Source: an uncultured Clostridia bacterium (lineage in GTDB: Bacteria > Bacillota > Clostridia > Christensenellales > Borkfalkiaceae). From it: 64,000 bases of DNA. The notes under the pieces are model-generated. The model saw only the letters and a program-made list of their open reading frames with translations. It had not been told where the DNA came from and did not search any database. The DNA lies in assembly GCA_944354535.1 (NCBI GenBank), contig CALVPY010000009.1, positions 1,599 to 65,598 on the forward strand, given 5' to 3'. Position numbers and translations under genes: made by a program. Shown piece by piece: positions 1 through 64,000 of this stretch; the stretch's first letter is position 1; every line of letters begins with the position of its first letter.

Positions 1-2007
1 AACGAGATCGCAGACAGCGAACTCTTCGACGGCGAAGCGCAGGACTTCACGCGGGAGCGTACCGCATATGCGGTCAAGACGCTCACCTACGGCGGCGCAC
101 TCGAACCGCAGCCCAACGAAGGGATCGGCGAAGTGTACCGCCTTTCCCCCAAGCAGATATTGAGAACGCCCAAAGGGGAGACCGTCCTCGACTTCGGCGA
201 AAACATCTCGGGCTTTGTTTCGCTCACCGTAAACGGCGCGCGCGGGCAGAAGATCGTCCTCCGCCATGCGGAAGTGCTCGACAAAGAGGGCAACTTTTAC
301 ACCGAAAACTTACGCCGCGCGAAAGCGACGGACAGCTACATTCTTGCAGGCGGCAGGCAGGTCCTCAGCCCGCACTTCACCTTCCACGGCTTCCGCTATG
401 CGGCGGTGGAGGGCGTCGATCCCGACGAATGCACCTTCGAAGCCGTCGCGCTCTCCTCCCGCCTCCGCGAGACGGGGCAGATCCAAACTTCCGACCCCGC
501 CTTAAACAGGCTTATTTCCAACATCAAGCGCAGCCAGCGCGATAACTTTCTGGATGTTCCCACCGATTGCCCTCAGCGGGATGAGCGCTGCGGCTGGACG
601 GCGGACGCCAACGTCTTTGCGGAGACGGCGGCATACAACTATGATGTAAAGCGCTTCTTCCGCAAGTGGCTGCGCGATCTCGTTGCAGAGCAGCTTCCCG
701 ACGGTTCTATCCCGTATATCGTTCCCAACGTCGGCGGCGGAACGGGTACGGCGGCGCTCTGGGCGGACGCCGTCACCATGATCCCGTTCACGATGTACAG
801 AATGTACGGCGAGCTTTCCTTCCTCGAAGAAGCCTATCCCGCCATGCAGAAGTATGCCGGGAAGGTGCTTTCGGGGATGGAAAACGGCCTCATCCGCAGC
901 GGCTTCCAGTACGGCGATTGGCTCGCCCTCGACCGAGACGAGCTCATGCCCGCCACGGGCCCCGGCAGTACCGATAGTTACTTCGTTGCCAACGTCTTTT
1001 TTCAGCATTCCCTCTGCATCCTGCGCGATGCTGCGGCGCTTTTGGGCCGCGAGGCGGAAGCGGGGGAATACCGCGTTTTGCAGGAGGAGCACCTCTCTGC
1101 TGTCCGCCGCGAATATTTCACCCCGACGGGCCGCATGGTCTCCGAAACGCAGACGGCGCTCACGCTCGCGCTGTATTTCCACATCGCGCCCGACGAGTTC
1201 CGCTCCGCCCTTGCCGCCCGTCTCGCTGCAAACCTCGAGCGCCACGGCAACCACCTCACGACGGGCTTTGCGGGCACGCCCTATCTCCTCTTCGCGCTCT
1301 CTGAAAACGGCTATCACGACCGCGCCGTCTCCCTTCTTTTAAGTCACAGCTACCCAGGCTGGCTGCACGCCGTCGATCGGGGCGCAACGACGATCTGGGA
1401 GCGCTGGAACGGCATCAAAGAGGACGGCACGTTTTCCGATCCTTCCATGAACAGCTTCAACCACTATGCCTACGGCTCGGTGGGGGCGTTCCTCTACCGC
1501 GGCATTGCGGGCATTGCGCCTTTGGAGCCCGGCTTTTCTAAAATTTCCCTCACGCCCCGCCTTTCCAAGGGGCTTCCCGTGTTCCAGGCGTCCTTTGAAA
1601 GCCCGCACGGCGTCATCCGCTGCGGCTATCGGGCGGCAGGGGGAGAGGCGAGGATCGAAGTTACCGTTCCGCAAGGCGTCACGGCGGAGCTCGCTCTCCC
1701 GAACGGCGAGCAGCATACCCTCGAAGGGGGAGCATACTCCTTCACCGTTCCCTGCGGCGACCTTTCGCCCGAGCGCCTCACGCTCGATACGAAGGTGGGC
1801 GACATCCTCTCCGATCCCGCCTTGCTGGCTGCCGTCAACAAGGTGAGCGGCAACCTCTTTGCAAGCCCCCGCATGGCGGCGGTCAAAGATATGACCGTCC
1901 GCGAGATGGCGCGCCTCGGAGGCGATGCTTCGGGGGAGCGCATGAAGACAATGCTTTCTTCCGCCAATGCCCTGCTCAATCACCAAGACATCCCGAAAGG
2001 AGAATAA
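1..2007 (+). CDS. alpha-L-rhamnosidase, GH78 family (5' end cut by window edge)
   Basis: Frame 1 is open from nt 1 (NEIADSELFDGEAQ...). It aligns colinearly with the C-terminal two thirds of the full-length 900-aa paralog at 26102-28804. Six-hairpin motif DVPTDCPQRDERCGWTADA is present. The ATG at 133 is therefore internal. Confidence 0.85.
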   Translation, partial: NEIADSELFDGEAQDFTRERTAYAVKTLTYGGALEPQPNEGIGEVYRLSPKQILRTPKGETVLDFGENISGFVSLTVNGARGQKIVLRHAEVLDKEGNFYTENLRRAKATDSYILAGGRQVLSPHFTFHGFRYAAVEGVDPDECTFEAVALSSRLRETGQIQTSDPALNRLISNIKRSQRDNFLDVPTDCPQRDERCGWTADANVFAETAAYNYDVKRFFRKWLRDLVAEQLPDGSIPYIVPNVGGGTGTAALWADAVTMIPFTMYRMYGELSFLEEAYPAMQKYAGKVLSGMENGLIRSGFQYGDWLALDRDELMPATGPGSTDSYFVANVFFQHSLCILRDAAALLGREAEAGEYRVLQEEHLSAVRREYFTPTGRMVSETQTALTLALYFHIAPDEFRSALAARLAANLERHGNHLTTGFAGTPYLLFALSENGYHDRAVSLLLSHSYPGWLHAVDRGATTIWERWNGIKEDGTFSDPSMNSFNHYAYGSVGAFLYRGIAGIAPLEPGFSKISLTPRLSKGLPVFQASFESPHGVIRCGYRAAGGEARIEVTVPQGVTAELALPNGEQHTLEGGAYSFTVPCGDLSPERLTLDTKVGDILSDPALLAAVNKVSGNLFASPRMAAVKDMTVREMARLGGDASGERMKTMLSSANALLNHQDIPKGE

Positions 2008-2008
2008 A

Positions 2009-2836
2009 ATGCCCACAGCTTTGCATGAATTTACAAAAACCAAGCCCTTTCTTCTCTGCGTCGACAGCGACGGCTGCGCGATGGACACCATGAACATCAA
2101 GCACTTTCGCTGCTTCGGCCCCTGTTTTGCGGACGAGTGGGGCTTGAAGGAGGGCTGCGACGCCGCCTTAAAGCGCTGGAACGAGATCAATCTCTTTTCC
2201 ATGACGCGCGGCATCAACCGCTTTTTGGGCCTTGCCCACATTCTGACGGAGCTTTTCCCCGACGATCAAGACGTCGCGGCATTCGCGCAGTGGGCAAACA
2301 ACAGCAAAGAACTTTCCGAGCGCGCCGTCGAAGTCCACGCTGCCGAAAACCCCGTCTTTTTGAAGGCGCTTTCCTGGTCGCGCGCCGTCAACAAGGCGAT
2401 CGGCGCTCTTTCCGACGAGGAAAAAGCCGCCTTTGGCGGCGTCCGTGACGTCCTCCAAGAGGCGCACAAGTCCTTCGATATCGCCGTCGTCTCCAGCGCC
2501 AACTATGCGGCGGTCGAGGAGGAGTGGTCGCGCTGCGGCCTCCTTGCTCACGTCGACGTCCTCACGACTCAGCAGGACGGCTCCAAATCTCACTGCATTG
2601 CAGAACTCCTCAAAAAGGGGTACGCGCCCCAAAGCGCCGTCATGTGCGGCGACGCTCCGGGCGACGAGAAGGCGGCAAACGAAAACGGCGTTCTCTTCTA
2701 TCCCATCCTCGTAAAGAATGAGGAAGCCTCGTGGGAAGCGCTTCCCGCCTTCCTCGGCCTTGTCAAAGAGGGAAACGCGGAAGGGGAGGCGGACCGCCTC
2801 AAAGCGGCGTTTTTCCGCAATCTCGGCGGAAATTGA
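2009..2836 (+). CDS. HAD-superfamily hydrolase (phosphatase-like)
   Basis: AAAGGAGA lies 6 nt before the ATG at 2009, and the 1967 start would overlap the upstream gene. HAD motifs are present: motif I CVDSDGC, motif II VVSSA, motif IV GDAPGDEKAA. Confidence 0.65.
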   Translation: MPTALHEFTKTKPFLLCVDSDGCAMDTMNIKHFRCFGPCFADEWGLKEGCDAALKRWNEINLFSMTRGINRFLGLAHILTELFPDDQDVAAFAQWANNSKELSERAVEVHAAENPVFLKALSWSRAVNKAIGALSDEEKAAFGGVRDVLQEAHKSFDIAVVSSANYAAVEEEWSRCGLLAHVDVLTTQQDGSKSHCIAELLKKGYAPQSAVMCGDAPGDEKAANENGVLFYPILVKNEEASWEALPAFLGLVKEGNAEGEADRLKAAFFRNLGGN

Positions 2837-2941
2837 TGCGCCGCGGCAAACAAATACAAAAATTTGTCATCATTCCATAAATTCTGATAGAAAAATGCAG
2901 CCAAGTGTGCTATCATTTTAGGGAAAACAAGGAGGAAATCT

Positions 2942-3766
2942 ATGAAACTGCCTTTTCAAGTCGATCTGAGCAACAAAGTCGTCGCCGTCACGGGTGCGGG
3001 CGGCGTCCTCATGAGCGAGTTTGCCCGCGCTCTTGCGGAGTGCGGCGCTAAGGTCACCCTTCTCGACATCAACTACGATGCCGCCAAAGCGGTTGCCGAT
3101 GAGCTCGGCGAAAACGCCATCGCCGTCCGCTGCAACTGCCTCGATAAAGAGAGCATCAAGGCGGCAAAAGAGGAGGTGAACGAAGCGTTCGGCGCCGTCA
3201 ACTTCCTCATCAACGGCGCGGGCGGCAACAATCCGCGCGCCACGACGGACAACGAAACGGCAGCCGAGGAAGCGCAGAAGGACTTCTTCGCCCTCGACGA
3301 GAGCGGAATCAGATTCGTGTTCGACCTTAACATCACGACGGCGTTCCTCGTTACGCAGGTCTTTGCCGCCGACATGGTAAAGACGGGCGGCAACATCATC
3401 AACATCTCCTCGATGAACGCCTACCGCCCCTTGACCAAGATCCCCGCTTATTCTGCGGCAAAGGCGGGCATCAGTAACTTCACGCAGTGGCTCGCCGTGC
3501 ATTTTGCCTCGAAGGGCATCCGCTGCAATGCCATCGCGCCCGGATTTTTCGTCACCAATCAGAACCGCGCCCTCCTTTTCAATGAGGACGGCACGCCCAC
3601 GGCGCGCACGGGCAAAATTTTAGCCGCCACGCCCATGAAGAAGTTCGGCGAAACAAAGGACCTTCTCGGCGCGTTATTGTGGCTCTCCGACGACGAAGCC
3701 AGCGGCTTTGTGACGGGCACGGTGATCCCCGTCGACGGCGGCTTTTCGGCATACTCCGGCGTTTGA
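2942..3766 (+). CDS. uxuB: SDR-family oxidoreductase, D-mannonate/fructuronate oxidoreductase type (UxuB-like)
   Basis: RBS AAGGAGG precedes the start. It has the Rossmann motif VTGAGGVLM, the SDR catalytic YSAAK, and the C-terminal PVDGGFSAYSGV typical of SDR-type mannonate oxidoreductases. It shares an operon with uxaC, uxuA and eda. Confidence 0.7.
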   Translation: MKLPFQVDLSNKVVAVTGAGGVLMSEFARALAECGAKVTLLDINYDAAKAVADELGENAIAVRCNCLDKESIKAAKEEVNEAFGAVNFLINGAGGNNPRATTDNETAAEEAQKDFFALDESGIRFVFDLNITTAFLVTQVFAADMVKTGGNIINISSMNAYRPLTKIPAYSAAKAGISNFTQWLAVHFASKGIRCNAIAPGFFVTNQNRALLFNEDGTPTARTGKILAATPMKKFGETKDLLGALLWLSDDEASGFVTGTVIPVDGGFSAYSGV

Positions 3767-3958
3767 GCGTGCATTCATCGTGCATGGCGGTGTCGGGCTT
3801 GCGTTTCGCTTCGGGTCATGTATGTCTGAATACACTCCCCTCGCAAAGCCGCGCCCTCCTTGCCCTGCACGCGACTGCCCACTCAAACAAGTTTAAGCGC
3901 GCATTCATCGCGCCATACTTTGTCGCCCTGCGGCAACTTTCATCTTAAGGAGTTCATC

Positions 3959-5014
3959 ATGTACACTGCATTCACTCCCGGCGCCCCCTGGCTCGATACC
4001 GACGGCAAGCGCATCCAGGCGCACGGCGGGCAGATCTTTGAGGAGAACGGCACCTACTACTGGCTCGGGGAAAACAAAGAGCACACCACGGGCGAAGACG
4101 AAGTCTGGACGTGGGGCGTGCGCCTCTATTCCTCAAGTGACCTCATGAATTGGCAGGACGAAGGGCTCATCGTGCCGCCCGACCTTGAAAACAGGGAGAG
4201 CATCCTGCATCCCGCGCGTCATCTCGACCGCCCGCACCTTCTTTATAACGAAAAGACGAAAAAGTACGTCCTCTGGCTCAAATTCTGCGACGATTCGCAC
4301 TACGCCGTCCTCACGGCGGACTCTCTCAGAGGCCCCTACACGATCGTAAATTCCCGTTATTTCCCGTACGGCCGCAAGTGCGGCGACTTCGACCTTTATA
4401 AGGACGAAAAGGGCAATGCTTACATCTATTTCGAAGCCGACCACACCGACCTTCTGGGCGCGCACCTTTCCGCCGACTACACGCAGGTGGAAGGGGAGCC
4501 TGTCGCCATCTATTCGGGCAGAAAGCCGCCCGAAACGCGCGAAGCGCCCACCCATTTCGTGCGCGGCGGCCGCCATTATCTTCTGACGAGCGGCATGACG
4601 GGCTATCGCCCCAATCCCTCGGAAGCGGCGGTCTCCGACGATCCGCTCCACGGCTACACCGTCCTCGGCGACCTTTCAGAGGGCGACCCTTCCAACACCA
4701 CCTTCCACTCGCAGCCCACCTGCGTCATCGAAGTGAACGGGCGGTTTCTGTATTTGGGAGACAGGTGGATGCCCGAGCTCAACGAATGGAGCTACACGGG
4801 CGATCCCCGTCCCGATCCCGCCACGCAGAAAAAGATCATGGCAAAGCTCAAAGAGCTCGGCCTCGACCCCGTCCGCGACCGCGAAGAGGCGATGAAGGTC
4901 GCCATCCACATGTCGGAAGCGTGCAACACCTCGCTCGCCGACTATGTGTTCCTTCCCCTGGAGTGGGAAGGGAAACGCCCCGTTCTCCGCTGGAAAGATA
5001 CCTGGAAACTTTGA
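3959..5014 (+). CDS. glycoside hydrolase family 43 (N-terminus resembles GH43_24 exo-beta-1,3-galactanase type)
   Basis: AAGGAG lies 7 nt before the ATG at 3959. The N-terminus WLDTDGKRIQAHGGQIFEENGTYYWLGENK is recalled as typical of the GH43_24 beta-propeller. It is ~60% identical by eye to the paralog at 28804-29850. No signal peptide. Confidence 0.75.
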   Translation: MYTAFTPGAPWLDTDGKRIQAHGGQIFEENGTYYWLGENKEHTTGEDEVWTWGVRLYSSSDLMNWQDEGLIVPPDLENRESILHPARHLDRPHLLYNEKTKKYVLWLKFCDDSHYAVLTADSLRGPYTIVNSRYFPYGRKCGDFDLYKDEKGNAYIYFEADHTDLLGAHLSADYTQVEGEPVAIYSGRKPPETREAPTHFVRGGRHYLLTSGMTGYRPNPSEAAVSDDPLHGYTVLGDLSEGDPSNTTFHSQPTCVIEVNGRFLYLGDRWMPELNEWSYTGDPRPDPATQKKIMAKLKELGLDPVRDREEAMKVAIHMSEACNTSLADYVFLPLEWEGKRPVLRWKDTWKL

Positions 5015-5048
5015 GCGTGCAATGAAACAAATCAAATAAGGAGAAAAT

Positions 5049-6377
5049 ATGAAATCTTTCTTCGGGCCCGACCTGCTTTTGAACAGCGAGGCGGCGAAAA
5101 AGATCTATGCGGAAGTCAAAGACCTTCCCATCATCGACTATCACTGTCATCTCGATCAGTATAAGATCAAAGAGGACGCCAAGTTCCAGAATATCGGCGA
5201 ACTCTGGCTTTCGGGCGATCACTACAAATGGCGTGCGATGCGCCTTTGCGGGGTGGGGGAGGAGTTCATCACGGGCAACAGCTCGTGGCGCGAAAAGTTC
5301 CGCGCCTACGCCTCCGTCCTTCCCAAACTTGCGGGGAACCCGCTCTACTATTGGACGCACATGGAGCTTCAGCAGGTGTTCGGCATCTTCGAACCGCTGA
5401 GCGCGGAAAGCGCCGACCGCATCTTTGACGCCGCCAACGAAAAGCTTCAGAATATCTCCGTTTCCACTCTTTTGAAGCAGTACAAGGTGGAGTTCGTCGC
5501 GACGACGGACGACCCGTGCGACGACCTTGCTGCCCACGGAAAATACGGCGGAACGATCGTTGCGCCCACCTTCCGCCCCGATAAGCTCTTCACGCTCGAC
5601 GAGGCGTATCTTGAGCGTTTGGGCGAGACTGCGGGGGAGGACGTGAGCACATTAGCAGGGCTCTTAAATGCCGTCGAAAAGCGCCTTGTCTACTTCATTT
5701 CCCGCGGATGCCGCATCTCAGATCACGGATTTTACCGCTTTGCACAGTATTATGTCACGCATAATACTGCTGAAAAGCTGTATTTGGAGCGCAAAACGCT
5801 CAATGAAGAGCAAAAAGAGGCGCTCTTTGGCTATCTCCTCGTCGAGCTCGCCCGCCTCTATAAAAAGCATCATATCATCATGCAGCTGCACTTTGCCGTG
5901 ACGCGCAACGTCAACGCCCCCATGTTCGCAAAGTGCGGGGCAGACGCGGGCTTCGACGTCATCGCCGACCGCTCTCCCATTCAAAGCGTCATTCAATTCT
6001 TCGGGCAACTATCCGATGAAGAACGCCCCGAAACCATTTTATATACTTTGAACGATTCCGAGCTCCCCGCGCTCGCCTGCCTCACGGGCGCCTTCCGCCA
6101 TGTGAAGATGGGCGCCGCGTGGTGGTTCAACGATACCGTACAAGGCATCCGCAAAAATCTCTCCACGATCGCAGAGTATTCCGCCCTCGGAACAAACTAC
6201 GGGATGCTCACCGACAGCCGTTCGTTCTCCTCTTACGCCCGCTTCGACTTCTTCCGCCGCATCCTTTCCGATCATCTCGGGAGCCTTGTCGAGAGGGGCG
6301 AGTACGACCTTTCCGCCGCGTATAAGACGGCAAAGAACATCAGCTACTACAACATCAAGGAGGCGCTTAAATTATGA
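5049..6377 (+). CDS. uxaC: glucuronate isomerase (uronate isomerase)
   Basis: RBS AAGGAGA. The N-terminal LLLNSEAAKKIYAEVKDLPIIDYHCHL is the hallmark UxaC start. Length is 442 aa. Its stop overlaps the uxuA start. Confidence 0.9.
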   Translation: MKSFFGPDLLLNSEAAKKIYAEVKDLPIIDYHCHLDQYKIKEDAKFQNIGELWLSGDHYKWRAMRLCGVGEEFITGNSSWREKFRAYASVLPKLAGNPLYYWTHMELQQVFGIFEPLSAESADRIFDAANEKLQNISVSTLLKQYKVEFVATTDDPCDDLAAHGKYGGTIVAPTFRPDKLFTLDEAYLERLGETAGEDVSTLAGLLNAVEKRLVYFISRGCRISDHGFYRFAQYYVTHNTAEKLYLERKTLNEEQKEALFGYLLVELARLYKKHHIIMQLHFAVTRNVNAPMFAKCGADAGFDVIADRSPIQSVIQFFGQLSDEERPETILYTLNDSELPALACLTGAFRHVKMGAAWWFNDTVQGIRKNLSTIAEYSALGTNYGMLTDSRSFSSYARFDFFRRILSDHLGSLVERGEYDLSAAYKTAKNISYYNIKEALKL

Positions 6378-7411
6378 AAATGACCTTCCGCTGGTACGGA
6401 GAGAGCGACTGCATCCCGCTTTCCTACATCAGGCAGATCCCCAACATGTCGGGCGTCGTCACGGCAGTTTACGATGTCCCCGTGGGCGAAGTCTGGCCGT
6501 GCGACAAGATCGCCCGTCTCAAAGAGCTGTGCGAACGAGCAGACCTTGAGATGGAAGTCATCGAGTCCGTCCCCGTGCATGAAGATATCAAGCTCGGCAA
6601 GCCCTCGCGCGACAGGCTTATCGCAAATTATGCCGAGACCATCCGCAATTTGGGCAAATTCGGCGTCAAATGCATCTGCTACAACTTCATGCCCGTTTTC
6701 GACTGGTTCCGCACCGACCTTCACTATGTGCAAAAGAACGGCGCTGTCTGCCTCGCGTATAAGCAAGCGGACTTTGAAAAGCTCGATAAGCACAACTTGC
6801 GCCTTCCCGGCTGGGACGAAAGCTACACCCCCGAAGAGCTTGGCGGCCTCCTCAAGGAGTACGAGCATATCTCGCACGAACAGCTGTTTGAAAACCTCGT
6901 GTATTTTTTGAACGGCATCATGCCCGCGTGCGACGAAACGGGCATCAACATGGCGATCCATCCCGACGACCCGCCCTGGGATATCTTCGGCCTTCCCCGC
7001 ATCGTCACGGGCGCGGAAAGCTACGAAAAGATGATAAACGCCGTTCCCAACGTTCACAACGGCTTCACCTTCTGCACGGGCAGCCTCGGCGCAGGCAGAT
7101 TTAACGACCTTCCCAAAATGGCGGAAAAGTACGCAAAACGCATTCATTTCGCCCATCTCCGTCAGCTTAAATTCGTCAACGAGACGGACTTCTACGAAAA
7201 CGGCCATCAGACGGAGGACGGCAACGTCGATATCTACGCCATCGTCAAGGCGCTCGAAGAGAACGGTTTTTCTGGCTATGTCCGCCCCGACCACGGCAGA
7301 AACATCTGGGGCGAGGAAGGAAAACCCGGCTACGGCCTTTACGACAGGGCGCTCGGCGCCGCCTATCTTTCCGGCCTCTTTGAAGCCGTCCGCAAGGAGG
7401 CAAACCAATGA
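6374..7411 (+). CDS. uxuA: mannonate dehydratase
   Basis: MKMTFRWYGESD is a UxuA signature N-terminus. It has 4-nt overlaps with uxaC (6374-6377) and eda (7408-7411). Confidence 0.9.
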   Translation: MKMTFRWYGESDCIPLSYIRQIPNMSGVVTAVYDVPVGEVWPCDKIARLKELCERADLEMEVIESVPVHEDIKLGKPSRDRLIANYAETIRNLGKFGVKCICYNFMPVFDWFRTDLHYVQKNGAVCLAYKQADFEKLDKHNLRLPGWDESYTPEELGGLLKEYEHISHEQLFENLVYFLNGIMPACDETGINMAIHPDDPPWDIFGLPRIVTGAESYEKMINAVPNVHNGFTFCTGSLGAGRFNDLPKMAEKYAKRIHFAHLRQLKFVNETDFYENGHQTEDGNVDIYAIVKALEENGFSGYVRPDHGRNIWGEEGKPGYGLYDRALGAAYLSGLFEAVRKEANQ

Positions 7412-8028
7412 ACGAAGTATTAGAACGGATCAAAGAATATAAGCTCGTGCCCGTCGTCACGTTAAAGTCGATCGAAGACGCCGAACTCACGCTCTCCGCG
7501 CTCATCAAAGGCGGGCTTCCCGTCGCGGAGATCTGCTTTCGCACCGAGTGCGCCGAGGAGGCGATCGCTCTCGCCGTCCGAAAATTCCCCGAGATGCTCG
7601 TGGGCGCGGGCACCGTCATCAATAAGGAGCAGTGTGAGCGCGCCATCGCGGCGGGGGCGAAGTTCATCGTCTCCCCGGGCTGCTCCAAAAAGGTCGCCAA
7701 AGTGTGCATGCGGGAAGGGATCCCCTATCTCCCCGGCGTCGTCACGCCGACGGAGGTCATCAAGGCGCTCTCTCTGGGGTACGATCACCTCAAATTCTTC
7801 CCCGCGGGCGACTTCGGGGGCTTAAAGACCATCAAGGCGCTCTCCGCCGCCTTCCCGCAGGTCAGCTTCATGCCGACGGGGGGCGTCGGAGCCGATAATC
7901 TCAACGAATACCTCTCTTTTCCTAAGATCTTCGCCTGCGGCGGCAGCTGGATGGTGAAGGGCACCCCCGAAGAGATCGAAGCGGCAGCCGCCTCCGCCGT
8001 CGCCCTCACCCGCGCGGCAAACCAATAG
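7408..8028 (+). CDS. eda: 2-dehydro-3-deoxyphosphogluconate (KDPG) / 4-hydroxy-2-oxoglutarate aldolase
   Basis: At 206 aa it has the Eda/KdgA pattern: VPVVTL, AEICFRTE, GAGTV, the Schiff-base lysine context LKFFPA, and PTGGV. Confidence 0.85.
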   Translation: MNEVLERIKEYKLVPVVTLKSIEDAELTLSALIKGGLPVAEICFRTECAEEAIALAVRKFPEMLVGAGTVINKEQCERAIAAGAKFIVSPGCSKKVAKVCMREGIPYLPGVVTPTEVIKALSLGYDHLKFFPAGDFGGLKTIKALSAAFPQVSFMPTGGVGADNLNEYLSFPKIFACGGSWMVKGTPEEIEAAAASAVALTRAANQ

Positions 8029-8170
8029 CCCGCCCCCCAAAGAGAAACGGCGCACCAAAAACCGCTGTGCTCCTCGCATCGGCGTCCCCAAAGCGGTCGC
8101 GCCCTTCGTAACGGCGGCGCACCGAAAACCGCCGAAGCACCTTACCAACCGAACATCCTTTATCTCCCCG

Positions 8171-8200
8171 AAAGGACGGCCGCATATCGGCCGTCCTTTT
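8171..8200 (+). terminator. rho-independent terminator after eda
   Basis: AAAGGACGGCCG-cata-TCGGCCGTCCTTTT is a perfect GC-rich stem followed by a T run. Confidence 0.6.
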
Positions 8201-8245
8201 CGCATCGCGGGTTTTTCGGGCGGTTTTATCGTTTTTATGCAAAGT

Positions 8246-8268
8246 AAAAAGAACGGGCTGCCCCGTTC
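8246..8268 (-). terminator. rho-independent terminator after the TetR gene
   Basis: GAACGGG-ctgc-CCCGTTC is preceded by AAAAA on the plus strand, which gives a T tract on the minus strand. Confidence 0.5.
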
Positions 8269-8345
8269 CTTATTGCTCCCGTTTCCGCCGCGCCGCTGAC
8301 TTTTGCCGCCGACTCTTCTTCTCCGCGGCGTCTTCATTCTCCCGC

Positions 8346-8984
8346 TCAAACTGCGGGCGTGGGGGAGTCCTTCAAATACGCCAAGACCATATCGGCAAGG
8401 CGGTGCAGCATTTCCTCGCCGAGCATCCGCGCCCTCGCGTCCTCAGAGAGTGTCTCGCAGTGGAAGGTATATCCCGCAAGCAGAACGGAGACGGTCGCCG
8501 TCAGCTCTTCGAGCGGCTTGTCGCTGCGGAACACGCCTGTCTCCTGCCCGCGCACGATCTGCTTTTCAAAGAGCAGGATGCGCGCCGGCCTGCGCTCCGC
8601 ATGCGCAGAGGGGGCGGTCGCAAGGTGCACCGAATACAAATTCATGAACAGAAGATCCTCATGCACCTCGGGCGAGAGGTCCTTGAAGGCGAGGATGGCA
8701 TAGCGGATGAGATTCTCGGGCGTATCCACCTCGGCGGCGTCCGCGATGCGCGCAAGATAGGAGTGCGCAACGAGCTCTTCCATGATGCCCGAAAGCACTT
8801 CGTCGAAATTCTTATAATAGTTGTAGAGCTGCTGGCGCGAGATCCCCGCCCGCACGGCGAGCTCGCTCATCGCCCCGTCGTAGATGCCGCGCTCTAAAAC
8901 GAGCTTCTTCGCTTCCGTCAGAATGATCTTCTTACGCTCCGCACGTTTTTCTTCAAACTTGTTCATGCCTTCAAGATAGCACAT
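8346..8984 (-). CDS. TetR/AcrR-family transcriptional regulator
   Basis: It has the N-terminal HTH ILTEAKKLVLERGIYDGAMSELAVRAGISRQQLYNYYKNFDEVL. It is divergent from the ABC exporter pair. The start could instead be the ATG at 8966. Confidence 0.85.
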   Translation of the reverse strand: MCYLEGMNKFEEKRAERKKIILTEAKKLVLERGIYDGAMSELAVRAGISRQQLYNYYKNFDEVLSGIMEELVAHSYLARIADAAEVDTPENLIRYAILAFKDLSPEVHEDLLFMNLYSVHLATAPSAHAERRPARILLFEKQIVRGQETGVFRSDKPLEELTATVSVLLAGYTFHCETLSEDARARMLGEEMLHRLADMVLAYLKDSPTPAV

Positions 8985-9053
8985 TTTCCCCCGAAAGGCA
9001 AGCGTTTGCGCAAAATTTCTTTACAACTCGTCAATCATTTTTGCCTTAAATAC

Positions 9054-9082
9054 TTGACAATATGTAAAGTTTATGCTACAAT
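9054..9082 (+). promoter_or_regulatory. sigma-70-type promoter for the ABC exporter operon
   Basis: TTGACA, 17 nt, TACAAT, with an extended TGC upstream of the -10 element. The palindrome ACTGTaagggaACAGT follows immediately. Confidence 0.6.
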
Positions 9083-9381
9083 ACTGTAAGGGAACAGTAC
9101 GAACCCGCTTTTGGCGGCATCTTTTGTGCGCCTTGCCGTTCATCGTCTTTGCAATACGGCGGTATTACCGCATCCTCTTCACGGCAAAGCATCTCAAAAT
9201 CTACTCGCCAAAAGTGCAAAGCAATCAAAAGCTGCGGTTTTGCCCCCAGACAAGGCAAGGGCTGCAGGCCGTGCCGAGCGCACGGTCAAGGGCCTTAACG
9301 CAGTATCGGGGCAAAATACGCGCTTTTGATCGGGTTCCTATTATTCCCTTACAGTATAGAGCAGAACAAAGGGAGGGCATC

Positions 9382-11109
9382 ATGTTTCGCCTCATTCGCT
9401 ATCTCACCAAAAAACAAGTTTTCTTCTTTCTGTTGCTCCTTGCATTCCTCGTTGTGCAGGTATTCTGCGATGTCACGCTTCCCACCTACACGGCGCGCAT
9501 CGTCGAGCAGATGCAGGCGGGCGCAGAGGCGTTTTCCATCCTCAAAACAGGCGGCATCATGCTCGTCTTTGCGGCGGTGAGCGTCCTTGCAACGATCGCA
9601 GAGACCTTCCTCTCCGCTTCCATCTCAACGGGCCTCGGGCGGCGGCTGAGAGGGGAGGTGTTCTCGCACGTTCTATCCCTTTCCGACCGCACGGCAGGTT
9701 CGTTCACGGCGGGCTCGCTCTTGACGCGCACCACCAACGACGTCCAGCAGGTCGTCTCTTCAATGGTGCTCATCCTGCGCCTCGGCGTGGGCGCGCCCCT
9801 CATGGCGGGCATGGCGATCGTCCGCATCGCCCGATCGAGCGGCGAACTCACCTTCGTCACGGCGGGCGCCGTCGTCATCCTGCTTTGCGGCATCGCATCG
9901 ATCCTTGCGGTCACGCTGCCCCGCTTCAAGCTCGTCCAGAAGCTCACCGACCGCCTCAACGGCACCTTGCGCGATACGCTCACGGGCATCCGCGTCGTGC
10001 GCGCCTACAATGCGGAAGAATATGAGCGCACCCGCTTCGAAGAGGTGAGCGCCGCCCTTCAGAAGAACAACACCTTCGCAGGCCGCGCAATGGCGCTCAT
10101 GAACCCCCTCATGATGCTCATCTTCAACGGTCTGACGCTCGCCATCTATTGGCTGGGCTGCTTTATTATCGTGCGCGACAACAACGCCGCCTTCTTCCCC
10201 GAAATGTTCTCCTTCACCCAGCTCGCCTCGCAGGTCGTCACGGCGTTCATGGTGCTCATCATGCTCTTCAACATGATCCCGCGCGCCCAGGTCTCCGCAA
10301 AGCGCATTTTAGAAGTGCTCCAAAAGCAGTCCGAACTCAAAGACCCCGCCGCTCCCGCCGCCTATGCCCCCGACGGCTCCATCGAGATGAAGAACGTCTC
10401 CGCAAGTTACGGCGGCGCGCCCGTTTTGAGCAAAGTCACATTCCGCGTGGAGAAGGGGCAGACGCTCGCCGTCGTGGGCGGCACGGGCGCAGGCAAGACG
10501 ACGCTTCTGAAACTCCTTTTGCGCTTTCTCGATGCCGACGCGGGCGAAGTCTTCGTTGGCGGCACAAACGTCAAGGACGTCCCGCAAAGCGAGCTCCGCA
10601 GACATCTCGGCTACGCCCCGCAAAAGAGCGCGCTCCTTTCGGGTACCATCCGCGAAAACCTCGCCTTTGCCGAGCCCTCGCTTTCGGACGATAAGCTCAT
10701 GGCGGCAGCCGACGCCGCCTGCGCCGCCGGGTTCATCACGGAAAAGGGGGGCTTGCAGGCAGAGGTCGCCCAGGGCGGGCGCAACTTCTCGGGCGGGCAG
10801 CGCCAGCGCCTCTCCATCGCCCGCGCTCTTGCGGCAAAGCCTTCTTATGTGCTCTTTGACGACAGCTTCTCCGCGCTCGACTTCGCAACGGACGCCCAAG
10901 TTAGGAAAAACCTCAAAGAGCGCTTTGCAGGTACCACCAAAGTCATCGTCGCCCAGCGCATCTCCACCGTGCGCGATGCCGACGTCATCGTCGTTTTGGA
11001 TCACGGCCAAATGGCGGGCGCCGGCACGCACGAAGAATTGCTTAAAACCTGCCCCGCCTATCGCGAAATCGCCGAATCTCAATTATCCCAAGAGGAGCTT
11101 GCAAGATGA
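9382..11109 (+). CDS. ABC exporter permease/ATPase fusion, degenerate-site subunit of a heterodimer
   Basis: RBS GGGAGGG precedes the ATG at 9382, and the 9073 extension lacks transporter features. It has 6 TM helices followed by an NBD with Walker A GGTGAGKTT and signature FSGGQRQR. Walker B is VLFDDSFS, so the catalytic Glu after Walker B is replaced. Confidence 0.85.
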   Translation: MFRLIRYLTKKQVFFFLLLLAFLVVQVFCDVTLPTYTARIVEQMQAGAEAFSILKTGGIMLVFAAVSVLATIAETFLSASISTGLGRRLRGEVFSHVLSLSDRTAGSFTAGSLLTRTTNDVQQVVSSMVLILRLGVGAPLMAGMAIVRIARSSGELTFVTAGAVVILLCGIASILAVTLPRFKLVQKLTDRLNGTLRDTLTGIRVVRAYNAEEYERTRFEEVSAALQKNNTFAGRAMALMNPLMMLIFNGLTLAIYWLGCFIIVRDNNAAFFPEMFSFTQLASQVVTAFMVLIMLFNMIPRAQVSAKRILEVLQKQSELKDPAAPAAYAPDGSIEMKNVSASYGGAPVLSKVTFRVEKGQTLAVVGGTGAGKTTLLKLLLRFLDADAGEVFVGGTNVKDVPQSELRRHLGYAPQKSALLSGTIRENLAFAEPSLSDDKLMAAADAACAAGFITEKGGLQAEVAQGGRNFSGGQRQRLSIARALAAKPSYVLFDDSFSALDFATDAQVRKNLKERFAGTTKVIVAQRISTVRDADVIVVLDHGQMAGAGTHEELLKTCPAYREIAESQLSQEELAR

Positions 11110-12878
11110 AACAACATAAGAACACATCGCCGCTTTCCAAATTACTTCGCTACTGCAAGCGCCATCTTGCGGGGTTTGTCGCCGTGCTCGTTTTGAGCAT
11201 CGCGGGCGTCTTTCTCACCGTCTTTGCCGCCACCTTCTTAAAAGAGCTCACCGACTACATCGAATCGGCATCCCGTCAGGCATCGGACTCGCTGACGATG
11301 GCAGACGTCATCGATATGAACGTCATCCTCCGCCTCGGCTTGACGCTCACGGGCATGTACTTAGGCTCTGCGCTCTGCTCCTATCTTCAAGCCTATCTCA
11401 TGGCGGGCATCAATCAGAGCGTCGCGCGCCGTTTGCGCACGGATATCTCCGCCAAGCTCGGCAGGCTTCCCATGCGCTATTTCGACGGCCACGCTCTGGG
11501 CGATACGCTCTCCCGCGTCACCAACGACGTCGATACCGTCGCCCAATCCATGGCAAGCTCGCTGAGCACGTCGCTCACGGCGGCGGTGCAGCTCGTTGTC
11601 GTCATCGTCATGATGTTTCTCACCGACCCGTGGATGACGCTCACCGCCTTTGCGACCGTTCCTTTCTCTCTCCTTGTCATCGCCTTTATCGTGCGCCGCT
11701 CGCAGAAGTACTTCCGCGCCCAACAGCAGCGGCTCGGGGCGCTCAACGGCTGTGCAGAGGAGTACTACTCCTCGCTCGAGCTCATCCGCGCCTATGGCGC
11801 CGAGGAGCGCGCCCTGCAAAACTTCGAAGAGGGCAACGAACGCCTCCGCGCTTCCATGTACCGCGCTAACGTCATCTCGGCGATCGCCCATCCGCTGACG
11901 ACCTTCATCTCCAAGCTCGGCTATGTCGCCATCTGCGTGGTGGGGGGTATCCTGATGGCGCGCGGCGGGGCGACGCTCGGCGATCTTGCCGCCTTCCTTC
12001 TCTATATCAATCTCTTCCAGTCTCCCCTGTCGCAGCTCGGGCAGGCGGCGAACTTGTTCCAGTCCGCCTCTGCCGCCGCGGGCCGCGTCTTCGAATTCCT
12101 CGAAGAGGAGGAAGAACCGCAGGAAACGCCCGCCGCGCACATTTCGCCCGAAGAAGTGAGGGGCGCCGTCGAATTCCGTCACGTCTCCTTCGGGTACGAT
12201 CCTTCCCATCCCGTCCTCCGCGATTTTTCCGCCACCGTCCAAGCGGGGCAGAAGGTCGCCATCGTCGGCCCCACGGGCGCGGGCAAGACGACGCTCGTCA
12301 ATCTTCTGATGCGCTTTTACGAGTGCGAAGGGGACATCCTCATCGACGGCGTCTCCATCAAATCGCTCTCCCGCGCAAACGTGCGCGATCTCTTCTCCAT
12401 GGTGCTCCAGGATGCATGGGTATTCGGCGGCACGCTCAAAGAGAATGTCCTTTACAGCAAGCAGGGCGTCCCCGAAGAGCGCGTCAAAGAGGCGGTCATC
12501 GCTTCCGACATCTATCACCTCGTCGCGGCGCTCCCGCAGGGTGCGGAGACGGTCATCGGCGAAAATTCCCTCTCGGGCGGGCAGAAGCAGCTCGTCACAA
12601 TCGCCCGCGCCATGATCGAGGACGCGCCCATGCTCATTTTGGACGAGGCGACTTCAAACGTCGACACCCGCACCGAGCGCACCATTCAGGCGGCGATGGA
12701 CGCCCTCACGAAGGGCCGCACGAGCTTCGTCATCGCCCACCGCCTCTCGACCATCCAAAATGCCGACCTCATTCTCGTGCTCGACCACGGCAACATCGTC
12801 GAACAGGGCACGCACGAAGAGCTCCTTGCCCGCCGCGGCTTCTACGCAAACCTCTACAACGCCCAGTTCGCAGGCTGA
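11106..12878 (+). CDS. ABC exporter permease/ATPase fusion, consensus-site subunit
   Basis: It has a 4-nt overlap with the upstream subunit. Walker A is GPTGAGKTT, signature LSGGQKQ, and Walker B the canonical LILDEATS. Confidence 0.9.
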   Translation: MKQHKNTSPLSKLLRYCKRHLAGFVAVLVLSIAGVFLTVFAATFLKELTDYIESASRQASDSLTMADVIDMNVILRLGLTLTGMYLGSALCSYLQAYLMAGINQSVARRLRTDISAKLGRLPMRYFDGHALGDTLSRVTNDVDTVAQSMASSLSTSLTAAVQLVVVIVMMFLTDPWMTLTAFATVPFSLLVIAFIVRRSQKYFRAQQQRLGALNGCAEEYYSSLELIRAYGAEERALQNFEEGNERLRASMYRANVISAIAHPLTTFISKLGYVAICVVGGILMARGGATLGDLAAFLLYINLFQSPLSQLGQAANLFQSASAAAGRVFEFLEEEEEPQETPAAHISPEEVRGAVEFRHVSFGYDPSHPVLRDFSATVQAGQKVAIVGPTGAGKTTLVNLLMRFYECEGDILIDGVSIKSLSRANVRDLFSMVLQDAWVFGGTLKENVLYSKQGVPEERVKEAVIASDIYHLVAALPQGAETVIGENSLSGGQKQLVTIARAMIEDAPMLILDEATSNVDTRTERTIQAAMDALTKGRTSFVIAHRLSTIQNADLILVLDHGNIVEQGTHEELLARRGFYANLYNAQFAG

Positions 12879-12988
12879 AAAAAGGAAAATATTTTGTCAT
12901 TTCCAAAAATATCTTGATAGAACCTTACAGTTTTTTCTGCTATGATAAGAAAAAAGAGGGGAGCCGTACCTCTCCCGAGGAGAACATC

Positions 12989-13978
12989 ATGAAACGCGAA
13001 GAAGTCTTACAGAAATTAGGGTTTTCCATTCCCAACGAAAAGCGCATCCGCGTCATCGTCCACAGCGACCTTAAAAACGAGGCGGACGATCAGTACGCCG
13101 TCATGCATCACCTGCTTTCCCCCAACGAGGAAGTGCTCGGCATCATCGCGGGGCACTTCGAATGGTTCCCCCGCCTTGCCGAAGAAGTCGCCGCAAGAGG
13201 GGAGTCGGGCCGCTTCGGCGAAGGGCTTTCTGTCATGCTCTCCCGCAGGGGCAACACCATGCAGATGAGCTACGAAGAGGGCGAGCGCCTTTTATCTTTG
13301 GCGGGGATCGACGACGTGCCCCTTTTGAAGGGCGCGCAGTTTGAGCTCGCCCGCGGTGATGAGCCGAGCAAAGGCGCCAGATTCATCGTTCAAGAGGCGA
13401 TGAAGGAAGATAGCCGCCCGCTCTTCGTGTGTTTCTTAGGCGGCATCACCGATCTTGCCGCAGCCTACCGGCTCGAGCCCCGTATCGCACAAAAGCTCAC
13501 CGCCGTCTGGATCGGCGGCGGCTCCTATCCCGCGGGCAACCCCGAATTCAACCTCTGTCAGGATATCGACGCTGTCAACCTCGTCTTTCAAAGCGACATC
13601 CCGCTCTGGCAGATCCCGCAGGACGTCTACCGCACGATGGAAGTCAGTTTTTCCGAACTCGCTCTCCATGTCGCCCCCTGCGGCAAGCTCGGCAAATATC
13701 TCTTCGAGGAACTCGTCGAGACCTCGCAGACCATCATCGGCACCGAAAAGGACCGTTTCCCCGAAACATGGGTGCTGGGCGACAACCCCACGGTGAGCGT
13801 GCTCCTCGAATGGGGGCAGCACTACTTTGATGAGATCCCCGCGCCCCATGTCAACGCCGACGGCACCTATTCGGAAGGCGCAGACAAGGCGCGCATCATC
13901 CGCGTCTATCGCTCGGTCAACGTGGGGCTCACCTTCCGCGACCTCTTTGCAAAGCTCGAACTTTGCTACAAGCCATAA
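12989..13978 (+). CDS. nucleoside hydrolase-like (IUNH-fold) protein
   Basis: RBS GAGGAGA precedes the ATG at 12989, and the upstream part of the 12323 ORF is an Arg/His-rich shadow of the ABC gene. VIVHSDLKNEADDQYAVMHHLLSPNEEVLGIIAGH resembles the DxDxxxDD aspartate cluster of IUNH-fold proteins. Confidence 0.5.
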   Translation: MKREEVLQKLGFSIPNEKRIRVIVHSDLKNEADDQYAVMHHLLSPNEEVLGIIAGHFEWFPRLAEEVAARGESGRFGEGLSVMLSRRGNTMQMSYEEGERLLSLAGIDDVPLLKGAQFELARGDEPSKGARFIVQEAMKEDSRPLFVCFLGGITDLAAAYRLEPRIAQKLTAVWIGGGSYPAGNPEFNLCQDIDAVNLVFQSDIPLWQIPQDVYRTMEVSFSELALHVAPCGKLGKYLFEELVETSQTIIGTEKDRFPETWVLGDNPTVSVLLEWGQHYFDEIPAPHVNADGTYSEGADKARIIRVYRSVNVGLTFRDLFAKLELCYKP

Positions 13979-13990
13979 AGGGGGATCATC

Positions 13991-16369
13991 ATGCCGGGAA
14001 CAAAGGACAGTCTGAAACGGGAAGCCGCTTCTCTTCTTTCCAAAATGACGGTCAGGGAAAAAGCTTCTCTTCTCTACGGGCGGCGCTTCTGGTACGTCAC
14101 GGGCAAGGAGACGGGGCAGCCTCTTCCCGAGATCATGGTAACGGACGGCCCGAGCGGCCTTAGAAAGCAGTGCGGCAAGGCAGATATGATCGGCCTCAAC
14201 GAGAGCGTCCCCTCCATCGCCTATCCCACGGGCTCGGCGCTCGCTTCCTCGTGGGATCCCGCCCTGCTCTTTTCGGTGGGGCAGGCGCTTGCAGAAGACT
14301 GCATCAAAGAAGAAGTCTCCGTCCTATTAGGCCCCGCCGTCAACCACAAGCGCGATCCCTTATGCGGCCGCAGCTTTGAATATTATTCGGAAGATCCGCT
14401 GCTCACCGCCGACCTCGGTACGGCGATGGTGCAGGGCATCCAGTCCAAGGGGGTGGGTGCGTGCGTCAAGCACTTTGCCTGCAACTCGCAGGAAGACGCC
14501 CGCTTCTTTTCGGACAGCATCGTCGACGAACGCGCCCTGCGCGAAATTTATCTTCGCCAGTTCGAAGCCATTCTCCGCCGCGCACAGCCGTGGATGGTCA
14601 TGACGGCGTACAACAAACTCAACGGCACCCACTGCACGGAAAACAGCCGCCTCATGACGGATATCGCCCGCCGCGAGTGGGGGTTTGAAGGGCTCTTCGT
14701 CACCGATTGGAGCGCCATGCGCGATCAGCTCGCCGCCTGCCGCGCGGGGCTCGATCTCGAAATGCCGGGCACCGTCGGGAGCGATCTCGATCTCGAAGAA
14801 GCCGTAAAAAAAGGCACGCTCTCCGAAGAAGTGCTCAACGAGCGCGCGGGCAAAGTCCTCGAACTGCTCTTAAAGAGCGGGCAGAAAAAGCCGACTCTTC
14901 CCAAGAACATGCAGGCGCAGCATCTCGCCATCGCCCGCCGCGCGGCGGAAGAGAGCGCCGTCCTCGTCAAAAACCAGAACATCCTGCCGTTCTCCGCAAA
15001 GCAGCCCATCCTCGTCATCGGCGCGTTTGCAAAGCAGCCCCGCTATCAGGGCGGCGGCAGCAGCAAGGTCATCCCCGTCCTGCTCGAAAACGCCCTCGAA
15101 GAGCTCCGAAAGCTGGGCGCAGAAGTCATCTATGCCGAAGGCTATACCCGCAATTCCACCGAGCCCGACCTCCCGCTCATCCAAGAAGCCGCCTCTCTTG
15201 CAAAGAAGTATTCTCAGACCGTCGTCTTTGCGGGTCTTCCCGAATCGTGCGAAACGGAAGGGGAGGACCGTACCACGCTCTCCCTGCCCGCTTCCCACAA
15301 CGCCCTCATCGAGGCAGTGCTCGAAGCCAACCCCGATGCGGCAGTCGTCCTCACCTCGGGCTCTCCCGTCACGCTCCCGTGGGAAGGGCGGGCAAAGGCC
15401 ATTCTTTGTACCTATCTTGCGGGCTGCTGCGGCGGCTCGGCGGCGGCAAACATTCTGCTCGGCAAGGTAAGCCCTTCGGGGAAGCTCGCCGAGACGTGGC
15501 CGCTGTCTTACGAAGATACCCCCGCAGCCGCTTACTATCACAAGCACGAAGACTACGCGGAATACCGCGAGAGCATCTTCACGGGCTACCGCTATTACGA
15601 CAGTGCGAAAAAGGACGTGCTCTTTCCTTTCGGCCACGGGCTCTCCTACACGACGTTCTCCTATTCCGATCTCCGCCTCGACGGCCATGTCGGCAAAGGC
15701 AAACCGCTCACGCTCTCCTTCCGCCTCAAAAACACGGGCAAGTGCCTCGGCAAAGAGACCGTTCAGGTCTACGTCCAAAAGAAGGACTCCCGCATCTTCC
15801 GTCCCGAAAAGGAGCTCAAAGCCTATTGTAAGTTCACCCTCGGCAAGGGCGCCGAAGTCCGCGCCGTCCTCACCCTCCCGTCCGAAAGCTTCGCCTTTTA
15901 CAATGCCGAGAGGGGAGCCTGGCAGACGGAGCCTGGCGTCTATTTCATCCTCGTGGGGGCAAGCTCGCGCGACATCCGCCTCGCCGCCGAAGTGTATGTA
16001 GAAGGGGACGGCGACGTGCCCGATCTCCGCGCAGTTGCGCCTGCCTACTACGATATGCCCTCCGCGCCCCAAGAACTTCCCGAGGATCAGTTCCTCGCCC
16101 TTGCCAAGGCGAAAAAGCCCAAAGAGCGCGACCGTACCACGATCACCCGCTATTCTCCCATCAAGGATCTCGCCTTTTCCAGGGGCGGCAGACCCATCTA
16201 CGAAAGTATCGTCAAGCGCGCCTCTTCCAATCCCGACCCCGAGATGGCAAAGACCAACCTCAGAATGGCGATGGATATGCCCGTCATGAACCTGTTCATG
16301 GGCAATTCCCGCCGCAGCGAGGTGGACAAAATTTTGCAAACGGCCAACGGCGGCACGCCCGAGGAATGA
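13991..16369 (+). CDS. glycoside hydrolase family 3 beta-glucosidase-like
   Basis: RBS AAGGGGGA. GH3 hallmarks are present: MTVREKASLL, VTDGPSGLR, KHFACNSQE, and the nucleophile context FVTDWSAM. A C-terminal Fn3-like region follows. Confidence 0.9.
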   Translation: MPGTKDSLKREAASLLSKMTVREKASLLYGRRFWYVTGKETGQPLPEIMVTDGPSGLRKQCGKADMIGLNESVPSIAYPTGSALASSWDPALLFSVGQALAEDCIKEEVSVLLGPAVNHKRDPLCGRSFEYYSEDPLLTADLGTAMVQGIQSKGVGACVKHFACNSQEDARFFSDSIVDERALREIYLRQFEAILRRAQPWMVMTAYNKLNGTHCTENSRLMTDIARREWGFEGLFVTDWSAMRDQLAACRAGLDLEMPGTVGSDLDLEEAVKKGTLSEEVLNERAGKVLELLLKSGQKKPTLPKNMQAQHLAIARRAAEESAVLVKNQNILPFSAKQPILVIGAFAKQPRYQGGGSSKVIPVLLENALEELRKLGAEVIYAEGYTRNSTEPDLPLIQEAASLAKKYSQTVVFAGLPESCETEGEDRTTLSLPASHNALIEAVLEANPDAAVVLTSGSPVTLPWEGRAKAILCTYLAGCCGGSAAANILLGKVSPSGKLAETWPLSYEDTPAAAYYHKHEDYAEYRESIFTGYRYYDSAKKDVLFPFGHGLSYTTFSYSDLRLDGHVGKGKPLTLSFRLKNTGKCLGKETVQVYVQKKDSRIFRPEKELKAYCKFTLGKGAEVRAVLTLPSESFAFYNAERGAWQTEPGVYFILVGASSRDIRLAAEVYVEGDGDVPDLRAVAPAYYDMPSAPQELPEDQFLALAKAKKPKERDRTTITRYSPIKDLAFSRGGRPIYESIVKRASSNPDPEMAKTNLRMAMDMPVMNLFMGNSRRSEVDKILQTANGGTPEE

Positions 16370-16399
16370 CAATATTTTGATATAAAGGTGCAAAATAGT

Positions 16400-16432
16400 A
16401 AAAGAGCAGACCCTCACGGCCTGCTCTTTTTG
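16400..16432. terminator. bidirectional terminator between GH3 (+) and AraC regulator (-)
   Basis: AAAAGAGCAG-(11 nt)-CTGCTCTTTTT has A and T tracts on both sides and lies between convergent genes. Confidence 0.6.
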
Positions 16433-16467
16433 TATAATATTGAAGAATTCGTCCCTTCGTCCGCCCT

Positions 16468-17706
16468 TTACGCCTCACCGCGGGCGCGGTATTCGCTCGG
16501 GGTCATGCCCGTCTGCTCCTTGAAGAGCTTCTGAAAATAACTCTGCGAAGAAAAGTCGAAGTACCCCGAAATTTCCGCAAGCGATTTATCGGTAAAGCGC
16601 AGAAAGCGCTTGGCTTCGATGATCTTCTGGCGGTTGATGTACTGCGAAAGGCCCATGCCGACCTCTTCCTTGAACTTGCGCGAAAGGTACGCCCGGCTCG
16701 TCTTGGTCAGCTTCGCGAGATCGTCGAGCCCGATCTTTTCCGAAAGGTTCTGCTGGATATAGGCGACGGCGCGGTCGATGGTGGGGTTGCCCGTGTGTCG
16801 GCACTGCAATTCTTTGATGCGCTGCGCAAACTCCATCGTGATGCTGTAACGGATATGGAAGAGCTGCGAAATGGTCGTGCACTCCTCCGTCTGGCGGATA
16901 TAGATATCGCGGAGGGAGAGCACTTCCTCGGGGTTGAGCTCGGTCGAAAGCACCGCGCTCGTGACGATGGCGATGGATGCGATCATGGCATTTTTCACTT
17001 CGCGGATGCCTTCGGGCGATTCCGGGGTCGCAGAGGGCATTTCAACGCGCATCCAGTACGATTTGAGCTGCTCGGGCATCCCGTTGGTGATGTAGTAGAG
17101 GATGAGCTGTTCGCTCGCCGCATAGTTCGTAGACGGCGAATCTCCTTCGAGCGCCGCCTCTTCCTTTGCTCTGAGCGTCTCTTTCCCGACCGTCTCATTC
17201 AGCTTCCGCGCGAGCAGGGCGCTGAGCTTGTCCTCAAGTTCGCTCTCGTCCGCTTCCTCTCCGCGGACGGCGTTGACGGCGCCGACGGTGAGCGCCAAAA
17301 AACAGGCGTCGTGCATCACGGGGATGCACGAAAGATAGGCATGAAGGGGAGCCGCCAGCTTTTTGTCGAAGGAGATATGCTGCTCTTTTTCCAGCTTTTC
17401 GATGGCTTCCTGCATGGTGAGCGGCCCGACGGGCAGCGAATGCGAGGGGCCCAAAACAACTTTCAGCCCGTTCTCGTCGTCGCGGACGCAGGAAAGCGCG
17501 AACACGCTGTCCGTCACGGCAAACGAGACGGGAGCGTCCGATCGGAGCAGCGTCTTCATCGGAAGCTCCAAAAACGCTTCCTCATCCTCTTTGAGATCGC
17601 TCGGCCCGAAGGCTTGAAGCAGCTTCTCCCCGCGGAAGATGCGCACAGGGATGTGCGAGCTCAGGTAGAGATTGTTGCAATACTGCCGTAAGATATGTTC
17701 TTTCAT
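16468..17706 (-). CDS. AraC-family transcriptional regulator
   Basis: It has a C-terminal double HTH (LSRKFKEEVGMGLSQYINRQKIIEAKRFL...SSQSYFQKLFKEQTGMTPSEYR). It is divergent from the ABC import operon across an AT-rich gap. Confidence 0.85.
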   Translation of the reverse strand: MKEHILRQYCNNLYLSSHIPVRIFRGEKLLQAFGPSDLKEDEEAFLELPMKTLLRSDAPVSFAVTDSVFALSCVRDDENGLKVVLGPSHSLPVGPLTMQEAIEKLEKEQHISFDKKLAAPLHAYLSCIPVMHDACFLALTVGAVNAVRGEEADESELEDKLSALLARKLNETVGKETLRAKEEAALEGDSPSTNYAASEQLILYYITNGMPEQLKSYWMRVEMPSATPESPEGIREVKNAMIASIAIVTSAVLSTELNPEEVLSLRDIYIRQTEECTTISQLFHIRYSITMEFAQRIKELQCRHTGNPTIDRAVAYIQQNLSEKIGLDDLAKLTKTSRAYLSRKFKEEVGMGLSQYINRQKIIEAKRFLRFTDKSLAEISGYFDFSSQSYFQKLFKEQTGMTPSEYRARGEA

Positions 17707-17840
17707 TGTGATTTCCCCCCAAAACTATTTTCATTATAAACAAAAGGCAATATTTTGTCAAATAGGTATAAAGATTAAAATACACATCGGATAAAAAAAT
17801 GTAAAATAAGGGCACACAAACGTGATAAGGAGGTCATCAT

Positions 17841-18914
17841 ATGGTGAAAACTTCGCCCGGGGCCGCGGATACCGCCGCAGAGGAAGAGCTCATCCTTTCA
17901 GGATCGGAAGAGAGCGCCGCCCTCGCGGCTCCCGTGTCGGACGCAGCCGCCGAGAAGGAGAATATGGCGCGGATCAAAAAGATCGGCCATGTGCCGTGGA
18001 AGAAGGACTTCAAGACCAATTGGGTCATCTACTGTCTCTTCCTTCCCGTGCTCGTCTGGCTCATCCTCTTCCATTATCTGCCCATCGGCTTCAGTATCCC
18101 GCTCGCTTTCAAGGACTATAAGGATCATCTCGGTATTTTCAACAGCCCCTGGAACGGATGGGAAAACTTCAAGTACCTGTTCACGGGCGGCGGCGTGGGA
18201 GGGAGCGAGTTCCTGCTCGCACTGCGCAACACCTTCGCGATCGGCGGGCTCAATCTGACGATCGGCTTCATCGTCCCCGTCCTCTTCGCACTGCTCGTCT
18301 CGCAGCTTCGCTTCAAGAAGTACAAGCGCGTCTGCCAGATGCTCTCGTATCTTCCCAACTTCGTCGCATCCGTCGTCATCGTCCAGATCATGCAGAACCT
18401 GCTCGATCGCGACGGCGCGCTCACGATGATGTTCCATAACCTCTTCGGCGCGCCCAACACCAATTGGCTCGCGGACGATACGCCCGCCTTTTGGGGCTGG
18501 TACATCCTGTTCTCCGTGTGGCAGGGCTTCGGGTACGGCTCCATCACCTATGTCTCGGCGATCTCCAACATCAGCGAAGATCTCTACGAGGCAGCCGCCA
18601 TCGACGGTGCGAACCGCTGGCAGATGATGTGGAAAATCACGCTCCCCGGCATCATGCCCCTGATCCTCATGCTTTGGCTGTTGCAGATCGGCGTCGTCTT
18701 CAAGGTGGGCTTCGACAGGACCTTCCTTCTCTACAACGCCTCGACGAATGCCGACGTCTGCGATACGCTCTTTTCCTACACCATGCGCATGACGCTCAAC
18801 GGCAACCTCGGCATTGCGACGGTATCCAGTCTCTTCCAGTCCGTCGTCGGCACCGTGCTGATGCTGTTCGGGAATTGGATCTCGCGCAAGTCCGCAGGTG
18901 TTAGTATGTTTTAA
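17841..18914 (+). CDS. carbohydrate ABC transporter permease (LplB-like)
   Basis: AAGGAGG lies 7 nt before the ATG at 17841. It has multiple TM helices and the EAA loop YEAAAIDGANRWQMMWKITLP. An alternative start at 17964 (MARIKK) is possible. Confidence 0.85.
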   Translation: MVKTSPGAADTAAEEELILSGSEESAALAAPVSDAAAEKENMARIKKIGHVPWKKDFKTNWVIYCLFLPVLVWLILFHYLPIGFSIPLAFKDYKDHLGIFNSPWNGWENFKYLFTGGGVGGSEFLLALRNTFAIGGLNLTIGFIVPVLFALLVSQLRFKKYKRVCQMLSYLPNFVASVVIVQIMQNLLDRDGALTMMFHNLFGAPNTNWLADDTPAFWGWYILFSVWQGFGYGSITYVSAISNISEDLYEAAAIDGANRWQMMWKITLPGIMPLILMLWLLQIGVVFKVGFDRTFLLYNASTNADVCDTLFSYTMRMTLNGNLGIATVSSLFQSVVGTVLMLFGNWISRKSAGVSMF

Positions 18915-18935
18915 CGAAAGGAGGGTTTGAAAACT

Positions 18936-19907
18936 ATGAAAGAATCGACTTCTCAGCAACAAGTTCAACTCTCTCCCGAAGAGAAGCTCGCCTACCTTCG
19001 CGCTCATCCCCGCAAAATAAAGTCGGGCATGGTGCGCGGCAAGTCCGTCGGCTCCGTCATTGCCGATATCATCATCGTGCTCCTCGTGGGCGCTCTGGCG
19101 CTCGTCGCGATCATCCCCATGTGGCACGTCCTCATGTCGTCGTTTTCAGACGGCCGCTCCATCTTCTATTACAGCGGCATCGCCTTTGTTCCGGAAGGGG
19201 GGTTCACCTTCCGTGCCTACGAGGAACTCTTCTCCTTTGAAGACGGCCTTATCTGGACGGGTTACATGAACACCATCCTCTATGTCATCGGCACGCTCGC
19301 GGTGGGGCTCGTCCTCAACGTGCTCGCAGGGTACTGTCTCTCGCGCAAGACCAAGCTCGGCGGCGTCATGTCGGCGCTGTGTGTGTTCACCGTCATCTTC
19401 TCGGCAGGTCAGGGCCCCACGTTCTACGTCGTCGATATGCTCGGGCTCACGCAGACCCGCTTCGCCGTCATCCTTACGGAATGCACGATGGGCATGTACA
19501 TGATCATCGGCGCGATGGCGTTCCGCTCCGTCCCCGAAGAGACGGTGGAATCCGCCAAGCTCGAAGGCGCGGGGCATCTTCGCATCATGTTCAGCATCAT
19601 GCTCCCGCAGTGCTTCTCCCTCTTCATGGTCACGGTGCTCTTCACGTTCGTCGCGGCGTGGAACTCCTTCATCGGGGCGCGCCTTTATAACGCGGGGATC
19701 ACCGACCTGTATCCTTTGCAGCTCATCCTGCAGCGCATCAAGGAAAGTTCCGACCGCGTCGCCTCGCAGATCGGCAACGCCAATTGGGCGCGCTATCCCA
19801 TGCAGTTCGCGGGCGTCATCGCCGCGACGCTGCCCATCATGGTCATCATGCCCTTCTTCCAGAAGCAACTCGAATCGGGCGCGCTCGGCGGCGCCGTCAA
19901 GGGCTGA
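18936..19907 (+). CDS. carbohydrate ABC transporter permease (LplC-like)
   Basis: GGAGGG lies ~11 nt before the ATG at 18936, and the listed 18927 start is a TTG 2 nt after the RBS. The EAA-type loop is ESAKLEGAGHLRIMFSIMLP. Confidence 0.85.
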   Translation: MKESTSQQQVQLSPEEKLAYLRAHPRKIKSGMVRGKSVGSVIADIIIVLLVGALALVAIIPMWHVLMSSFSDGRSIFYYSGIAFVPEGGFTFRAYEELFSFEDGLIWTGYMNTILYVIGTLAVGLVLNVLAGYCLSRKTKLGGVMSALCVFTVIFSAGQGPTFYVVDMLGLTQTRFAVILTECTMGMYMIIGAMAFRSVPEETVESAKLEGAGHLRIMFSIMLPQCFSLFMVTVLFTFVAAWNSFIGARLYNAGITDLYPLQLILQRIKESSDRVASQIGNANWARYPMQFAGVIAATLPIMVIMPFFQKQLESGALGGAVKG

Positions 19908-19941
19908 TCTCAAACGCATCGAATTTTAAGGAGGAAAAGAT

Positions 19942-21933
19942 ATGAAACGCAGCAAACTCATCGCTCTCACGCTTTCGGGCGTGCTCGCACTCTCGTCCGC
20001 GGCCATTCTTGCAGGCTGCGGCGGCAAGATCAAAGCGGGAGCAGACACCACCTTCACCTGGTACCTCACGGCAGGGGAGGACGGCTACTATTCCGATTAC
20101 GAGGATAACCCCGTCATCGAATACATCATGGAAAACATGCAGTTCGAAGGCTCGGACGGCGAAATGAAGAACATCGCCTTCGATTTCTTCCAGCCGACCA
20201 CCACCGAAAACGCCCGCTCCGAATTCAACCAAAAGTACATGAGCGGCAATTGGGAAGACGTCATCGATCCCACGATGAGCCGCGGCATCACCGACATGTA
20301 TGAAGCCGGCGTCGTCGCCGACCTCACGCCCTACATCACCGACCGCGAGCTCATGCCCAACCTCAACGCCTATCTCGACGCCCATCCCGAGTACCGCTCT
20401 CTCATGCAGACGCAGACGAAGGACGGCGCAAAATATCTCTCTATTCCCACCTTCAAAGACTCCGTCAGCTACGAATCGCAGTCCTTCGGCTTCAACTACC
20501 GCCGCGACCTTCTCGTCAGATACGGCGTGCAGCCCGATGAATTTTACGATCCCATGACGGACGAAGCGCCCACGGCAAACCCCAAGGCGGGGCAGAAGTT
20601 CTCGGGCCACTACACCGTCAATCTGGACGGCACCGAGCGCGACGATCCCATGTCGCAGGATACGACGCTCCCCGAAGGCGCCAACGGCCAGAGCTGGGAG
20701 GACGACGTCACCTTCCCCAGCGGTCATTCCGATCCCGTCTATATCTCCGACTGGATGTGGATGTTCGAAACGTACGAAACGGCATACGCCGCCATGGGCA
20801 TCGAGCCCGAGTATATGATGTCTCTCTTCTATCCGGGCTACAACGCCAACGGCGACCTTTCCTCGGGCTTCGGCGGGGGCGGCGTGCTCTGGTATAAGGA
20901 TGAGGACAACAACTGTCAGTTCGGCGCGGCAGGCACGGGCTTCAGAGCCTACCTCGAATGCATGAACGATTGGTATTCCCGCGGCTGGGTCTGCAACACC
21001 TTCAACGAAGACACTTCTCCCTTCTATCAGATCGACCTCGACCTCGTCGCAAACGGCACCGTGCCCCTTTGGATGGGCTCCTCCAACTTCGGCACCGCCA
21101 TCCAGAGCTCTGAACAGGGTTACGAGGCAGCGGCGGGCGCCGTTGTATATCTTGCGGCAACGCCCATCAACGACATCCCCGGCTACGACGGCAACCCCTC
21201 GACGAGCGACTACTCCACGCAGGCGACCGCCGAAGAGGCAAAAGAAGCCATGAACGGCGGTTCGGGCAGCGAATATATGCTGCAGATCCCCACCTGCCTC
21301 TATCAGGCAGAGGACTTTTCGCAGGGCGTCGTCATCAGCAAGGCGGCGGCAGAGGGCAAAGATATGGAAGTTCTCATGCGCTTCTTCGACTTTTTATACA
21401 GCGAAGAGGGCTCCGTCCTCACGACGCTCGGTCTCAATGCCGAACAGGCAGAAGGCAGCCGCTACTATGAAGACTACGGCCTCACGAACGGCGCCTACAC
21501 CGTGAATTCTGACGGCACCTACACCTTCGATCAGATCCTCGAACAGAACGTCGGCGAGATCCGCATTGCCATGGTGGCAGGCCGCATCCCCGGCATCCGC
21601 TGCGAGAGCAAGATCACCTACACCTTCCCTGAACCCTACATCAACGGCCGCCAGCAGTGGCTCAAATACAAGGCGACGGGCTTCATCGGCGGCGTCCTCA
21701 ACGGTCAGAGAACGGCGGAGGAGACGGACGTCATCGAAACGGTGAAGGCCGCCGTCGAGCAGAACTACCTTTACAAGGAAGTCTACAAGTTCATCAAGGG
21801 CGAGCGTTCGCTCGAAAACGCCGAATGGACGAGCTTTGCCCGCGACGTCATGAACTACTCCTACACGGGCGTCAGCGTCAGCGATGCCACCGCCGCTTAT
21901 CAGGCAGAATTCGACCGCCTGTACCGCAGCTAA
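19942..21933 (+). CDS. extracellular solute-binding lipoprotein of the ABC importer (large LplA-like, 663 aa)
   Basis: RBS AAGGAGGA. It has a lipoprotein signal peptide with lipobox LAGC (MKRSKLIALTLSGVLALSSAAILAGCGG). It is adjacent to the two permeases. Confidence 0.85.
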   Translation: MKRSKLIALTLSGVLALSSAAILAGCGGKIKAGADTTFTWYLTAGEDGYYSDYEDNPVIEYIMENMQFEGSDGEMKNIAFDFFQPTTTENARSEFNQKYMSGNWEDVIDPTMSRGITDMYEAGVVADLTPYITDRELMPNLNAYLDAHPEYRSLMQTQTKDGAKYLSIPTFKDSVSYESQSFGFNYRRDLLVRYGVQPDEFYDPMTDEAPTANPKAGQKFSGHYTVNLDGTERDDPMSQDTTLPEGANGQSWEDDVTFPSGHSDPVYISDWMWMFETYETAYAAMGIEPEYMMSLFYPGYNANGDLSSGFGGGGVLWYKDEDNNCQFGAAGTGFRAYLECMNDWYSRGWVCNTFNEDTSPFYQIDLDLVANGTVPLWMGSSNFGTAIQSSEQGYEAAAGAVVYLAATPINDIPGYDGNPSTSDYSTQATAEEAKEAMNGGSGSEYMLQIPTCLYQAEDFSQGVVISKAAAEGKDMEVLMRFFDFLYSEEGSVLTTLGLNAEQAEGSRYYEDYGLTNGAYTVNSDGTYTFDQILEQNVGEIRIAMVAGRIPGIRCESKITYTFPEPYINGRQQWLKYKATGFIGGVLNGQRTAEETDVIETVKAAVEQNYLYKEVYKFIKGERSLENAEWTSFARDVMNYSYTGVSVSDATAAYQAEFDRLYRS

Positions 21934-21944
21934 CACATTTGGCT

Positions 21945-21970
21945 CCTCCTCCCGCTTCGTGCGGGAGGGG
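21945..21970 (+). promoter_or_regulatory. intercistronic stem-loop after the binding-protein gene
   Basis: CCTCCCGC-ttcgt-GCGGGAGG sits 12 nt after the stop. No T tract follows, so it is more likely an mRNA-stabilising or processing hairpin than a full terminator. Confidence 0.4.
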
Positions 21971-21991
21971 AACTTCAAAAAGGAGATCACC

Positions 21992-23983
21992 ATGAAAAAA
22001 TCTGCTAAACTTCTTATTTCCTTGACTCTTACCGCAAGCCTCGCGCTTTCGGGCATCCTTGCAGCCTGCACCGATCCCGAAGAGCCCGATGACCCCTGCA
22101 CCGAGCACGTCGATGCGAACGGCGACGGCGTCTGCGACAACTGCGGCGAAACGGTTTCCACCCCCGAGCCCGCAGAAAAGCAGCTCTACGACGGCCGCTG
22201 GATCACCCCCGCCAATACGCCGGACGGCGAAGGCGCGACCCTTAAGCTGAAAGAGGACGGTTCCTATTACTACTATTCCGCATGGACATATTCCATGGGA
22301 AACTGGGAAGTCGTAGAGGGAAACTATACCTACTATAAGATCGAGGTGGGCAACGCACCCGATGCCTCCGCCGGCGACGACACGACCGCCTATGAGGCGA
22401 CCGAGCAGCTCGTCCTCACCGCCTTCGACGGCGCTTCCTTCAAGGGCGTCATCGCCGAGGGCCGCATCTGGAACATGGAGCGCAGCACCCTGCAGGGGAC
22501 TTCCTGGAATTCTTTCGCGCAGGAAGCCGATTACGTCTGGGACGAAGACAGAGACGAAGAGCCCATCGCTTCCCTTGAGCTCTGCGAGACCAAAGACGCC
22601 TCCGCGCAACTCATCTTCTATGCGAGCATGACGAACGAGGGCGCCCTCTTCGACAGCATCAACGGCAACAACATCACCGCCGACAGCGGCTCGTACGAAA
22701 AGTCCGTCTCGGGCGACGTCACGACGTACACCCTCAAAAACGGCGGCACGGCTTATGCAACGCTCACCGTCAACGCAGACGGCACCTACACCTACACCCC
22801 GGACGGCGAAGAGGGCTTCGCGCTCGTCACCGAGGCATGGACGACGACGCAGCTGCTTACCTCGGGCGACGAGTATATCAAACTTGCCTTCGGAGGCTCT
22901 CCCGAGGATGCGATGGCAGAGCTCCGTCTCTGGCAGGACAATTCCGCCGACGTCGTCGTCACCTGCATCAAGGACTATTCCTACGAGACCGTCCTTTCGG
23001 GTACCTACACGCAGAACGGCGACCGCACCATGACGCTCACTTTCGGTGAGGAGAGCTATACCGTCTCCGCGCCCGATGAGAACAAGCTCATCTCCGTCGC
23101 CCTCACCATCCCCGCAGGGGAGTATGTGACGGAAGCTGCCGAGATCACCCTTACGGGCGAAGTAAAGGAAGTGGGTACGCCGCTCTTCTCCTTCCAATCG
23201 GAGGGCGTCACCTTCGCAACTTCGGGCGCCATCCCCATGCCCACGATGGAAGGCTCTCTGGAACTCGTTCTCTACTCGGACGGCATCGCCGAAATGATGG
23301 CGACCGTCGATGTCTTCGGCACCGCCTACACGACTTCCATCGACCGCGGCACCTACACCGCCGATGAAAGCAGCGGCGTTCCCGTCTACACCTTCCGCTT
23401 CGAGAACGCAGGCACGCTCACGACGACGTCCGAAGCGGTCGACGAACTCAACGCGACGCTCACCCTCAGCTATTCCGTCTCCGAGGCGGCGGGCTCCTTC
23501 GATATGGGTCCCATGGGCATTGCGACCGTCTACTTCACGGTCGAAGACGCCGTCCTCACCTACGACTGGTCGGCAGAGGCCGTCTACACCTTCACGGCGA
23601 CGGGCATCGAAGTCACCGCGGCGACCCCGCTTCCCTCGCAGGAGGGCAACACCGTCGACGTCACGCTTTCCCTCTGGAGCGACGGCACGGCAACGCTCGA
23701 TCTCGTCCTTCACACCTCCATCCCCATGGACTTTGAAGCTCCCGAAAGCGAGACGGGCACTTGGTCGGCAGATACTTCGGGCATGATCCCTACGATCACC
23801 GTTACGATGGAAAACGCAGGCGTGCTCACGACGACGCCCGTCGATGAATCCGCCACGCCGACGGGCATCGACCTTACCCTCACCTACACGGCAGACGGCA
23901 TCAGCTATCTCGTTCCTTCGATGAGTACATCCGTCACCCTCACCTTCACGGGTACTCTGACCGGTCACTATTCGATCGGCTGA
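21992..23983 (+). CDS. uncharacterised surface lipoprotein with internal ~136-aa repeats
   Basis: AAAGGAGA lies 6 nt before the ATG at 21992. The signal peptide has lipobox LAAC (MKKSAKLLISLTLTASLALSGILAACTD). It is Thr/Gly/Tyr-rich and beta-strand-like. An internal duplication is visible at the DNA level (23401-23435 vs 23809-23843). Confidence 0.75.
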   Translation: MKKSAKLLISLTLTASLALSGILAACTDPEEPDDPCTEHVDANGDGVCDNCGETVSTPEPAEKQLYDGRWITPANTPDGEGATLKLKEDGSYYYYSAWTYSMGNWEVVEGNYTYYKIEVGNAPDASAGDDTTAYEATEQLVLTAFDGASFKGVIAEGRIWNMERSTLQGTSWNSFAQEADYVWDEDRDEEPIASLELCETKDASAQLIFYASMTNEGALFDSINGNNITADSGSYEKSVSGDVTTYTLKNGGTAYATLTVNADGTYTYTPDGEEGFALVTEAWTTTQLLTSGDEYIKLAFGGSPEDAMAELRLWQDNSADVVVTCIKDYSYETVLSGTYTQNGDRTMTLTFGEESYTVSAPDENKLISVALTIPAGEYVTEAAEITLTGEVKEVGTPLFSFQSEGVTFATSGAIPMPTMEGSLELVLYSDGIAEMMATVDVFGTAYTTSIDRGTYTADESSGVPVYTFRFENAGTLTTTSEAVDELNATLTLSYSVSEAAGSFDMGPMGIATVYFTVEDAVLTYDWSAEAVYTFTATGIEVTAATPLPSQEGNTVDVTLSLWSDGTATLDLVLHTSIPMDFEAPESETGTWSADTSGMIPTITVTMENAGVLTTTPVDESATPTGIDLTLTYTADGISYLVPSMSTSVTLTFTGTLTGHYSIG

Positions 23984-23985
23984 CC

Positions 23986-24026
23986 GTACGCAGGCGGATG
24001 CGGCTCCCTGACGCATCCGCCTGTAC
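23986..24026 (+). promoter_or_regulatory. strong intercistronic stem-loop
   Basis: CAGGCGGATGCG-(9 nt)-CGCATCCGCCTG is a 12-bp perfect stem plus 3 further pairs, immediately after the lipoprotein stop. The T tract is weak. Confidence 0.45.
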
Positions 24027-24046
24027 TTACTTCAAGGAGAGAACAT

Positions 24047-26050
24047 ATGGAACGCAATATCTACGATCCCGCGCTCGACCCCGCCTTCCAAAAACCCTAT
24101 ATCGACATCGAGGAGCAGCGCCCCGAAGGCTACACCTACGTCCACGGCGGCTTTGAAGGCACCGATACGCGCTTTTCCTTCTTCTATCCCCCAAAGGAAC
24201 AATATGAAGGCCGCTTCTTCCAGTTCATGTCTCCCGTCGAGGGCAGCGAGAACGCTTCCATCGGCCGTAAGGGCATGGAAAACAAGATCGGCTTTGCCAA
24301 CTCCCACGGCGCGTACTTTGTCGAAACCAACATGGGCGTCGCCCAAGGCATCCATGGGGGCGACGGCAGCATCATCTACAAGGCAAGCTCTGCCTCCGCG
24401 GAATTTTCCCGCAAGGTCGCCGAGCGCATCTACGGCTATTCCCACCGCCCGTACGGCTACATCTACGGCGGCAGCGGCGGCGCGTTCAAGACGACGAGCT
24501 GCTTCGAAATGACGAACACCTGGGATGGAGCCGTTCCCTACATCCACGGCTCGCCCATGGCGATCCCCAACGTCTTCTGCGTGCGCGCCCACGCCAAGCG
24601 GGTGCTGCGCCGCGCCTTCCCCAAGATCGCCGACGCGCTCGACGCAGGCGGCAGCGGGAACCCTTACGAGGGCCTCTCCGCCGAAGAGAGAGCAACGCTC
24701 TTTGAAGCCACCAAAATGGGCTTCCCCTTAAAGAGCTGGTTCTACTACGAAAAGCTCGACGACGGCGCGCTCCCCGTCGTTGCGGCAGGCACGCTGGGGC
24801 GCGATCTCCAATATTTCAAGGACTTCTGGCAGCTCCCCGGCTATCTCGGGGCAGATCCCAATAGTTCCGTCCACCGCGACCGCATCCAATGCACCTGTAC
24901 TCTCAAGGAGGTGCACCTCCCCCGCGCCAAAGAAGAGGTCGACCGCCGCGCCATGACGGGCGCCGACAACGCCTGGAAGCGCGAACAGAACGACCTTCAG
25001 ATGGAAGGGGAGACCTATCTCGTCCTCGAAGGCGCGCCCACGGGCGACATCTACGCCTACGGCGCAAACGTCCGCTTCGAAAACGGCGGCGCGGAGGGGC
25101 TCACGCTCACCGCAGACCGCCTCGTCGGCGACAAGCTCGTCCTGGCTCCCGGCTTCGGGTTCGAGCACGCGCTCACAAAGCTCGCTCTTGCAAAGGCGGG
25201 CGACAAGGTCTCGCTCGATAATTCCGACTACCTCGCCGCGCAGACGTACTACCGCCATCAGACGCCCGAAGGGCACGAATACATCGGCTGGGAGCAGTTC
25301 AAAACGGCGCAGGGCACGCCCGTCTACCCCGTGCGCGAGTATAGGGCAGGCCCCGTTATCGCCCGCGGCAGCTGCGGGAGCCTCCAATCGGGGAATTTTA
25401 GCGGCAAGATGATCGTCGTCGCCGCCACGATGGACGAGTCCGCCTTCCCCTGGCAGATCGATTGGTACCGCCAAAAGGTCAAAGAGCACTTCGGCGCCGC
25501 AACGGACGAACACTACCGCGTCTATTTCTTCGACAACAGCTTCCACGACGACAGCGAGCACACCGTCGACGAGCTTCACCTCATCTCCTATCTCGGAGGG
25601 CTCCATCAGGCGCTTTTGGATCTTGCAAATTGGGTGGAAAAGGGCATCCCGCCCCGCGATTCGAGTAAGTACACGATCGAAGACGGCCAGATCGTCCTCG
25701 CGCCGAAGGCGGAGGAGCGCGGCGCTGTTCAGCCCGTCGTCACCCTCACGGCAGGGGGAAAAAAGCGCTTGGAAGCGGGGTGCGGCGAATGCGTCACCCT
25801 CACGGCTGCGATCGGCATCCCGAAGGGCGCAGGCAAGGTCACCAGAGTCGAGTGGAGCTTCGAAGGCGAACCATACGCGGAAGGCACGTTCACCGAGGTG
25901 GGGGAGAACGCTGAAGCAAAAGCAGAACACACCTTCACTGCCCCCGGTACCTATTTTGCGGTCTGCCGCGTCTGGCTGCAGCGGGAGGGCTCTAAGGACA
26001 TCTACACGCAGGTCCCCAATCTCGACCGCGTCCGCATCATCGTCAAATAA
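24047..26050 (+). CDS. cytoplasmic alpha/beta-hydrolase-like protein (possible esterase) with C-terminal PKD/Ig-like domain
   Basis: RBS AAGGAGAG. Codon usage matches neighbouring genes. It has a nucleophile-elbow-like YIYGGSGGAFKT. The C-terminal VTLTAAIG...VEWSFEG...HTFTAPGTYFAVCRVW looks PKD-like. No signal peptide. Function is not established. Confidence 0.6.
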   Translation: MERNIYDPALDPAFQKPYIDIEEQRPEGYTYVHGGFEGTDTRFSFFYPPKEQYEGRFFQFMSPVEGSENASIGRKGMENKIGFANSHGAYFVETNMGVAQGIHGGDGSIIYKASSASAEFSRKVAERIYGYSHRPYGYIYGGSGGAFKTTSCFEMTNTWDGAVPYIHGSPMAIPNVFCVRAHAKRVLRRAFPKIADALDAGGSGNPYEGLSAEERATLFEATKMGFPLKSWFYYEKLDDGALPVVAAGTLGRDLQYFKDFWQLPGYLGADPNSSVHRDRIQCTCTLKEVHLPRAKEEVDRRAMTGADNAWKREQNDLQMEGETYLVLEGAPTGDIYAYGANVRFENGGAEGLTLTADRLVGDKLVLAPGFGFEHALTKLALAKAGDKVSLDNSDYLAAQTYYRHQTPEGHEYIGWEQFKTAQGTPVYPVREYRAGPVIARGSCGSLQSGNFSGKMIVVAATMDESAFPWQIDWYRQKVKEHFGAATDEHYRVYFFDNSFHDDSEHTVDELHLISYLGGLHQALLDLANWVEKGIPPRDSSKYTIEDGQIVLAPKAEERGAVQPVVTLTAGGKKRLEAGCGECVTLTAAIGIPKGAGKVTRVEWSFEGEPYAEGTFTEVGENAEAKAEHTFTAPGTYFAVCRVWLQREGSKDIYTQVPNLDRVRIIVK

Positions 26051-26101
26051 CATGTTGATCTGCGCAGCCTGCAGCTGCGCCCCAAAAGAGAGAAAACCAC
26101 T

Positions 26102-28804
26102 ATGCTCAAGATCACTTCCTTCACTGTGGAATACCGCGCCCACGCTCTGGGCATCGACGAGAAAAAGCCCCGCTTTTCGTGGGTGCTCGGCTCCGACAGG
26201 CAAAATACCTTCCAGTCCTCTTATACGCTCACCGTCAAGGCGGGGGATACCCCCGTCTTTACGGGCGCGGGCGGCTCCGAGAGCGTCCTCGTCGAATACG
26301 CGGGCGAAGCGTTAAAGCCCCGCACCGTCTACACCGCCGAACTTGCCGTCACCGATAACTACGGCAATACCGCCTCCGCCGTTACGTCCTTCGAAACGGG
26401 CGTCATGGGGGATCTCAAGGGCGACTTCATCGGCCATGACTTCGGCGATGCCGTCCCCGAACTTTCCCGCACCTTCCCGCTCGCGAAAAAGCCCGTGCGC
26501 GCCCGCATCTACGCGACGGCGCTCGGCGTCATGGAGCTCTTTGTCAACGGCAAGCGGGTGGGGGAGGACTACGACGCCCCGGGCTGGACGAGCTATTCCC
26601 ACCGCCTGCAATACGAAACGTACGACGTCACTTCCCTCCTTCGTGAGGGCGAAAACACCCTCTCCGCGCTCATCGGCAAGGGATGGTATTCGGGCGTCGT
26701 GGGCTACTTCCACACCAAAAACAACTACGGCGACAAAAACGCCCTGCTTTTAGAGCTCGCCCTCACGTTTGAGGACGGCTCCGAGCAGAGCCTCACGACC
26801 GATCAGTCGTGGACGGCGAAGGAGAGCGCCCTCCGCTTCTCCGAATTCCAGGACGGCGAACTCTTCGACGCGACGTTTGAAGCCAAAGAGAGCTTCCCCG
26901 TCGAAGTCGTCTCCTATCCGAAGGGCAACATTCTGGCGCAGATCGACGAGCCCGTCCGCGTTACCGAACGCATTTCAGGCAAACAGCTCATCGTAACGCC
27001 CAAAGGGGAGAAGGTCATCGACTTCGGCCAGAACGCAACGGGCATCGTGGAATTTACGGCAGAGGGCACGCGCGGGCAGAAGGTCACGCTCTCTCACGCC
27101 GAAGTGCTCGACGAAGAGGGCAACTTCTACACCGCCAATCTCCGCGCCGCCAAAGCGCAGGATAGCTACATTTTGGCGGGCGGCAAAGAGACGTTCCGCC
27201 CGCACTTCACCTTCCACGGCTTCCGCTATCTCCGCGTCGAGGGCATCGACGAGGTGCGCCCCGAAGATTTCACCTTCCTCGTCCTGCACACCGATATGCA
27301 GAAGACGGGCTCCTTCACCTGCGAGCACGCCCTTGTAAACAGGCTGCAGCAGAACATCGTGTGGGGGCAGCGGAGCAACTTCTTCGATCTTCCCACCGAC
27401 TGCCCGCAGCGCGACGAGCGCCTCGGCTGGACGGGGGATGCGCAGGTCTTCTGCCGCACCTCGACGTTCAATTACAACGTCGCGCCCTTCTTTGCAAAAT
27501 GGCTGGGCGACGTCGCCGCCGAACAGACCGTCGAAAAGGGCGTCCCGCAGACGGTGCCCAACGTCATCCCCGTCAACGATTTCGGCACTGCCGTCTGGGG
27601 GGATGCCGCCACCGTCTGCCCGTGGACTGTCTACGAAGTCTACGGCGACAAGCGTCTTCTTTCCCTTCAGTACGAGAGCATGAAAAATTGGGTGGAGTAC
27701 ATCCGCCTGCACTCCGAAAACGATCTTTGGCTTTCGGGCTTCCAGTACGGCGATTGGCTCGCGCTTGACAGGAACGACCCCGAAGACAACAAGGGCGCGA
27801 CCGACGATTACTTCATCGCCTCCGCCTACTACGCCTATTCGGCGGAGCTCGTCGCAAAGGCAGCCCGCGTCCTCAAAAAAGAGGAGGACGCCGCCGCATA
27901 CGAAGCCCTGCATCAAAGGATCGTCGCTTCCTTCCAAAAGGAATTCATGACGGAGCGCGGCCGCCTCGTTTCCGAAACGCAGACCGCCCTCGTCCTCGCC
28001 CTCGGCTTTTCGCTCGTGCCCGAACGCTTCCGCGAAGACATCAAGGCCCGTCTCCGCGCGAGCTTCAAGCAAAACCACGAACACCTCGTCACGGGCTTTG
28101 TGGGAACGCCCTATTTGTGCCACGTCCTTTCGGAAAACGGCATGCACGACATCGCCTCCAAGCTCCTTCTGCGCGAAAAGTGTCCTTCCTGGCTGTACGA
28201 AGTTAAAATGGGCGCGACCACCATCTGGGAGCGCTGGAACGCCATCTTCCCCGACGGCACCCTCTTCGACCCCGCCATGAGCTCCTTCAACCACTACGCC
28301 TACGGCTCGGTGGGGGATTGGCTCTATCGCAAGGTCGCGGGCATCGACTGCTTAGAGGCAGGCTACAAGAAGATCTCCGTCAAGCCCTATCCCGTGCGCG
28401 AGCTCGGCAATATCGCTGCAAGCTATCTGACTCCCTACGGCGCCGTCTCCGTCGCCTGCACCTATGCGGGCGGCAAGGCGCACTACCGCATCGAAGTGCC
28501 CGTCAACACCACGGCGGTCATCTCCCTTCCCGATGGAACGACGCAGGAAGTCGGCTCGGGCGTCTATGAGTACGAAACGGACGACGATCCTTCCTATTTG
28601 GAGCGCAAAGCGCTTTCTCACACCTTCGGCGAGGCGATCGCAGACGAAACGTGCCGCGCCCTCCTCGAAGGGGCGATCCCCGCTTCCATGTTTGCGCCCA
28701 TGTGCCAGTTCGGCGCCGAGCGCCCTTTGAGTGACGCCGTCGAATCTATGCCGCAATACAAAGACCTCTTCAAAAAGGCCGCTCATCTTCTGGAGAACAA
28801 GTGA
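26102..28804 (+). CDS. alpha-L-rhamnosidase, GH78 family (full length, 900 aa)
   Basis: It carries DLPTDCPQRDERLGWTGDAQ, FQYGDWLALD and TTIWERWN...SFNHYAYGSVGDWLY. It is colinear with the partial paralog at 1-2007. No signal peptide. Confidence 0.9.
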   Translation: MLKITSFTVEYRAHALGIDEKKPRFSWVLGSDRQNTFQSSYTLTVKAGDTPVFTGAGGSESVLVEYAGEALKPRTVYTAELAVTDNYGNTASAVTSFETGVMGDLKGDFIGHDFGDAVPELSRTFPLAKKPVRARIYATALGVMELFVNGKRVGEDYDAPGWTSYSHRLQYETYDVTSLLREGENTLSALIGKGWYSGVVGYFHTKNNYGDKNALLLELALTFEDGSEQSLTTDQSWTAKESALRFSEFQDGELFDATFEAKESFPVEVVSYPKGNILAQIDEPVRVTERISGKQLIVTPKGEKVIDFGQNATGIVEFTAEGTRGQKVTLSHAEVLDEEGNFYTANLRAAKAQDSYILAGGKETFRPHFTFHGFRYLRVEGIDEVRPEDFTFLVLHTDMQKTGSFTCEHALVNRLQQNIVWGQRSNFFDLPTDCPQRDERLGWTGDAQVFCRTSTFNYNVAPFFAKWLGDVAAEQTVEKGVPQTVPNVIPVNDFGTAVWGDAATVCPWTVYEVYGDKRLLSLQYESMKNWVEYIRLHSENDLWLSGFQYGDWLALDRNDPEDNKGATDDYFIASAYYAYSAELVAKAARVLKKEEDAAAYEALHQRIVASFQKEFMTERGRLVSETQTALVLALGFSLVPERFREDIKARLRASFKQNHEHLVTGFVGTPYLCHVLSENGMHDIASKLLLREKCPSWLYEVKMGATTIWERWNAIFPDGTLFDPAMSSFNHYAYGSVGDWLYRKVAGIDCLEAGYKKISVKPYPVRELGNIAASYLTPYGAVSVACTYAGGKAHYRIEVPVNTTAVISLPDGTTQEVGSGVYEYETDDDPSYLERKALSHTFGEAIADETCRALLEGAIPASMFAPMCQFGAERPLSDAVESMPQYKDLFKKAAHLLENK

Positions 28805-29850
28805 TGTATCAAAGCTTCCGCCCCGGCGAGGAGTGGCTGGATACGAACGGCAACCCCATCCAGCCGCACGGCGGTTCGGTGTTCTTTGAAAACGGCACCT
28901 ACTATTGGTACGGCGAAAACAAGCAATTCACCGACGGCAAGAACGGCGTCTGGACGTGGGGCGTCCGCTGCTATTCCTCGCAGGACCTTTACAATTGGAA
29001 AGACGAAGGCCTCATCATCCCGCCCGACGAAAAGGACGAAACTTCGCCTTTGCACCCGACGGCGATGCTCGACCGCCCGCACATCCTCTACAACGGTAAG
29101 ACGAAAAAATACGTCTGCTGGTGCAAGATCATGCAGAAAAACGGCGAGCAGACGGAGACCGTCTTAACTTCCGACCGCCTCTTAGGCCCGTACGCCATCC
29201 AAAAGACGGGTTTCAAGCCCCTCGGCATGAGCGCGGGCGACTTCGACCTCGCCCTCGCCCCCGACGGCAAGGGCTATTACTTCTTCGAGCGCGTGCATTC
29301 GGAGACCATCATCGCCGATCTTACCGACGACTACTGCGATGTGACGGGGTACTATTCGACGCACTTCCCTCACGCGGGCCCGCCCTATGTCAGAGAGGCG
29401 ACCGCCCATTTTATGAGGAACCATAAGCACTATCTTTTGACTTCGGGCACGACGGGCTACTTCCCAAACCCGTCGGAAGCCGCCGTCGCCGAGACCTGGC
29501 ACGGCCCTTATCGTGTGCTCGGCGATCCCCATCGGGGGGATGAGAGCCGCACTTCCTTCCATTCGCAGATCTCCTGCGTCTTCCGCGTGCAGGGCACCGA
29601 TCTATTTATCGCGATGGCAGACAGATGGCTTCCCGGCTGCACCTACGCCTACGAGGACTATAAAAAAGCCTTTGAGCGCCGCTTCATTTGGGGCAAGCCG
29701 CCCCTTCCCGAAGAGGAGAAGTACTTTTCCGACGCCGCCGCAAACACCTCGCGCTCGCGCTACGTCTGGCTCCCCATCCGCTTCGAGGGGGATGCTCCCG
29801 TCATCGAATGGCATGATGAGTGGCGTCTCTCCGACTTCACCTCATTATAG
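28804..29850 (+). CDS. glycoside hydrolase family 43 (paralog of 3959-5014)
   Basis: The ATG at 28804 overlaps the GH78 stop by 1 nt (TGATG). It has WLDTNGNPIQPHGGSVFFENGTYYWYGENK. No signal peptide. Confidence 0.8.
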   Translation: MYQSFRPGEEWLDTNGNPIQPHGGSVFFENGTYYWYGENKQFTDGKNGVWTWGVRCYSSQDLYNWKDEGLIIPPDEKDETSPLHPTAMLDRPHILYNGKTKKYVCWCKIMQKNGEQTETVLTSDRLLGPYAIQKTGFKPLGMSAGDFDLALAPDGKGYYFFERVHSETIIADLTDDYCDVTGYYSTHFPHAGPPYVREATAHFMRNHKHYLLTSGTTGYFPNPSEAAVAETWHGPYRVLGDPHRGDESRTSFHSQISCVFRVQGTDLFIAMADRWLPGCTYAYEDYKKAFERRFIWGKPPLPEEEKYFSDAAANTSRSRYVWLPIRFEGDAPVIEWHDEWRLSDFTSL

Positions 29851-29919
29851 CCTCCTCTTCGGGGAGGTGTCGCGGCATCCGAAGCTTGCTTCAGTGCCGT
29901 GACGGAGGGAGTAAATTCC
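29851..29919 (+). repeat. composite hairpin (REP-like) intergenic element, copy A
   Basis: It consists of CCTCCtcttcgGGGAGG, then CCGAAGCttGCTTCAG, then GTGACGGAGGGAGTAA. It is ~80% identical over ~68 nt to 36780-36848. Confidence 0.6.
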
Positions 29920-30000
29920 ATTCTTTCTGCCTCGTCTCGGGCGCGACTGCTTTCCAAATATCACATCTCCCGACTTCATTTTAAGGTATCCACATATCCC

Positions 30001-32463
30001 ATGAAACCCTACTTAAACCCCGCATTATCCCCCCGCGAACGCGCGGAGGACCTTCTCAAAGACCTCACCCTCGACGAAAAGATGGCGCAGGTCAACTGCT
30101 ATATGTTCGCCCGCGAAGAGGACCTCGAGCGCCGTCATCAGTGCCTCACGCACGGCATCGGCGTCGTCTCGACGCTCGAATTCCGCGGCGTGCCCCAAAA
30201 GGACTGCATCGCCCGCCGCAACGACATCCAGAAGGAAGTCATCGAGCACTCTCCCCATCAAATCCCCGCCATCTTCCACATGGAAGGGCTGTGCGGTCTG
30301 CTCTTTTCCGATGCCTCCTGCTTCCCGTCGGGCATGGCGCGCGGCGCGTCCTTCGACTGCGAGCTCGAATACGCCATCGGCAAAACGGTGGGGGATGAGG
30401 CGGCTCAGATGGGTATCTCGCACGTCTTTGCGCCCGTTTTGGACGTCACCCGCGATGCGCGCTTCGGCCGCAGCTACGAAAGCTACGGTGAGGACGAAAC
30501 GCTCGTCACCCGCATGGGCGTTAGTTACGCCCTCGGCGTGCAGGCAAACGAGGGCCGCCCCGTCCATATCGAAGGCGTCGCCAAACACTTTTTAGGCTTC
30601 CACCGCGGCGCGGGCGGCGAGCACGGCTCCGACTGCACGATCGGCGAGAGGGAGCTTCGCGAAGTGTACGCAAAGCCCTTTGAAGCCTGCTTCCGTTTGG
30701 CCGACCTCAAGGGCGTTATGCCCTGCTATAATATTCTCAACGGCGAGCTCGTCTCCCTCTCCGCGCGGTACGAAACAAAACTCCTTCGCGAAGAACTCGG
30801 CTTTCAAGGCGTCGCCGTCTCCGACTACTGCGCCGTCATGAACAGCGTCACCTGCAATCATGTGGCGGCGAGCCCCGTCGAAGCAGGCCTTCGCGCCATG
30901 AAGGCGGGCATGGACGTCGAACAGCAGTTCCCTTACGGCTTCGGCGAAGACCTCAAAGCGAAATTTTTATCGGGCGAAGCGGACATCGCAATCCTCGATC
31001 GCGCCGTCCTGCGTGTCCTCGAAGCCAAGTTCCGCATGGGGCTCTTCGAACATCCCTATATCGACGAGAAGGACGTTACGCCCGCCAAGGGCGACGCGCT
31101 CTCCCGCCGCTCCGCGCTCGAGAGCATGGTGCTCCTCAAAAATGACGGCCTCCTGCCTATCAAGCCCGTCAAAAAGATCGCCGTCATCGGCTATCACGCC
31201 TCCACGGCGCGCGGCTATTTCGGCGGCTACACCAACTTCAGCATGTACGAAGGCGCGCTCGGCGATAAGAACACCATGGCAGGCCTCGTTGCGGAAGGCG
31301 GCGCCGATCCCACTTACCCCGGCACCACCGTCTACCGCGAGGACGCCTATCGGGACGTTTACGAAGCCGCCCTTCATCAGGCATTCCCCGCGATCCGCAC
31401 CCTCCCCGAAGCGCTTAAAGCCCGCTTCCCCGAAAGCGAAATTACTTTCGCCTACGGCTACGATTTTGCAGGCACGGACGAAAGCGGTTTCGAAGAAGCG
31501 CTCACAGCGATCGAGGGGGCGGACGTCGCCATCCTCACGCTCGGCGGCAAATGCGGCACGGGCGCGCGCTGTTCGATGGGGGAGAACGTCAATTCCACAT
31601 CCATCGGGCTCCCGCCCGCGCAGGAGCAGTTCCTCCGCCGCGCGGCCATGCTCAAAAAGCCCCTCATCGGCGTGCATTTCGACGGGCGTCCCATCTCTTC
31701 GGACGCCGCCGACGAGTGCCTTTCCGCCATCCTCGAATGCTGGAACCCTTCGCAGTTCGGCTCCGAGGCGGCAGTCGCGCTGCTTGCGGGCGACGAAACG
31801 CCGAGCGGCAAACTCCCCGTCACGGTCGCACGGAACGCAGGTCAGCTGCCTCTCTACTATTCTCAGCCCTACGGCTCGGGGTATCGGCCCAATGAGTTCT
31901 ACAAAGACAGCGTCTATATCGACAGCTCCACCCGCCCGCGCTATGAGTTCGGCTTCGGCATGAGCTTCACGTCGTTCGAGTACTCCGATCTTTCGCTCGA
32001 CAAAGAGGCGCTCTCCGCAGAGGACACCCTCACGCTCTCCTTCACCCTCAAAAACACGGGCAAAAGGGAGGGCACGGAAGTTGCACAGCTCTATCTTTCC
32101 GACCCTGCCGCGACGGTCGCCCGTCCCGCAAAACAGCTTTTGGGCTTTGCGCGCGTCCCGCTCAAAGCGGGGGAGGAGCGGCGCGTCACCTTCTCCGTTC
32201 CTGCCACCCTCTTTGCCTTCCTCGATGAAGACATGAAGTGGAAAGTGGAGAAGGGGGAAGTGCAGCTTCTCGTCGGTGCCTCTTCGGAGGACATCCGCCT
32301 CACGGCATCCCTCTCCGTCAAAGAAGACGCCTACATCGACCCCTCCACCCGCGCCTTCTTCGCGGAAGTGAAACAAGGCTGCCCGCCGTCAGGATCGTTT
32401 TCCCGAGAGGCGCGAGCCGATATAAGGAGATATAAAAATGTATACGGAAAAAAGAAATTCTGA
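30001..32463 (+). CDS. glycoside hydrolase family 3 (beta-glucosidase/xylosidase-like)
   Basis: The ATG at 30001 gives the typical GH3 start MKPYLNPALSPRERAEDLLKDLTLDEKMAQV. It has KHFLGF and the nucleophile context AVSDYCAV. No signal peptide. Confidence 0.9.
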   Translation: MKPYLNPALSPRERAEDLLKDLTLDEKMAQVNCYMFAREEDLERRHQCLTHGIGVVSTLEFRGVPQKDCIARRNDIQKEVIEHSPHQIPAIFHMEGLCGLLFSDASCFPSGMARGASFDCELEYAIGKTVGDEAAQMGISHVFAPVLDVTRDARFGRSYESYGEDETLVTRMGVSYALGVQANEGRPVHIEGVAKHFLGFHRGAGGEHGSDCTIGERELREVYAKPFEACFRLADLKGVMPCYNILNGELVSLSARYETKLLREELGFQGVAVSDYCAVMNSVTCNHVAASPVEAGLRAMKAGMDVEQQFPYGFGEDLKAKFLSGEADIAILDRAVLRVLEAKFRMGLFEHPYIDEKDVTPAKGDALSRRSALESMVLLKNDGLLPIKPVKKIAVIGYHASTARGYFGGYTNFSMYEGALGDKNTMAGLVAEGGADPTYPGTTVYREDAYRDVYEAALHQAFPAIRTLPEALKARFPESEITFAYGYDFAGTDESGFEEALTAIEGADVAILTLGGKCGTGARCSMGENVNSTSIGLPPAQEQFLRRAAMLKKPLIGVHFDGRPISSDAADECLSAILECWNPSQFGSEAAVALLAGDETPSGKLPVTVARNAGQLPLYYSQPYGSGYRPNEFYKDSVYIDSSTRPRYEFGFGMSFTSFEYSDLSLDKEALSAEDTLTLSFTLKNTGKREGTEVAQLYLSDPAATVARPAKQLLGFARVPLKAGEERRVTFSVPATLFAFLDEDMKWKVEKGEVQLLVGASSEDIRLTASLSVKEDAYIDPSTRAFFAEVKQGCPPSGSFSREARADIRRYKNVYGKKKF

Positions 32464-33703
32464 GATTTCCAATCAGGAAAAACTGCGCGCGGGGGTCGTC
32501 GGTCTCGGGATGATCGGCGGCGGTATCGCGGAAAGCCTCATTACGAGCGGTTATCTTCCTGCTGTCTATGATGTGCGTCGCGAGAGCATGGAACCCTTCG
32601 CAGGGCGCGCCCGTCTCGCTTCCTCCGCCAAAGAGGTCGCCGCGCTCTCCGAAGTCGTCATGATCTGCGTCGTCAATGCGGCGCAGGCAGAGAGCGTACT
32701 CACGGGCGGGGACGGCGTGCTTTCGGCGGGGAAGAGGGGGCTCATCGTCTGCCTCGTCTCCACCGTCTCCCGCCGCGACGTGCTCCGCCTCGGCGCACTT
32801 TGTGAGGAAGCGGGCGCTTCTCTCATCGACTGCGGCGTTTCGCCCGGTTATCTTGCCGCAAGGAACGGCATGATCGCCATGGCGGGCGGCGGCGACGAAG
32901 CGCTCGAGCGTGCGGAGAGCGTGCTCTCGGGCTGGTCGAAAGAGGTCATCCGCTGCGGCGGCGCGGGGGCGGGGATGGCGGTCAAGCTTGCCCGCAACGT
33001 CTTCACTTTCGGTTGCTGGCGCGTCGCCAAAGAGGCGCAGCACCTCGTCGAAGCGTCGGGCGGCGATCCGCATAAGCTGCTTCGCGCCATCGAAGCCTCC
33101 GACCCCGAGGGGGAACTTCCCCTCGATAAGCTGCGCCGCGCGGGCAAAGACGGAAAGATCCCTCCCGAGGTCGCCGAAAAGAATTATCCTCTGATGGTAA
33201 AGGACCTCGATGCCGCGCTCGACCTTGCCGAAGAGACGGACGTCTCCATGCCGGCGGCGCTCGCCGCCAGGGAGTTCGCCGAAGATACGCTCGACTTTCC
33301 CCGGCCCGAAGAGGATGCTTCGGCGCGCGGGATCGCCGCGGCGGACAGGGTCTACCGCGGCATGGGCGCGCATCTTGCCTCGCGCGCAGAGAACGCCTAT
33401 GTTGGCGAGACGTTGAAAAACGTCTTCGGCGGCGTATGGTCGCGCGGAGGGCTTTCGCTCTCCTCCCGCCGGCTGCTCGTGATGGGCGTGGCGGCGGCGC
33501 AGGGGAGGGCAGACCTCATCCGCACGCAGGCGCTGGGCGCCCTGCAGAACGGGGAGCTCACCGAGAGTGCCCTGCAGGAGGCCGTGCTGCAGCTTTCTTA
33601 CTATGCGGGCTGGTGTAACGGGGGCGCGGTCGCCCGCGGCGTCTCCGAAGCGATCGCCGCCTTTCATCGGGAACGCGGGCTAAATGATCCCGCTCAGAAG
33701 TAA
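32438..33703 (+). CDS. fusion protein: NAD-binding beta-hydroxyacid dehydrogenase (HIBADH/6PGDH-like) N-domain + carboxymuconolactone decarboxylase (CMD/AhpD-like) C-domain
   Basis: RBS AAGGAGA lies 8 nt upstream. The Rossmann motif is AGVVGLGMIGGGIAESL. The C-terminal ~110 aa (SRRLLVMGVAAAQGRADLIRTQ...VLQLSYYAGWCNG) resembles CMD-family helices. Confidence 0.65.
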   Translation: MYTEKRNSEISNQEKLRAGVVGLGMIGGGIAESLITSGYLPAVYDVRRESMEPFAGRARLASSAKEVAALSEVVMICVVNAAQAESVLTGGDGVLSAGKRGLIVCLVSTVSRRDVLRLGALCEEAGASLIDCGVSPGYLAARNGMIAMAGGGDEALERAESVLSGWSKEVIRCGGAGAGMAVKLARNVFTFGCWRVAKEAQHLVEASGGDPHKLLRAIEASDPEGELPLDKLRRAGKDGKIPPEVAEKNYPLMVKDLDAALDLAEETDVSMPAALAAREFAEDTLDFPRPEEDASARGIAAADRVYRGMGAHLASRAENAYVGETLKNVFGGVWSRGGLSLSSRRLLVMGVAAAQGRADLIRTQALGALQNGELTESALQEAVLQLSYYAGWCNGGAVARGVSEAIAAFHRERGLNDPAQK

Positions 33704-33738
33704 CGCTCTGCCTGGTTCCCTGACCCTTTGCTCATTTC

Positions 33739-33767
33739 TTGACAATTCCCCCGCATTTTGCTAAAAT
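33739..33767 (+). promoter_or_regulatory. sigma-70-type promoter P1 (inside duplicated cassette 33703-33784)
   Basis: TTGACA (33739-33744), 17 nt, TAAAAT (33762-33767), with extended -10 TGC. Confidence 0.65.
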
Positions 33768-33831
33768 GATGAAAAATATACTGCCCGCCCGTCGCCCCGC
33801 GGCGCAAGAAAAAACCGTCAAGGAGGTTTCC

Positions 33832-35634
33832 ATGAAATACATTTCAGTCCCGCTCGATCTCGAGTACCGTTATTCCTTTATCCGCCGCGACGGCCGCATC
33901 ACGCTGAGCCGTGAAGCCGCCGATCCTTCCGCCGTGTTCTGGCGCGGGAAGTACTACATCTTCCCCTCTATGAGCAAGGGCTGCTATGTGAGCGAAGACC
34001 TTTCACATTGGGAGTTTCTTTCCCTCAAGGGCCTTCCCTTCTATGATTATGCGCCCGACGTGTGCGTACACGGGGAATATCTCTATCTCTGCGCCTCCAA
34101 ACGCGATGCCGTCTGCAATTTCTATCGCAGCAAGACCTTCCCCGAAGGGGAGTTTGAAGAGATCGAGGGCAGCTTCCCCTTTTGGGATCCCAACCTCTTC
34201 TTCGATGACGACGGAAAAGTGTACCTCTTTTGGGGGTGTTCCAATCTGACCCCCGTCTACGGCGTGGAGCTCGACGAAAATACCATGCGCCCCAAGGGGG
34301 AGCCGGCCGTGCTTCTCGAGGGCAGGCATCGCGTCATCGGCTACGAGCGCCTCGGCGAAGATCACTTCTTCGACCCCGAAACGAGCGCCACCCTGAAAAT
34401 GCTCAAAGACAAGCTCTCCCCGATGCTGAAAAAGCCCGCCTCCGAGCTGACCAAAGAGGACGTGATGAAGACGCTGCCGCCCGAACAGCAGGAAGTCTTG
34501 AAAAAGATACTTTTGGACAGCCCCTACATGGAGGGCGCTTGGATGACCAAATACAAGGGGAAGTATTATCTCCAATACGCCGCCCCCGGCACCGAGTTCA
34601 ACATTTATGGCGACGGCGTCTATGTCGCCGATTCGCCTCTCGGGCCCTATACGCTCGCGGAGAACGCGCCCTATTCCTATCACCCGGGCGGCTTTATTAC
34701 GGGCGCAGGTCACGGCAGCACCTTCCGCGGAGAGGGCGCGCTCTGGCACACGTCCACCGCGCGCATTTCGCGCACGCATTTCTTCGAACGCCGCCTCGGG
34801 CTCTGGAAGGCGGGATTCGATGAGGACGACGAGCTTTACTGCGATCAGCGCTTCGGCGATTGGGTACACGCCGTGGAGGACGCTCCCTTCAAAGCGCCCC
34901 GCTGGATGCTCCTTTCCTATCAGAAGCCCTGCACCGTCTCTTCCTCGCCCGAGGATGCAAAGAACATCACCGACGAAAACATCCGCACCCTCTGGCAGTC
35001 TGAGGAGCGGAAAGGCACCGTCATCCTCGATCTTGAAAAGGTCTGCACGGTGCATGCCGTGCAGCTCAACTTCGGCGACAATTTCGGCTCCGTCTCCCTT
35101 CCTTCGCGCGGCGAAGAGGAGATGAAGGCACACGGCCGCTACATCGACGACGAGAAGTTCCCGCTCCGCTGGTATCTCGAATATTCCGAGGACGGCGCCC
35201 AATGGCAGATGTGGGAGGACCACCGCTCGGCAGAGGACGACCGCGCGCATCCGCTCCTCGTCAACGAGGAGGGCATCTCACTCCGCTATCTGCGCCTCAC
35301 CGTCACCGAGATGCCCTACGGCCAGAATGCCTGTGTCTCGGGCATCCGCGTGTTCGGCGTTTCCGACTGTCCCGCGCCCGCGCCTGCAAGCAATGTCAGG
35401 CTCTCGCTCGAAGAGGACGGCGAAGGCTTCTTTGCCGAATGGCAGGGGAACGCCGTGGGCTACAACGTCCTCTGGGGACACGCGCCCGAAAAGCTCTATC
35501 ATTGTTATCAGGTGTTAGGAACGACCACGGCAAACGTCCGCGCCCTCGTCAAGGGTCGGCCGTGCTATGTGCGCATCGACGCCTTCGGCGAAGGCGGCGT
35601 CACGGAAGGGGAGACGCTCTGCCTGGTTCCCTGA
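33832..35634 (+). CDS. glycoside hydrolase family 43 with C-terminal discoidin (F5/8 type C, CBM32-like) domain
   Basis: AAGGAGG lies 6 nt before the ATG at 33832. The N-terminal half is a five-bladed propeller type (AADPSAVFWRGKYYIFPS, FWDPNLFFDDDGKVYLFWG). The region NITDENIRTLWQSEE...VHAVQLNF is discoidin-like. No signal peptide. Confidence 0.8.
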   Translation: MKYISVPLDLEYRYSFIRRDGRITLSREAADPSAVFWRGKYYIFPSMSKGCYVSEDLSHWEFLSLKGLPFYDYAPDVCVHGEYLYLCASKRDAVCNFYRSKTFPEGEFEEIEGSFPFWDPNLFFDDDGKVYLFWGCSNLTPVYGVELDENTMRPKGEPAVLLEGRHRVIGYERLGEDHFFDPETSATLKMLKDKLSPMLKKPASELTKEDVMKTLPPEQQEVLKKILLDSPYMEGAWMTKYKGKYYLQYAAPGTEFNIYGDGVYVADSPLGPYTLAENAPYSYHPGGFITGAGHGSTFRGEGALWHTSTARISRTHFFERRLGLWKAGFDEDDELYCDQRFGDWVHAVEDAPFKAPRWMLLSYQKPCTVSSSPEDAKNITDENIRTLWQSEERKGTVILDLEKVCTVHAVQLNFGDNFGSVSLPSRGEEEMKAHGRYIDDEKFPLRWYLEYSEDGAQWQMWEDHRSAEDDRAHPLLVNEEGISLRYLRLTVTEMPYGQNACVSGIRVFGVSDCPAPAPASNVRLSLEEDGEGFFAEWQGNAVGYNVLWGHAPEKLYHCYQVLGTTTANVRALVKGRPCYVRIDAFGEGGVTEGETLCLVP

Positions 35635-35648
35635 CCTTTGCCCATTCC

Positions 35649-35677
35649 TTGACAATTTTGCCCTGATTTGGTAAAAT
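35649..35677 (+). promoter_or_regulatory. sigma-70-type promoter P2 (inside duplicated cassette 35614-35694)
   Basis: TTGACA (35649-35654), 17 nt, TAAAAT (35672-35677), with extended -10 TGG. Confidence 0.65.
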
Positions 35678-35722
35678 GATAAAAAATATGCTGCGTACAT
35701 CGCTGCATATCAGGAGAAAACT

Positions 35723-36703
35723 ATGAACGTTGTCACCATCGGCGAACTCATGCTGCGGCTCACCCCGCCCCGCCACGAACGCTTCGTGCAGGCAGAAAGC
35801 TTCGAAGCCGTCTACGGCGGGGGAGAGGCCAATACTGCAGTCAGTCTTTCCTGTCTCGGCGATCAGGCAGTCTTTGTCACCAAACTTCCCGCGCACGCCG
35901 TCGGACAGGCGGCGGTGGACGCCCTCCGCCGCTACGGGGTGGATACCCGCCACATCGTCCGCGGGGGCGAGCGCATCGGCATCTATTTCATGGAGCGCGG
36001 GGCAGACCGCCGCCCCTCGGATATCATCTACGACCGCGCCCATTCCGCCTTTGCGGAGAGCTCGGAAGAAGAGTACGACTGGTCCGCGATCTTTGCGCAT
36101 GCCGATTGGCTGCATTTGACGGGCATCACGCCCGCCCTCGGCAAGAGCGCGGCTGCTCTCGCCCTCCGCGCCATCCACGAGGCAAAGAAGCGGAATATCC
36201 CCGTCTCCTTCGACGTCAACTACCGCGCCAAACTCTGGAGCGAGGAAGAAGCCCGCCCCGTCTTAACGTCTTTTGCGGCGCTTTCCGACGTCATCATCAC
36301 CAACGTCACGCAGGCGAAGGAGCTTTTCCTTCTCGAAGGGGGGGACGACGAAGCCCTCGCCGCCGCGGTCAGGGAGAAGTACGGCTGCAAAAAGGTTGCC
36401 TTCACCTTCCGCCGCACGCTGAACGCGGAGCGCAACGTCATTTCGGCGGCGCTCTTCGACGGCGAAGCGCTCTTCCGCGCCCCCGAGTACGAGATGCACA
36501 TGATCGACCGCATCGGCGGGGGAGACGCCTTCTCGGCGGGGCTCATCCACGCCCTCGGCAAGGGCATGAAGGCAGAAGAGGCGGTGTGCTTTGCGGAGGC
36601 TGCAAGCTGCTTAAAGCACAGTGTCGAAGGGGATATGAACCTCGTCACGGAAGGAGAGGTATTATCTCTCATGCACAGCTCCTCCCCCCGCGTCTTGCGC
36701 TAA
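35723..36703 (+). CDS. kdgK: 2-dehydro-3-deoxygluconokinase (PfkB family)
   Basis: The start MNVVTIGELMLRLTPP is KdgK-like, and GGGEANTAV is present. The PfkB C-terminal signature is DRIGGGDAFSAGLIHAL. Confidence 0.85.
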   Translation: MNVVTIGELMLRLTPPRHERFVQAESFEAVYGGGEANTAVSLSCLGDQAVFVTKLPAHAVGQAAVDALRRYGVDTRHIVRGGERIGIYFMERGADRRPSDIIYDRAHSAFAESSEEEYDWSAIFAHADWLHLTGITPALGKSAAALALRAIHEAKKRNIPVSFDVNYRAKLWSEEEARPVLTSFAALSDVIITNVTQAKELFLLEGGDDEALAAAVREKYGCKKVAFTFRRTLNAERNVISAALFDGEALFRAPEYEMHMIDRIGGGDAFSAGLIHALGKGMKAEEAVCFAEAASCLKHSVEGDMNLVTEGEVLSLMHSSSPRVLR

Positions 36704-36722
36704 GGAAGACCTCTCTCCCTTG

Positions 36723-36925
36723 CCTCCCTCTTTGAGGGAGGTGTCTGCGAAGCAGACGGAAGGAGTCACCTCATTTGAGGCTCCTCTTTGGGGAGCTGGC
36801 ATTCCGTCCGAAGCTTGCTTCGGTGCCGTGACGGAGGGAGTAATTGCCGGAGTTTCGCAACTTCCCTTGGCTCCCTCCCTGAGGGAGCTGTCGAGCGCAG
36901 CGAGACTGAAGGAGTCGCCTTATTG
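36723..36925 (+). repeat. three tandem composite hairpin (REP-like) units
   Basis: Units lie at about 36723-36779, 36780-36869 and 36870-36925. Each has hairpin 1 (CCTCCCTCtttGAGGGAGG / GCTCCtctttgGGGAGC / GCTCCCTccctGAGGGAGC), then hairpin 2 (TCTGCgaaGCAGA / CCGAAGCttGCTTCGG), then a GGA(A/G)GGAGT tail. Confidence 0.6.
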
Positions 36926-37027
36926 TAGAAAGCAAGGAATACGATACCGCGTTCCTCTCCACCGCGCAAGACGGTGTCTTGCCGAATGCAAGCCGAAAAG
37001 AGCAAACACATCGAAAAGGTGTATCCC

Positions 37028-39268
37028 ATGATCATCACACTCAACGACAATTGGACTTTCTTCAAAGACACGGCGGCGCCCGCCGCCAACAAAGCGCAGT
37101 CGCCCGCCCAAGTCTCGGCGCAGACAGGCGAAAAAGTCACCCTTCCCCACACCTGGAACGCCATCGACGGCCAGGACGGCGGCAGCGATTATTTCCGCGG
37201 CGAATGCACCTACACCCGCCCGCTTCCCGCCCTCACCCTCAAAGAGGACGAGGAAGCACACCTCTGCTTTTACGGCGTCTCGCAGACGGCGGAAGTCTTC
37301 ATAAGCGGCGAACTTGTCACCCGTCACGAGGGCGGCTATTCCCGCTTCTATGCCGACGTCACCCGCTTCTTCCGCACGGGCGGCTTCATGGAGCTCACCG
37401 TCCGCGTCAGTAACGCCGTCTCCGACCGCGTCTACCCGCAGGCGGCGGATTTCACCTTCTTCGGCGGCATCTATCGGAGCGTCGGGCTCCTCATCGTCCG
37501 CAGATCTCACTTCGATCTCACGGCGATGGGCGGCGGCGTCAAAATTACGCCCAAAGAGCACGAGGGCGCGTGGAACGTCGAACTCACACCTTTCGTCACC
37601 CACGCCGAAGACCTTCTCATCTCCTGGCGCATCCTCGACGGCGCGAAGGAGATCGCCGGGAAGGAGTCGCCCGCCGCGCAGACGGTCAACATCGCGATCC
37701 CCGATCCCATCCTTTGGCAGGGCGTCGACGATCCCCATCTCTATACCCTCGAAGCCGTCCTTCTCTCTCCAGAAGGCAAACCGCTCGATACCTTTTCGGC
37801 GCGCTTCGGCCTCCGCACCTTTTCTGTCGATCCCGAACGCGGCTTCTTCCTCAACGGCAAGAGCTATCCCTTGCGCGGCGTCTCCCGCCATCAGGACCGC
37901 GAGAACATGGGCTACGCCGTCACGCGCAGGGAGCACGAAGAGGATATCGCCCTCATCCGCGAGCTGGGCGCCAATTCCGTGCGCCTTGCCCACTATCAGC
38001 ACGACGACTACTTCTATTCCCTCTGCGACGAGGCGGGTCTCATCGTCTGGGCGGAAGTTCCCTATATCACGATGGAGCTCAGCGACGGGCACGAGAACAT
38101 CCTCTCGCAGTTCCGCGAGCTCATCACGCAGAATTATAACCACACCTGCATCGTCTGCTGGGGCCTCTCCAACGAGATCACTCTAAAAGGCGTCACCGAC
38201 GGCATCATTCAAACGCACGCCGCCTTGAAAGCGATCAAAGAAGAGCTCGATCCTTATCGCCCTTCGACGATGGCGCACATCAGTATGCTCCCGCCCGATT
38301 CTCCCTTCGTGGAGACGGCGGATATCTGCGCATGGAACCTCTACTTCGGCTGGTACGAGGGTAACGTCTCTCAGTACAAGCCCTGGCTCGACGCATTCCA
38401 CGCCTCGCATCCCCGCCTTCCCTTCGGCCTTTCGGAATACGGCGCAGACGCCCTCGTCGCCTATCAGTCGCCTAAGCCCGCCGTCGGCGATTATTCGGAG
38501 AGCTATCAGGAATATTATCACGAGAAACTTTTGGAACAGATCGAGAAGATGCCATACCTTTGGTGCACTTACGTCTGGAACATGTTCGACTTCGCCGCCG
38601 ACGCGCGCGAGGAGGCGGGCGATCCCGGCAAGAACCACAAGGGGCTTGTAACTTACGACCGCAAGATAAAAAAGGACGCCTTCTACGTCTACAAGGCGCG
38701 CTGGAGCCGCGAACCCTTCGTCCACCTTGCCGGCAGCCGCTACGTTTATCGCCACGAAGCGACGACGAGCATCCGCGTCTACACCAACCTTCCCAAAGTC
38801 GCGCTCTATGTCGATCAAAAGCTGTTCGCGGAACAAGAGGGGAGATACCTCTTTTCCTTCGAAGTGCCTATCTCGGGCAGGCATCTGATCGAAGCGCGCG
38901 CAGAGGGCTGCTCCGATACGATCGCGATCGAGCACGTCGAAGCTCCGTATGAGGGCTACCGCTGCAAGGCGAAGGAAGGGGCGGTCAATTGGCTCGACGG
39001 CTGCTCGGAAGAGGGCTTTGTCGTCACCGACCGCATCGGCGACATCCTCGCCGTTCCCGAAGGCAAAGAGTTTTTGGATGCCTTCTTTACGTACATCATC
39101 GAAAAGCGCCGCAAGACGGGCGCGCCCGTCCGCGAGCTGAGCGAGGAGCTCATCGAAGGCATGACGGATCACTCCGTCGAGCGGATCTTCAACATGGCGG
39201 GCGATCTTCTCTCCGAACGCGAGCAGATCCACATCGTCCGCGCCCTCAATCGTGTGAAAAAGCCTTAA
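37028..39268 (+). CDS. glycoside hydrolase family 2, beta-glucuronidase-like (NxK motif present)
   Basis: The start MIITLNDNWTFF is typical of GH2. Acid/base context is WGLSNEIT and nucleophile context LSEYGADAL. YVWNMFDFAAD...GKNHKGLVTYDRK mirrors E. coli GUS WNFADF...GNKKGIFTRDRK. The N-H-K motif is encoded at 38633-38641. Confidence 0.8.
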   Translation: MIITLNDNWTFFKDTAAPAANKAQSPAQVSAQTGEKVTLPHTWNAIDGQDGGSDYFRGECTYTRPLPALTLKEDEEAHLCFYGVSQTAEVFISGELVTRHEGGYSRFYADVTRFFRTGGFMELTVRVSNAVSDRVYPQAADFTFFGGIYRSVGLLIVRRSHFDLTAMGGGVKITPKEHEGAWNVELTPFVTHAEDLLISWRILDGAKEIAGKESPAAQTVNIAIPDPILWQGVDDPHLYTLEAVLLSPEGKPLDTFSARFGLRTFSVDPERGFFLNGKSYPLRGVSRHQDRENMGYAVTRREHEEDIALIRELGANSVRLAHYQHDDYFYSLCDEAGLIVWAEVPYITMELSDGHENILSQFRELITQNYNHTCIVCWGLSNEITLKGVTDGIIQTHAALKAIKEELDPYRPSTMAHISMLPPDSPFVETADICAWNLYFGWYEGNVSQYKPWLDAFHASHPRLPFGLSEYGADALVAYQSPKPAVGDYSESYQEYYHEKLLEQIEKMPYLWCTYVWNMFDFAADAREEAGDPGKNHKGLVTYDRKIKKDAFYVYKARWSREPFVHLAGSRYVYRHEATTSIRVYTNLPKVALYVDQKLFAEQEGRYLFSFEVPISGRHLIEARAEGCSDTIAIEHVEAPYEGYRCKAKEGAVNWLDGCSEEGFVVTDRIGDILAVPEGKEFLDAFFTYIIEKRRKTGAPVRELSEELIEGMTDHSVERIFNMAGDLLSEREQIHIVRALNRVKKP

Positions 39269-39369
39269 AATGTGTCAAAAATCGGGGCAAAATACCCCCA
39301 AATCGTGTGACAGTTTGGTGAAAATTTACCCGAAATTTCGCTGAAAATCATTAAAGTGAGAAAACTAAT

Positions 39370-39987
39370 ATGAATATCGAAACGCTGTTCAACGGCAGGA
39401 AGATCATCCCCGTCGTTACAATAGAACGAATGGAAGACTGTGAACACATCTTCGGCGGCCTTTCGGACGGCGGTCTTCTCGCCGCTGAGGTGTGCTTTCG
39501 GACGGAGTGCGCCGAAGAGGCCATCCGCTATGCGAGAAAGACTTACCCTAAGATGCTCGTGGGGGCGGGAACGGTCATCGACGGCGGGCAGTGCCGCAGG
39601 GCGCTCGGCGCTGGGGCGCAGTTCATCGTCTCTCCCGGGCTCTCCGAGGATGTCGCGCTGCTTTCGGCGCAGGCGGATGTGCCGTACCTTCCCGGTACGG
39701 TGACGCCCACGGGCATCATGCGCGCCTTAGCGCTCGGCATCGACCGCATCAAATTTTTCCCCGCCTGCAACTTCGGCGGCCTTGCGGGCATCAAGTCGCT
39801 CTCGGCGGCGTTTCCGCAGGTCAGATTCATGCCGACGGGCGGCGTCGATCAGGAAAATTTAGCAGATTATCTTGCTTACCCCAAGATCTTCGCCTGTGGC
39901 GGCACCTGGATGACCCGCGGCTCGAGGGAGGAAATTGCGCAGAGATCGCGCGACGCCTTAGCGCTCGCGTCGAGGGGGAAAGCGTAA
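39370..39987 (+). CDS. eda: KDPG / KHG aldolase, second paralog
   Basis: It is ~60% identical by eye to 7408-8028, with VCFRTECAEEAI, GAGTV, IKFFPA and PTGGV. Confidence 0.85.
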   Translation: MNIETLFNGRKIIPVVTIERMEDCEHIFGGLSDGGLLAAEVCFRTECAEEAIRYARKTYPKMLVGAGTVIDGGQCRRALGAGAQFIVSPGLSEDVALLSAQADVPYLPGTVTPTGIMRALALGIDRIKFFPACNFGGLAGIKSLSAAFPQVRFMPTGGVDQENLADYLAYPKIFACGGTWMTRGSREEIAQRSRDALALASRGKA

Positions 39988-40052
39988 AGATCGCCCGGTT
40001 TTCTCAAGAAACCGAGTGCAGATGTGCTTTGAAGGGGAAATATTCGAATAAG

Positions 40053-40077
40053 AAAAGGAGCCTTAGGGCTCCTTTTT
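40053..40077. terminator. bidirectional terminator between eda2 (+) and LacI regulator (-)
   Basis: AAAAGGAGCC-tta-GGGCTCCTTTTT has A and T tracts on both sides. Confidence 0.6.
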
Positions 40078-41087
40078 CATGCCGAGGCGCGGCGGATGAG
40101 TACGGTGCCGATCTCGATCTTGACGGGCGGGGTATGCCCGTCTTTTATTTTTTCAAGCAGGCGCTTTGCGGCGGCGCGGCCCATCTCCTGTTTGGGAACG
40201 CGCACCGTCGTGAGCGTGGGCGAAGTGTATCCGCAGAGGGGGATATCGTCGAACCCGACGACGGCAATATCCTGCGGGATGCGCTTCCCCCGCTCGGTGA
40301 ACGCCCGCATGGCGCCCGCCGCAATGAGGTCGTTGTCGGCAAAATAGCAGCGGGCAAGCGGTTCGCCGCGGTCTAAAAGTTCGAGCATATCCGAATACGC
40401 CCCTTCGGCGGAGGGCGTCAGATGATGTACGATGCTGCGCGAGGGGGAGAGCCCGCATTTGCGGATCGCCTTGTAAAATCCGTCGGCGCGTTCCGAAAAG
40501 TTGTTGATGGGGTAGGCGGAGCGCAGATACCCCGCCTGCGTGCGGTACTTGGAAATGAGATAGTTCGCGGCAAGATATGCGCCCTGCACGTTGTTGATGA
40601 GCACGCTGTCATAGGACGCGCCCTCGAAGTAGGTATCGAGCAGCACGAAGGGGAAGGGGAGGTTTTGGATGAGCGTAAGATCGTCCTCGCTCATCTCGGT
40701 GCCGAGGATGACGGCCCCCGCGCAGCCCTCCTTCTTTGCAGATTCGAGCATGGCGCGGCTGTCCTCTTCATAGAGATAGCGCACAATGAGCCGATATTCG
40801 CTCCCCCTCGTCTCCGCCTCGATGCCCTGGGTGAGCTCCGAAAAGAAGGGGGTGTCGGCGACCACGGCGCCGTGTTTTTTGTAGATGAGGAAGAGGAGGT
40901 TCCCCTCCGCGTGTTCGCGTTCGAATTGCTTTTCCTTGATGCGGGAAAAGTCGTACCCGTACTCCCTTGCGGCCGCAAGCACGCGCTCGCGCGTTGCGTC
41001 GCTGACGCCCGGTCTGCCGTTGAGCGCCATCGAGACGGCTGCCTCCGAAAGGCCGAGCAGTTTGGAAAGTTCTTTGGCTGTGATCAT
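40077..41087 (-). CDS. LacI-family transcriptional regulator
   Basis: AGGAGA lies 7 nt before the ATG at 41087. The HTH is MITAKELSKLLGLSEAAVSMALNGRPGVSDATRERVLAAAREYGY. A periplasmic-binding-fold sugar sensor domain follows. Confidence 0.85.
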   Translation of the reverse strand: MITAKELSKLLGLSEAAVSMALNGRPGVSDATRERVLAAAREYGYDFSRIKEKQFEREHAEGNLLFLIYKKHGAVVADTPFFSELTQGIEAETRGSEYRLIVRYLYEEDSRAMLESAKKEGCAGAVILGTEMSEDDLTLIQNLPFPFVLLDTYFEGASYDSVLINNVQGAYLAANYLISKYRTQAGYLRSAYPINNFSERADGFYKAIRKCGLSPSRSIVHHLTPSAEGAYSDMLELLDRGEPLARCYFADNDLIAAGAMRAFTERGKRIPQDIAVVGFDDIPLCGYTSPTLTTVRVPKQEMGRAAAKRLLEKIKDGHTPPVKIEIGTVLIRRASA

Positions 41088-41224
41088 GATCGCGTCTCCT
41101 GCGCAAGTTTTCGGGATATATTTTAGCAAATTAAGCAAATTAAGTCAAGGAATGAACTGAATGTATCTTGAAATTTAGTAAATTCTGTTCTAAAATTAAG
41201 AAAAACAAATCAAGGGGGCTTTTT

Positions 41225-42691
41225 ATGACCGTAAAACAGTATGATCTCATCGAATTTTCCGCAGGGGATGCGCCGCTTGCCGCCGAGTTTTTCCTGGGAG
41301 ACGAGCGCATTTGCCCGGAGTGCTTCTTAAAGGGAGAGGGCGAGTATGCCGTACGCTTTATGCCGCATCGCCCCGGCGAGTGGCGCTATCGCATCGGGGA
41401 AAGGGAGGGGAGCTTTGTCTGCGTTCCCGATGAGAGCGTACACGGGCGCGTGCAGGCGAAAGGAACGCATTTTTGCTATGAGGACGGCACGCCATTCTAT
41501 CCCTTCGGCACGACATGCTATGCCTGGACGAGCCAGGAGGATGAGCTCATCGAAGAGACGCTCGCGACGCTCAAAACGGCGCCCTTCAACAAGCTCCGTA
41601 TGTGTATTTTCCCCAAGAGTATGCCGTACAATCAGAACGAGCCGCCCTATTTCCCCTTTGAAAAGGACGAAACGGGGGAGTGGGATATGCAAAGGCCGGA
41701 CTTCCGCTATTGGGATCGCCTCGACCGCTGCCTCTCGGCGCTTCGGGAGATGAACATCGAGGCGGACATCATCCTCTTTCATCCCTATGACCGCTGGGGC
41801 TTTTCCGCTCTCGGCATGGAGAAAAATTTGCAGTATCTTCGGTATGCCGTCGCCCGCCTTTCCGCTTACCGCAACGTGTGGTGGAGCCTTGCCAACGAGT
41901 ACGAGATGGTCTCGGCGATCTCTATGGAAGGCTGGGATACGATCGGACGCTTTATCGCAAAGAAGGATGCCTTTCATCATCTCATCGGCATACACGATTG
42001 GGTCAACCCTTTCCCCCGGAAGGAGTGGCTGACGCACGCCTCCATTCAGAGCGGCGAGGTGCGGTTGGTCGCCGCATGGAAAAGGGAGTACGGCATTCCC
42101 GTCGTCATCGATGAGTTCGGATACGAGGGAGATATTCCGTTTTCCTGGGGGAATTTGTCCGCATTTGAATTTATGGACCGCGCCTGGAGCATCGCCGCGG
42201 TCGGCGGCTATGTGACGCACGGCGAGACCTTCCACCGCGAGGACGAAGTCTTATGGTGGGCGAAGGGCGGCAAACTCTACGGCAAGGCGCCCGAACGTTT
42301 TGCTTATCTTAGGAGCATTATCGAGGAAGTCGGGGCGCTGGAACCCTTGAAAGGGCAGGCGATCGATCCCAACGGCACCGGGTTCATGGCATTGCTCGCC
42401 AAGATCGCGGAAGGGTTTTCCGATCGCTCCAAGCTGATGCTCGAGATGTCCTCCGCCGAATTTTTCGGCCGCAACGAGGGTCACAGAGTGTACTATTTCG
42501 GCCGTCAGTGTATGCGTTTCTTTGAAGCGGAGCTCCCCGAAGAGGGCGAGTACCGCGTGGAAGTCATCGATATCCGGGAGATGACGCGGAGAACGGCATT
42601 TGAGGCTGCCCGCGGCAAGGTGCGTATTGAACTTCCCGCAAAAGAGGGCATGGCGCTCCTCGTCACCCGCTTAAAGGGAGAGGCGCTTTGA
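41225..42691 (+). CDS. putative glycoside hydrolase, DUF5060 + DUF4038 (apiosidase-like, GH140-related) architecture
   Basis: RBS AAGGGGG precedes the ATG at 41225. An N-terminal Ig-like segment is followed by a TIM-barrel-like core: GTHFCYEDGTPFYPFGTTCYAW, NKLRMCIFPK, WWSLANEYE, VVIDEFGYEG. The family call is from memory of DUF4038-type proteins and is not verified. Confidence 0.55.
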   Translation: MTVKQYDLIEFSAGDAPLAAEFFLGDERICPECFLKGEGEYAVRFMPHRPGEWRYRIGEREGSFVCVPDESVHGRVQAKGTHFCYEDGTPFYPFGTTCYAWTSQEDELIEETLATLKTAPFNKLRMCIFPKSMPYNQNEPPYFPFEKDETGEWDMQRPDFRYWDRLDRCLSALREMNIEADIILFHPYDRWGFSALGMEKNLQYLRYAVARLSAYRNVWWSLANEYEMVSAISMEGWDTIGRFIAKKDAFHHLIGIHDWVNPFPRKEWLTHASIQSGEVRLVAAWKREYGIPVVIDEFGYEGDIPFSWGNLSAFEFMDRAWSIAAVGGYVTHGETFHREDEVLWWAKGGKLYGKAPERFAYLRSIIEEVGALEPLKGQAIDPNGTGFMALLAKIAEGFSDRSKLMLEMSSAEFFGRNEGHRVYYFGRQCMRFFEAELPEEGEYRVEVIDIREMTRRTAFEAARGKVRIELPAKEGMALLVTRLKGEAL

Positions 42692-42706
42692 TGAAAGGAG
42701 AGTGCA

Positions 42707-44107
42707 ATGGATAAGATCGTTTTGGGATTTGCGCCGACGAGGCGGAGCATTTTTTCCGCGCCCGCGGCGGTGGAGTATGCAAACTACACGCGCGGGAAGC
42801 TGCGCGCAATGGGCGTGGAGTTCGTCGATATCGACGATATTTCTTCGGACGGGCTGCTGCACGACGACAATGGCCGCGTGAAGATCGCCGCAAAATTCAA
42901 GGCGGCGGGGGTGGACGGATTATTCTTCCCGCACACCAACTTCGGCACGGAGTATGAAGTCGCCCGCCTCGCAAAAGAGATGGGGCTTCCCGTGCTCCTT
43001 TGGGGCCCGCGCGACGAGCGCCCCGACGAGAACGGCGTGCGCCTTCGTGACAGCCAATGCGGGCTCTTTGCCACGGGCAAGGTGCTGCGCCGCTTCCGCG
43101 TTCCCTTTACCTATCTTTGCAACTGTAATTTGGAGGACGAAGCCTTTGAGCGGGGCGTGAAGCTCTTCCTCGCCGTCTGCAATACGGTGAAAGCCTTCCG
43201 AAAGACGCGTATCTTGCAGATCGGGCCCCGCCCCTTCGATTTCTGGTCGACGATGTGCAACGAGGGGGAGCTTTTAGAAAAGTTCAACATCCAGCTTGCG
43301 CCCGTGCCGCTTCCCGAACTCACCGCCGAGATGAAGAAGGTGAAGGGGGACAAGGAACAGCTTGCAAAGATCGTCGCCTTCTGCCGCGAACAGTTCAAAA
43401 TTTCCGTTTCGGAGGAACAGCTCGAAACTATCGCCGCGCTCAAGGGCGCCATGCGGAATTTGGCGGAAAAATACGGCTGCAATGCGGGCTGCATCCAATG
43501 CTGGAATGCGCTTCAGGATGAGATCGGCATCATGCCGTGCGCCGCGAACAGCCTTTTGAACGAAGAGGGCTTCCCCGTCGCCTGCGAGACGGACATCCAC
43601 GGGGCGATCACATCTGTTTTGGTGGAAGCCGCGGGCATGGGCGTGAAGCGCTCTTTCTTTGCCGACTGGACGGTGCGCCACCCCGACAACGAGAACGGGG
43701 AGCTCTTGCAGCACTGCGGGCCGTGGCCGTCTTCCTGCCTACAGTGCAAGCCCGAGATCTGCTATCCGCTCGCCTTCGACTATCCCGGCGCGGTGGCGGG
43801 CGAAGCCAAGCACGGCACGATGACGCTCGCCCGCTTTGACGGCGACAACGGCGAATATTCGCTGCTCCTCGGCAACGCGAAAGGCATCGACGGGCCGTAC
43901 ACGAAGGGTACCTATGTGTGGGTGGAAGTCAGGAACTGGAAGCGGCTGGAAGCGAAGATCGTCGAAGGCCCGTATATCCATCACTGCGTGGGCATCCACG
44001 AAGACGTCGTGCCCGTCCTCTACGAGGCGTGCAAGTATCTGGGCATCAAGCCCGATCTCTATGACGACGTCGAAGAAGACGTGAAGGCATATATCCGAGG
44101 GGAATGA
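42707..44107 (+). CDS. L-fucose/L-arabinose isomerase-family protein (short ~466-aa form)
   Basis: RBS AAAGGAGAG. It starts MDKIVLGFAPTRR. The metal/catalytic context is FPVACETDIHGAITS, and the C-terminal GPYIHHCVGIHEDV is typical of the FucI-like family. Confidence 0.7.
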   Translation: MDKIVLGFAPTRRSIFSAPAAVEYANYTRGKLRAMGVEFVDIDDISSDGLLHDDNGRVKIAAKFKAAGVDGLFFPHTNFGTEYEVARLAKEMGLPVLLWGPRDERPDENGVRLRDSQCGLFATGKVLRRFRVPFTYLCNCNLEDEAFERGVKLFLAVCNTVKAFRKTRILQIGPRPFDFWSTMCNEGELLEKFNIQLAPVPLPELTAEMKKVKGDKEQLAKIVAFCREQFKISVSEEQLETIAALKGAMRNLAEKYGCNAGCIQCWNALQDEIGIMPCAANSLLNEEGFPVACETDIHGAITSVLVEAAGMGVKRSFFADWTVRHPDNENGELLQHCGPWPSSCLQCKPEICYPLAFDYPGAVAGEAKHGTMTLARFDGDNGEYSLLLGNAKGIDGPYTKGTYVWVEVRNWKRLEAKIVEGPYIHHCVGIHEDVVPVLYEACKYLGIKPDLYDDVEEDVKAYIRGE

Positions 44108-44108
44108 G

Positions 44109-44927
44109 ATGGACGAACTTACAAAAAAATCTTACAGGCTTCGCCGTATCGTCATCGAGGCGGTGTATCGTTCCTCGTCGGGGCATATCGGGGGCGATCT
44201 GTCCGTCGTCGATATTCTGAACGTACTGTATAACAAAGTCATGAACGTTTCGCCCGAGAAGGCGCACGATGCAGACCGCGACCGCTTCATTTTGAGCAAG
44301 GCGCACTGTGCGGACTGCCTGTATGCGGTGCTGGGCGACAAGGAGTATTTCGGCCTTGACGAGTACCTCAACACCTTTGAACGCTTTCAGAGCCGCTTTA
44401 TCGGGCATACGAATACTGCCATCCCCGGCGTGGAGATGAACGGCGGCTCTTTGGGGCACGGGCTCGCGGTGGGCGTCGGCATGGCGCTCGCGGCGAAAAT
44501 GGATAAAAGAAGCTACCGCACCTACGTCGTCCTCGGCGACGGCGAGATGGCGGAGGGCAGTAACTACGAGGCGATGATGGCGGCGGCGCAGTATGGCTTG
44601 GACAATCTCTGTGCGACCGTCGATTGCAACGGTCTGCAAATTTCGGGCACGACGAAGGAAGTCATGAACAGCGCGCCGCTCGGCGAGAAGTTCAAGGCGT
44701 TCGGCTGGAATGTCGTTGAAGTCATGGACGGAAATAACTGCGAAGAGCTTATTGCGGCCTACGAGGCGGCAAAGAGCTGCAAGGGAAAGCCCACGGCAGT
44801 CATCGCGCATACGGTGAAGGGGAAAGGGGTCTCCTTCATGGAGAACAACGCAAAGTGGCATCACGGCGTGATGAGCGCCGAGCAGTACGAGCGCGCGGTG
44901 CGCGAATTGGAGGCAAAGTATGAATAA
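44109..44927 (+). CDS. transketolase, N-terminal (TPP-binding) subunit
   Basis: It has SSGHIGGDLSVVDILNVLY, the TPP motif VLGDGEMAEGSNYEAMM, and HTVKGKGVSFMEN. It starts 1 nt after the isomerase stop. Confidence 0.9.
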   Translation: MDELTKKSYRLRRIVIEAVYRSSSGHIGGDLSVVDILNVLYNKVMNVSPEKAHDADRDRFILSKAHCADCLYAVLGDKEYFGLDEYLNTFERFQSRFIGHTNTAIPGVEMNGGSLGHGLAVGVGMALAAKMDKRSYRTYVVLGDGEMAEGSNYEAMMAAAQYGLDNLCATVDCNGLQISGTTKEVMNSAPLGEKFKAFGWNVVEVMDGNNCEELIAAYEAAKSCKGKPTAVIAHTVKGKGVSFMENNAKWHHGVMSAEQYERAVRELEAKYE

Positions 44928-45846
44928 AGTGACCAACCGCCAAGTCATCTGCGATACGCTGCTTGCGGCGGCGAAGGAAGATAAGGACATTATCGTCGCC
45001 TGTTCCGATTCGCGCGGCTCCGGCTCGATGACGGCATTTTTTGAGCAGTATCCCGCCCAAAGCGTGGAAGTGGGCATTGCGGAGCAGGATCTCGTCTCTA
45101 TTTCGGCGGGGCTTGCGGCGTGCGGGAAGAAGGTGTTTGCCGTCTCGCCCGCCTGCTTCCTTTCCACCCGCTCCTATGAGCAGGCGAAAGTGGATGTCGC
45201 CTATGCGGAGACCAACGTCACGCTCGTCGGCATTTCGGGCGGTATCTCCTACGGGGCGCTCGGTATGACGCACCATTCGCTGCAGGACATTGCAGCAATG
45301 GCGGCCCTGCCCGGGATGCGCGTCTATCTTCCTTCCGACCGCTTCCAAACGAAAGCGATCGTCGAGGAGCTGCTGAAAGATAAAAAGCCCGCCTACATCC
45401 GCGTTTCGCGCAGCGCGAGCGAAGATATTTACGAGGAAAATACCCACTTTGCGGGCGGCGCGAAGGTGCTGAAAGCAGGGAAGGATGTGCTGTTTGTTGC
45501 CTGCGGCGAACTCGTTGCTCCCTGCCTGCACGCGGCGGAGCGTTTGGAAGGAGAGGGTATTTCGGCGGGCGTCGTTGATGCCTACCGCGTCAAGCCGCTC
45601 AATGAGGAAGTCATTCTGAAGGCGGCATCGGGCGTGAAAGTTGTGATCACCGCCGAGGAGCATTCGCCCTACGGGGGGCTCGGCAGTATGGTCGCGCAGA
45701 TGATCTCCGCTCATTGCCCCAAGAAGGTGGTGGGGCTTTCGCTGCCCGACGGGCACATCGTCACGGGCACGCAGGCGGAGGCCTTTCAGTATTACGGCCT
45801 GACTGCCGAGGGCATTGCGGCAAAGGCAAAGGAAGCGCTGCAATGA
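44920..45846 (+). CDS. transketolase, C-terminal (pyrimidine-binding) subunit
   Basis: It has an 8-nt overlap with the N-subunit. Motifs are EVGIAEQDLVSISAGLA and GGISYGALGMTHHSLQDIA. Confidence 0.9.
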   Translation: MNKVTNRQVICDTLLAAAKEDKDIIVACSDSRGSGSMTAFFEQYPAQSVEVGIAEQDLVSISAGLAACGKKVFAVSPACFLSTRSYEQAKVDVAYAETNVTLVGISGGISYGALGMTHHSLQDIAAMAALPGMRVYLPSDRFQTKAIVEELLKDKKPAYIRVSRSASEDIYEENTHFAGGAKVLKAGKDVLFVACGELVAPCLHAAERLEGEGISAGVVDAYRVKPLNEEVILKAASGVKVVITAEEHSPYGGLGSMVAQMISAHCPKKVVGLSLPDGHIVTGTQAEAFQYYGLTAEGIAAKAKEALQ

Positions 45847-47258
45847 AGTGTGTTCTTGCCATCGACCAGAGCACGCAGGGCACGAAGGCGCTTCTTCTCG
45901 ACGAAGAGGGGCGGGTGATCGCGCGCGCCGCAAGGCCGCACAGGCAGATCGTCGACGGGCGGGGCTATATCTCCCATGACCTCAATGAGATCTGGCGCAA
46001 CGTGCTCCTCGCGGCGCGGGAGTGCGTGGGGGAGCGGGCTGCAAGCGTGAAAGCGGTCGGCATCTCCAATCAACGGGAGACGAGTTGTGTATGGAATGAT
46101 GAGGGGCCGCTTGCGGATGCCGTCGTCTGGCAATGTGCACGCGCGAAGGATATTTCCGACTCCCTCGCTCCGTATGCGGAATTTGTACGCGGGAGGACAG
46201 GACTGCCCCTCTCGCCCTATTTCCCCGCCGCGAAGTACGCGTGGCTGCTTCGGAATACGGAGAATAGCGGGAAGGTACGCCTCGGCACGATCGACAGCTT
46301 TCTCGTATGGAAGCTGACGGGGAACTTTTATACCGACTACTCCAACGCCTCGCGCACGCAGCTCTTCGATCTTCATACGCTGCAATGGGATGAGGAGCTG
46401 TGCCGCCTCTTCGGCGTGAATATGGCGTCGCTGCCCGAGGTCAAAGACAGCGACGGCGTGTTCGGCATGACGGATATGGGCGGGCTGTTCCCCGAAAGGG
46501 TGCCCGTCTGCGGCGTTCTGGGCGATTCGCACGCCGCCCTCTTTGCCGAAGGGTGCCTTGCGGCGGGGCAGCTCAAAGTGACCTACGGCACGGGGAGCTC
46601 CGTGATGATGAACGTGGGCGAAAAGCCCGTTGGGAGCCGCCACGGGCTTGCCTCATCGCTCGCCTGGAAGCGGAAGGGGAAAGTCAGCTACGTTTTGGAA
46701 GGGAATATTAATTATTCCTGCGCCGTCATCACCTGGCTGAAAGACGATCTGGGGCTCATTTCCGATGCGAAAGAGGTAGGCGCACTTGCGGCGGAGGCAA
46801 ACGAGCGGGATGAGACGGTGCTCATCCCCGCCTTTTCGGGGCTCTCCGCACCCTATTGGAAACCCGAGGCGAAGGCGGCGATCCTCAATATGACCCGCAC
46901 GACGGGGAAAAAGGAGCTTTGCCGTGCGGCAGAGGAGAGCATCGCCTTTCAGATCGCCGACATCGTGGACGCACTGCGCGCTGATACGGGGTCGGAAATT
47001 TCCGAATTGCGCGCGGACGGCGGGGCGGCGGGGGATGCCTTCCTCATGCAGCTGCAGGCGGATGCTTCGGGGGCAAACGTGCTTGCTTCCTGCGAGCGCG
47101 AGCTCTCGCCCCTCGGAGCAGGATATTTGGCAGGCATCTCGGCGGGGGTGTACGGGGAGGACGTCCTCAAAAAGCGCACCCTCTGCTATGAGCCGCGGGA
47201 AAACGAGCGTGTGGCGGCCGCCCGCGCCCGCTTTCAAAAATGTTTGAAGCTGTTATAG
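45843..47258 (+). CDS. FGGY-family carbohydrate kinase (glycerol/xylulose-kinase-like)
   Basis: An ATGA overlap joins it to the transketolase C-subunit stop. It starts MKCVLAIDQSTQGTKALLLDEEG. It has ISNQRETSCVW and GVLGDSHAALF. Confidence 0.85.
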   Translation: MKCVLAIDQSTQGTKALLLDEEGRVIARAARPHRQIVDGRGYISHDLNEIWRNVLLAARECVGERAASVKAVGISNQRETSCVWNDEGPLADAVVWQCARAKDISDSLAPYAEFVRGRTGLPLSPYFPAAKYAWLLRNTENSGKVRLGTIDSFLVWKLTGNFYTDYSNASRTQLFDLHTLQWDEELCRLFGVNMASLPEVKDSDGVFGMTDMGGLFPERVPVCGVLGDSHAALFAEGCLAAGQLKVTYGTGSSVMMNVGEKPVGSRHGLASSLAWKRKGKVSYVLEGNINYSCAVITWLKDDLGLISDAKEVGALAAEANERDETVLIPAFSGLSAPYWKPEAKAAILNMTRTTGKKELCRAAEESIAFQIADIVDALRADTGSEISELRADGGAAGDAFLMQLQADASGANVLASCERELSPLGAGYLAGISAGVYGEDVLKKRTLCYEPRENERVAAARARFQKCLKLL

Positions 47259-47263
47259 GAAGG

Positions 47264-47288
47264 AAAGCCCGCACACGCGGGCTTTTTT
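47264..47288 (+). terminator. rho-independent terminator ending the transketolase operon
   Basis: AAAGCCCGC-acac-GCGGGCTTTTTT. Confidence 0.7.
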
Positions 47289-47385
47289 CTAATAAAAAAG
47301 AAACAATTTTGCAACATATCAAACAGATATGCAAGACAAGGCGGCTGCTTTGTGCTATAATAGAGAAAATGTTTGGAGGTGAAAG

Positions 47386-48057
47386 ATGGACGAACAAGCA
47401 GTCAAGCAATTCAGAGACTACATGATCGAGGCGGGGCGGCGCGACCGTGAACAGAAGTACGAGAAATATCGCCGCCTCAACAAGTTCTGCGAAAAGGGGC
47501 AGATCTTGTTCACGGGCTCTTCGCTCATGGAGTATTTCCCCGTCGTGGAGATGACGGAAGGACTGGCCAAGAAGAAGGTCTATAACCGCGGGGTGGGGGG
47601 CTCGACATCTTTTGAGTTCCTCGATCATATCGACGCGGTGCTCTTTGATTTGGAGCCGAGCGTTGTCTTTCTCAATATCGGCACCAACGATCTGAGCAGG
47701 CCCGACTATTCGCACGAGGGTTTGAAGGAGCGGTACCGCTCTATTTTCACGCAGATCGGAAAGCGGCTGCCCGAAGCAAAGGTGTATTTTATGGCGTTCT
47801 ATCCTATGAACGAGGCGAAAATGCCGCACCCGATGGCGTTCGGGCTGCGCACGAACGAGCTCACAACGGAAGCCAACGCCGCCGTGAAGGAAGTGTGCGC
47901 GGAGTTCCCGTTTGTGGAGTATCTTGACTGCAACGAGGGGCTCAAAGACGAGGCGGGGAAGCTCAAAGAGGAGTTTGCGATCGACGGCGTGCATATGTGG
48001 CCTGAGGCGTATGCGCTCGTTCTGGAAGCGCTCAAGCCCTGTCTGGAGGCGCTGTGA
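47386..48057 (+). CDS. SGNH/GDSL-family hydrolase (esterase)
   Basis: SGNH blocks are present: I FTGSSLM, II GVGGSTS, III IGTNDL, V DGVHM. Confidence 0.8.
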   Translation: MDEQAVKQFRDYMIEAGRRDREQKYEKYRRLNKFCEKGQILFTGSSLMEYFPVVEMTEGLAKKKVYNRGVGGSTSFEFLDHIDAVLFDLEPSVVFLNIGTNDLSRPDYSHEGLKERYRSIFTQIGKRLPEAKVYFMAFYPMNEAKMPHPMAFGLRTNELTTEANAAVKEVCAEFPFVEYLDCNEGLKDEAGKLKEEFAIDGVHMWPEAYALVLEALKPCLEAL

Positions 48058-48365
48058 TGAGCGCTGTCATTTCCGCCTTTGAAGCGGTGATGCTCGTTTG
48101 CTTCGGCGTAAGCTGGCCTGTTTCCGTCGTCAAGTCTTACCGTGCTCGCACGACAAAGGGCAAGAGCATCCTCTTCCTGTTTGCGATCTGGATCGGCTAT
48201 GTGTTCGGGCTCGCGGGCAAAGTTTTGCTCGCCGTAGAGACCGGGAGCATTCCCTATGTGCTCTTTATCTATGCGTTCAATCTCATCGTTGTGTCGCTCG
48301 ATCTCATCTTATACTTCCGCAATCTGCGCCTTGATAAAAAGGCGGCGGAAACAGGGAGAGAGTAA
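48054..48365 (+). CDS. small 3-TM membrane protein, PQ-loop/SemiSWEET-like
   Basis: An ATGA overlap joins it to the SGNH gene. It has three predicted TM helices in 103 aa. After TM1, SWPVSVVKSYRARTTKGKS resembles the PQ-loop motif, with PV in place of PQ. Confidence 0.5.
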   Translation: MMSAVISAFEAVMLVCFGVSWPVSVVKSYRARTTKGKSILFLFAIWIGYVFGLAGKVLLAVETGSIPYVLFIYAFNLIVVSLDLILYFRNLRLDKKAAETGRE

Positions 48366-48380
48366 GTGATGTTTTGTATT

Positions 48381-48417
48381 GCCGCGGCGGCGGGGCAAAC
48401 TGCCCCGCCACCGCGGC
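48381..48417 (+). terminator. GC-rich stem-loop after the PQ-loop gene
   Basis: GCCGCGGCGGCGGGGC-aaact-GCCCCGCCACCGCGGC is followed by TTTC. Confidence 0.5.
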
Positions 48418-48475
48418 TTTCAAAAAGGGCGCCCTGCGGTTTATGCCGCAGGGCGCACCATGTTGATTTGCTTCG

Positions 48476-49100
48476 TTAATTTGCTTCGTAGCCGTTCGGG
48501 TTATGACTCTGCCGGTTCCACTGGTCGCGGCACATCTCCTCGATGCCGTTTTTTGCCTCCCAGCCAAGCTCTCTCTTTGCCTTGGAAGCGTCGGCATAGC
48601 AGACGGCGATATGCCCACGCGGCGGGGCTTGATCTAGTAGGGGAGCGTCTTTTTGCACGCCTTTTCGAAGGCGTGGATCATATCGAGCACGCTGTAGCCG
48701 ACGCCCGTGCCGAGATTATAGACGTACACGCCCGCTTCCTTGCAGCCCTCGATGAGGGGGAGCTTTTCGGGCGTGCCGTAGACGGTCGCAGAAGACGAGA
48801 AGACGAGCTTTTTGACGTTATGCGCCTTCATCGTTTCGAGGAGAACGAGGGTGCCGTAGAGGTTGTTGTCGTAGTACTCGATAGGTTTTTGCACGCTCTC
48901 GCCCACCGCTTTGAGACCCGCGAAGTGGATGACGGCGTCAAACGTGTTCTCTGAAAAGATGCGCTCCATTGCAGCGCGGTCGCGGATGTCCGCATTGTAG
49001 AATGCGACCTCTTTGCCCGTGATCGTTTTGACGCGGCGGAGCGATTCTTCATTCGAATTGGAAAGATTGTCGACGACTATGACGCCGTAGCCGCGCTCTT
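48476..49100 (-). pseudogene. galE: UDP-glucose 4-epimerase pseudogene
   Basis: The minus-strand translation reads [21 protein letters not shown]...[15 protein letters not shown]...[18 protein letters not shown]|..|[19 protein letters not shown]...LPY*. After a 1-nt frameshift it continues GHIAVCYADASKAKRELGW...NPNGY. It lacks the GGAGYIG N-terminus. It has an in-frame deletion of roughly 100 codons, a TAG nonsense codon and a frameshift near 48640-48655. Confidence 0.8.
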
Positions 49101-49130
49101 CTTCAGGAGCAATATCCCTCGCTTTGGCCT

Positions 49131-49337
49131 TCCAATGCTTTTATCGGGAACGTCCTGCGCCTCTCCGTCCTGGCGCGCGAGGGAAGAAAAGAGCAGTTCC
49201 TTCGTGAGATCAAGGCGTGCTATCTCTATATGGCCGAGCGCACGGGCACGCTTTGGGAGTACAACGAGCCGACTGACTCCTGCTGCCACGGGTTCGCATC
49301 CGTCGCTGCCGTCTGGCTGAAGGAGATCTTCGCTTGA
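49131..49337 (+). pseudogene. 3' remnant of a six-hairpin-type glycoside hydrolase gene
   Basis: A frame ending at the TGA 49335-49337 reads ...[65 protein letters not shown]. The TLWE...S.CHG(F/W)(A/S) ending resembles the C-termini of (alpha/alpha)6 glycosidases. It has no start codon or N-terminal body. Confidence 0.4.
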
Positions 49338-49386
49338 CAGGAGCGGGAAAGTGCGGTAAAATAGCAAAAAACGCAAGGAGAACATC

Positions 49387-50004
49387 ATGAAAGAGCGCGA
49401 TAAAATGCACACGGGGGAGCTTTATCTTCCCGGGGATGAGGAGATCATGAAGGAGCAGACGGCGTGCCTCGAAAAGCTTTACGACTACAACGCGACGCGG
49501 CCTTCGGAAGGGGAGAAGCGGGCGCGGCTCCTCAAAGAGATGTTTTTATCGATCGGCGAGGGCACTTATATCGAGCCGCCGTTGCACGCTAATTGGGGCG
49601 GGGCGCACTGCCGATTCGGCAAAAACGTGTATGCAAATTTCAATCTGACGCTCGTCGACGATACCTATATCGAGGTGGGCGACAACGTGATGATGGCGCC
49701 CAACGTCGTGCTCGCAACGGCGGCGCATCCCATTCTTCCTAAGCTTCGCGCAAAGACCTATCAGTACAATGCGCCCATCCGCATCGGCGATGATTGCTGG
49801 CTGGGGGCGGGGGTCATCGTGCTGCCCGGGGTCACCATCGGGAGGGGGAGCGTCATCGGCGCGGGGAGCGTCGTGACGAAGGATATCCCCGAAAACGTCG
49901 TGGCGTTCGGCGTGCCCTGCCGCGTCATTCGCCCCATCGGGGAGAGGGACAGGGAATTCTATTTCCGAAATAGGAGGATCGATCCTGCGCTCCTGGAAGA
50001 ATGA
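49387..50004 (+). CDS. maa: maltose/galactoside O-acetyltransferase (hexapeptide-repeat)
   Basis: RBS AAGGAGAA. The N-terminal Maa/LacA motif is MHTGELYLPGDEEIMKEQ. Left-handed beta-helix hexapeptide repeats are present (IGDDCWLGAGVIVLPGVTIGRGSVIGAGSVV). Confidence 0.85.
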   Translation: MKERDKMHTGELYLPGDEEIMKEQTACLEKLYDYNATRPSEGEKRARLLKEMFLSIGEGTYIEPPLHANWGGAHCRFGKNVYANFNLTLVDDTYIEVGDNVMMAPNVVLATAAHPILPKLRAKTYQYNAPIRIGDDCWLGAGVIVLPGVTIGRGSVIGAGSVVTKDIPENVVAFGVPCRVIRPIGERDREFYFRNRRIDPALLEE

Positions 50005-50010
50005 AGGGAA

Positions 50011-50082
50011 GCGGCGGCGGGGCCCAAAGCCCCGCCGCCGCGTAAGATAACGGGGCGCCGCGGCATGAGCCGCGGCGCCCCG
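50011..50082. terminator. two very stable GC hairpins between convergent genes
   Basis: 50011-50041 has a 13-bp stem (GCGGCGGCGGGGC/GCCCCGCCGCCGC). 50051-50082 has a 14-bp stem (CGGGGCGCCGCGGC/GCCGCGGCGCCCCG). Confidence 0.5.
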
Positions 50083-50116
50083 CTTCATATTTGATCTGTT
50101 TTTCGGGTTCGTTCGT

Positions 50117-51508
50117 TCACTTTGTCAGCACGCGTGCCATATGGATGCCCATGACGGAAGCCATCATGAGGCCGCGCGTCCAGCCGCTCGAATCGCCCAG
50201 GCAATACAAATTCCTGACCGAGGTGCGAAGATCTTTGTCCATCTTCACTTTGTTGCTGTAGAATTTGAGCTCGGGGGAGTAGAGCAGCGTCTCCTTAGAG
50301 GCAAAGCCCGGTACGACTTCGTCGAGCGATTTGATGAAGTTGATGATGCCCGTCATCGCGCGGTAGGGCATGGCCGCCGTGATGTCGCCCGCGACCGCAT
50401 CGGGAAGGGTGGGCTTGACGTTGGAACGCGAGAGCTCCTTCTGCCAGGTGCGCTTGCCGTCCAAAATATCGCCGAAGCGCTGCACGAGGATGCTGCCCGC
50501 GCCCAGCATATTGGTGAGTTCGCCCACCTTCTTTGCATAGGTGATGGGCTGATGGAAGGGTTCGGTGAAGTTCTGCGAGACGAGGATGGCGAGGTTGGTG
50601 TTGTCCGACTTTCTCTCCTTGAAGCTGTGCCCGTTGACGACGGCAAGATCGTTGTCGTAATTCTCCTGCGCGACGAAGCCGCCCGGGTTCTGGCAGAAGG
50701 TGCGCACCTTGTCCTTGAAGGGGTTGGGGTAGCCGATGAGCTTGGATTCATAGAGTACCTTGTTGACGGTCTCCATGATCTCGTTGCGCACTTCGACGCG
50801 GACGCCGATGTCGACGGTGCCCGCGACGTGAGCGATGCCGTGGACGATGCACACGCGTGCCAGCCAGTCCGCGCCCCGTCTGCCGACGCCCACGATGACA
50901 TGATCGGCTTCCAAAAGCTCCTCGTTCCCGCTCTTATCTGCAATGCGCACGCCCGTGCAGACGTCGTTCTTGATGAGAAGGTCGAGGCACTCCGTCCGAA
51001 AGCGCATCTCGACGCCGTTTTCAAGAAGATGCTGTTCGATGGCATAGTAGAGCTCCTGCGCCTTCTCCGTACCGAGGTGGCGGATGGGGCAGTCGACGAG
51101 CTTGAGCCCTGCCATGATGGCGCGGCGGCGAATGTCTTTGATCTCCTCCGAGTGCCCGACGCCCTCCACCTTGTGGTCGGCGCCGAAGGAGAGATAGATC
51201 TCGTCGGCATAGTCGATGAGCTCCTGCGCGTACTGTTCGCCGATGAGGTCGGGGAGGTCTCCGCCCACTTCGTAGTTCAAGGAGAGCTTGCCGTCCGAAA
51301 AGGCGCCTGCGCCCGAAAAGCCCGTCGTGATATGGCAGGGCTTGCAGGAAGCGCAGTGGCCCGTCTTGGACTTGGGACACTTGCGGTTTTCGATGGCGGA
51401 GCCCTTCTCGATGATGAGGATAGAGCCCTTATAGCCCTTATTTTTGAGCTCGAGCGCCGTGAAGATGCCCGCAGGGCCTGCGCCCACGATGATGGTATCG
51501 TATTTCAT
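50117..51508 (-). CDS. FAD-dependent oxidoreductase-like protein (COG2509-type, function unknown)
   Basis: GGAGGAAA lies 5 nt before the ATG at 51508. The dinucleotide-binding start is MKYDTIIVGAGPAGIFTALEL. A Cys cluster CPKSKTGHCASCKPC is present. Confidence 0.8.
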   Translation of the reverse strand: MKYDTIIVGAGPAGIFTALELKNKGYKGSILIIEKGSAIENRKCPKSKTGHCASCKPCHITTGFSGAGAFSDGKLSLNYEVGGDLPDLIGEQYAQELIDYADEIYLSFGADHKVEGVGHSEEIKDIRRRAIMAGLKLVDCPIRHLGTEKAQELYYAIEQHLLENGVEMRFRTECLDLLIKNDVCTGVRIADKSGNEELLEADHVIVGVGRRGADWLARVCIVHGIAHVAGTVDIGVRVEVRNEIMETVNKVLYESKLIGYPNPFKDKVRTFCQNPGGFVAQENYDNDLAVVNGHSFKERKSDNTNLAILVSQNFTEPFHQPITYAKKVGELTNMLGAGSILVQRFGDILDGKRTWQKELSRSNVKPTLPDAVAGDITAAMPYRAMTGIINFIKSLDEVVPGFASKETLLYSPELKFYSNKVKMDKDLRTSVRNLYCLGDSSGWTRGLMMASVMGIHMARVLTK

Positions 51509-51560
51509 ACTGTTTCCTCCGCGCTGCCGGCAATTTCCGCAGCGGTTGTTTTTTGTTGTT

Positions 51561-52005
51561 CCCCGCAAAAGCCGCACGGCGAGTTTTGTGGGGATCTTTT
51601 TACTCCCTCAGGCGTGACACCGGGCTTAACAACCCTCCCGCCTCGCTTCGCTCGGCACCCTCCCTTACACAGGGAGGGCTCATGGGATAGGGCTCCCGCA
51701 AAGATTTTGCGTTAGCAAAAGATTTGTGGGGCTTATTTTCAGGGTTCCCGAAAATCTTTTTCGCAGAAAAAGATTTTTGGGAGAATATTTATGGGGTCCC
51801 CGCAAAAGTCGCGTAGCGAGTTTTGTGGGGAAAGGAGGAGCAAGCGCTTAAAACGTGGTGTTTGCCGTCAGGCAAATACCCGAAAAGAGCGCCCTGAATG
51901 GGGTCCCCGCAAAAGTCGCGTAGCGAGTTTTGTGGGGAAAGGAGGAACCGACGTTATCAGCGTGGCATTCGCCATCAGGCGGATGCCCGCAAAAGGCGTC
52001 GTGTT
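51561..52005 (+). repeat. array of five related hairpins plus a 107-bp tandem duplication
   Basis: The hairpins are 51561-51593, 51695-51730, 51746-51782, 51797-51831 and 51904-51938, all of the form (T)CCC(C)GCAAAA...TTTTGTGGG(G). A perfect 49-bp direct repeat lies at 51791-51839 and 51898-51946. Confidence 0.65.
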
Positions 52006-52012
52006 CCGACGC

Positions 52013-52096
52013 GGTGCCGCCGATCGGCCTCGAACCGATACGCCTTTCGGCACAGGATCCTAAGTCCTGCGCGTCTGCCAATTTCGCCACGGCGGC
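52013..52096 (-). tRNA. tRNA-Leu (anticodon UAG)
   Basis: The reverse complement folds as a cloverleaf. The acceptor is GCCGCCG/CGGCGGC, the anticodon stem CAGGA/TCCTG, and the loop CTTAGGA. It has a long variable arm TGCCGAAAGGCGT and T-arm ATCGG-TTCGAGG-CCGAT. The discriminator is A, and only CC of the CCA is encoded. Confidence 0.9.
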
Positions 52097-52162
52097 ATAT
52101 GCGCCGTCATAAAGACGGCGCAGTCGAAATTTCAACGGATCGTCGGACGATGCGTCGCTGTT

Positions 52163-53671
52163 TTACAGATCTTTGTCTTCCTCTCCGCCGAAATCGTCGG
52201 GATGCTCGTTCTCGACGGGCGCGGGCGTGCCTTCGGGCGCGGCGTAGGTGCTGCCGTTCACGGTGTGCTCTTTATAGACGGGCTCCTGCGGGATGAGGGA
52301 AGGATTGGCGGCGATGTATGCCTCTTCCTCCTGCAGCGGGATGCGGGGAGCGAGCTCGACCGCAAGCTTTTTGCGGATGATGCCGTAGGGGATGAAGAGG
52401 ATGATGAGCAGCGCCGCTGCGATAAGGGCGATGACGCCAGAGGTGTTAATCGTAAGTGCCGTCAGCATGGAGAGCTGCTCGAGCCCCAAAGCGGCGGGTC
52501 CGCCGAGAAAGTTGAATAAGGCGACGGATGCGAGACCGGGGATGATAAAGAAGAAGAGGGCGGGCAGCCAGCCGAGGAAGATGATGGGCATCTTGAGCTT
52601 GACGGCGGGGTTGATCGAGAAGCCCTTGACGAACACTTTGATAAGGAGATAGAGCCATGCGAGCATGGAGATCGCGACGAGCACGAGGACCCCGATCATC
52701 ACGAAGAGGAAGATACGGGACACATTTTCGCCGTCGAGGTAGGAGTGGAGCATCTCGGAAATATTTGCGGCAAGCGTTGCTTCGGCCTGCGAGGAGCCCG
52801 AAGAGGCATCCGCTCCGCTGTCCGCGGCGAGGCCGACGGCGGAAAGGGGCGCGGCAGGGGTGACGGAAGCTGTCCCGGAGCCGCTTCCGAGCCCGCCCGC
52901 GATCTCTTCAAGGAGGCGGTCGATGATCTCGTCTGCATTGAGCTTGCCGTCTTCGCTTGCGAAAGACCCGATGTTTTCGGAAACGACGTCGCGGATCTGC
53001 TGCTTGGTCTCATCCGTCATGGTAAGATCGGAAAATTCGGGCTTGCCCGTGGACTGGAGCTTCTCAAAGACTTCCCCGACCGTCTCAACGGCGACATCGC
53101 TCACCTTTTCGACGGAGGCGTCCTCCTGATAGATGACGTCGATGACGGCGTTCGTCTTTTCGGCGAGGTACTCATCCGTGATCTGCGCCTCTTCCATGAT
53201 GGCGTTGATCTCTTCGTCGGCGATCTCGGGCAGGGCGTTTTTGATGGTCTCCTGCGCCTTGTCGATGACGATCTGGGTAGCGGTGTTGCGGATGGTGCCT
53301 TCGGCGACATCCTTGATGAGCGTCCTCATCTTTTGGCTGAGGTGGACGGAAAGAGAGTCGATCTTTTCGTCGATGAGGGCTCTGGAACCGTTGGCGGGAT
53401 CGGCGCCGAGGACGGACGACAGGAAGTCCGTCGTGCTGAACGAGAGCTCGATGTCGACGGCGTCGGGGTCGGAGTAGACGATGGTCGTTTCGGTGCTTGC
53501 GGCGCCGTTTTCGCTCATGATGGTCTCGAGATCTTCGGCGTCAAGATCGATCGTGACGCGGATGCTCAGGAGAGGAGCAAAGAAGTAGCCCGCGATGGAC
53601 GCGATGCAAAGAAGCGCGACGATGACGTTCATGATCATGATCGCGGCACGGTGTTTTTTTACAGTTTCCAT
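52163..53671 (-). CDS. hypothetical membrane protein (N-terminal anchor, acidic ~300-aa domain, C-terminal multi-TM region)
   Basis: The 502-aa ORF has codon usage like its neighbours. TM1 is AAIMIMNVIVALLCIASIAGYFF, and the C-terminal half has 4-5 TM helices. I recognise no family. Confidence 0.65.
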   Translation of the reverse strand: METVKKHRAAIMIMNVIVALLCIASIAGYFFAPLLSIRVTIDLDAEDLETIMSENGAASTETTIVYSDPDAVDIELSFSTTDFLSSVLGADPANGSRALIDEKIDSLSVHLSQKMRTLIKDVAEGTIRNTATQIVIDKAQETIKNALPEIADEEINAIMEEAQITDEYLAEKTNAVIDVIYQEDASVEKVSDVAVETVGEVFEKLQSTGKPEFSDLTMTDETKQQIRDVVSENIGSFASEDGKLNADEIIDRLLEEIAGGLGSGSGTASVTPAAPLSAVGLAADSGADASSGSSQAEATLAANISEMLHSYLDGENVSRIFLFVMIGVLVLVAISMLAWLYLLIKVFVKGFSINPAVKLKMPIIFLGWLPALFFFIIPGLASVALFNFLGGPAALGLEQLSMLTALTINTSGVIALIAAALLIILFIPYGIIRKKLAVELAPRIPLQEEEAYIAANPSLIPQEPVYKEHTVNGSTYAAPEGTPAPVENEHPDDFGGEEDKDL

Positions 53672-53865
53672 ATGATTCTCCCTGCTGATCGTTTGATCGC
53701 TTCTATTTTACCAAAAGCCGTTAAAAATGTCAACATAAATGAAGGCTTGCGTCGGGATATGGCGAATGAGCGCTGAAATACGATGTTTTTTGAAAAAAGA
53801 TGGGGGTGACGCGCGGGAATGGATATTTTTTTCTTGAGATCGGCCTCTTTTTTTTTCTCCCCCTC

Positions 53866-53894
53866 TTGAAATTTTACGGCTTTTGAGCTATAAT
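53866..53894 (+). promoter_or_regulatory. near-consensus sigma-70-type promoter for the kinase-araD operon
   Basis: TTGAAA (53866-53871), 17 nt, TATAAT (53889-53894). Confidence 0.65.
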
Positions 53895-53931
53895 TATGAT
53901 AAATAAAAAATCGGCGATTGGGGGAACTTGA

Positions 53932-55527
53932 GTGGAAAACATCGGAAGCGCGATCGAGCGCGGCGAGACTGCGCTCGGCATCGAGCTCGGCTCGACGAGG
54001 ATCAAGGCCGTCCTCGTCAACGGAAAGAACGAGGTCATCGCCTCGGGCAGCCATACCTGGGAGAACCGTTTTGAAAACGGCATCTGGACATATACGCTCG
54101 AGGATATCAGGACGGGGCTGCAGGACTGCTATGCCGACATGGCGGCGGCGGTCGAACACCGGTACGGCGTAAAACTCAGAAGGGTCGGTGCGATCGGATT
54201 TTCTGCCATGATGCACGGCTATATGGCGTTCGGGAAGGACGGCGGGCTCCTCGTTCCCTTCCGTACCTGGCGCAACAACAGCGCGCAGGAAGCGGCGGAA
54301 AAGCTCACCGAAGCCTTTCGGTATCACATCCCCGCGCGCTGGTCGGCGGCACACCTTTATCAGGCCGTCTTAAACGGCGAAGAGCACGTCGGAAAGATCG
54401 CCTATTTAACGACGCTTGCGGGCTACATCCATTGGATGCTGACGGGGGAGAAAGCCGTCGGCATCGGCGAAGCTTCGGGGATGTTCCCCGTCGACCCCGA
54501 AACGAGGCAGTACGACGCGGGGATGCTGAAAAAATTCAACGCCCTCCTTGCGGGCAAAGTTCCCTTCCGGGCGGAAGATATTTTGCCTAAGATCCTCGTC
54601 GCCGGCGAGGAGGCGGGGCGGCTCACCGAAGAGGGCGCAAAGCTCCTCGATCCGACGGGAACGCTTGAGCCCGGCATCCCGCTCTGCCCGCCCGAGGGCG
54701 ACGCGGGCACGGGCATGGTCGCGACCAACGCCGTCAGAAAGCGTACGGGCAACGTCTCTGCGGGCACGAGCGTCTTTGCGATGATCGTGCTCGAAAGGCC
54801 GCTCTCAAAGCCTTATCCCGAGATCGACCTCGTCACGACGCCCGTGGGCGATCTCGTCGGCATGGTCCACTGCAACAACTGCACCTCCGATCTCAACGGC
54901 TGGGTGGATCTTTTCGGCGAATTCGCCGCGCTCCTCGGCGTGGATATCCCCAAATGGAAGCTGTATGACGAGCTCTACTTCGCCTCCGAAAAGGGGGATA
55001 AGGACTGCGGCGGCCTGCACGCCTACAACTATGTCTCGGGCGAGCACGTCACGCGCGTCGACGCGGGCAGGCCCATGTTCATCAGGACGTCGGAAAGCAA
55101 GTTCACGCTTTCCAACTTCATGCGCACGCACCTCTTCTCGGCGTTCGGCGCCCTCAAAGTGGGGTTGGACATCATGCTGCGCGAAGAGGGGGTCAGGCTC
55201 GACCGCATCACGGGGCACGGCGGCCTCTTCAAGACCGAGCGCGTGGGCCAGAGCTATCTCGCGGCCGCCATCAACGCTCCCGTCACCGTCATGAAGACGG
55301 CGGGCGAAGGCGGCGCATGGGGCATCGCCATCCTCGCAAATTATATGATCGCCAAAGATCGGGGCGAGAGCCTGGAAGATTTCCTCGAGCGAAAGGTCTT
55401 TGCCGGGCAGGAGAGCGTCACGCTCGCGCCCGACCCCGCCGACGTCGAGGGGTTTGAAAACTTTGCCGAACGCTATGCTGCCGGCCTTCCCATTGTGCGG
55501 GAGGCGGTGCGTAGTCTGAAGGAATAA
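53932..55527 (+). CDS. FGGY-family carbohydrate kinase, probable ribulokinase (non-AraB, AraK-like type)
   Basis: It has a GTG start with GGGGGA upstream. [16 protein letters not shown] is an ASKHA phosphate-1 motif. It is immediately followed by araD. Confidence 0.75.
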
Positions 55528-55535
55528 GGAGGTAC

Positions 55536-56240
55536 ATGATGTTAGAATCTTTGAAAGAAAAGGTATTGAAGGCCAATCTCGATCTCGTCAGGCACAAGCT
55601 CGTGCTCTTTACCTGGGGGAACGTGTCCGAGATCGACAGGGAGAGCGGGCTCATCGTCATCAAGCCCTCGGGCGTCGAGTACGACGACATGAAGGCGGGC
55701 GACATGGTGGTCGTCGACCTCAACGGCAAAGTCGTGGAAGGCGATCTCCGCCCCTCGTCCGATACGCCCACGCACATCGAGCTTTACAAGGCGTTCCCCG
55801 ATCTCGGCGGCGTCACGCACACCCACTCGACGTTCGCGACGAGCTGGGCGCAGGCGGGGCGCAACATTCCCTTCTACGGTACGACGCACGCCGACTATTT
55901 CTACGGCGACATCCCCTGCGCGCGTTCTCTGACGCGGGAGGAGATCGAAGGCGAGTACGAGAAGAACACCGGGCTCGTCATCGTCGAAAAATTCCGCATG
56001 GAGGGCATCAAGCCCCTCGAAGTGCCGGGCGTCCTCGTCAAGAGCCACGGCGTCTTTGCCTTCGGCAAGGACTGCGACGATTCCGTCTACAATGCGTCGG
56101 TCATCGAAGAGGTCGCCAAGATGGCGACGATCACCGAGATCGTCGATCCCAACGTCGAGCGCGCCGATCAGTTCATGATGGACAAGCACTATCTGCGCAA
56201 GCACGGCAAGAACGCCTATTACGGGCAGATCAAGCGGTGA
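55536..56240 (+). CDS. araD: L-ribulose-5-phosphate 4-epimerase
   Basis: It has the class II aldolase/epimerase pattern [34 protein letters not shown] and [12 protein letters not shown]. The second ATG at 55539 has better RBS spacing. Confidence 0.85.
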
Positions 56241-56254
56241 GGGAAGGGGCGCAT

Positions 56255-56455
56255 ATGATCGTTACGGAAGTCATCCCATATACGCCCGATCCCAACAAGC
56301 GCGCCAAGCGCATCGAGGATGCCGCGAACGCACACGAGGCACGGGGGGAGGAGCTTGTTTCCGCCCTTTCGACGCCCAACTGCGGCGCCATCCTCATTTT
56401 TCGCGCCCCGCAGGCGGACTGCGGGAAGGGCGGCGCGTTCGCTTCTCCCGAATGA
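56255..56455 (+). CDS. possible small protein (66 aa), unknown function
   Basis: The ATG lies 15 nt after the araD stop and is preceded by GGGAAGGGG. The GC-rich third-position bias resembles real genes. I recognise no family, so this is weak. Confidence 0.3.
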   Translation: MIVTEVIPYTPDPNKRAKRIEDAANAHEARGEELVSALSTPNCGAILIFRAPQADCGKGGAFASPE

Positions 56456-56548
56456 GCTTCGGCGGCGCAGCTGCGGCTTCTTCGCAGGGATGCGCGAAAG
56501 TTTCGGGAAAGCCGCTTTGTTAAAATTTTGTGAATGCAGGCTCGGACG

Positions 56549-56577
56549 TTGACTTTTCACGTCCGAGCCGTTATAAT
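56549..56577 (+). promoter_or_regulatory. sigma-70-type promoter embedded in a 10-bp inverted repeat
   Basis: TTGACT (56549-56554), 17 nt, TATAAT (56572-56577). GGCTCGGACG (56539-56548) and CGTCCGAGCC (56560-56569) bracket the -35 element. Confidence 0.55.
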
Positions 56578-56608
56578 AGAGGGGAAATTCTTTACAAAGG
56601 AGAGGGGG

Positions 56609-57832
56609 ATGGATCGTTACGAAAGGGCAAGGGCGCTCTGCCGGGAGCACGGGCAGGAGCAGCTCCTTGCGTATTACGGCGAGCTGGACGAGGGGGAGCG
56701 CGGGCAGCTGCTCGCGCAGATCGAGAGCATCGACTGGAGCATCTTTTCCGATGAGGCGCGCGTTTCGCAGCCCGTGGGGGATATTTCGCCCATCGAGGGC
56801 ATGGATACGCGCGAGATCGAGGCGAGGAAGGAGGAATTTTTCGCCGCCGGGCGCGAAGCCGTCCGTCAGGGCAAGGTGGCGGCGCTCCTGCTCGCGGGCG
56901 GGCAGGGGACGCGGCTGGGTTACAACGGCCCCAAGGGGACGATGGACATCGGCGTCACCCGCCCCTTATATATCTATGAGTGCCTGTTCCGCAATCTGGA
57001 AGAAGTGTGCAGGGCGTGCGGTGCCGCGGTGCCGCTCTACATCATGACGAGCGAAAAGACGGATGAAGAGACGCGGAGCTTTCTGAAAGCACATGACTAC
57101 TTCGGCTATCCCGAGGGGAAGATCCGCTTCTTTTTGCAGGATATGGCTCCCGCGACCGACTTTTCGGGCAAGATCTTGTTGGAAGGGAAGGGGCGGCTCG
57201 CCCTTTCGCCCAACGGCAACGGCGGCTGTTTTTCGTCGCTGCGGCGGGCGGGGCTCATGGAGGAGGCTGCAAGGAACGGGGTGGAATGGTTCAACGTCTT
57301 TGCCGTCGACAATGTTTTGCAGCGCATCGCGGATCCCGTCTTCGTGGGGGCGACCCTCCTTTCGGGGGCAGACTGCGGCGCAAAATTCGTCAGGAAATGC
57401 GAGCCCGGGGAGCGTGTGGGCGTCCTTTGCAGGCGGGGCGGTATGCCGGACATCGTGGAATATTACGAGCTTTCCGATGAGATGGCAAACGCGCGCGATG
57501 AAAGGGGCGGGCTCGTCTATTCCTTCGGCGTCATTCTCAACTATCTCTTCCGCCGCGAGACGCTGGAAAAGATCGCAAGGGCGGTCATCCCCGTACACAG
57601 GGCCAAAAAGAAGATCCCCTTCCTCAACGAGGCGGGCGAGCTTATCAAGCCGGAGAAAGAGAACGGCTACAAGTACGAGACGCTCGTCGTCGACGTGGTG
57701 CGGCTGATGGGGTCGTGCCTGCCCTTCGAGGCGGTGCGCGAACGCGAATTTGCGCCCATCAAGAATGCAGAGGGCAAGGACAGCGTGCAGTCGGCGCGCG
57801 AACTTTTGAAATGTAACGGAGTACGATTGTAA
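56609..57832 (+). CDS. UDP-sugar / UDP-N-acetylhexosamine pyrophosphorylase (UDPGP family, eukaryote-like UAP type)
   Basis: RBS AAAGGAGAGGGGG. The UDPGP signature is VAALLLAGGQGTRLGYNGPKGT, followed by MTS, and later NGNGG and FAVDNVL. Confidence 0.8.
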   Translation: MDRYERARALCREHGQEQLLAYYGELDEGERGQLLAQIESIDWSIFSDEARVSQPVGDISPIEGMDTREIEARKEEFFAAGREAVRQGKVAALLLAGGQGTRLGYNGPKGTMDIGVTRPLYIYECLFRNLEEVCRACGAAVPLYIMTSEKTDEETRSFLKAHDYFGYPEGKIRFFLQDMAPATDFSGKILLEGKGRLALSPNGNGGCFSSLRRAGLMEEAARNGVEWFNVFAVDNVLQRIADPVFVGATLLSGADCGAKFVRKCEPGERVGVLCRRGGMPDIVEYYELSDEMANARDERGGLVYSFGVILNYLFRRETLEKIARAVIPVHRAKKKIPFLNEAGELIKPEKENGYKYETLVVDVVRLMGSCLPFEAVREREFAPIKNAEGKDSVQSARELLKCNGVRL

Positions 57833-58179
57833 TGGAAGAACAGGCATCCGGGACGGCAATGGACTTTGCGACGCAGCTCGTCGAACTCAGCCGCGTCATC
57901 GTCGATATTTTCAAGAGCGGGAGTTTGGAAAGGCTCCCCGACATGAACCGCATCGTCAAGGAGATGCACCGCCTGCAGCACGGCAGCGAAGATACCGCCA
58001 TGCAGACCATCGACGTGGAGGCGAACGTCATATATTCCAACTTCGATATGCTCGTCAAGGTCTTAAAGACGGCGGAATCGGACAGCGACCTTCCCTCGCT
58101 TCAGAGTGCGGTGAATAAATTTCTGCATAATATAAACGAGGCGGCTGTAAATATTGCCGCCATGTTCGGTTTGGTCTGA
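57832..58179 (+). CDS. hypothetical small helical protein (115 aa)
   Basis: A TAATG overlap joins it to the upstream stop, which suggests translational coupling. Codon usage is coding-like. I recognise no family. Confidence 0.55.
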   Translation: MEEQASGTAMDFATQLVELSRVIVDIFKSGSLERLPDMNRIVKEMHRLQHGSEDTAMQTIDVEANVIYSNFDMLVKVLKTAESDSDLPSLQSAVNKFLHNINEAAVNIAAMFGLV

Positions 58180-58333
58180 TTTGGCGTCGGATATGCGGCG
58201 CAATACGGTGTCGCGCTTACGCACTCCTCGGTCACTTACGTCTTAGTAAGCTCCCTTCGTCGTTTGCGCGCGCTCCTTGTCTTGCTTGCATCTCCAACCC
58301 CAAATCTCGCTTTGTATGGACGATGGCGTGACC

Positions 58334-58505
58334 CGAAACTACGGCGTTACGATGGGCTTGGGCGCAGAGGCGCTGCGATGGGCTGGGGCTTTTTCCGCGT
58401 CTTGCAACTTTGACGTCAGAATGAGCTTCTTTGTGCGCTCTTCTCGTCTTGCTCGAAACTACGGCGTTACGATGGGCTTGGGCGCAGGGGCGCTGCGATG
58501 GGCTG
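58334..58505 (+). repeat. two 52-bp direct repeats, 120 bp apart
   Basis: 58334-58385 and 58454-58505 read CGAAACTACGGCGTTACGATGGGCTTGGGCGCAG(A/G)GGCGCTGCGATGGGCTG. They differ at one position. Confidence 0.7.
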
Positions 58506-58548
58506 ATTTGCGCGCTCCGCATCACATTGAAAATATACGGGAGAAACT

Positions 58549-59781
58549 ATGGCAAGAAGATCGAAAGCCGAAAAGAGACGGTTTTGGCGGGCAGTCGCCG
58601 TGCTGCTCGTCATTGTCCTCATTGCGGCCATTGTGTTCGGCATCTATTGGTTTGCCGTCAAGGGAAGAACGTGGGATGATCTCAAGGCGCTGTTTGCCGA
58701 AAAGAAAACGGAACGTCCTTCCGATATTGGGGAGGGCGACTTTGCCGATATACTTTCGGCGGAGCTCTCTATTCATTTTATTGCTCCCGCTGTCAAAGCA
58801 AGCGGTGACTGTACCCTCATCAAGGTCGGGGATACAGAGGTGCTGATCGACGCCGGACCTACGCAGGGAAATGTAACAGAGATCAAGGAGTATCTTTCTG
58901 ATTATTGCACAGACGGCATACTTGAATATGTGATTGCAACGCATGCCGATACCGACCATATAGCCGGGCTTGTCGGCACAAGTTCGGGTGGAGAGTATAA
59001 TGGTATTCTTTATAGCTATAAGATCGGTACACTCATCCAATTTGATCGTACCAATAAAGAATTAGAGACAGCATCCGGCAATCCAACACTGTATGCCCGT
59101 TATGTGTCGGCGGTCGAATATGCTGAAAGTCAGGGAACAGAAGTTTTCTCGGGCTCCGAGTGTTGCAATGAGACAAACGGAGCGTCGAAGACATATTATC
59201 TTGATGACGAGAAAACTGTCTCTATGACCATCCTCTACAACTATTACTACGACCATGATTCCGGGGATGAGAATAATTATTCTGTTTGCATGTTGCTTTC
59301 TCAGGAGACCGACGGTGAGTCTGATCACTATTTATTTACAGGTGACTTAGAGAAGGACGGAGAGGAGAGATTGGTAGAAAACAATCAACTTCCTCATGTG
59401 CGCCTCTATAAGGCAGGTCATCATGGCAGTAAGACTTCCTCTACAAACGAGCTGTTAAGTGTGATCACCCCCGAGTATGTCGTCGTTTGCTGTTGCGCGG
59501 GTTACAATGAATATGGCGCGGCAGAGGAGAATGTTTTTCCCACGCAGGCGTTTATCGATCGTATTGCTCCCTATACCGATTTCATCTACGTTACGATCAT
59601 GTGGGACGAAGAAACGGACGGTTATAAGGATATGAACGGGGATATCGTGTTCTATCTTGGCGCCGATGAGGGGGAGACAAAAAAGAGCCTGAAACTTTGG
59701 TGCAGCAGCAATTCGACGATCTTGAAAGACACCGAGTGGTTTCAAGAAAACCGCGTCTGGAATGCTCCTTCGCGAAGTTAG
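58549..59781 (+). CDS. membrane-anchored MBL-fold metallo-hydrolase, ComEC/Rec2 C-terminal-domain-like
   Basis: The N-terminal anchor is FWRAVAVLLVIVLIAAIVFGIYWFAV. MBL motifs are VLIDAGP, ATHADTDHIAGL and LFTGDLEKDGEERL...LYKAGHHGSKTSS. Confidence 0.8.
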   Translation: MARRSKAEKRRFWRAVAVLLVIVLIAAIVFGIYWFAVKGRTWDDLKALFAEKKTERPSDIGEGDFADILSAELSIHFIAPAVKASGDCTLIKVGDTEVLIDAGPTQGNVTEIKEYLSDYCTDGILEYVIATHADTDHIAGLVGTSSGGEYNGILYSYKIGTLIQFDRTNKELETASGNPTLYARYVSAVEYAESQGTEVFSGSECCNETNGASKTYYLDDEKTVSMTILYNYYYDHDSGDENNYSVCMLLSQETDGESDHYLFTGDLEKDGEERLVENNQLPHVRLYKAGHHGSKTSSTNELLSVITPEYVVVCCCAGYNEYGAAEENVFPTQAFIDRIAPYTDFIYVTIMWDEETDGYKDMNGDIVFYLGADEGETKKSLKLWCSSNSTILKDTEWFQENRVWNAPSRS

Positions 59782-59832
59782 GATACACAAAGTACGGGGA
59801 GAAAATAGCGTCGGCACTTGTCATGCGGTTTC

Positions 59833-59909
59833 ATAAAACGTCGCGATTTTATCTCAAAACCTTCAATAAAACGTCGCAAAACTCGTCTAAAATATAAATA
59901 AAACGTCGC
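59833..59909 (+). promoter_or_regulatory. three 12-bp direct repeats (iteron-like) upstream of the AAA ATPase promoter
   Basis: ATAAAACGTCGC occurs at 59833-59844, 59866-59877 and 59898-59909. Spacing is 33 and 32 bp, about three helical turns. Confidence 0.5.
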
Positions 59910-59916
59910 GCAAGTG

Positions 59917-59945
59917 TTGACCGCCGCTTCAGAAAGGTGTATAAT
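59917..59945 (+). promoter_or_regulatory. sigma-70-type promoter for the AAA ATPase gene
   Basis: TTGACC (59917-59922), 17 nt, TATAAT (59940-59945). Confidence 0.6.
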
Positions 59946-59971
59946 GGAGACGGAAATAAGAGGTGGCGCGT

Positions 59972-61327
59972 ATGCTTTACAGAAAATTCTATGACGAATT
60001 GGTCAAGTGGTATCATCAGGAGAAGAAACTTGCTCTTTTAATAGACGGTGCAAGGCAGATCGGGAAAACGACGCTTGTTCGGCAGTTTGCGAAGGACTAT
60101 TACGGCGATCGTTTCGTCGAGATCGATTTTATCAACACGCCTTCGGCAAAAGAGATCTTTGCGGGTGATCTGTCGGTCGACGGGATCATCAGTAAGCTGA
60201 CGCTCTTTCTTCGCCGTCCGCTTGTACCGCACAAGACGCTCATCTTTTTTGATGAAGTCCAGGAATGTCCGGAAGTGCGTACTGCCATCAAATTCCTTGT
60301 GGACGACGGCAGGTTTGATTATATCGAATCGGGGTCGCTCCTCGGCATCAACTATCGGGAGATCAAGTCGTATGCCGTGGGGTATGAAGAGATCAGGACG
60401 ATGTACCCCATGGACTTTGAGGAATTTGCCATTGCAAACGGCATTCAGCAGTCCACGTTTGAACTGTTAAAAGATTGCTATGGGCGGCGCGTCCCTGTCG
60501 ACGAATTTGTACACAAGCAGATGATGCAGCTGTTCACATACTATGTGATCATCGGCGGGATGCCGGCTGCCGTGCAGGAGTTTGTCAATTCCAAGGATAT
60601 GGGGCGCGTGGTCGGCATACAGTCGGATATTTTAAGACTTTACCGAAAGGATATCACCAAATATGCGACAACGGGAAAAGAGAAAATAACGCTCATCTTC
60701 GATACGATCCCTGCCGAACTCAACGCCAAGAATAAACGGTTTATGCTCTCCGATCTCGCCAAAACGGCGCGCATGGAGAGATACGAGAGCTGTTTTAACT
60801 GGCTGACCGATGCAGGCATTGCTTTGCCTTGCTACAATCTGACAGAACCCAAGCAGCCGGTCGCGATCAATCGGCAGCATAATTTGTTTAAGTTTTATCT
60901 TGCGGATACGGGGCTTTTGTGCGCCATGTGTTCGGACGACGTGCAGTACCGGATCGTCATCGGCAATTATGGGATCAACGAGGGCAGCATCATGGAGAAT
61001 ATGTTTGCCCAGCAGCTCAAAAGCAACGGATTTACGTTGTATTATTTTGATAAGCAAAAAGTGGGGGAGGTGGATTTTGTCGTGGAACAGCACGCCGAAC
61101 TTGTGCCTGTGGAGATCAAGTCCGGAAAAGATTACAGATCGCATCGTGCATTGGATCATCTGATGGCAGTAAACGAATACAAGCTGAAGGAGAGTTTTGT
61201 GTTCTGCCCCGGGAATGTGGAAACGGAAGGCAAGATAGTTTATCTGCCGCTGTATATGATCATGTTTTTTCAAAAAGAAAATATGCTGAACAAGATCGTG
61301 TTCGAGAGCGTTGCCGATCAGTTGTAA
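59972..61327 (+). CDS. AAA-family ATPase with DUF4143-type C-terminal domain
   Basis: GAGGTG lies 6 nt before the ATG at 59972. The P-loop context is LIDGARQIGKTTLVRQF and the Walker B-like motif is LIFFDEVQ. The architecture is typical of AAA_14 + DUF4143 proteins. Confidence 0.8.
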   Translation: MLYRKFYDELVKWYHQEKKLALLIDGARQIGKTTLVRQFAKDYYGDRFVEIDFINTPSAKEIFAGDLSVDGIISKLTLFLRRPLVPHKTLIFFDEVQECPEVRTAIKFLVDDGRFDYIESGSLLGINYREIKSYAVGYEEIRTMYPMDFEEFAIANGIQQSTFELLKDCYGRRVPVDEFVHKQMMQLFTYYVIIGGMPAAVQEFVNSKDMGRVVGIQSDILRLYRKDITKYATTGKEKITLIFDTIPAELNAKNKRFMLSDLAKTARMERYESCFNWLTDAGIALPCYNLTEPKQPVAINRQHNLFKFYLADTGLLCAMCSDDVQYRIVIGNYGINEGSIMENMFAQQLKSNGFTLYYFDKQKVGEVDFVVEQHAELVPVEIKSGKDYRSHRALDHLMAVNEYKLKESFVFCPGNVETEGKIVYLPLYMIMFFQKENMLNKIVFESVADQL

Positions 61328-61471
61328 AGTCATGCTCCGGCCGCCGGAAAAATCTTTTATCGAAAAACGCATATCGCCGAAAGAGTTTCCAACTTTTGAG
61401 GTGTCCCGCAAAATGCGTTTTATAGCGACTTTCAGACATGCGCCGCGCCGCATGTTCCCACAAACGAGAGA

Positions 61472-61500
61472 GCTCCCCCGAAAAAGGGGAGCGCTTTTTT
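61472..61500 (+). terminator. rho-independent terminator
   Basis: GCTCCCC-cgaaaaa-GGGGAGC-gc-TTTTTT. Confidence 0.7.
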
Positions 61501-61581
61501 GCTATTTCGACAAAACACCCCGAAATATATCCTCTCATTTATTGTATCCTTGATGAAAAAGGTGCGCGCGGGAGTGAAGCA

Positions 61582-62343
61582 ATGGCAAGAAAGATCGTAG
61601 TCACATCGGGGAAGGGCGGCGTCGGAAAGACGACCGTCACCGCCAACCTCGGGGTACAGCTCGCAAAGAACGGGAGCCGCGTCGTCGTCTGCGACCTCGA
61701 CTTCGGCCTCAACAACGTGGATGTGGTGCTCGGCGTCGAGAACCTCGCCAGCTTCGACGTCATCGACGCCATCGAAGGCAGGTGCCGTCCCAAACAGGCG
61801 CTCGTGAGGCATCCGCACTATCCTACGCTCTATTCTTTGGCGAGCAACCGCATTTCCGATCGCTATGTCTCCCCGCAGGCCGTCCGCCTCATCTTAGACA
61901 GCATCGCCCCGCAGTTCGACTATATCCTCATCGACTCGCCCGCGGGCATCGACGAGGGCTTTCACCGCGCCGTCGCCTGTGCGGAGGAGGCGCTGCTCGT
62001 CACGACCCCGCACATCTCGGCGATGCGGGATGCCGACCGCGTGGGGAACATGCTCAAAGGTTACCGCCTGAGCCGCATCGGGCTCGTCGTCAATATGGTG
62101 CGGAGCGACCTCGTGCGGCGGGGGGAGATCCTGACGCCCGACGAGATCGCGAAGGCGCTCAGGATCCCGCTCACCGCCATCGTCCCCGAGGAGGATAAGA
62201 TCTTTTTGGAAAACGTTGCCGATCGGATGCGGGCGTTCAAACTGCTTGCAAACTTTTACACGGGGAAAGCGCCCGAAGAGGAGGGCGAAAAGAAGTACAC
62301 GGGACTGTTGGGCGCGCTCATGCGCGGGCTGAAAAATCGTTGA
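61582..62343 (+). CDS. minD: septum site-determining ATPase MinD
   Basis: The deviant Walker A is VVTSGKGGVGKTT. LDFGLNNVD and DSPAGI are present. The C-terminal amphipathic tail is GLLGALMRGLKNR. Confidence 0.9.
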   Translation: MARKIVVTSGKGGVGKTTVTANLGVQLAKNGSRVVVCDLDFGLNNVDVVLGVENLASFDVIDAIEGRCRPKQALVRHPHYPTLYSLASNRISDRYVSPQAVRLILDSIAPQFDYILIDSPAGIDEGFHRAVACAEEALLVTTPHISAMRDADRVGNMLKGYRLSRIGLVVNMVRSDLVRRGEILTPDEIAKALRIPLTAIVPEEDKIFLENVADRMRAFKLLANFYTGKAPEEEGEKKYTGLLGALMRGLKNR

Positions 62344-62354
62344 GGAGGATGATC

Positions 62355-62585
62355 ATGCGAAGCGAAGTGACCAAAGAGAGGCTCAATCACATCTTACATG
62401 CAGATAAAGAGGAGATGAACGAGGTGACGCGCGAGGCGTGCATCGCCGATTTTACCCGCGTCGCGGGGGAGTATTTCGAGACGGACGGGGACGTGACGAT
62501 GAATATGCACCGCGGCAGGACTTCCACCGAGGTGACGCTCTCTTTCCGTGCCGTCCGTGTGAAAAATTTTACGATGGTCAAGTGA
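62355..62585 (+). CDS. minE: cell-division topological specificity factor MinE-like
   Basis: It lies immediately after minD, with GGAGG 6 nt before the ATG at 62355. SEVTKERLNHILHADKEEM resembles the MinE N-terminal (S)xxxAKERLqliLxHDR motif. Confidence 0.7.
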   Translation: MRSEVTKERLNHILHADKEEMNEVTREACIADFTRVAGEYFETDGDVTMNMHRGRTSTEVTLSFRAVRVKNFTMVK

Positions 62586-62601
62586 GAGGACGCTCACATT
62601 G

Positions 62602-62630
62602 TTGACAGCACCCGCCGTATTTGGTATAAT
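62602..62630 (+). promoter_or_regulatory. consensus sigma-70-type promoter for degV
   Basis: TTGACA (62602-62607), 17 nt, TATAAT (62625-62630), with extended -10 TGG. Confidence 0.65.
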
Positions 62631-62732
62631 ATGGCGTATGCTTCGGGGGGAAGCAGGGGAAATGGGGACGATCCGCCCCGAACGGGACGGCGGCCCGAAA
62701 CGCTCGATTCAAACCATACAACGGAGATCTAT

Positions 62733-63602
62733 ATGAGAAATTTTGCGATCGTAACAGATTCCGCCTCCGATCTTCCCGCGGAATATCTGCAAAGCCATGA
62801 CCTTCATTGCGTCGATCTCGGCTTTACGCTCGACGGCGTCACCTACGGCGGCACGAGCGGGAACAAGATGGACGTCAAGGTCTTTTACGACAAGCTGCGC
62901 GGCGGCGCCATGCCCACGACCTTTCAGGTGACGCCCGAACAGGCGCGCCTCACCATCGAACCGCTCCTGAAGAACGGGCAGGACGTTCTCGTCCTTGCCT
63001 TCTCTTCCGGCCTTTCGGGGACTGCCAACAGCTTCGTCATCGCTGCGCGCGACCTCATGGAGGACTATCCGATCCGCCATGTGGAGGTCGTCGATTCGCT
63101 CTGCGCCTCCTTAGGAGAGGGGCTCTTCGTCGACTATGTCGTAAAAAAAGCCGATTCGGGCGCGAGCCTGAAAGAGACGCGCGATTATGCGGAGAACATC
63201 AAGCAGCACATCTGCCATTTCTTCACGGTGGATAATCTCTTCCACCTCAAGCGCGGCGGCAGGGTCTCGGCGGCGACGGCTGTCGTCGGCACCATGCTCA
63301 ACATCAAGCCCGTGCTGCACGTCGACCACGAGGGGCACCTCATTGCCATCGGCAAGGCGATGGGCAGAAAGAAGTCCATTTCGGCGCTCGTCGAGCACAT
63401 GAAGGAATTGCAGACGATGGGGGAGAACGACCCCATCTTCATCAGCCACGGCGACTGCATGGAGGATGTGAATTATCTCATCTCTCTTCTGAAAGCCAAC
63501 TTTCCCGGGCATGAGATCATGGTCAACTATGTGGGGAACGTGATCGGCACGCACTCGGGCGCGGGCACTTTGGCGCTCTTCTTTCTCGGCGCACACCGTT
63601 GA
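62733..63602 (+). CDS. DegV-family fatty-acid-binding protein
   Basis: ACGGAGA precedes the ATG at 62733. The DegV start is MRNFAIVTDSASDLP, and AFSSGLSGT is present. Confidence 0.9.
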   Translation: MRNFAIVTDSASDLPAEYLQSHDLHCVDLGFTLDGVTYGGTSGNKMDVKVFYDKLRGGAMPTTFQVTPEQARLTIEPLLKNGQDVLVLAFSSGLSGTANSFVIAARDLMEDYPIRHVEVVDSLCASLGEGLFVDYVVKKADSGASLKETRDYAENIKQHICHFFTVDNLFHLKRGGRVSAATAVVGTMLNIKPVLHVDHEGHLIAIGKAMGRKKSISALVEHMKELQTMGENDPIFISHGDCMEDVNYLISLLKANFPGHEIMVNYVGNVIGTHSGAGTLALFFLGAHR

Positions 63603-63686
63603 GGATAGGGGCTTTGCGAGCGAGGCTCGGCTGAGGCCCGGAACAAATGGATCATTTCGGCTGTTCTTTTCGGGCGGCCGATTTAC

Positions 63687-63774
63687 GGAAGGATGGCGGA
63701 GCGGTCGATCGCGGCGGTCTTGAAAACCGTTGAGGTGAAAGCCTCCGGGGGTTCGAATCCCTCTCCTTCCGCCA
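63687..63774 (+). tRNA. tRNA-Ser (anticodon UGA)
   Basis: It folds as a cloverleaf. The acceptor is GGAAGGA/TCCTTCC and the anticodon stem-loop GCGGT-CTTGAAA-ACCGT. It has a long variable arm TGAGGTGAAAGCCTCC and T-arm GGGGG-TTCGAAT-CCCTC. CCA is encoded. Confidence 0.9.
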
Positions 63775-63808
63775 AAGAGAAAAGGGCGCGTTGCGCCCTT
63801 TTCTCTTT
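63775..63808 (+). terminator. rho-independent terminator after tRNA-Ser
   Basis: AAAGAGAAAAGGGCGC-gtt-GCGCCCTTTTCTCTTT. Confidence 0.7.
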
Positions 63809-63960
63809 GGCGCGAGCAGGGTTCGGACCACAGCCGCCGAAAAAGACGGGGAGGGCGATATTACTTTATCGGCTGTCGGTTCGCGCATGGAGCGAAGCGA
63901 ACATGCCATCGAGCCGCGCGAAGTGGAACGCGAGATCATTAAGGCAGCTCGGCAAAGATC

Positions 63961-63979
63961 ATCCCTCTCCTTCCGCCAA
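63961..63979 (+). repeat. 19-nt duplicate of the tRNA-Ser 3' end (att-like)
   Basis: ATCCCTCTCCTTCCGCCAA at 63961-63979 is identical to 63757-63775, which is the T-arm 3' half plus acceptor plus CCA of tRNA-Ser. Confidence 0.6.
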
Positions 63980-64000
63980 CGGAAACGGGGAGCAGGCAAC

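Follow-up and report, generated by a model that had tools for sequence, protein, structure and literature searches.

A LacI-controlled isomerase–kinase–split transketolase operon in an uncultured gut Clostridia bacterium, probably for D-apiose catabolism

The window analysed here, a 64,000-nucleotide stretch of contig CALVPY010000009.1 from an uncultured Clostridia bacterium, contains a five-gene operon with near-zero gene spacing (41225-47258, plus strand), preceded by a divergent gene for a LacI/GalR-family regulator (40077-41087, minus strand; Pfam LacI HTH, Peripla_BP_1 and Peripla_BP_3). The operon putatively encodes, in order, a glycosidase with DUF5060, PF13204-like TIM-barrel and DUF5605 domains (41225-42691), a short aldose-ketose isomerase of the FucI/AraA superfamily (42707-44107), the ThDP-binding N-terminal (44109-44927) and pyrimidine-binding C-terminal (44920-45846) subunits of a split transketolase, and a GlpK-like FGGY kinase (45843-47258). 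The glycosidase gene starts at ATG 41225, with AAGGGGG ahead of it, stops at 42691 and is separated from the isomerase gene by a 15-nt gap containing AAAGGAGAG; the N-subunit gene follows after 1 nt, the two transketolase genes overlap by 8 nt, and the C-subunit and kinase genes share an ATGA overlap. The intrinsic terminator (47264-47288, plus strand), GCCCGC-ACAC-GCGGGC followed by TTTTTT, was read directly from the sequence; a pattern scan for loops of 3-8 bases did not list it, though its loop has 4 bases. Every coordinate that the first-pass annotation gave for the regulator, the packed genes, their spacings and the terminator was confirmed to the base, and the Pfam domains it had anticipated were recovered in all five proteins. 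As it had also claimed, no aldolase or epimerase gene lies within the operon, and the nearby KDPG aldolase gene (39370-39987) is part of the adjacent uronate unit. The operon contains no transporter gene of any kind. About 75 of 80 independent genome loci have their genes in this same order, so the arrangement is not due to chance.

The known transketolase pathway for D-apiose consists of ApsI, AplK and AptAB (Carter et al. 2018, Nat Chem Biol; MetaCyc PWY-8089). Its clusters occur in E. coli ST131/ST1193 and Pectobacterium (PMC13001218), and that of E. coli SE15 has been linked to D-apiose growth in cluster-positive strains (PMC13001218, J Bacteriol 2026). A Rahnella relative of the E. coli cluster encodes AptA (79% identical to that of E. 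coli), AptB, a 'fucose isomerase' and a kinase, and the NCBIfam match patterns of the Rahnella and window proteins agree. Both systems draw on the same four families (short FucI-like isomerase, GlpK-like FGGY kinase and the two parts of a split ThDP transketolase), with the same predicted aldolase-free chemistry and the genes packed in one operon, and the active-site replacements of transketolase and kinase described below are common to both. On the other hand, the window isomerase belongs to another FucI-like subfamily (26% identity) and the other three proteins are 37-45% identical; a LacI protein stands where the E. coli and Rahnella clusters have an annotated 'sugar-binding transcriptional regulator'; the D-apiose-binding SBP, DUF2291 and ABC transporter genes of the proteobacterial clusters are absent, whereas a glycosidase, predicted to be cytoplasmic, is built in; and the host is an anaerobic member of the Bacillota.

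Some of these likenesses lie in the transketolase. In the N subunit (Transketolase_N, 165.7 bits; 45% identity to E. coli AptA), WHH (H251-H252) replaces the canonical WHG and is accompanied by N111, both features being common to all Apt-type sequences and 61 of 61 cassette homologues. The C subunit (Transket_pyr and Transketolase_C; 37% identity to E. coli AptB) has S106 for the canonical His and L114 for the canonical Asp, within a motif SYGxLxxTHH that takes the place of GEDGxSHQ. This motif, which like the other transketolase and kinase signatures was derived here from a small comparison set, is found in the window, 66 of 66 cassette homologues and five Apt-type sequences, and is absent from the canonical and other split transketolases compared; the combination of WHH and SYGxLxxTHH is also missing from four further split transketolase-like proteins whose gene contexts are not apiose-related. 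By overall similarity, the window proteins do not group with the Apt/Apl enzymes, and the N subunit is closer to a Carboxydothermus hydrogenoformans split transketolase, treated as canonical (242 bits), than to AptA. Judged by its active site, however, the pair is Apt-type and not housekeeping, since it has Ser and Leu in place of the canonical His and Asp, as do AptA/AptB-type enzymes, which bears out the earlier reading of a dedicated transketolase. The canonical Asp reads the C4/C2 hydroxyl, and its loss would fit a donor with a tertiary C3. The kinase (FGGY_N/C) scores 459 bits on GlpK models, under the 590 cut-off, and Rahnella AplK scores 476 bits; it is 37-38% identical to AplK (38% to that of E. 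coli) versus 42-43% to GlpK. It shares GDSHAALF and GTGSS with AplK where GlpK has GDQQAA and GTGxF, substitutions at positions that we take to contact glycerol in GlpK, and is predicted to be a D-apulose 4-kinase.

The isomerase (466 aa, compared with about 590 aa for FucI; Fucose_iso_C, 30.2 bits) is predicted to convert D-apiose to D-apulose. The first-pass annotation had supposed that a FucI-like protein might replace the published apiose isomerase; this did not hold, because the isomerase of the Rahnella apiose cluster is itself of the FucI family (472 aa), so that FucI-likeness implies no replacement of fold. In a narrower sense, the term 'non-orthologous' stands: by sequence comparison, the window isomerase comes from another FucI-like subfamily than the Rahnella protein in the ApsI position and is not its orthologue (26% identity, E 2e-40), and the subfamilies nearer to it (40-48% identity) occupy unrelated gene contexts. 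Among Lachnospiraceae, Listeria and Monoglobus, the isomerase is 70-80% identical.

Taken together, these data make it most likely that the locus encodes the established transketolase route for D-apiose, in a form belonging to a gut member of the Clostridia. We put at roughly 70% the probability that this LacI-repressed operon uses D-apiose from imported plant apiosides through isomerase, kinase and split transketolase; it is with good probability a Bacillota variant of ApsI-AplK-AptAB, with an isomerase from another subfamily, an added glycosidase and no linked ABC transporter. The glycosides, for example rhamnogalacturonan-II stubs or apiosyl-glucosides such as apiin, would be imported by a transporter encoded elsewhere, and D-apiose would be freed by the cytoplasmic glycosidase, a step that we hold at about even odds. 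The FucI-like isomerase would then form D-apulose, and the GlpK-like kinase, given its AplK-type substitutions, would form D-apulose-4-phosphate. The split ThDP enzyme, given its AptAB-type replacements, would move apulose C1-C2 onto glyceraldehyde-3-phosphate, giving xylulose-5-phosphate and dihydroxyacetone phosphate. With a tertiary carbinol at apulose C3, the fragment that leaves is a ketone, which makes an aldolase unnecessary. An apiose function is best supported by the Apt-type active-site signatures and the repeated adjacency of apiosidase-family glycosidases; this much of the earlier proposal of an apiose operon stood, and the suggested replacement of the isomerase fold, the close link to GH140 and the novelty of the arrangement did not.

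That adjacency is seen across the Bacillota. The four-gene cassette is found in about 75 of the 80 genome loci and also in Listeria monocytogenes (lmo1030-1036) and Monoglobus, and at least 31 loci have PF13204 glycosidases, drawn from three subfamilies, beside it. One subfamily (c7) matches PDB 8t9w 'Apiosidase' (4.5e-34) and BT1012 (5msy). Nine cassette loci add a GH78 rhamnosidase, and RG-II contains Rha-alpha1,3-Api-beta1,2-GalA (bioRxiv 10.64898/2026.03.13.711244). The Listeria operon ('GlpK2', putative transketolase) has no function assigned to it, having featured in studies only as a lineage marker or as a candidate for virulence; its lmo1034 reportedly shows no strong induction by glycerol (PMC4536003). 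The Listeria operon keeps the window's order of LacI, isomerase (70% identical to the window's), transketolase N and C and kinase, but has a beta-glucoside PTS IIBCA in addition and, where the window operon has its 4N0R-type glycosidase, encodes a true DUF4038 (GH140-like) enzyme. If the apiose reading is true, this mis-annotated operon gains a function. Monoglobus pectinilyticus, which we take to be specialised on pectin, shares both the operon and its glycosidase type with the window. The combination of glycosidase and pathway, put forward at first as a new arrangement, is thus common in Bacillota.

The glycosidase matches PF13204 (Apiosidase-like, DUF4038; 55.4 bits), as expected of it, plus DUF5060 and DUF5605. 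The suggested link to the GH140 apiosidase stood only as far as this match: by sequence it falls outside GH140 proper, in the orphan 4N0R family, whose enzymes are only distant relatives of GH140 (bioRxiv 10.64898/2026.05.19.726164). Its sole solved relative is the direct homologue PDB 4N0R (1.1e-83, residues 15-369), deposited as a 'putative glycoside hydrolase' with no publication or known activity, and presumably BVU_0362 of Phocaeicola vulgatus. Phmmer did not match it directly to any characterised GH140 structure, and homology to true PF13204 enzymes appears at profile-profile level only (99.6% and 96.7%). Like GH140 BT1012 (PDB 5MSY/3KZS) and 8T9W, it matches PF13204 and has a GH-A type TIM barrel whose predicted catalytic Glu pair, E225 (LANEYE) and E297 (IDEFGYE), is conserved in the profile alignment, and its predicted substrate class is the same; unlike them, it carries the two extra DUF domains. 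BT1012 is periplasmic, whereas the window enzyme is predicted to be cytoplasmic, its N-terminus showing by eye no signal-peptide-like hydrophobic stretch. It is predicted to be a beta-D-apiosidase or apioside-processing enzyme. Alternatively, within an apiose pathway, it could remove another residue, such as a sugar on or near apiose, with apiose or apioside supplied by other enzymes or cross-feeding. This seems unlikely, although several observations point that way: only about 3 of 62 metagenomic glycosidase homologues (39-52% identity) adjoin cassette genes, the commonest neighbours being GH3, GH78, AraC/histidine-kinase regulators and ABC permeases; in a published 2026 screen, activity on the substrates tried was undetectable for three expressed 4N0R homologues; about 60% of cassette loci have no PF13204 gene in the examined flanks; and D-apiose is present in wild-type B. 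thetaiotaomicron supernatants and gone in the BT1012 mutant (bioRxiv 10.64898/2026.03.13.711244). Against it, a window-type glycosidase takes the GH140-like position in 20 genome loci, Monoglobus and four metagenome loci; the window gene is translationally packed with the isomerase gene, 15 nt apart; and termite-gut contig L131 combines a window-type glycosidase (51% identity) with a kinase and an ApsI-type isomerase (44% identical to Rahnella's ApsI-position protein). The window gene lies in a catabolic operon, which suggests a substrate and gives the orphan family a concrete one to test.

An improbable alternative is that the cassette uses the same isomerase-kinase-transketolase logic to break down some rare or branched sugar other than D-apiose, with PF13204-type glycosidases releasing that sugar. 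The isomerase, as noted, lies outside the ApsI subfamily, and a 41%-identical FucI-like subfamily adjoins a different split transketolase with GFO, AKR, AP_endonuc_2 and DUF4867 genes, which indicates that isomerase-plus-transketolase modules serve more than one substrate. Likewise, a family remotely related to GH140 includes a beta-agarase, so the fold is not confined to apiosides. However, the transketolase and kinase replacements match the Apt/Apl enzymes specifically, the loss of the Asp fits a tertiary-C3 donor, and, among solved structures, those nearest to the co-located c7 glycosidases carry the apiosidase label; we know of no other natural sugar that would need tertiary-C3 transketolase chemistry. 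The best NCBIfam match of the isomerase is the sulfoquinovose isomerase SftI (100 bits versus a cut-off of 700), also a short FucI-like aldose-ketose isomerase. The sulfo-transketolase pathway likewise pairs such an isomerase with a dedicated split transketolase; to our knowledge that route has no kinase, whereas the window operon has one and lacks sulfonate-handling genes.

A pathway of the L-fucose/D-arabinose type, or a glycerol kinase and housekeeping split transketolase placed side by side by accident, is very improbable: homologues are publicly annotated as 'fucose isomerase', 'transketolase' and 'glycerol kinase' and the kinase does reach 459 bits on the GlpK model, but this is below the curated cut-off, its presumed glycerol-pocket residues are altered, neither the canonical His nor the canonical Asp is found in the transketolase, a class II aldolase is missing, the 466-aa isomerase has just a 30-bit Fucose_iso_C match, the four genes travel as one LacI-controlled unit in many taxa, and Listeria lmo1034 is reportedly not strongly glycerol-induced.

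The regulator gene stops at 40077 and likely starts at ATG 41087, preceded by GGAGA, its longest reading frame starting at TTG 41138; tblastn found a divergent LacI orthologue (44-85% identity) in 58 of 80 related genome loci. Between regulator and operon (41088-41224), promoter-like sites lie at 41168-41196 on the plus strand and 41148-41120 on the minus strand, and a tandem AAATTAAG(T) motif occupies 41130-41145, while 41195-41200 holds a third copy. The motif is a candidate operator: of 44 homologous intergenic regions, 26-29 contain its 7-mers, versus about 4 in shuffles. The window's copy yielded no inverted repeat.

The five-gene operon described in the first-pass annotation was recovered at the same positions, with the same spacings, divergent LacI gene and terminator. 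It comprises a glycosidase (41225-42691), an isomerase (42707-44107, after a 15-nt gap with a ribosome-binding site), the N subunit (44109-44927, after a 1-nt gap) and C subunit (44920-45846, with an 8-nt overlap) of a split transketolase, and an FGGY kinase (45843-47258, with an ATGA overlap with the C subunit gene), all on the plus strand. A GC-rich hairpin with a T-run (47264-47288) closes the operon, and the LacI-family gene (stop at 40077, likely ATG at 41087) diverges from it on the minus strand. Pfam agreed with the earlier domain reading (PF13204, DUF5060, DUF5605, Fucose_iso_C, Transketolase_N, Transket_pyr/C, FGGY_N/C, and LacI with a sugar-binding domain), the Fucose_iso_C match being weak and PF13204 ('Apiosidase-like') reaching 55 bits. 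Neither an aldolase nor an epimerase was found within the operon genes, as had been stated before; the KDPG aldolase just upstream is part of a uronate unit. An L-fucose pathway (FucI/FucK/FucA) does not match this gene set, which combines a 30-bit Fucose_iso_C hit in a 466-aa protein, a kinase scoring 43.6 bits with the fuculokinase model (cut-off 470.9) and no operon aldolase.

In its predicted chemistry and in three of four enzyme types, the operon corresponds to the known D-apiose transketolase pathway, in which ApsI is the isomerase, AplK the apulose kinase and AptA/AptB the split transketolase. The operon differs from ApsI-AplK-AptAB in taking its isomerase from another FucI-like lineage, in having an orphan-family, predicted cytoplasmic glycosidase built into it, and in being under predicted LacI (sometimes PTS) control instead of being linked to an SBP/ABC system. 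All functions discussed here were assigned from sequence and context. On this basis, we give a probability of about 0.45 to the combined reading that the glycosidase family of PDB structure 4N0R contains intracellular beta-D-apiosidases, and that the Bacillota cassette of isomerase, both transketolase subunits and kinase, including lmo1030-1036 of Listeria monocytogenes, is an apioside-utilisation system whose isomerase was recruited independently of ApsI.

Plain identity is a poor guide to whether the window cassette belongs to the apiose pathway. The window N subunit is 45% identical to E. coli AptA and the C subunit 37% identical to E. coli AptB; many rhizobial split transketolases, at 47-49% identity, are about as close to AptA as the window subunit is. 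Because of this likeness, because the split transketolase of Carboxydothermus (taken as canonical) gives the N subunit a higher score than AptA does, and because the kinase is nearer to GlpK, percent identity was dropped as an orthology test; active-site positions are more informative for pathway assignment. In alignment, the canonical C-subunit motif (S/T)H-G-x-x-x-GEDG-x-SHQ reads IS-GGISYGALGMTHH in the window, where Ser106 occupies the canonical His position and Leu114 the canonical Asp position within SYGxLxxTHH. These two residues are H416 and D424 in the human enzyme, as read from the alignment, and H461 and D469 in E. coli, by the established numbering of the family. In five Apt-type (AptA/AptB-like) sequences, from E. 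coli, Rahnella, Chondrinema, Rhizobium and Caballeronia, Ser or Asn stands in for the His and Leu for the Asp, with a Tyr four residues earlier (SYG/AYG), and SYGxLxxxHH was present in 66 of 66 C-subunit homologues from the cassette. In the N subunit, the Gly after the catalytic His is replaced by His (WHH, H251-H252 in the window), and WHH is shared by all the Apt-type sequences and by 61 of 61 cassette N-subunit homologues.

The canonical His, Asp and HG motif are kept in the C. hydrogenoformans and human transketolases; the features of a canonical transketolase (EC 2.2.1.1) are missing from the window pair, which has Ser106, Leu114 and His252 instead. Four control split transketolase-like proteins from non-apiose contexts lack the combination of C-subunit motif and WHH: that of Solidesulfovibrio is canonical, and those of Pantoea, Streptomyces and Paenibacillus each diverge in their own way. 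A further motif, LGHG, was rejected as a signature, as it also occurs in the latter three proteins. The signature is our own derivation from a modest comparison set and not a published definition. By it, the active site of the window split transketolase is Apt-type rather than canonical, which upholds the earlier proposal of a dedicated, non-housekeeping enzyme, and the signatures exclude a housekeeping role. Loss of the Asp that reads the C4/C2 hydroxyl would fit a donor with a tertiary-carbinol C3 and dihydroxyacetone phosphate as the leaving fragment.

The kinase carries GDSHAALF and GTGSS, as in AplK, whereas GlpK has GDQQAA and GTGxF; these positions presumably line the glycerol pocket of GlpK. 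Its overall identity is 42-43% to GlpK versus 37-38% to AplK (38% for that of E. coli), with a star-like neighbour-joining tree, and NCBIfam scored the window and Rahnella kinases alike just below the GlpK cut-off.

The first-pass annotation had raised the possibility that the isomerase is a FucI-like, non-orthologous replacement. The non-orthology stands; the contrast in fold does not, since the protein in the ApsI position of the Rahnella cluster is itself FucI-like (472 aa). The window isomerase is 26% identical to this Rahnella protein and belongs to the same superfamily; both match the NCBIfam sulfoquinovose isomerase model at 100-117 bits, and their NCBIfam match patterns are alike. A plasmid collection had suggested ApsI as the nearest relative, which was overturned by an exhaustive search of 1.8 billion representatives together with context look-ups. 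The search returned 247 representative sequences at E <=1e-30, including full-length proteins at 28-48% identity, and their contexts were diverse: one relative (47% identical) stands alone among envelope genes, and others lie alongside LacI and AP_endonuc_2 genes plus an ABC system (48%), beside URO-D, an FGGY kinase and another FucI-like gene (41%), with GatZ (43%), or with a class II aldolase, PfkB and KduI (39%). A neighbour-joining tree of the isomerases sets the ApsI-type proteins apart in a clade further away, and subfamilies 40-48% identical from other contexts are closer. The window isomerase is not orthologous to ApsI by these comparisons and, given the 26% identity, the closer subfamilies elsewhere and the separate ApsI clade, would be a within-superfamily, non-orthologous counterpart of it; its substrate assignment comes from gene context only. 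As a separate observation, one 41% identical isomerase (P0146, on an ENA ERZ1426830 contig) directly follows a different split transketolase pair, in a context that also holds AP_endonuc_2, GFO_IDH_MocA, aldo-keto reductase and DUF4867 genes and resembles a second sugar pathway that depends on a transketolase and is so far uncharacterised.

The first gene had been read as a DUF4038-type glycosidase, and its product does contain the PF13204 (DUF4038) catalytic domain, at 55.4 bits against a cut-off of 26.5 over profile positions 3-258 of 320. In a phmmer search of the PDB, 4n0r was the sole solved relative (E 1.1e-83 over residues 15-369), its chain being homologous to the window protein, and no match was returned to 5msy/3kzs (BT1012, the GH140 beta-D-apiosidase of Bacteroides thetaiotaomicron) or to 8t9w. 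Direct sequence relatedness to characterised GH140 members was thus not detected, and the sole link between the families is an hhalign comparison of the window subfamily with two true PF13204 subfamilies (99.6% and 96.7% probability). In the profile-profile alignment, the catalytic pair of the GH-A type falls on E225 (LANEYE) and E297 (IDEFGYE). DUF5060 and DUF5605 were both detected in the window protein, which gives it a DUF5060/TIM barrel/DUF5605 architecture. A preprint of May 2026 (bioRxiv 10.64898/2026.05.19.726164) describes 4N0R as an unpublished structure of a likely distinct family distantly related to GH140, and reports a marine-polysaccharide screen in which three expressed homologues were without detectable activity. 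By eye, the N-terminus of the window glycosidase has no signal-peptide-like stretch, and the enzyme should therefore act on imported glycosides. The chance that it is an apiosidase is in our view an even one, and the broader prediction that it processes apiose-containing plant glycosides is the likelier of the two.

The reverse association, from glycosidase to cassette, is weak: only about 3 of 62 metagenomic glycosidase homologues (39-52% identity) adjoin cassette genes, the usual neighbours being GH3, GH78, AraC or histidine-kinase regulators and ABC permeases. One of these three, a 3.8-kb contig from a termite-gut metagenome (L131, Ga0209755_10061748), combines a 4N0R-type glycosidase (51% identical to that of the window) with a kinase and an isomerase of the ApsI type (44% identical to that of Rahnella), so the window-type glycosidase pairs with both isomerase lineages.

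The earlier suggestion that joining a glycosidase to the pathway is a new Gram-positive arrangement did not survive comparison with other genomes. In 80 genome loci fetched with the window isomerase as query, isomerase, N subunit, C subunit and kinase occur in this order in about 75, usually with a divergent LacI gene; the arrangement is widespread, so that the window belongs to a large group yet to be annotated. When the neighbours were clustered, the most frequent partners were three PF13204 glycosidase subfamilies: the window type (20 loci), a 419-aa type (286 bits on PF13204, 10 loci) and a DUF5060-PF13204 type (205 bits on PF13204, 7 loci). Among PDB entries, 8t9w ('Apiosidase', 4.5e-34) and BT1012 (5msy/3kzs) are matched by the 419-aa type. 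A beta-glucoside PTS accompanied by a BglG antiterminator (10 loci), GH78 rhamnosidases (9 loci) and an Abhydrolase_10 protein (6 loci) also recur as neighbours. Side chains of rhamnogalacturonan-II (RG-II) are anchored as Rha-alpha1,3-Api-beta1,2-GalA and need both a rhamnosidase and an apiosidase (bioRxiv 10.64898/2026.03.13.711244), which the GH78 association fits. No assignment of the Bacillota cassette was found in the papers that could be searched; Carter et al. 2018 may already note Bacillota clusters. Three contigs binned as Bacteroides or Tidjanibacter (L024, L034, L063) carry the same cassette with isomerases 76-79% identical to the Clostridia type, probably through mis-binning and possibly through lateral transfer.

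In Listeria monocytogenes, lmo1030-1036 encode LacI, an isomerase 70% identical to that of the window, both transketolase subunits, a 'glycerol kinase', PTS beta-glucoside IIBCA and a DUF4038 protein (a Listeria cassette locus lies at NZ_LR134403.1, 4004-13086); the homologues are publicly named 'fucose isomerase', 'transketolase', 'glycerol kinase' and 'DUF4038'. The region is a lineage I/II marker (PMC2996996), its 'GlpK2' is reported to lack strong glycerol induction (PMC4536003), and a mutant in the transketolase C subunit (LMOf2365_1054) was reported to be attenuated, with reduced adhesion and virulence (PMC6783856); no sugar has been assigned to lmo1030-1036 in the literature that could be searched. 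Monoglobus pectinilyticus has LacI, isomerase, both transketolase subunits and kinase together with an SGNH hydrolase and a DUF5060 glycosidase 36% identical to that of the window.

The predicted repressor belongs to the LacI/GalR family, with an N-terminal LacI HTH and a sugar domain like that of periplasmic binding proteins (PF00356, PF00532 and PF13377). Divergent promoter-like sites lie at 41168-41196 (+) and 41148-41120 (-). No palindromic LacI operator was found in the window intergenic region, only direct AAATTAAG repeats, with a tandem AAATTAAG(T) motif at 41130-41145 and again at 41195-41200. Across 44 homologous intergenic regions from many taxa (among L002-L078), 7-mers of this motif occur in 26-29, versus about 4 in shuffles; a palindrome, ACTTAATATTAAGT, occurs in some loci and not in the window. 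The repeats, which overlap the -35 box of the LacI promoter, are a candidate operator, and the predicted control of the operon by LacI is plausible.

What is said here of the characterised apiose enzymes draws in part on PMC13001218 (J Bacteriol 2026). That paper reports growth of cluster-positive E. coli and E. fergusonii strains on D-apiose, and its locus tags gave access to the E. coli SE15 cluster; querying E. coli genomes at the DNA level with the transketolase genes gave no match. A Rahnella aquatilis relative, with an AptA 79% identical to that of E. coli, has the order SBP, DUF2291, ABC, regulator, AptA, AptB, 'fucose isomerase' (472 aa, Fucose_iso_C at 110 bits) and kinase, and the same gene set is found on a plasmid of Chondrinema (Bacteroidota). 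A transporter with a D-apiose-binding SBP, DUF2291 and ABC parts is linked in the E. coli, Rahnella, Chondrinema and Caballeronia clusters; in contrast, it is not linked in most Bacillota loci or in the window operon, within which no transporter gene was found, and in some Bacillota loci a beta-glucoside PTS takes its place. The Apt-type clusters of E. coli SE15 (L001), Rhizobium (L088) and Caballeronia (L089) have SDR-family dehydrogenase genes, including GolD/DthD-type ones, and no isomerase, and still show the transketolase signature. This gene content agrees with the idea of the J Bacteriol authors (PMC13001218) that an oxidoreductase pair stands in for ApsI.

The core chemistry is already known, and the homologues are now named fucose isomerase, transketolase and glycerol kinase; the value of the combined apioside-utilisation reading lies in two testable assignments, namely the substrate of the 4N0R family and the function of lmo1030-1036 with its many gut homologues. 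Gene context provides a concrete substrate to test for the orphan family, and a metabolic reading is offered for a Listeria operon so far treated as a 'glycerol kinase/transketolase' virulence candidate. If true, it would give the 4N0R glycosidases their first activity and require new names for thousands of genes now called 'glycerol kinase' or 'transketolase'; it would also suggest that gut Clostridia are cross-fed with apiose from RG-II degradation by Bacteroides. Plants contain D-apiose both in pectin (RG-II, apiogalacturonan) and in apiosides, apiin among them. During RG-II degradation D-apiose is found in the supernatants of wild-type Bacteroides thetaiotaomicron (bioRxiv 10.64898/2026.03.13.711244). 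Going by the cassette, the gut consumers of D-apiose would include many Lachnospiraceae, Monoglobus, chicken-gut Clostridia and Listeria.

The closest genome locus is that of Candidatus Gallimonas intestinavium, a chicken-gut Clostridia lineage, with a 98% identical isomerase. Genes for degrading plant glycans are crowded into the remainder of the window, an island with two GH78 rhamnosidases, four GH43, two GH3 and one GH2, the uronate route UxaC/UxuA/KdgK/Eda and ABC permeases; its glycoside hydrolase and uronate genes lie at 133-2007, 26102-28804, 3860-5014, 28801-29850, 33739-35634, 13991-16369, 29899-32463, 36974-39268, 5049-7411, 35723-36703 and 39370-39987, and its content is consistent with the use of pectin side chains. 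A GDSL/SGNH hydrolase gene (47386-48057, plus strand), with a promoter-like site at 47333-47361, directly follows the operon terminator. In Monoglobus, an SGNH gene lies immediately 3' of the DUF5060 glycosidase gene; because the two hydrolases are only 24% identical, the window gene was not counted as a conserved part of the operon. Its product could be a deacetylase acting on acetylated apiosides or RG-II fragments, or the gene could be an unrelated neighbour.

Elsewhere in the window, three large ORFs at 19942-26050 on the plus strand (663, 699 and 667 aa) are essentially without Pfam matches and adjoin an AraC regulator (16468-17706) and ABC permease genes (17841-19907); their products could be unusual proteins that bind solutes or, at the cell surface, glycans. 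The ORF at 12323-13978 (plus strand) resembles inosine-uridine nucleoside hydrolase and Sde182 and may have a furanosidase-like action; its family adjoins the cassette in five other loci (L005, L013, L014, L051 and L075).
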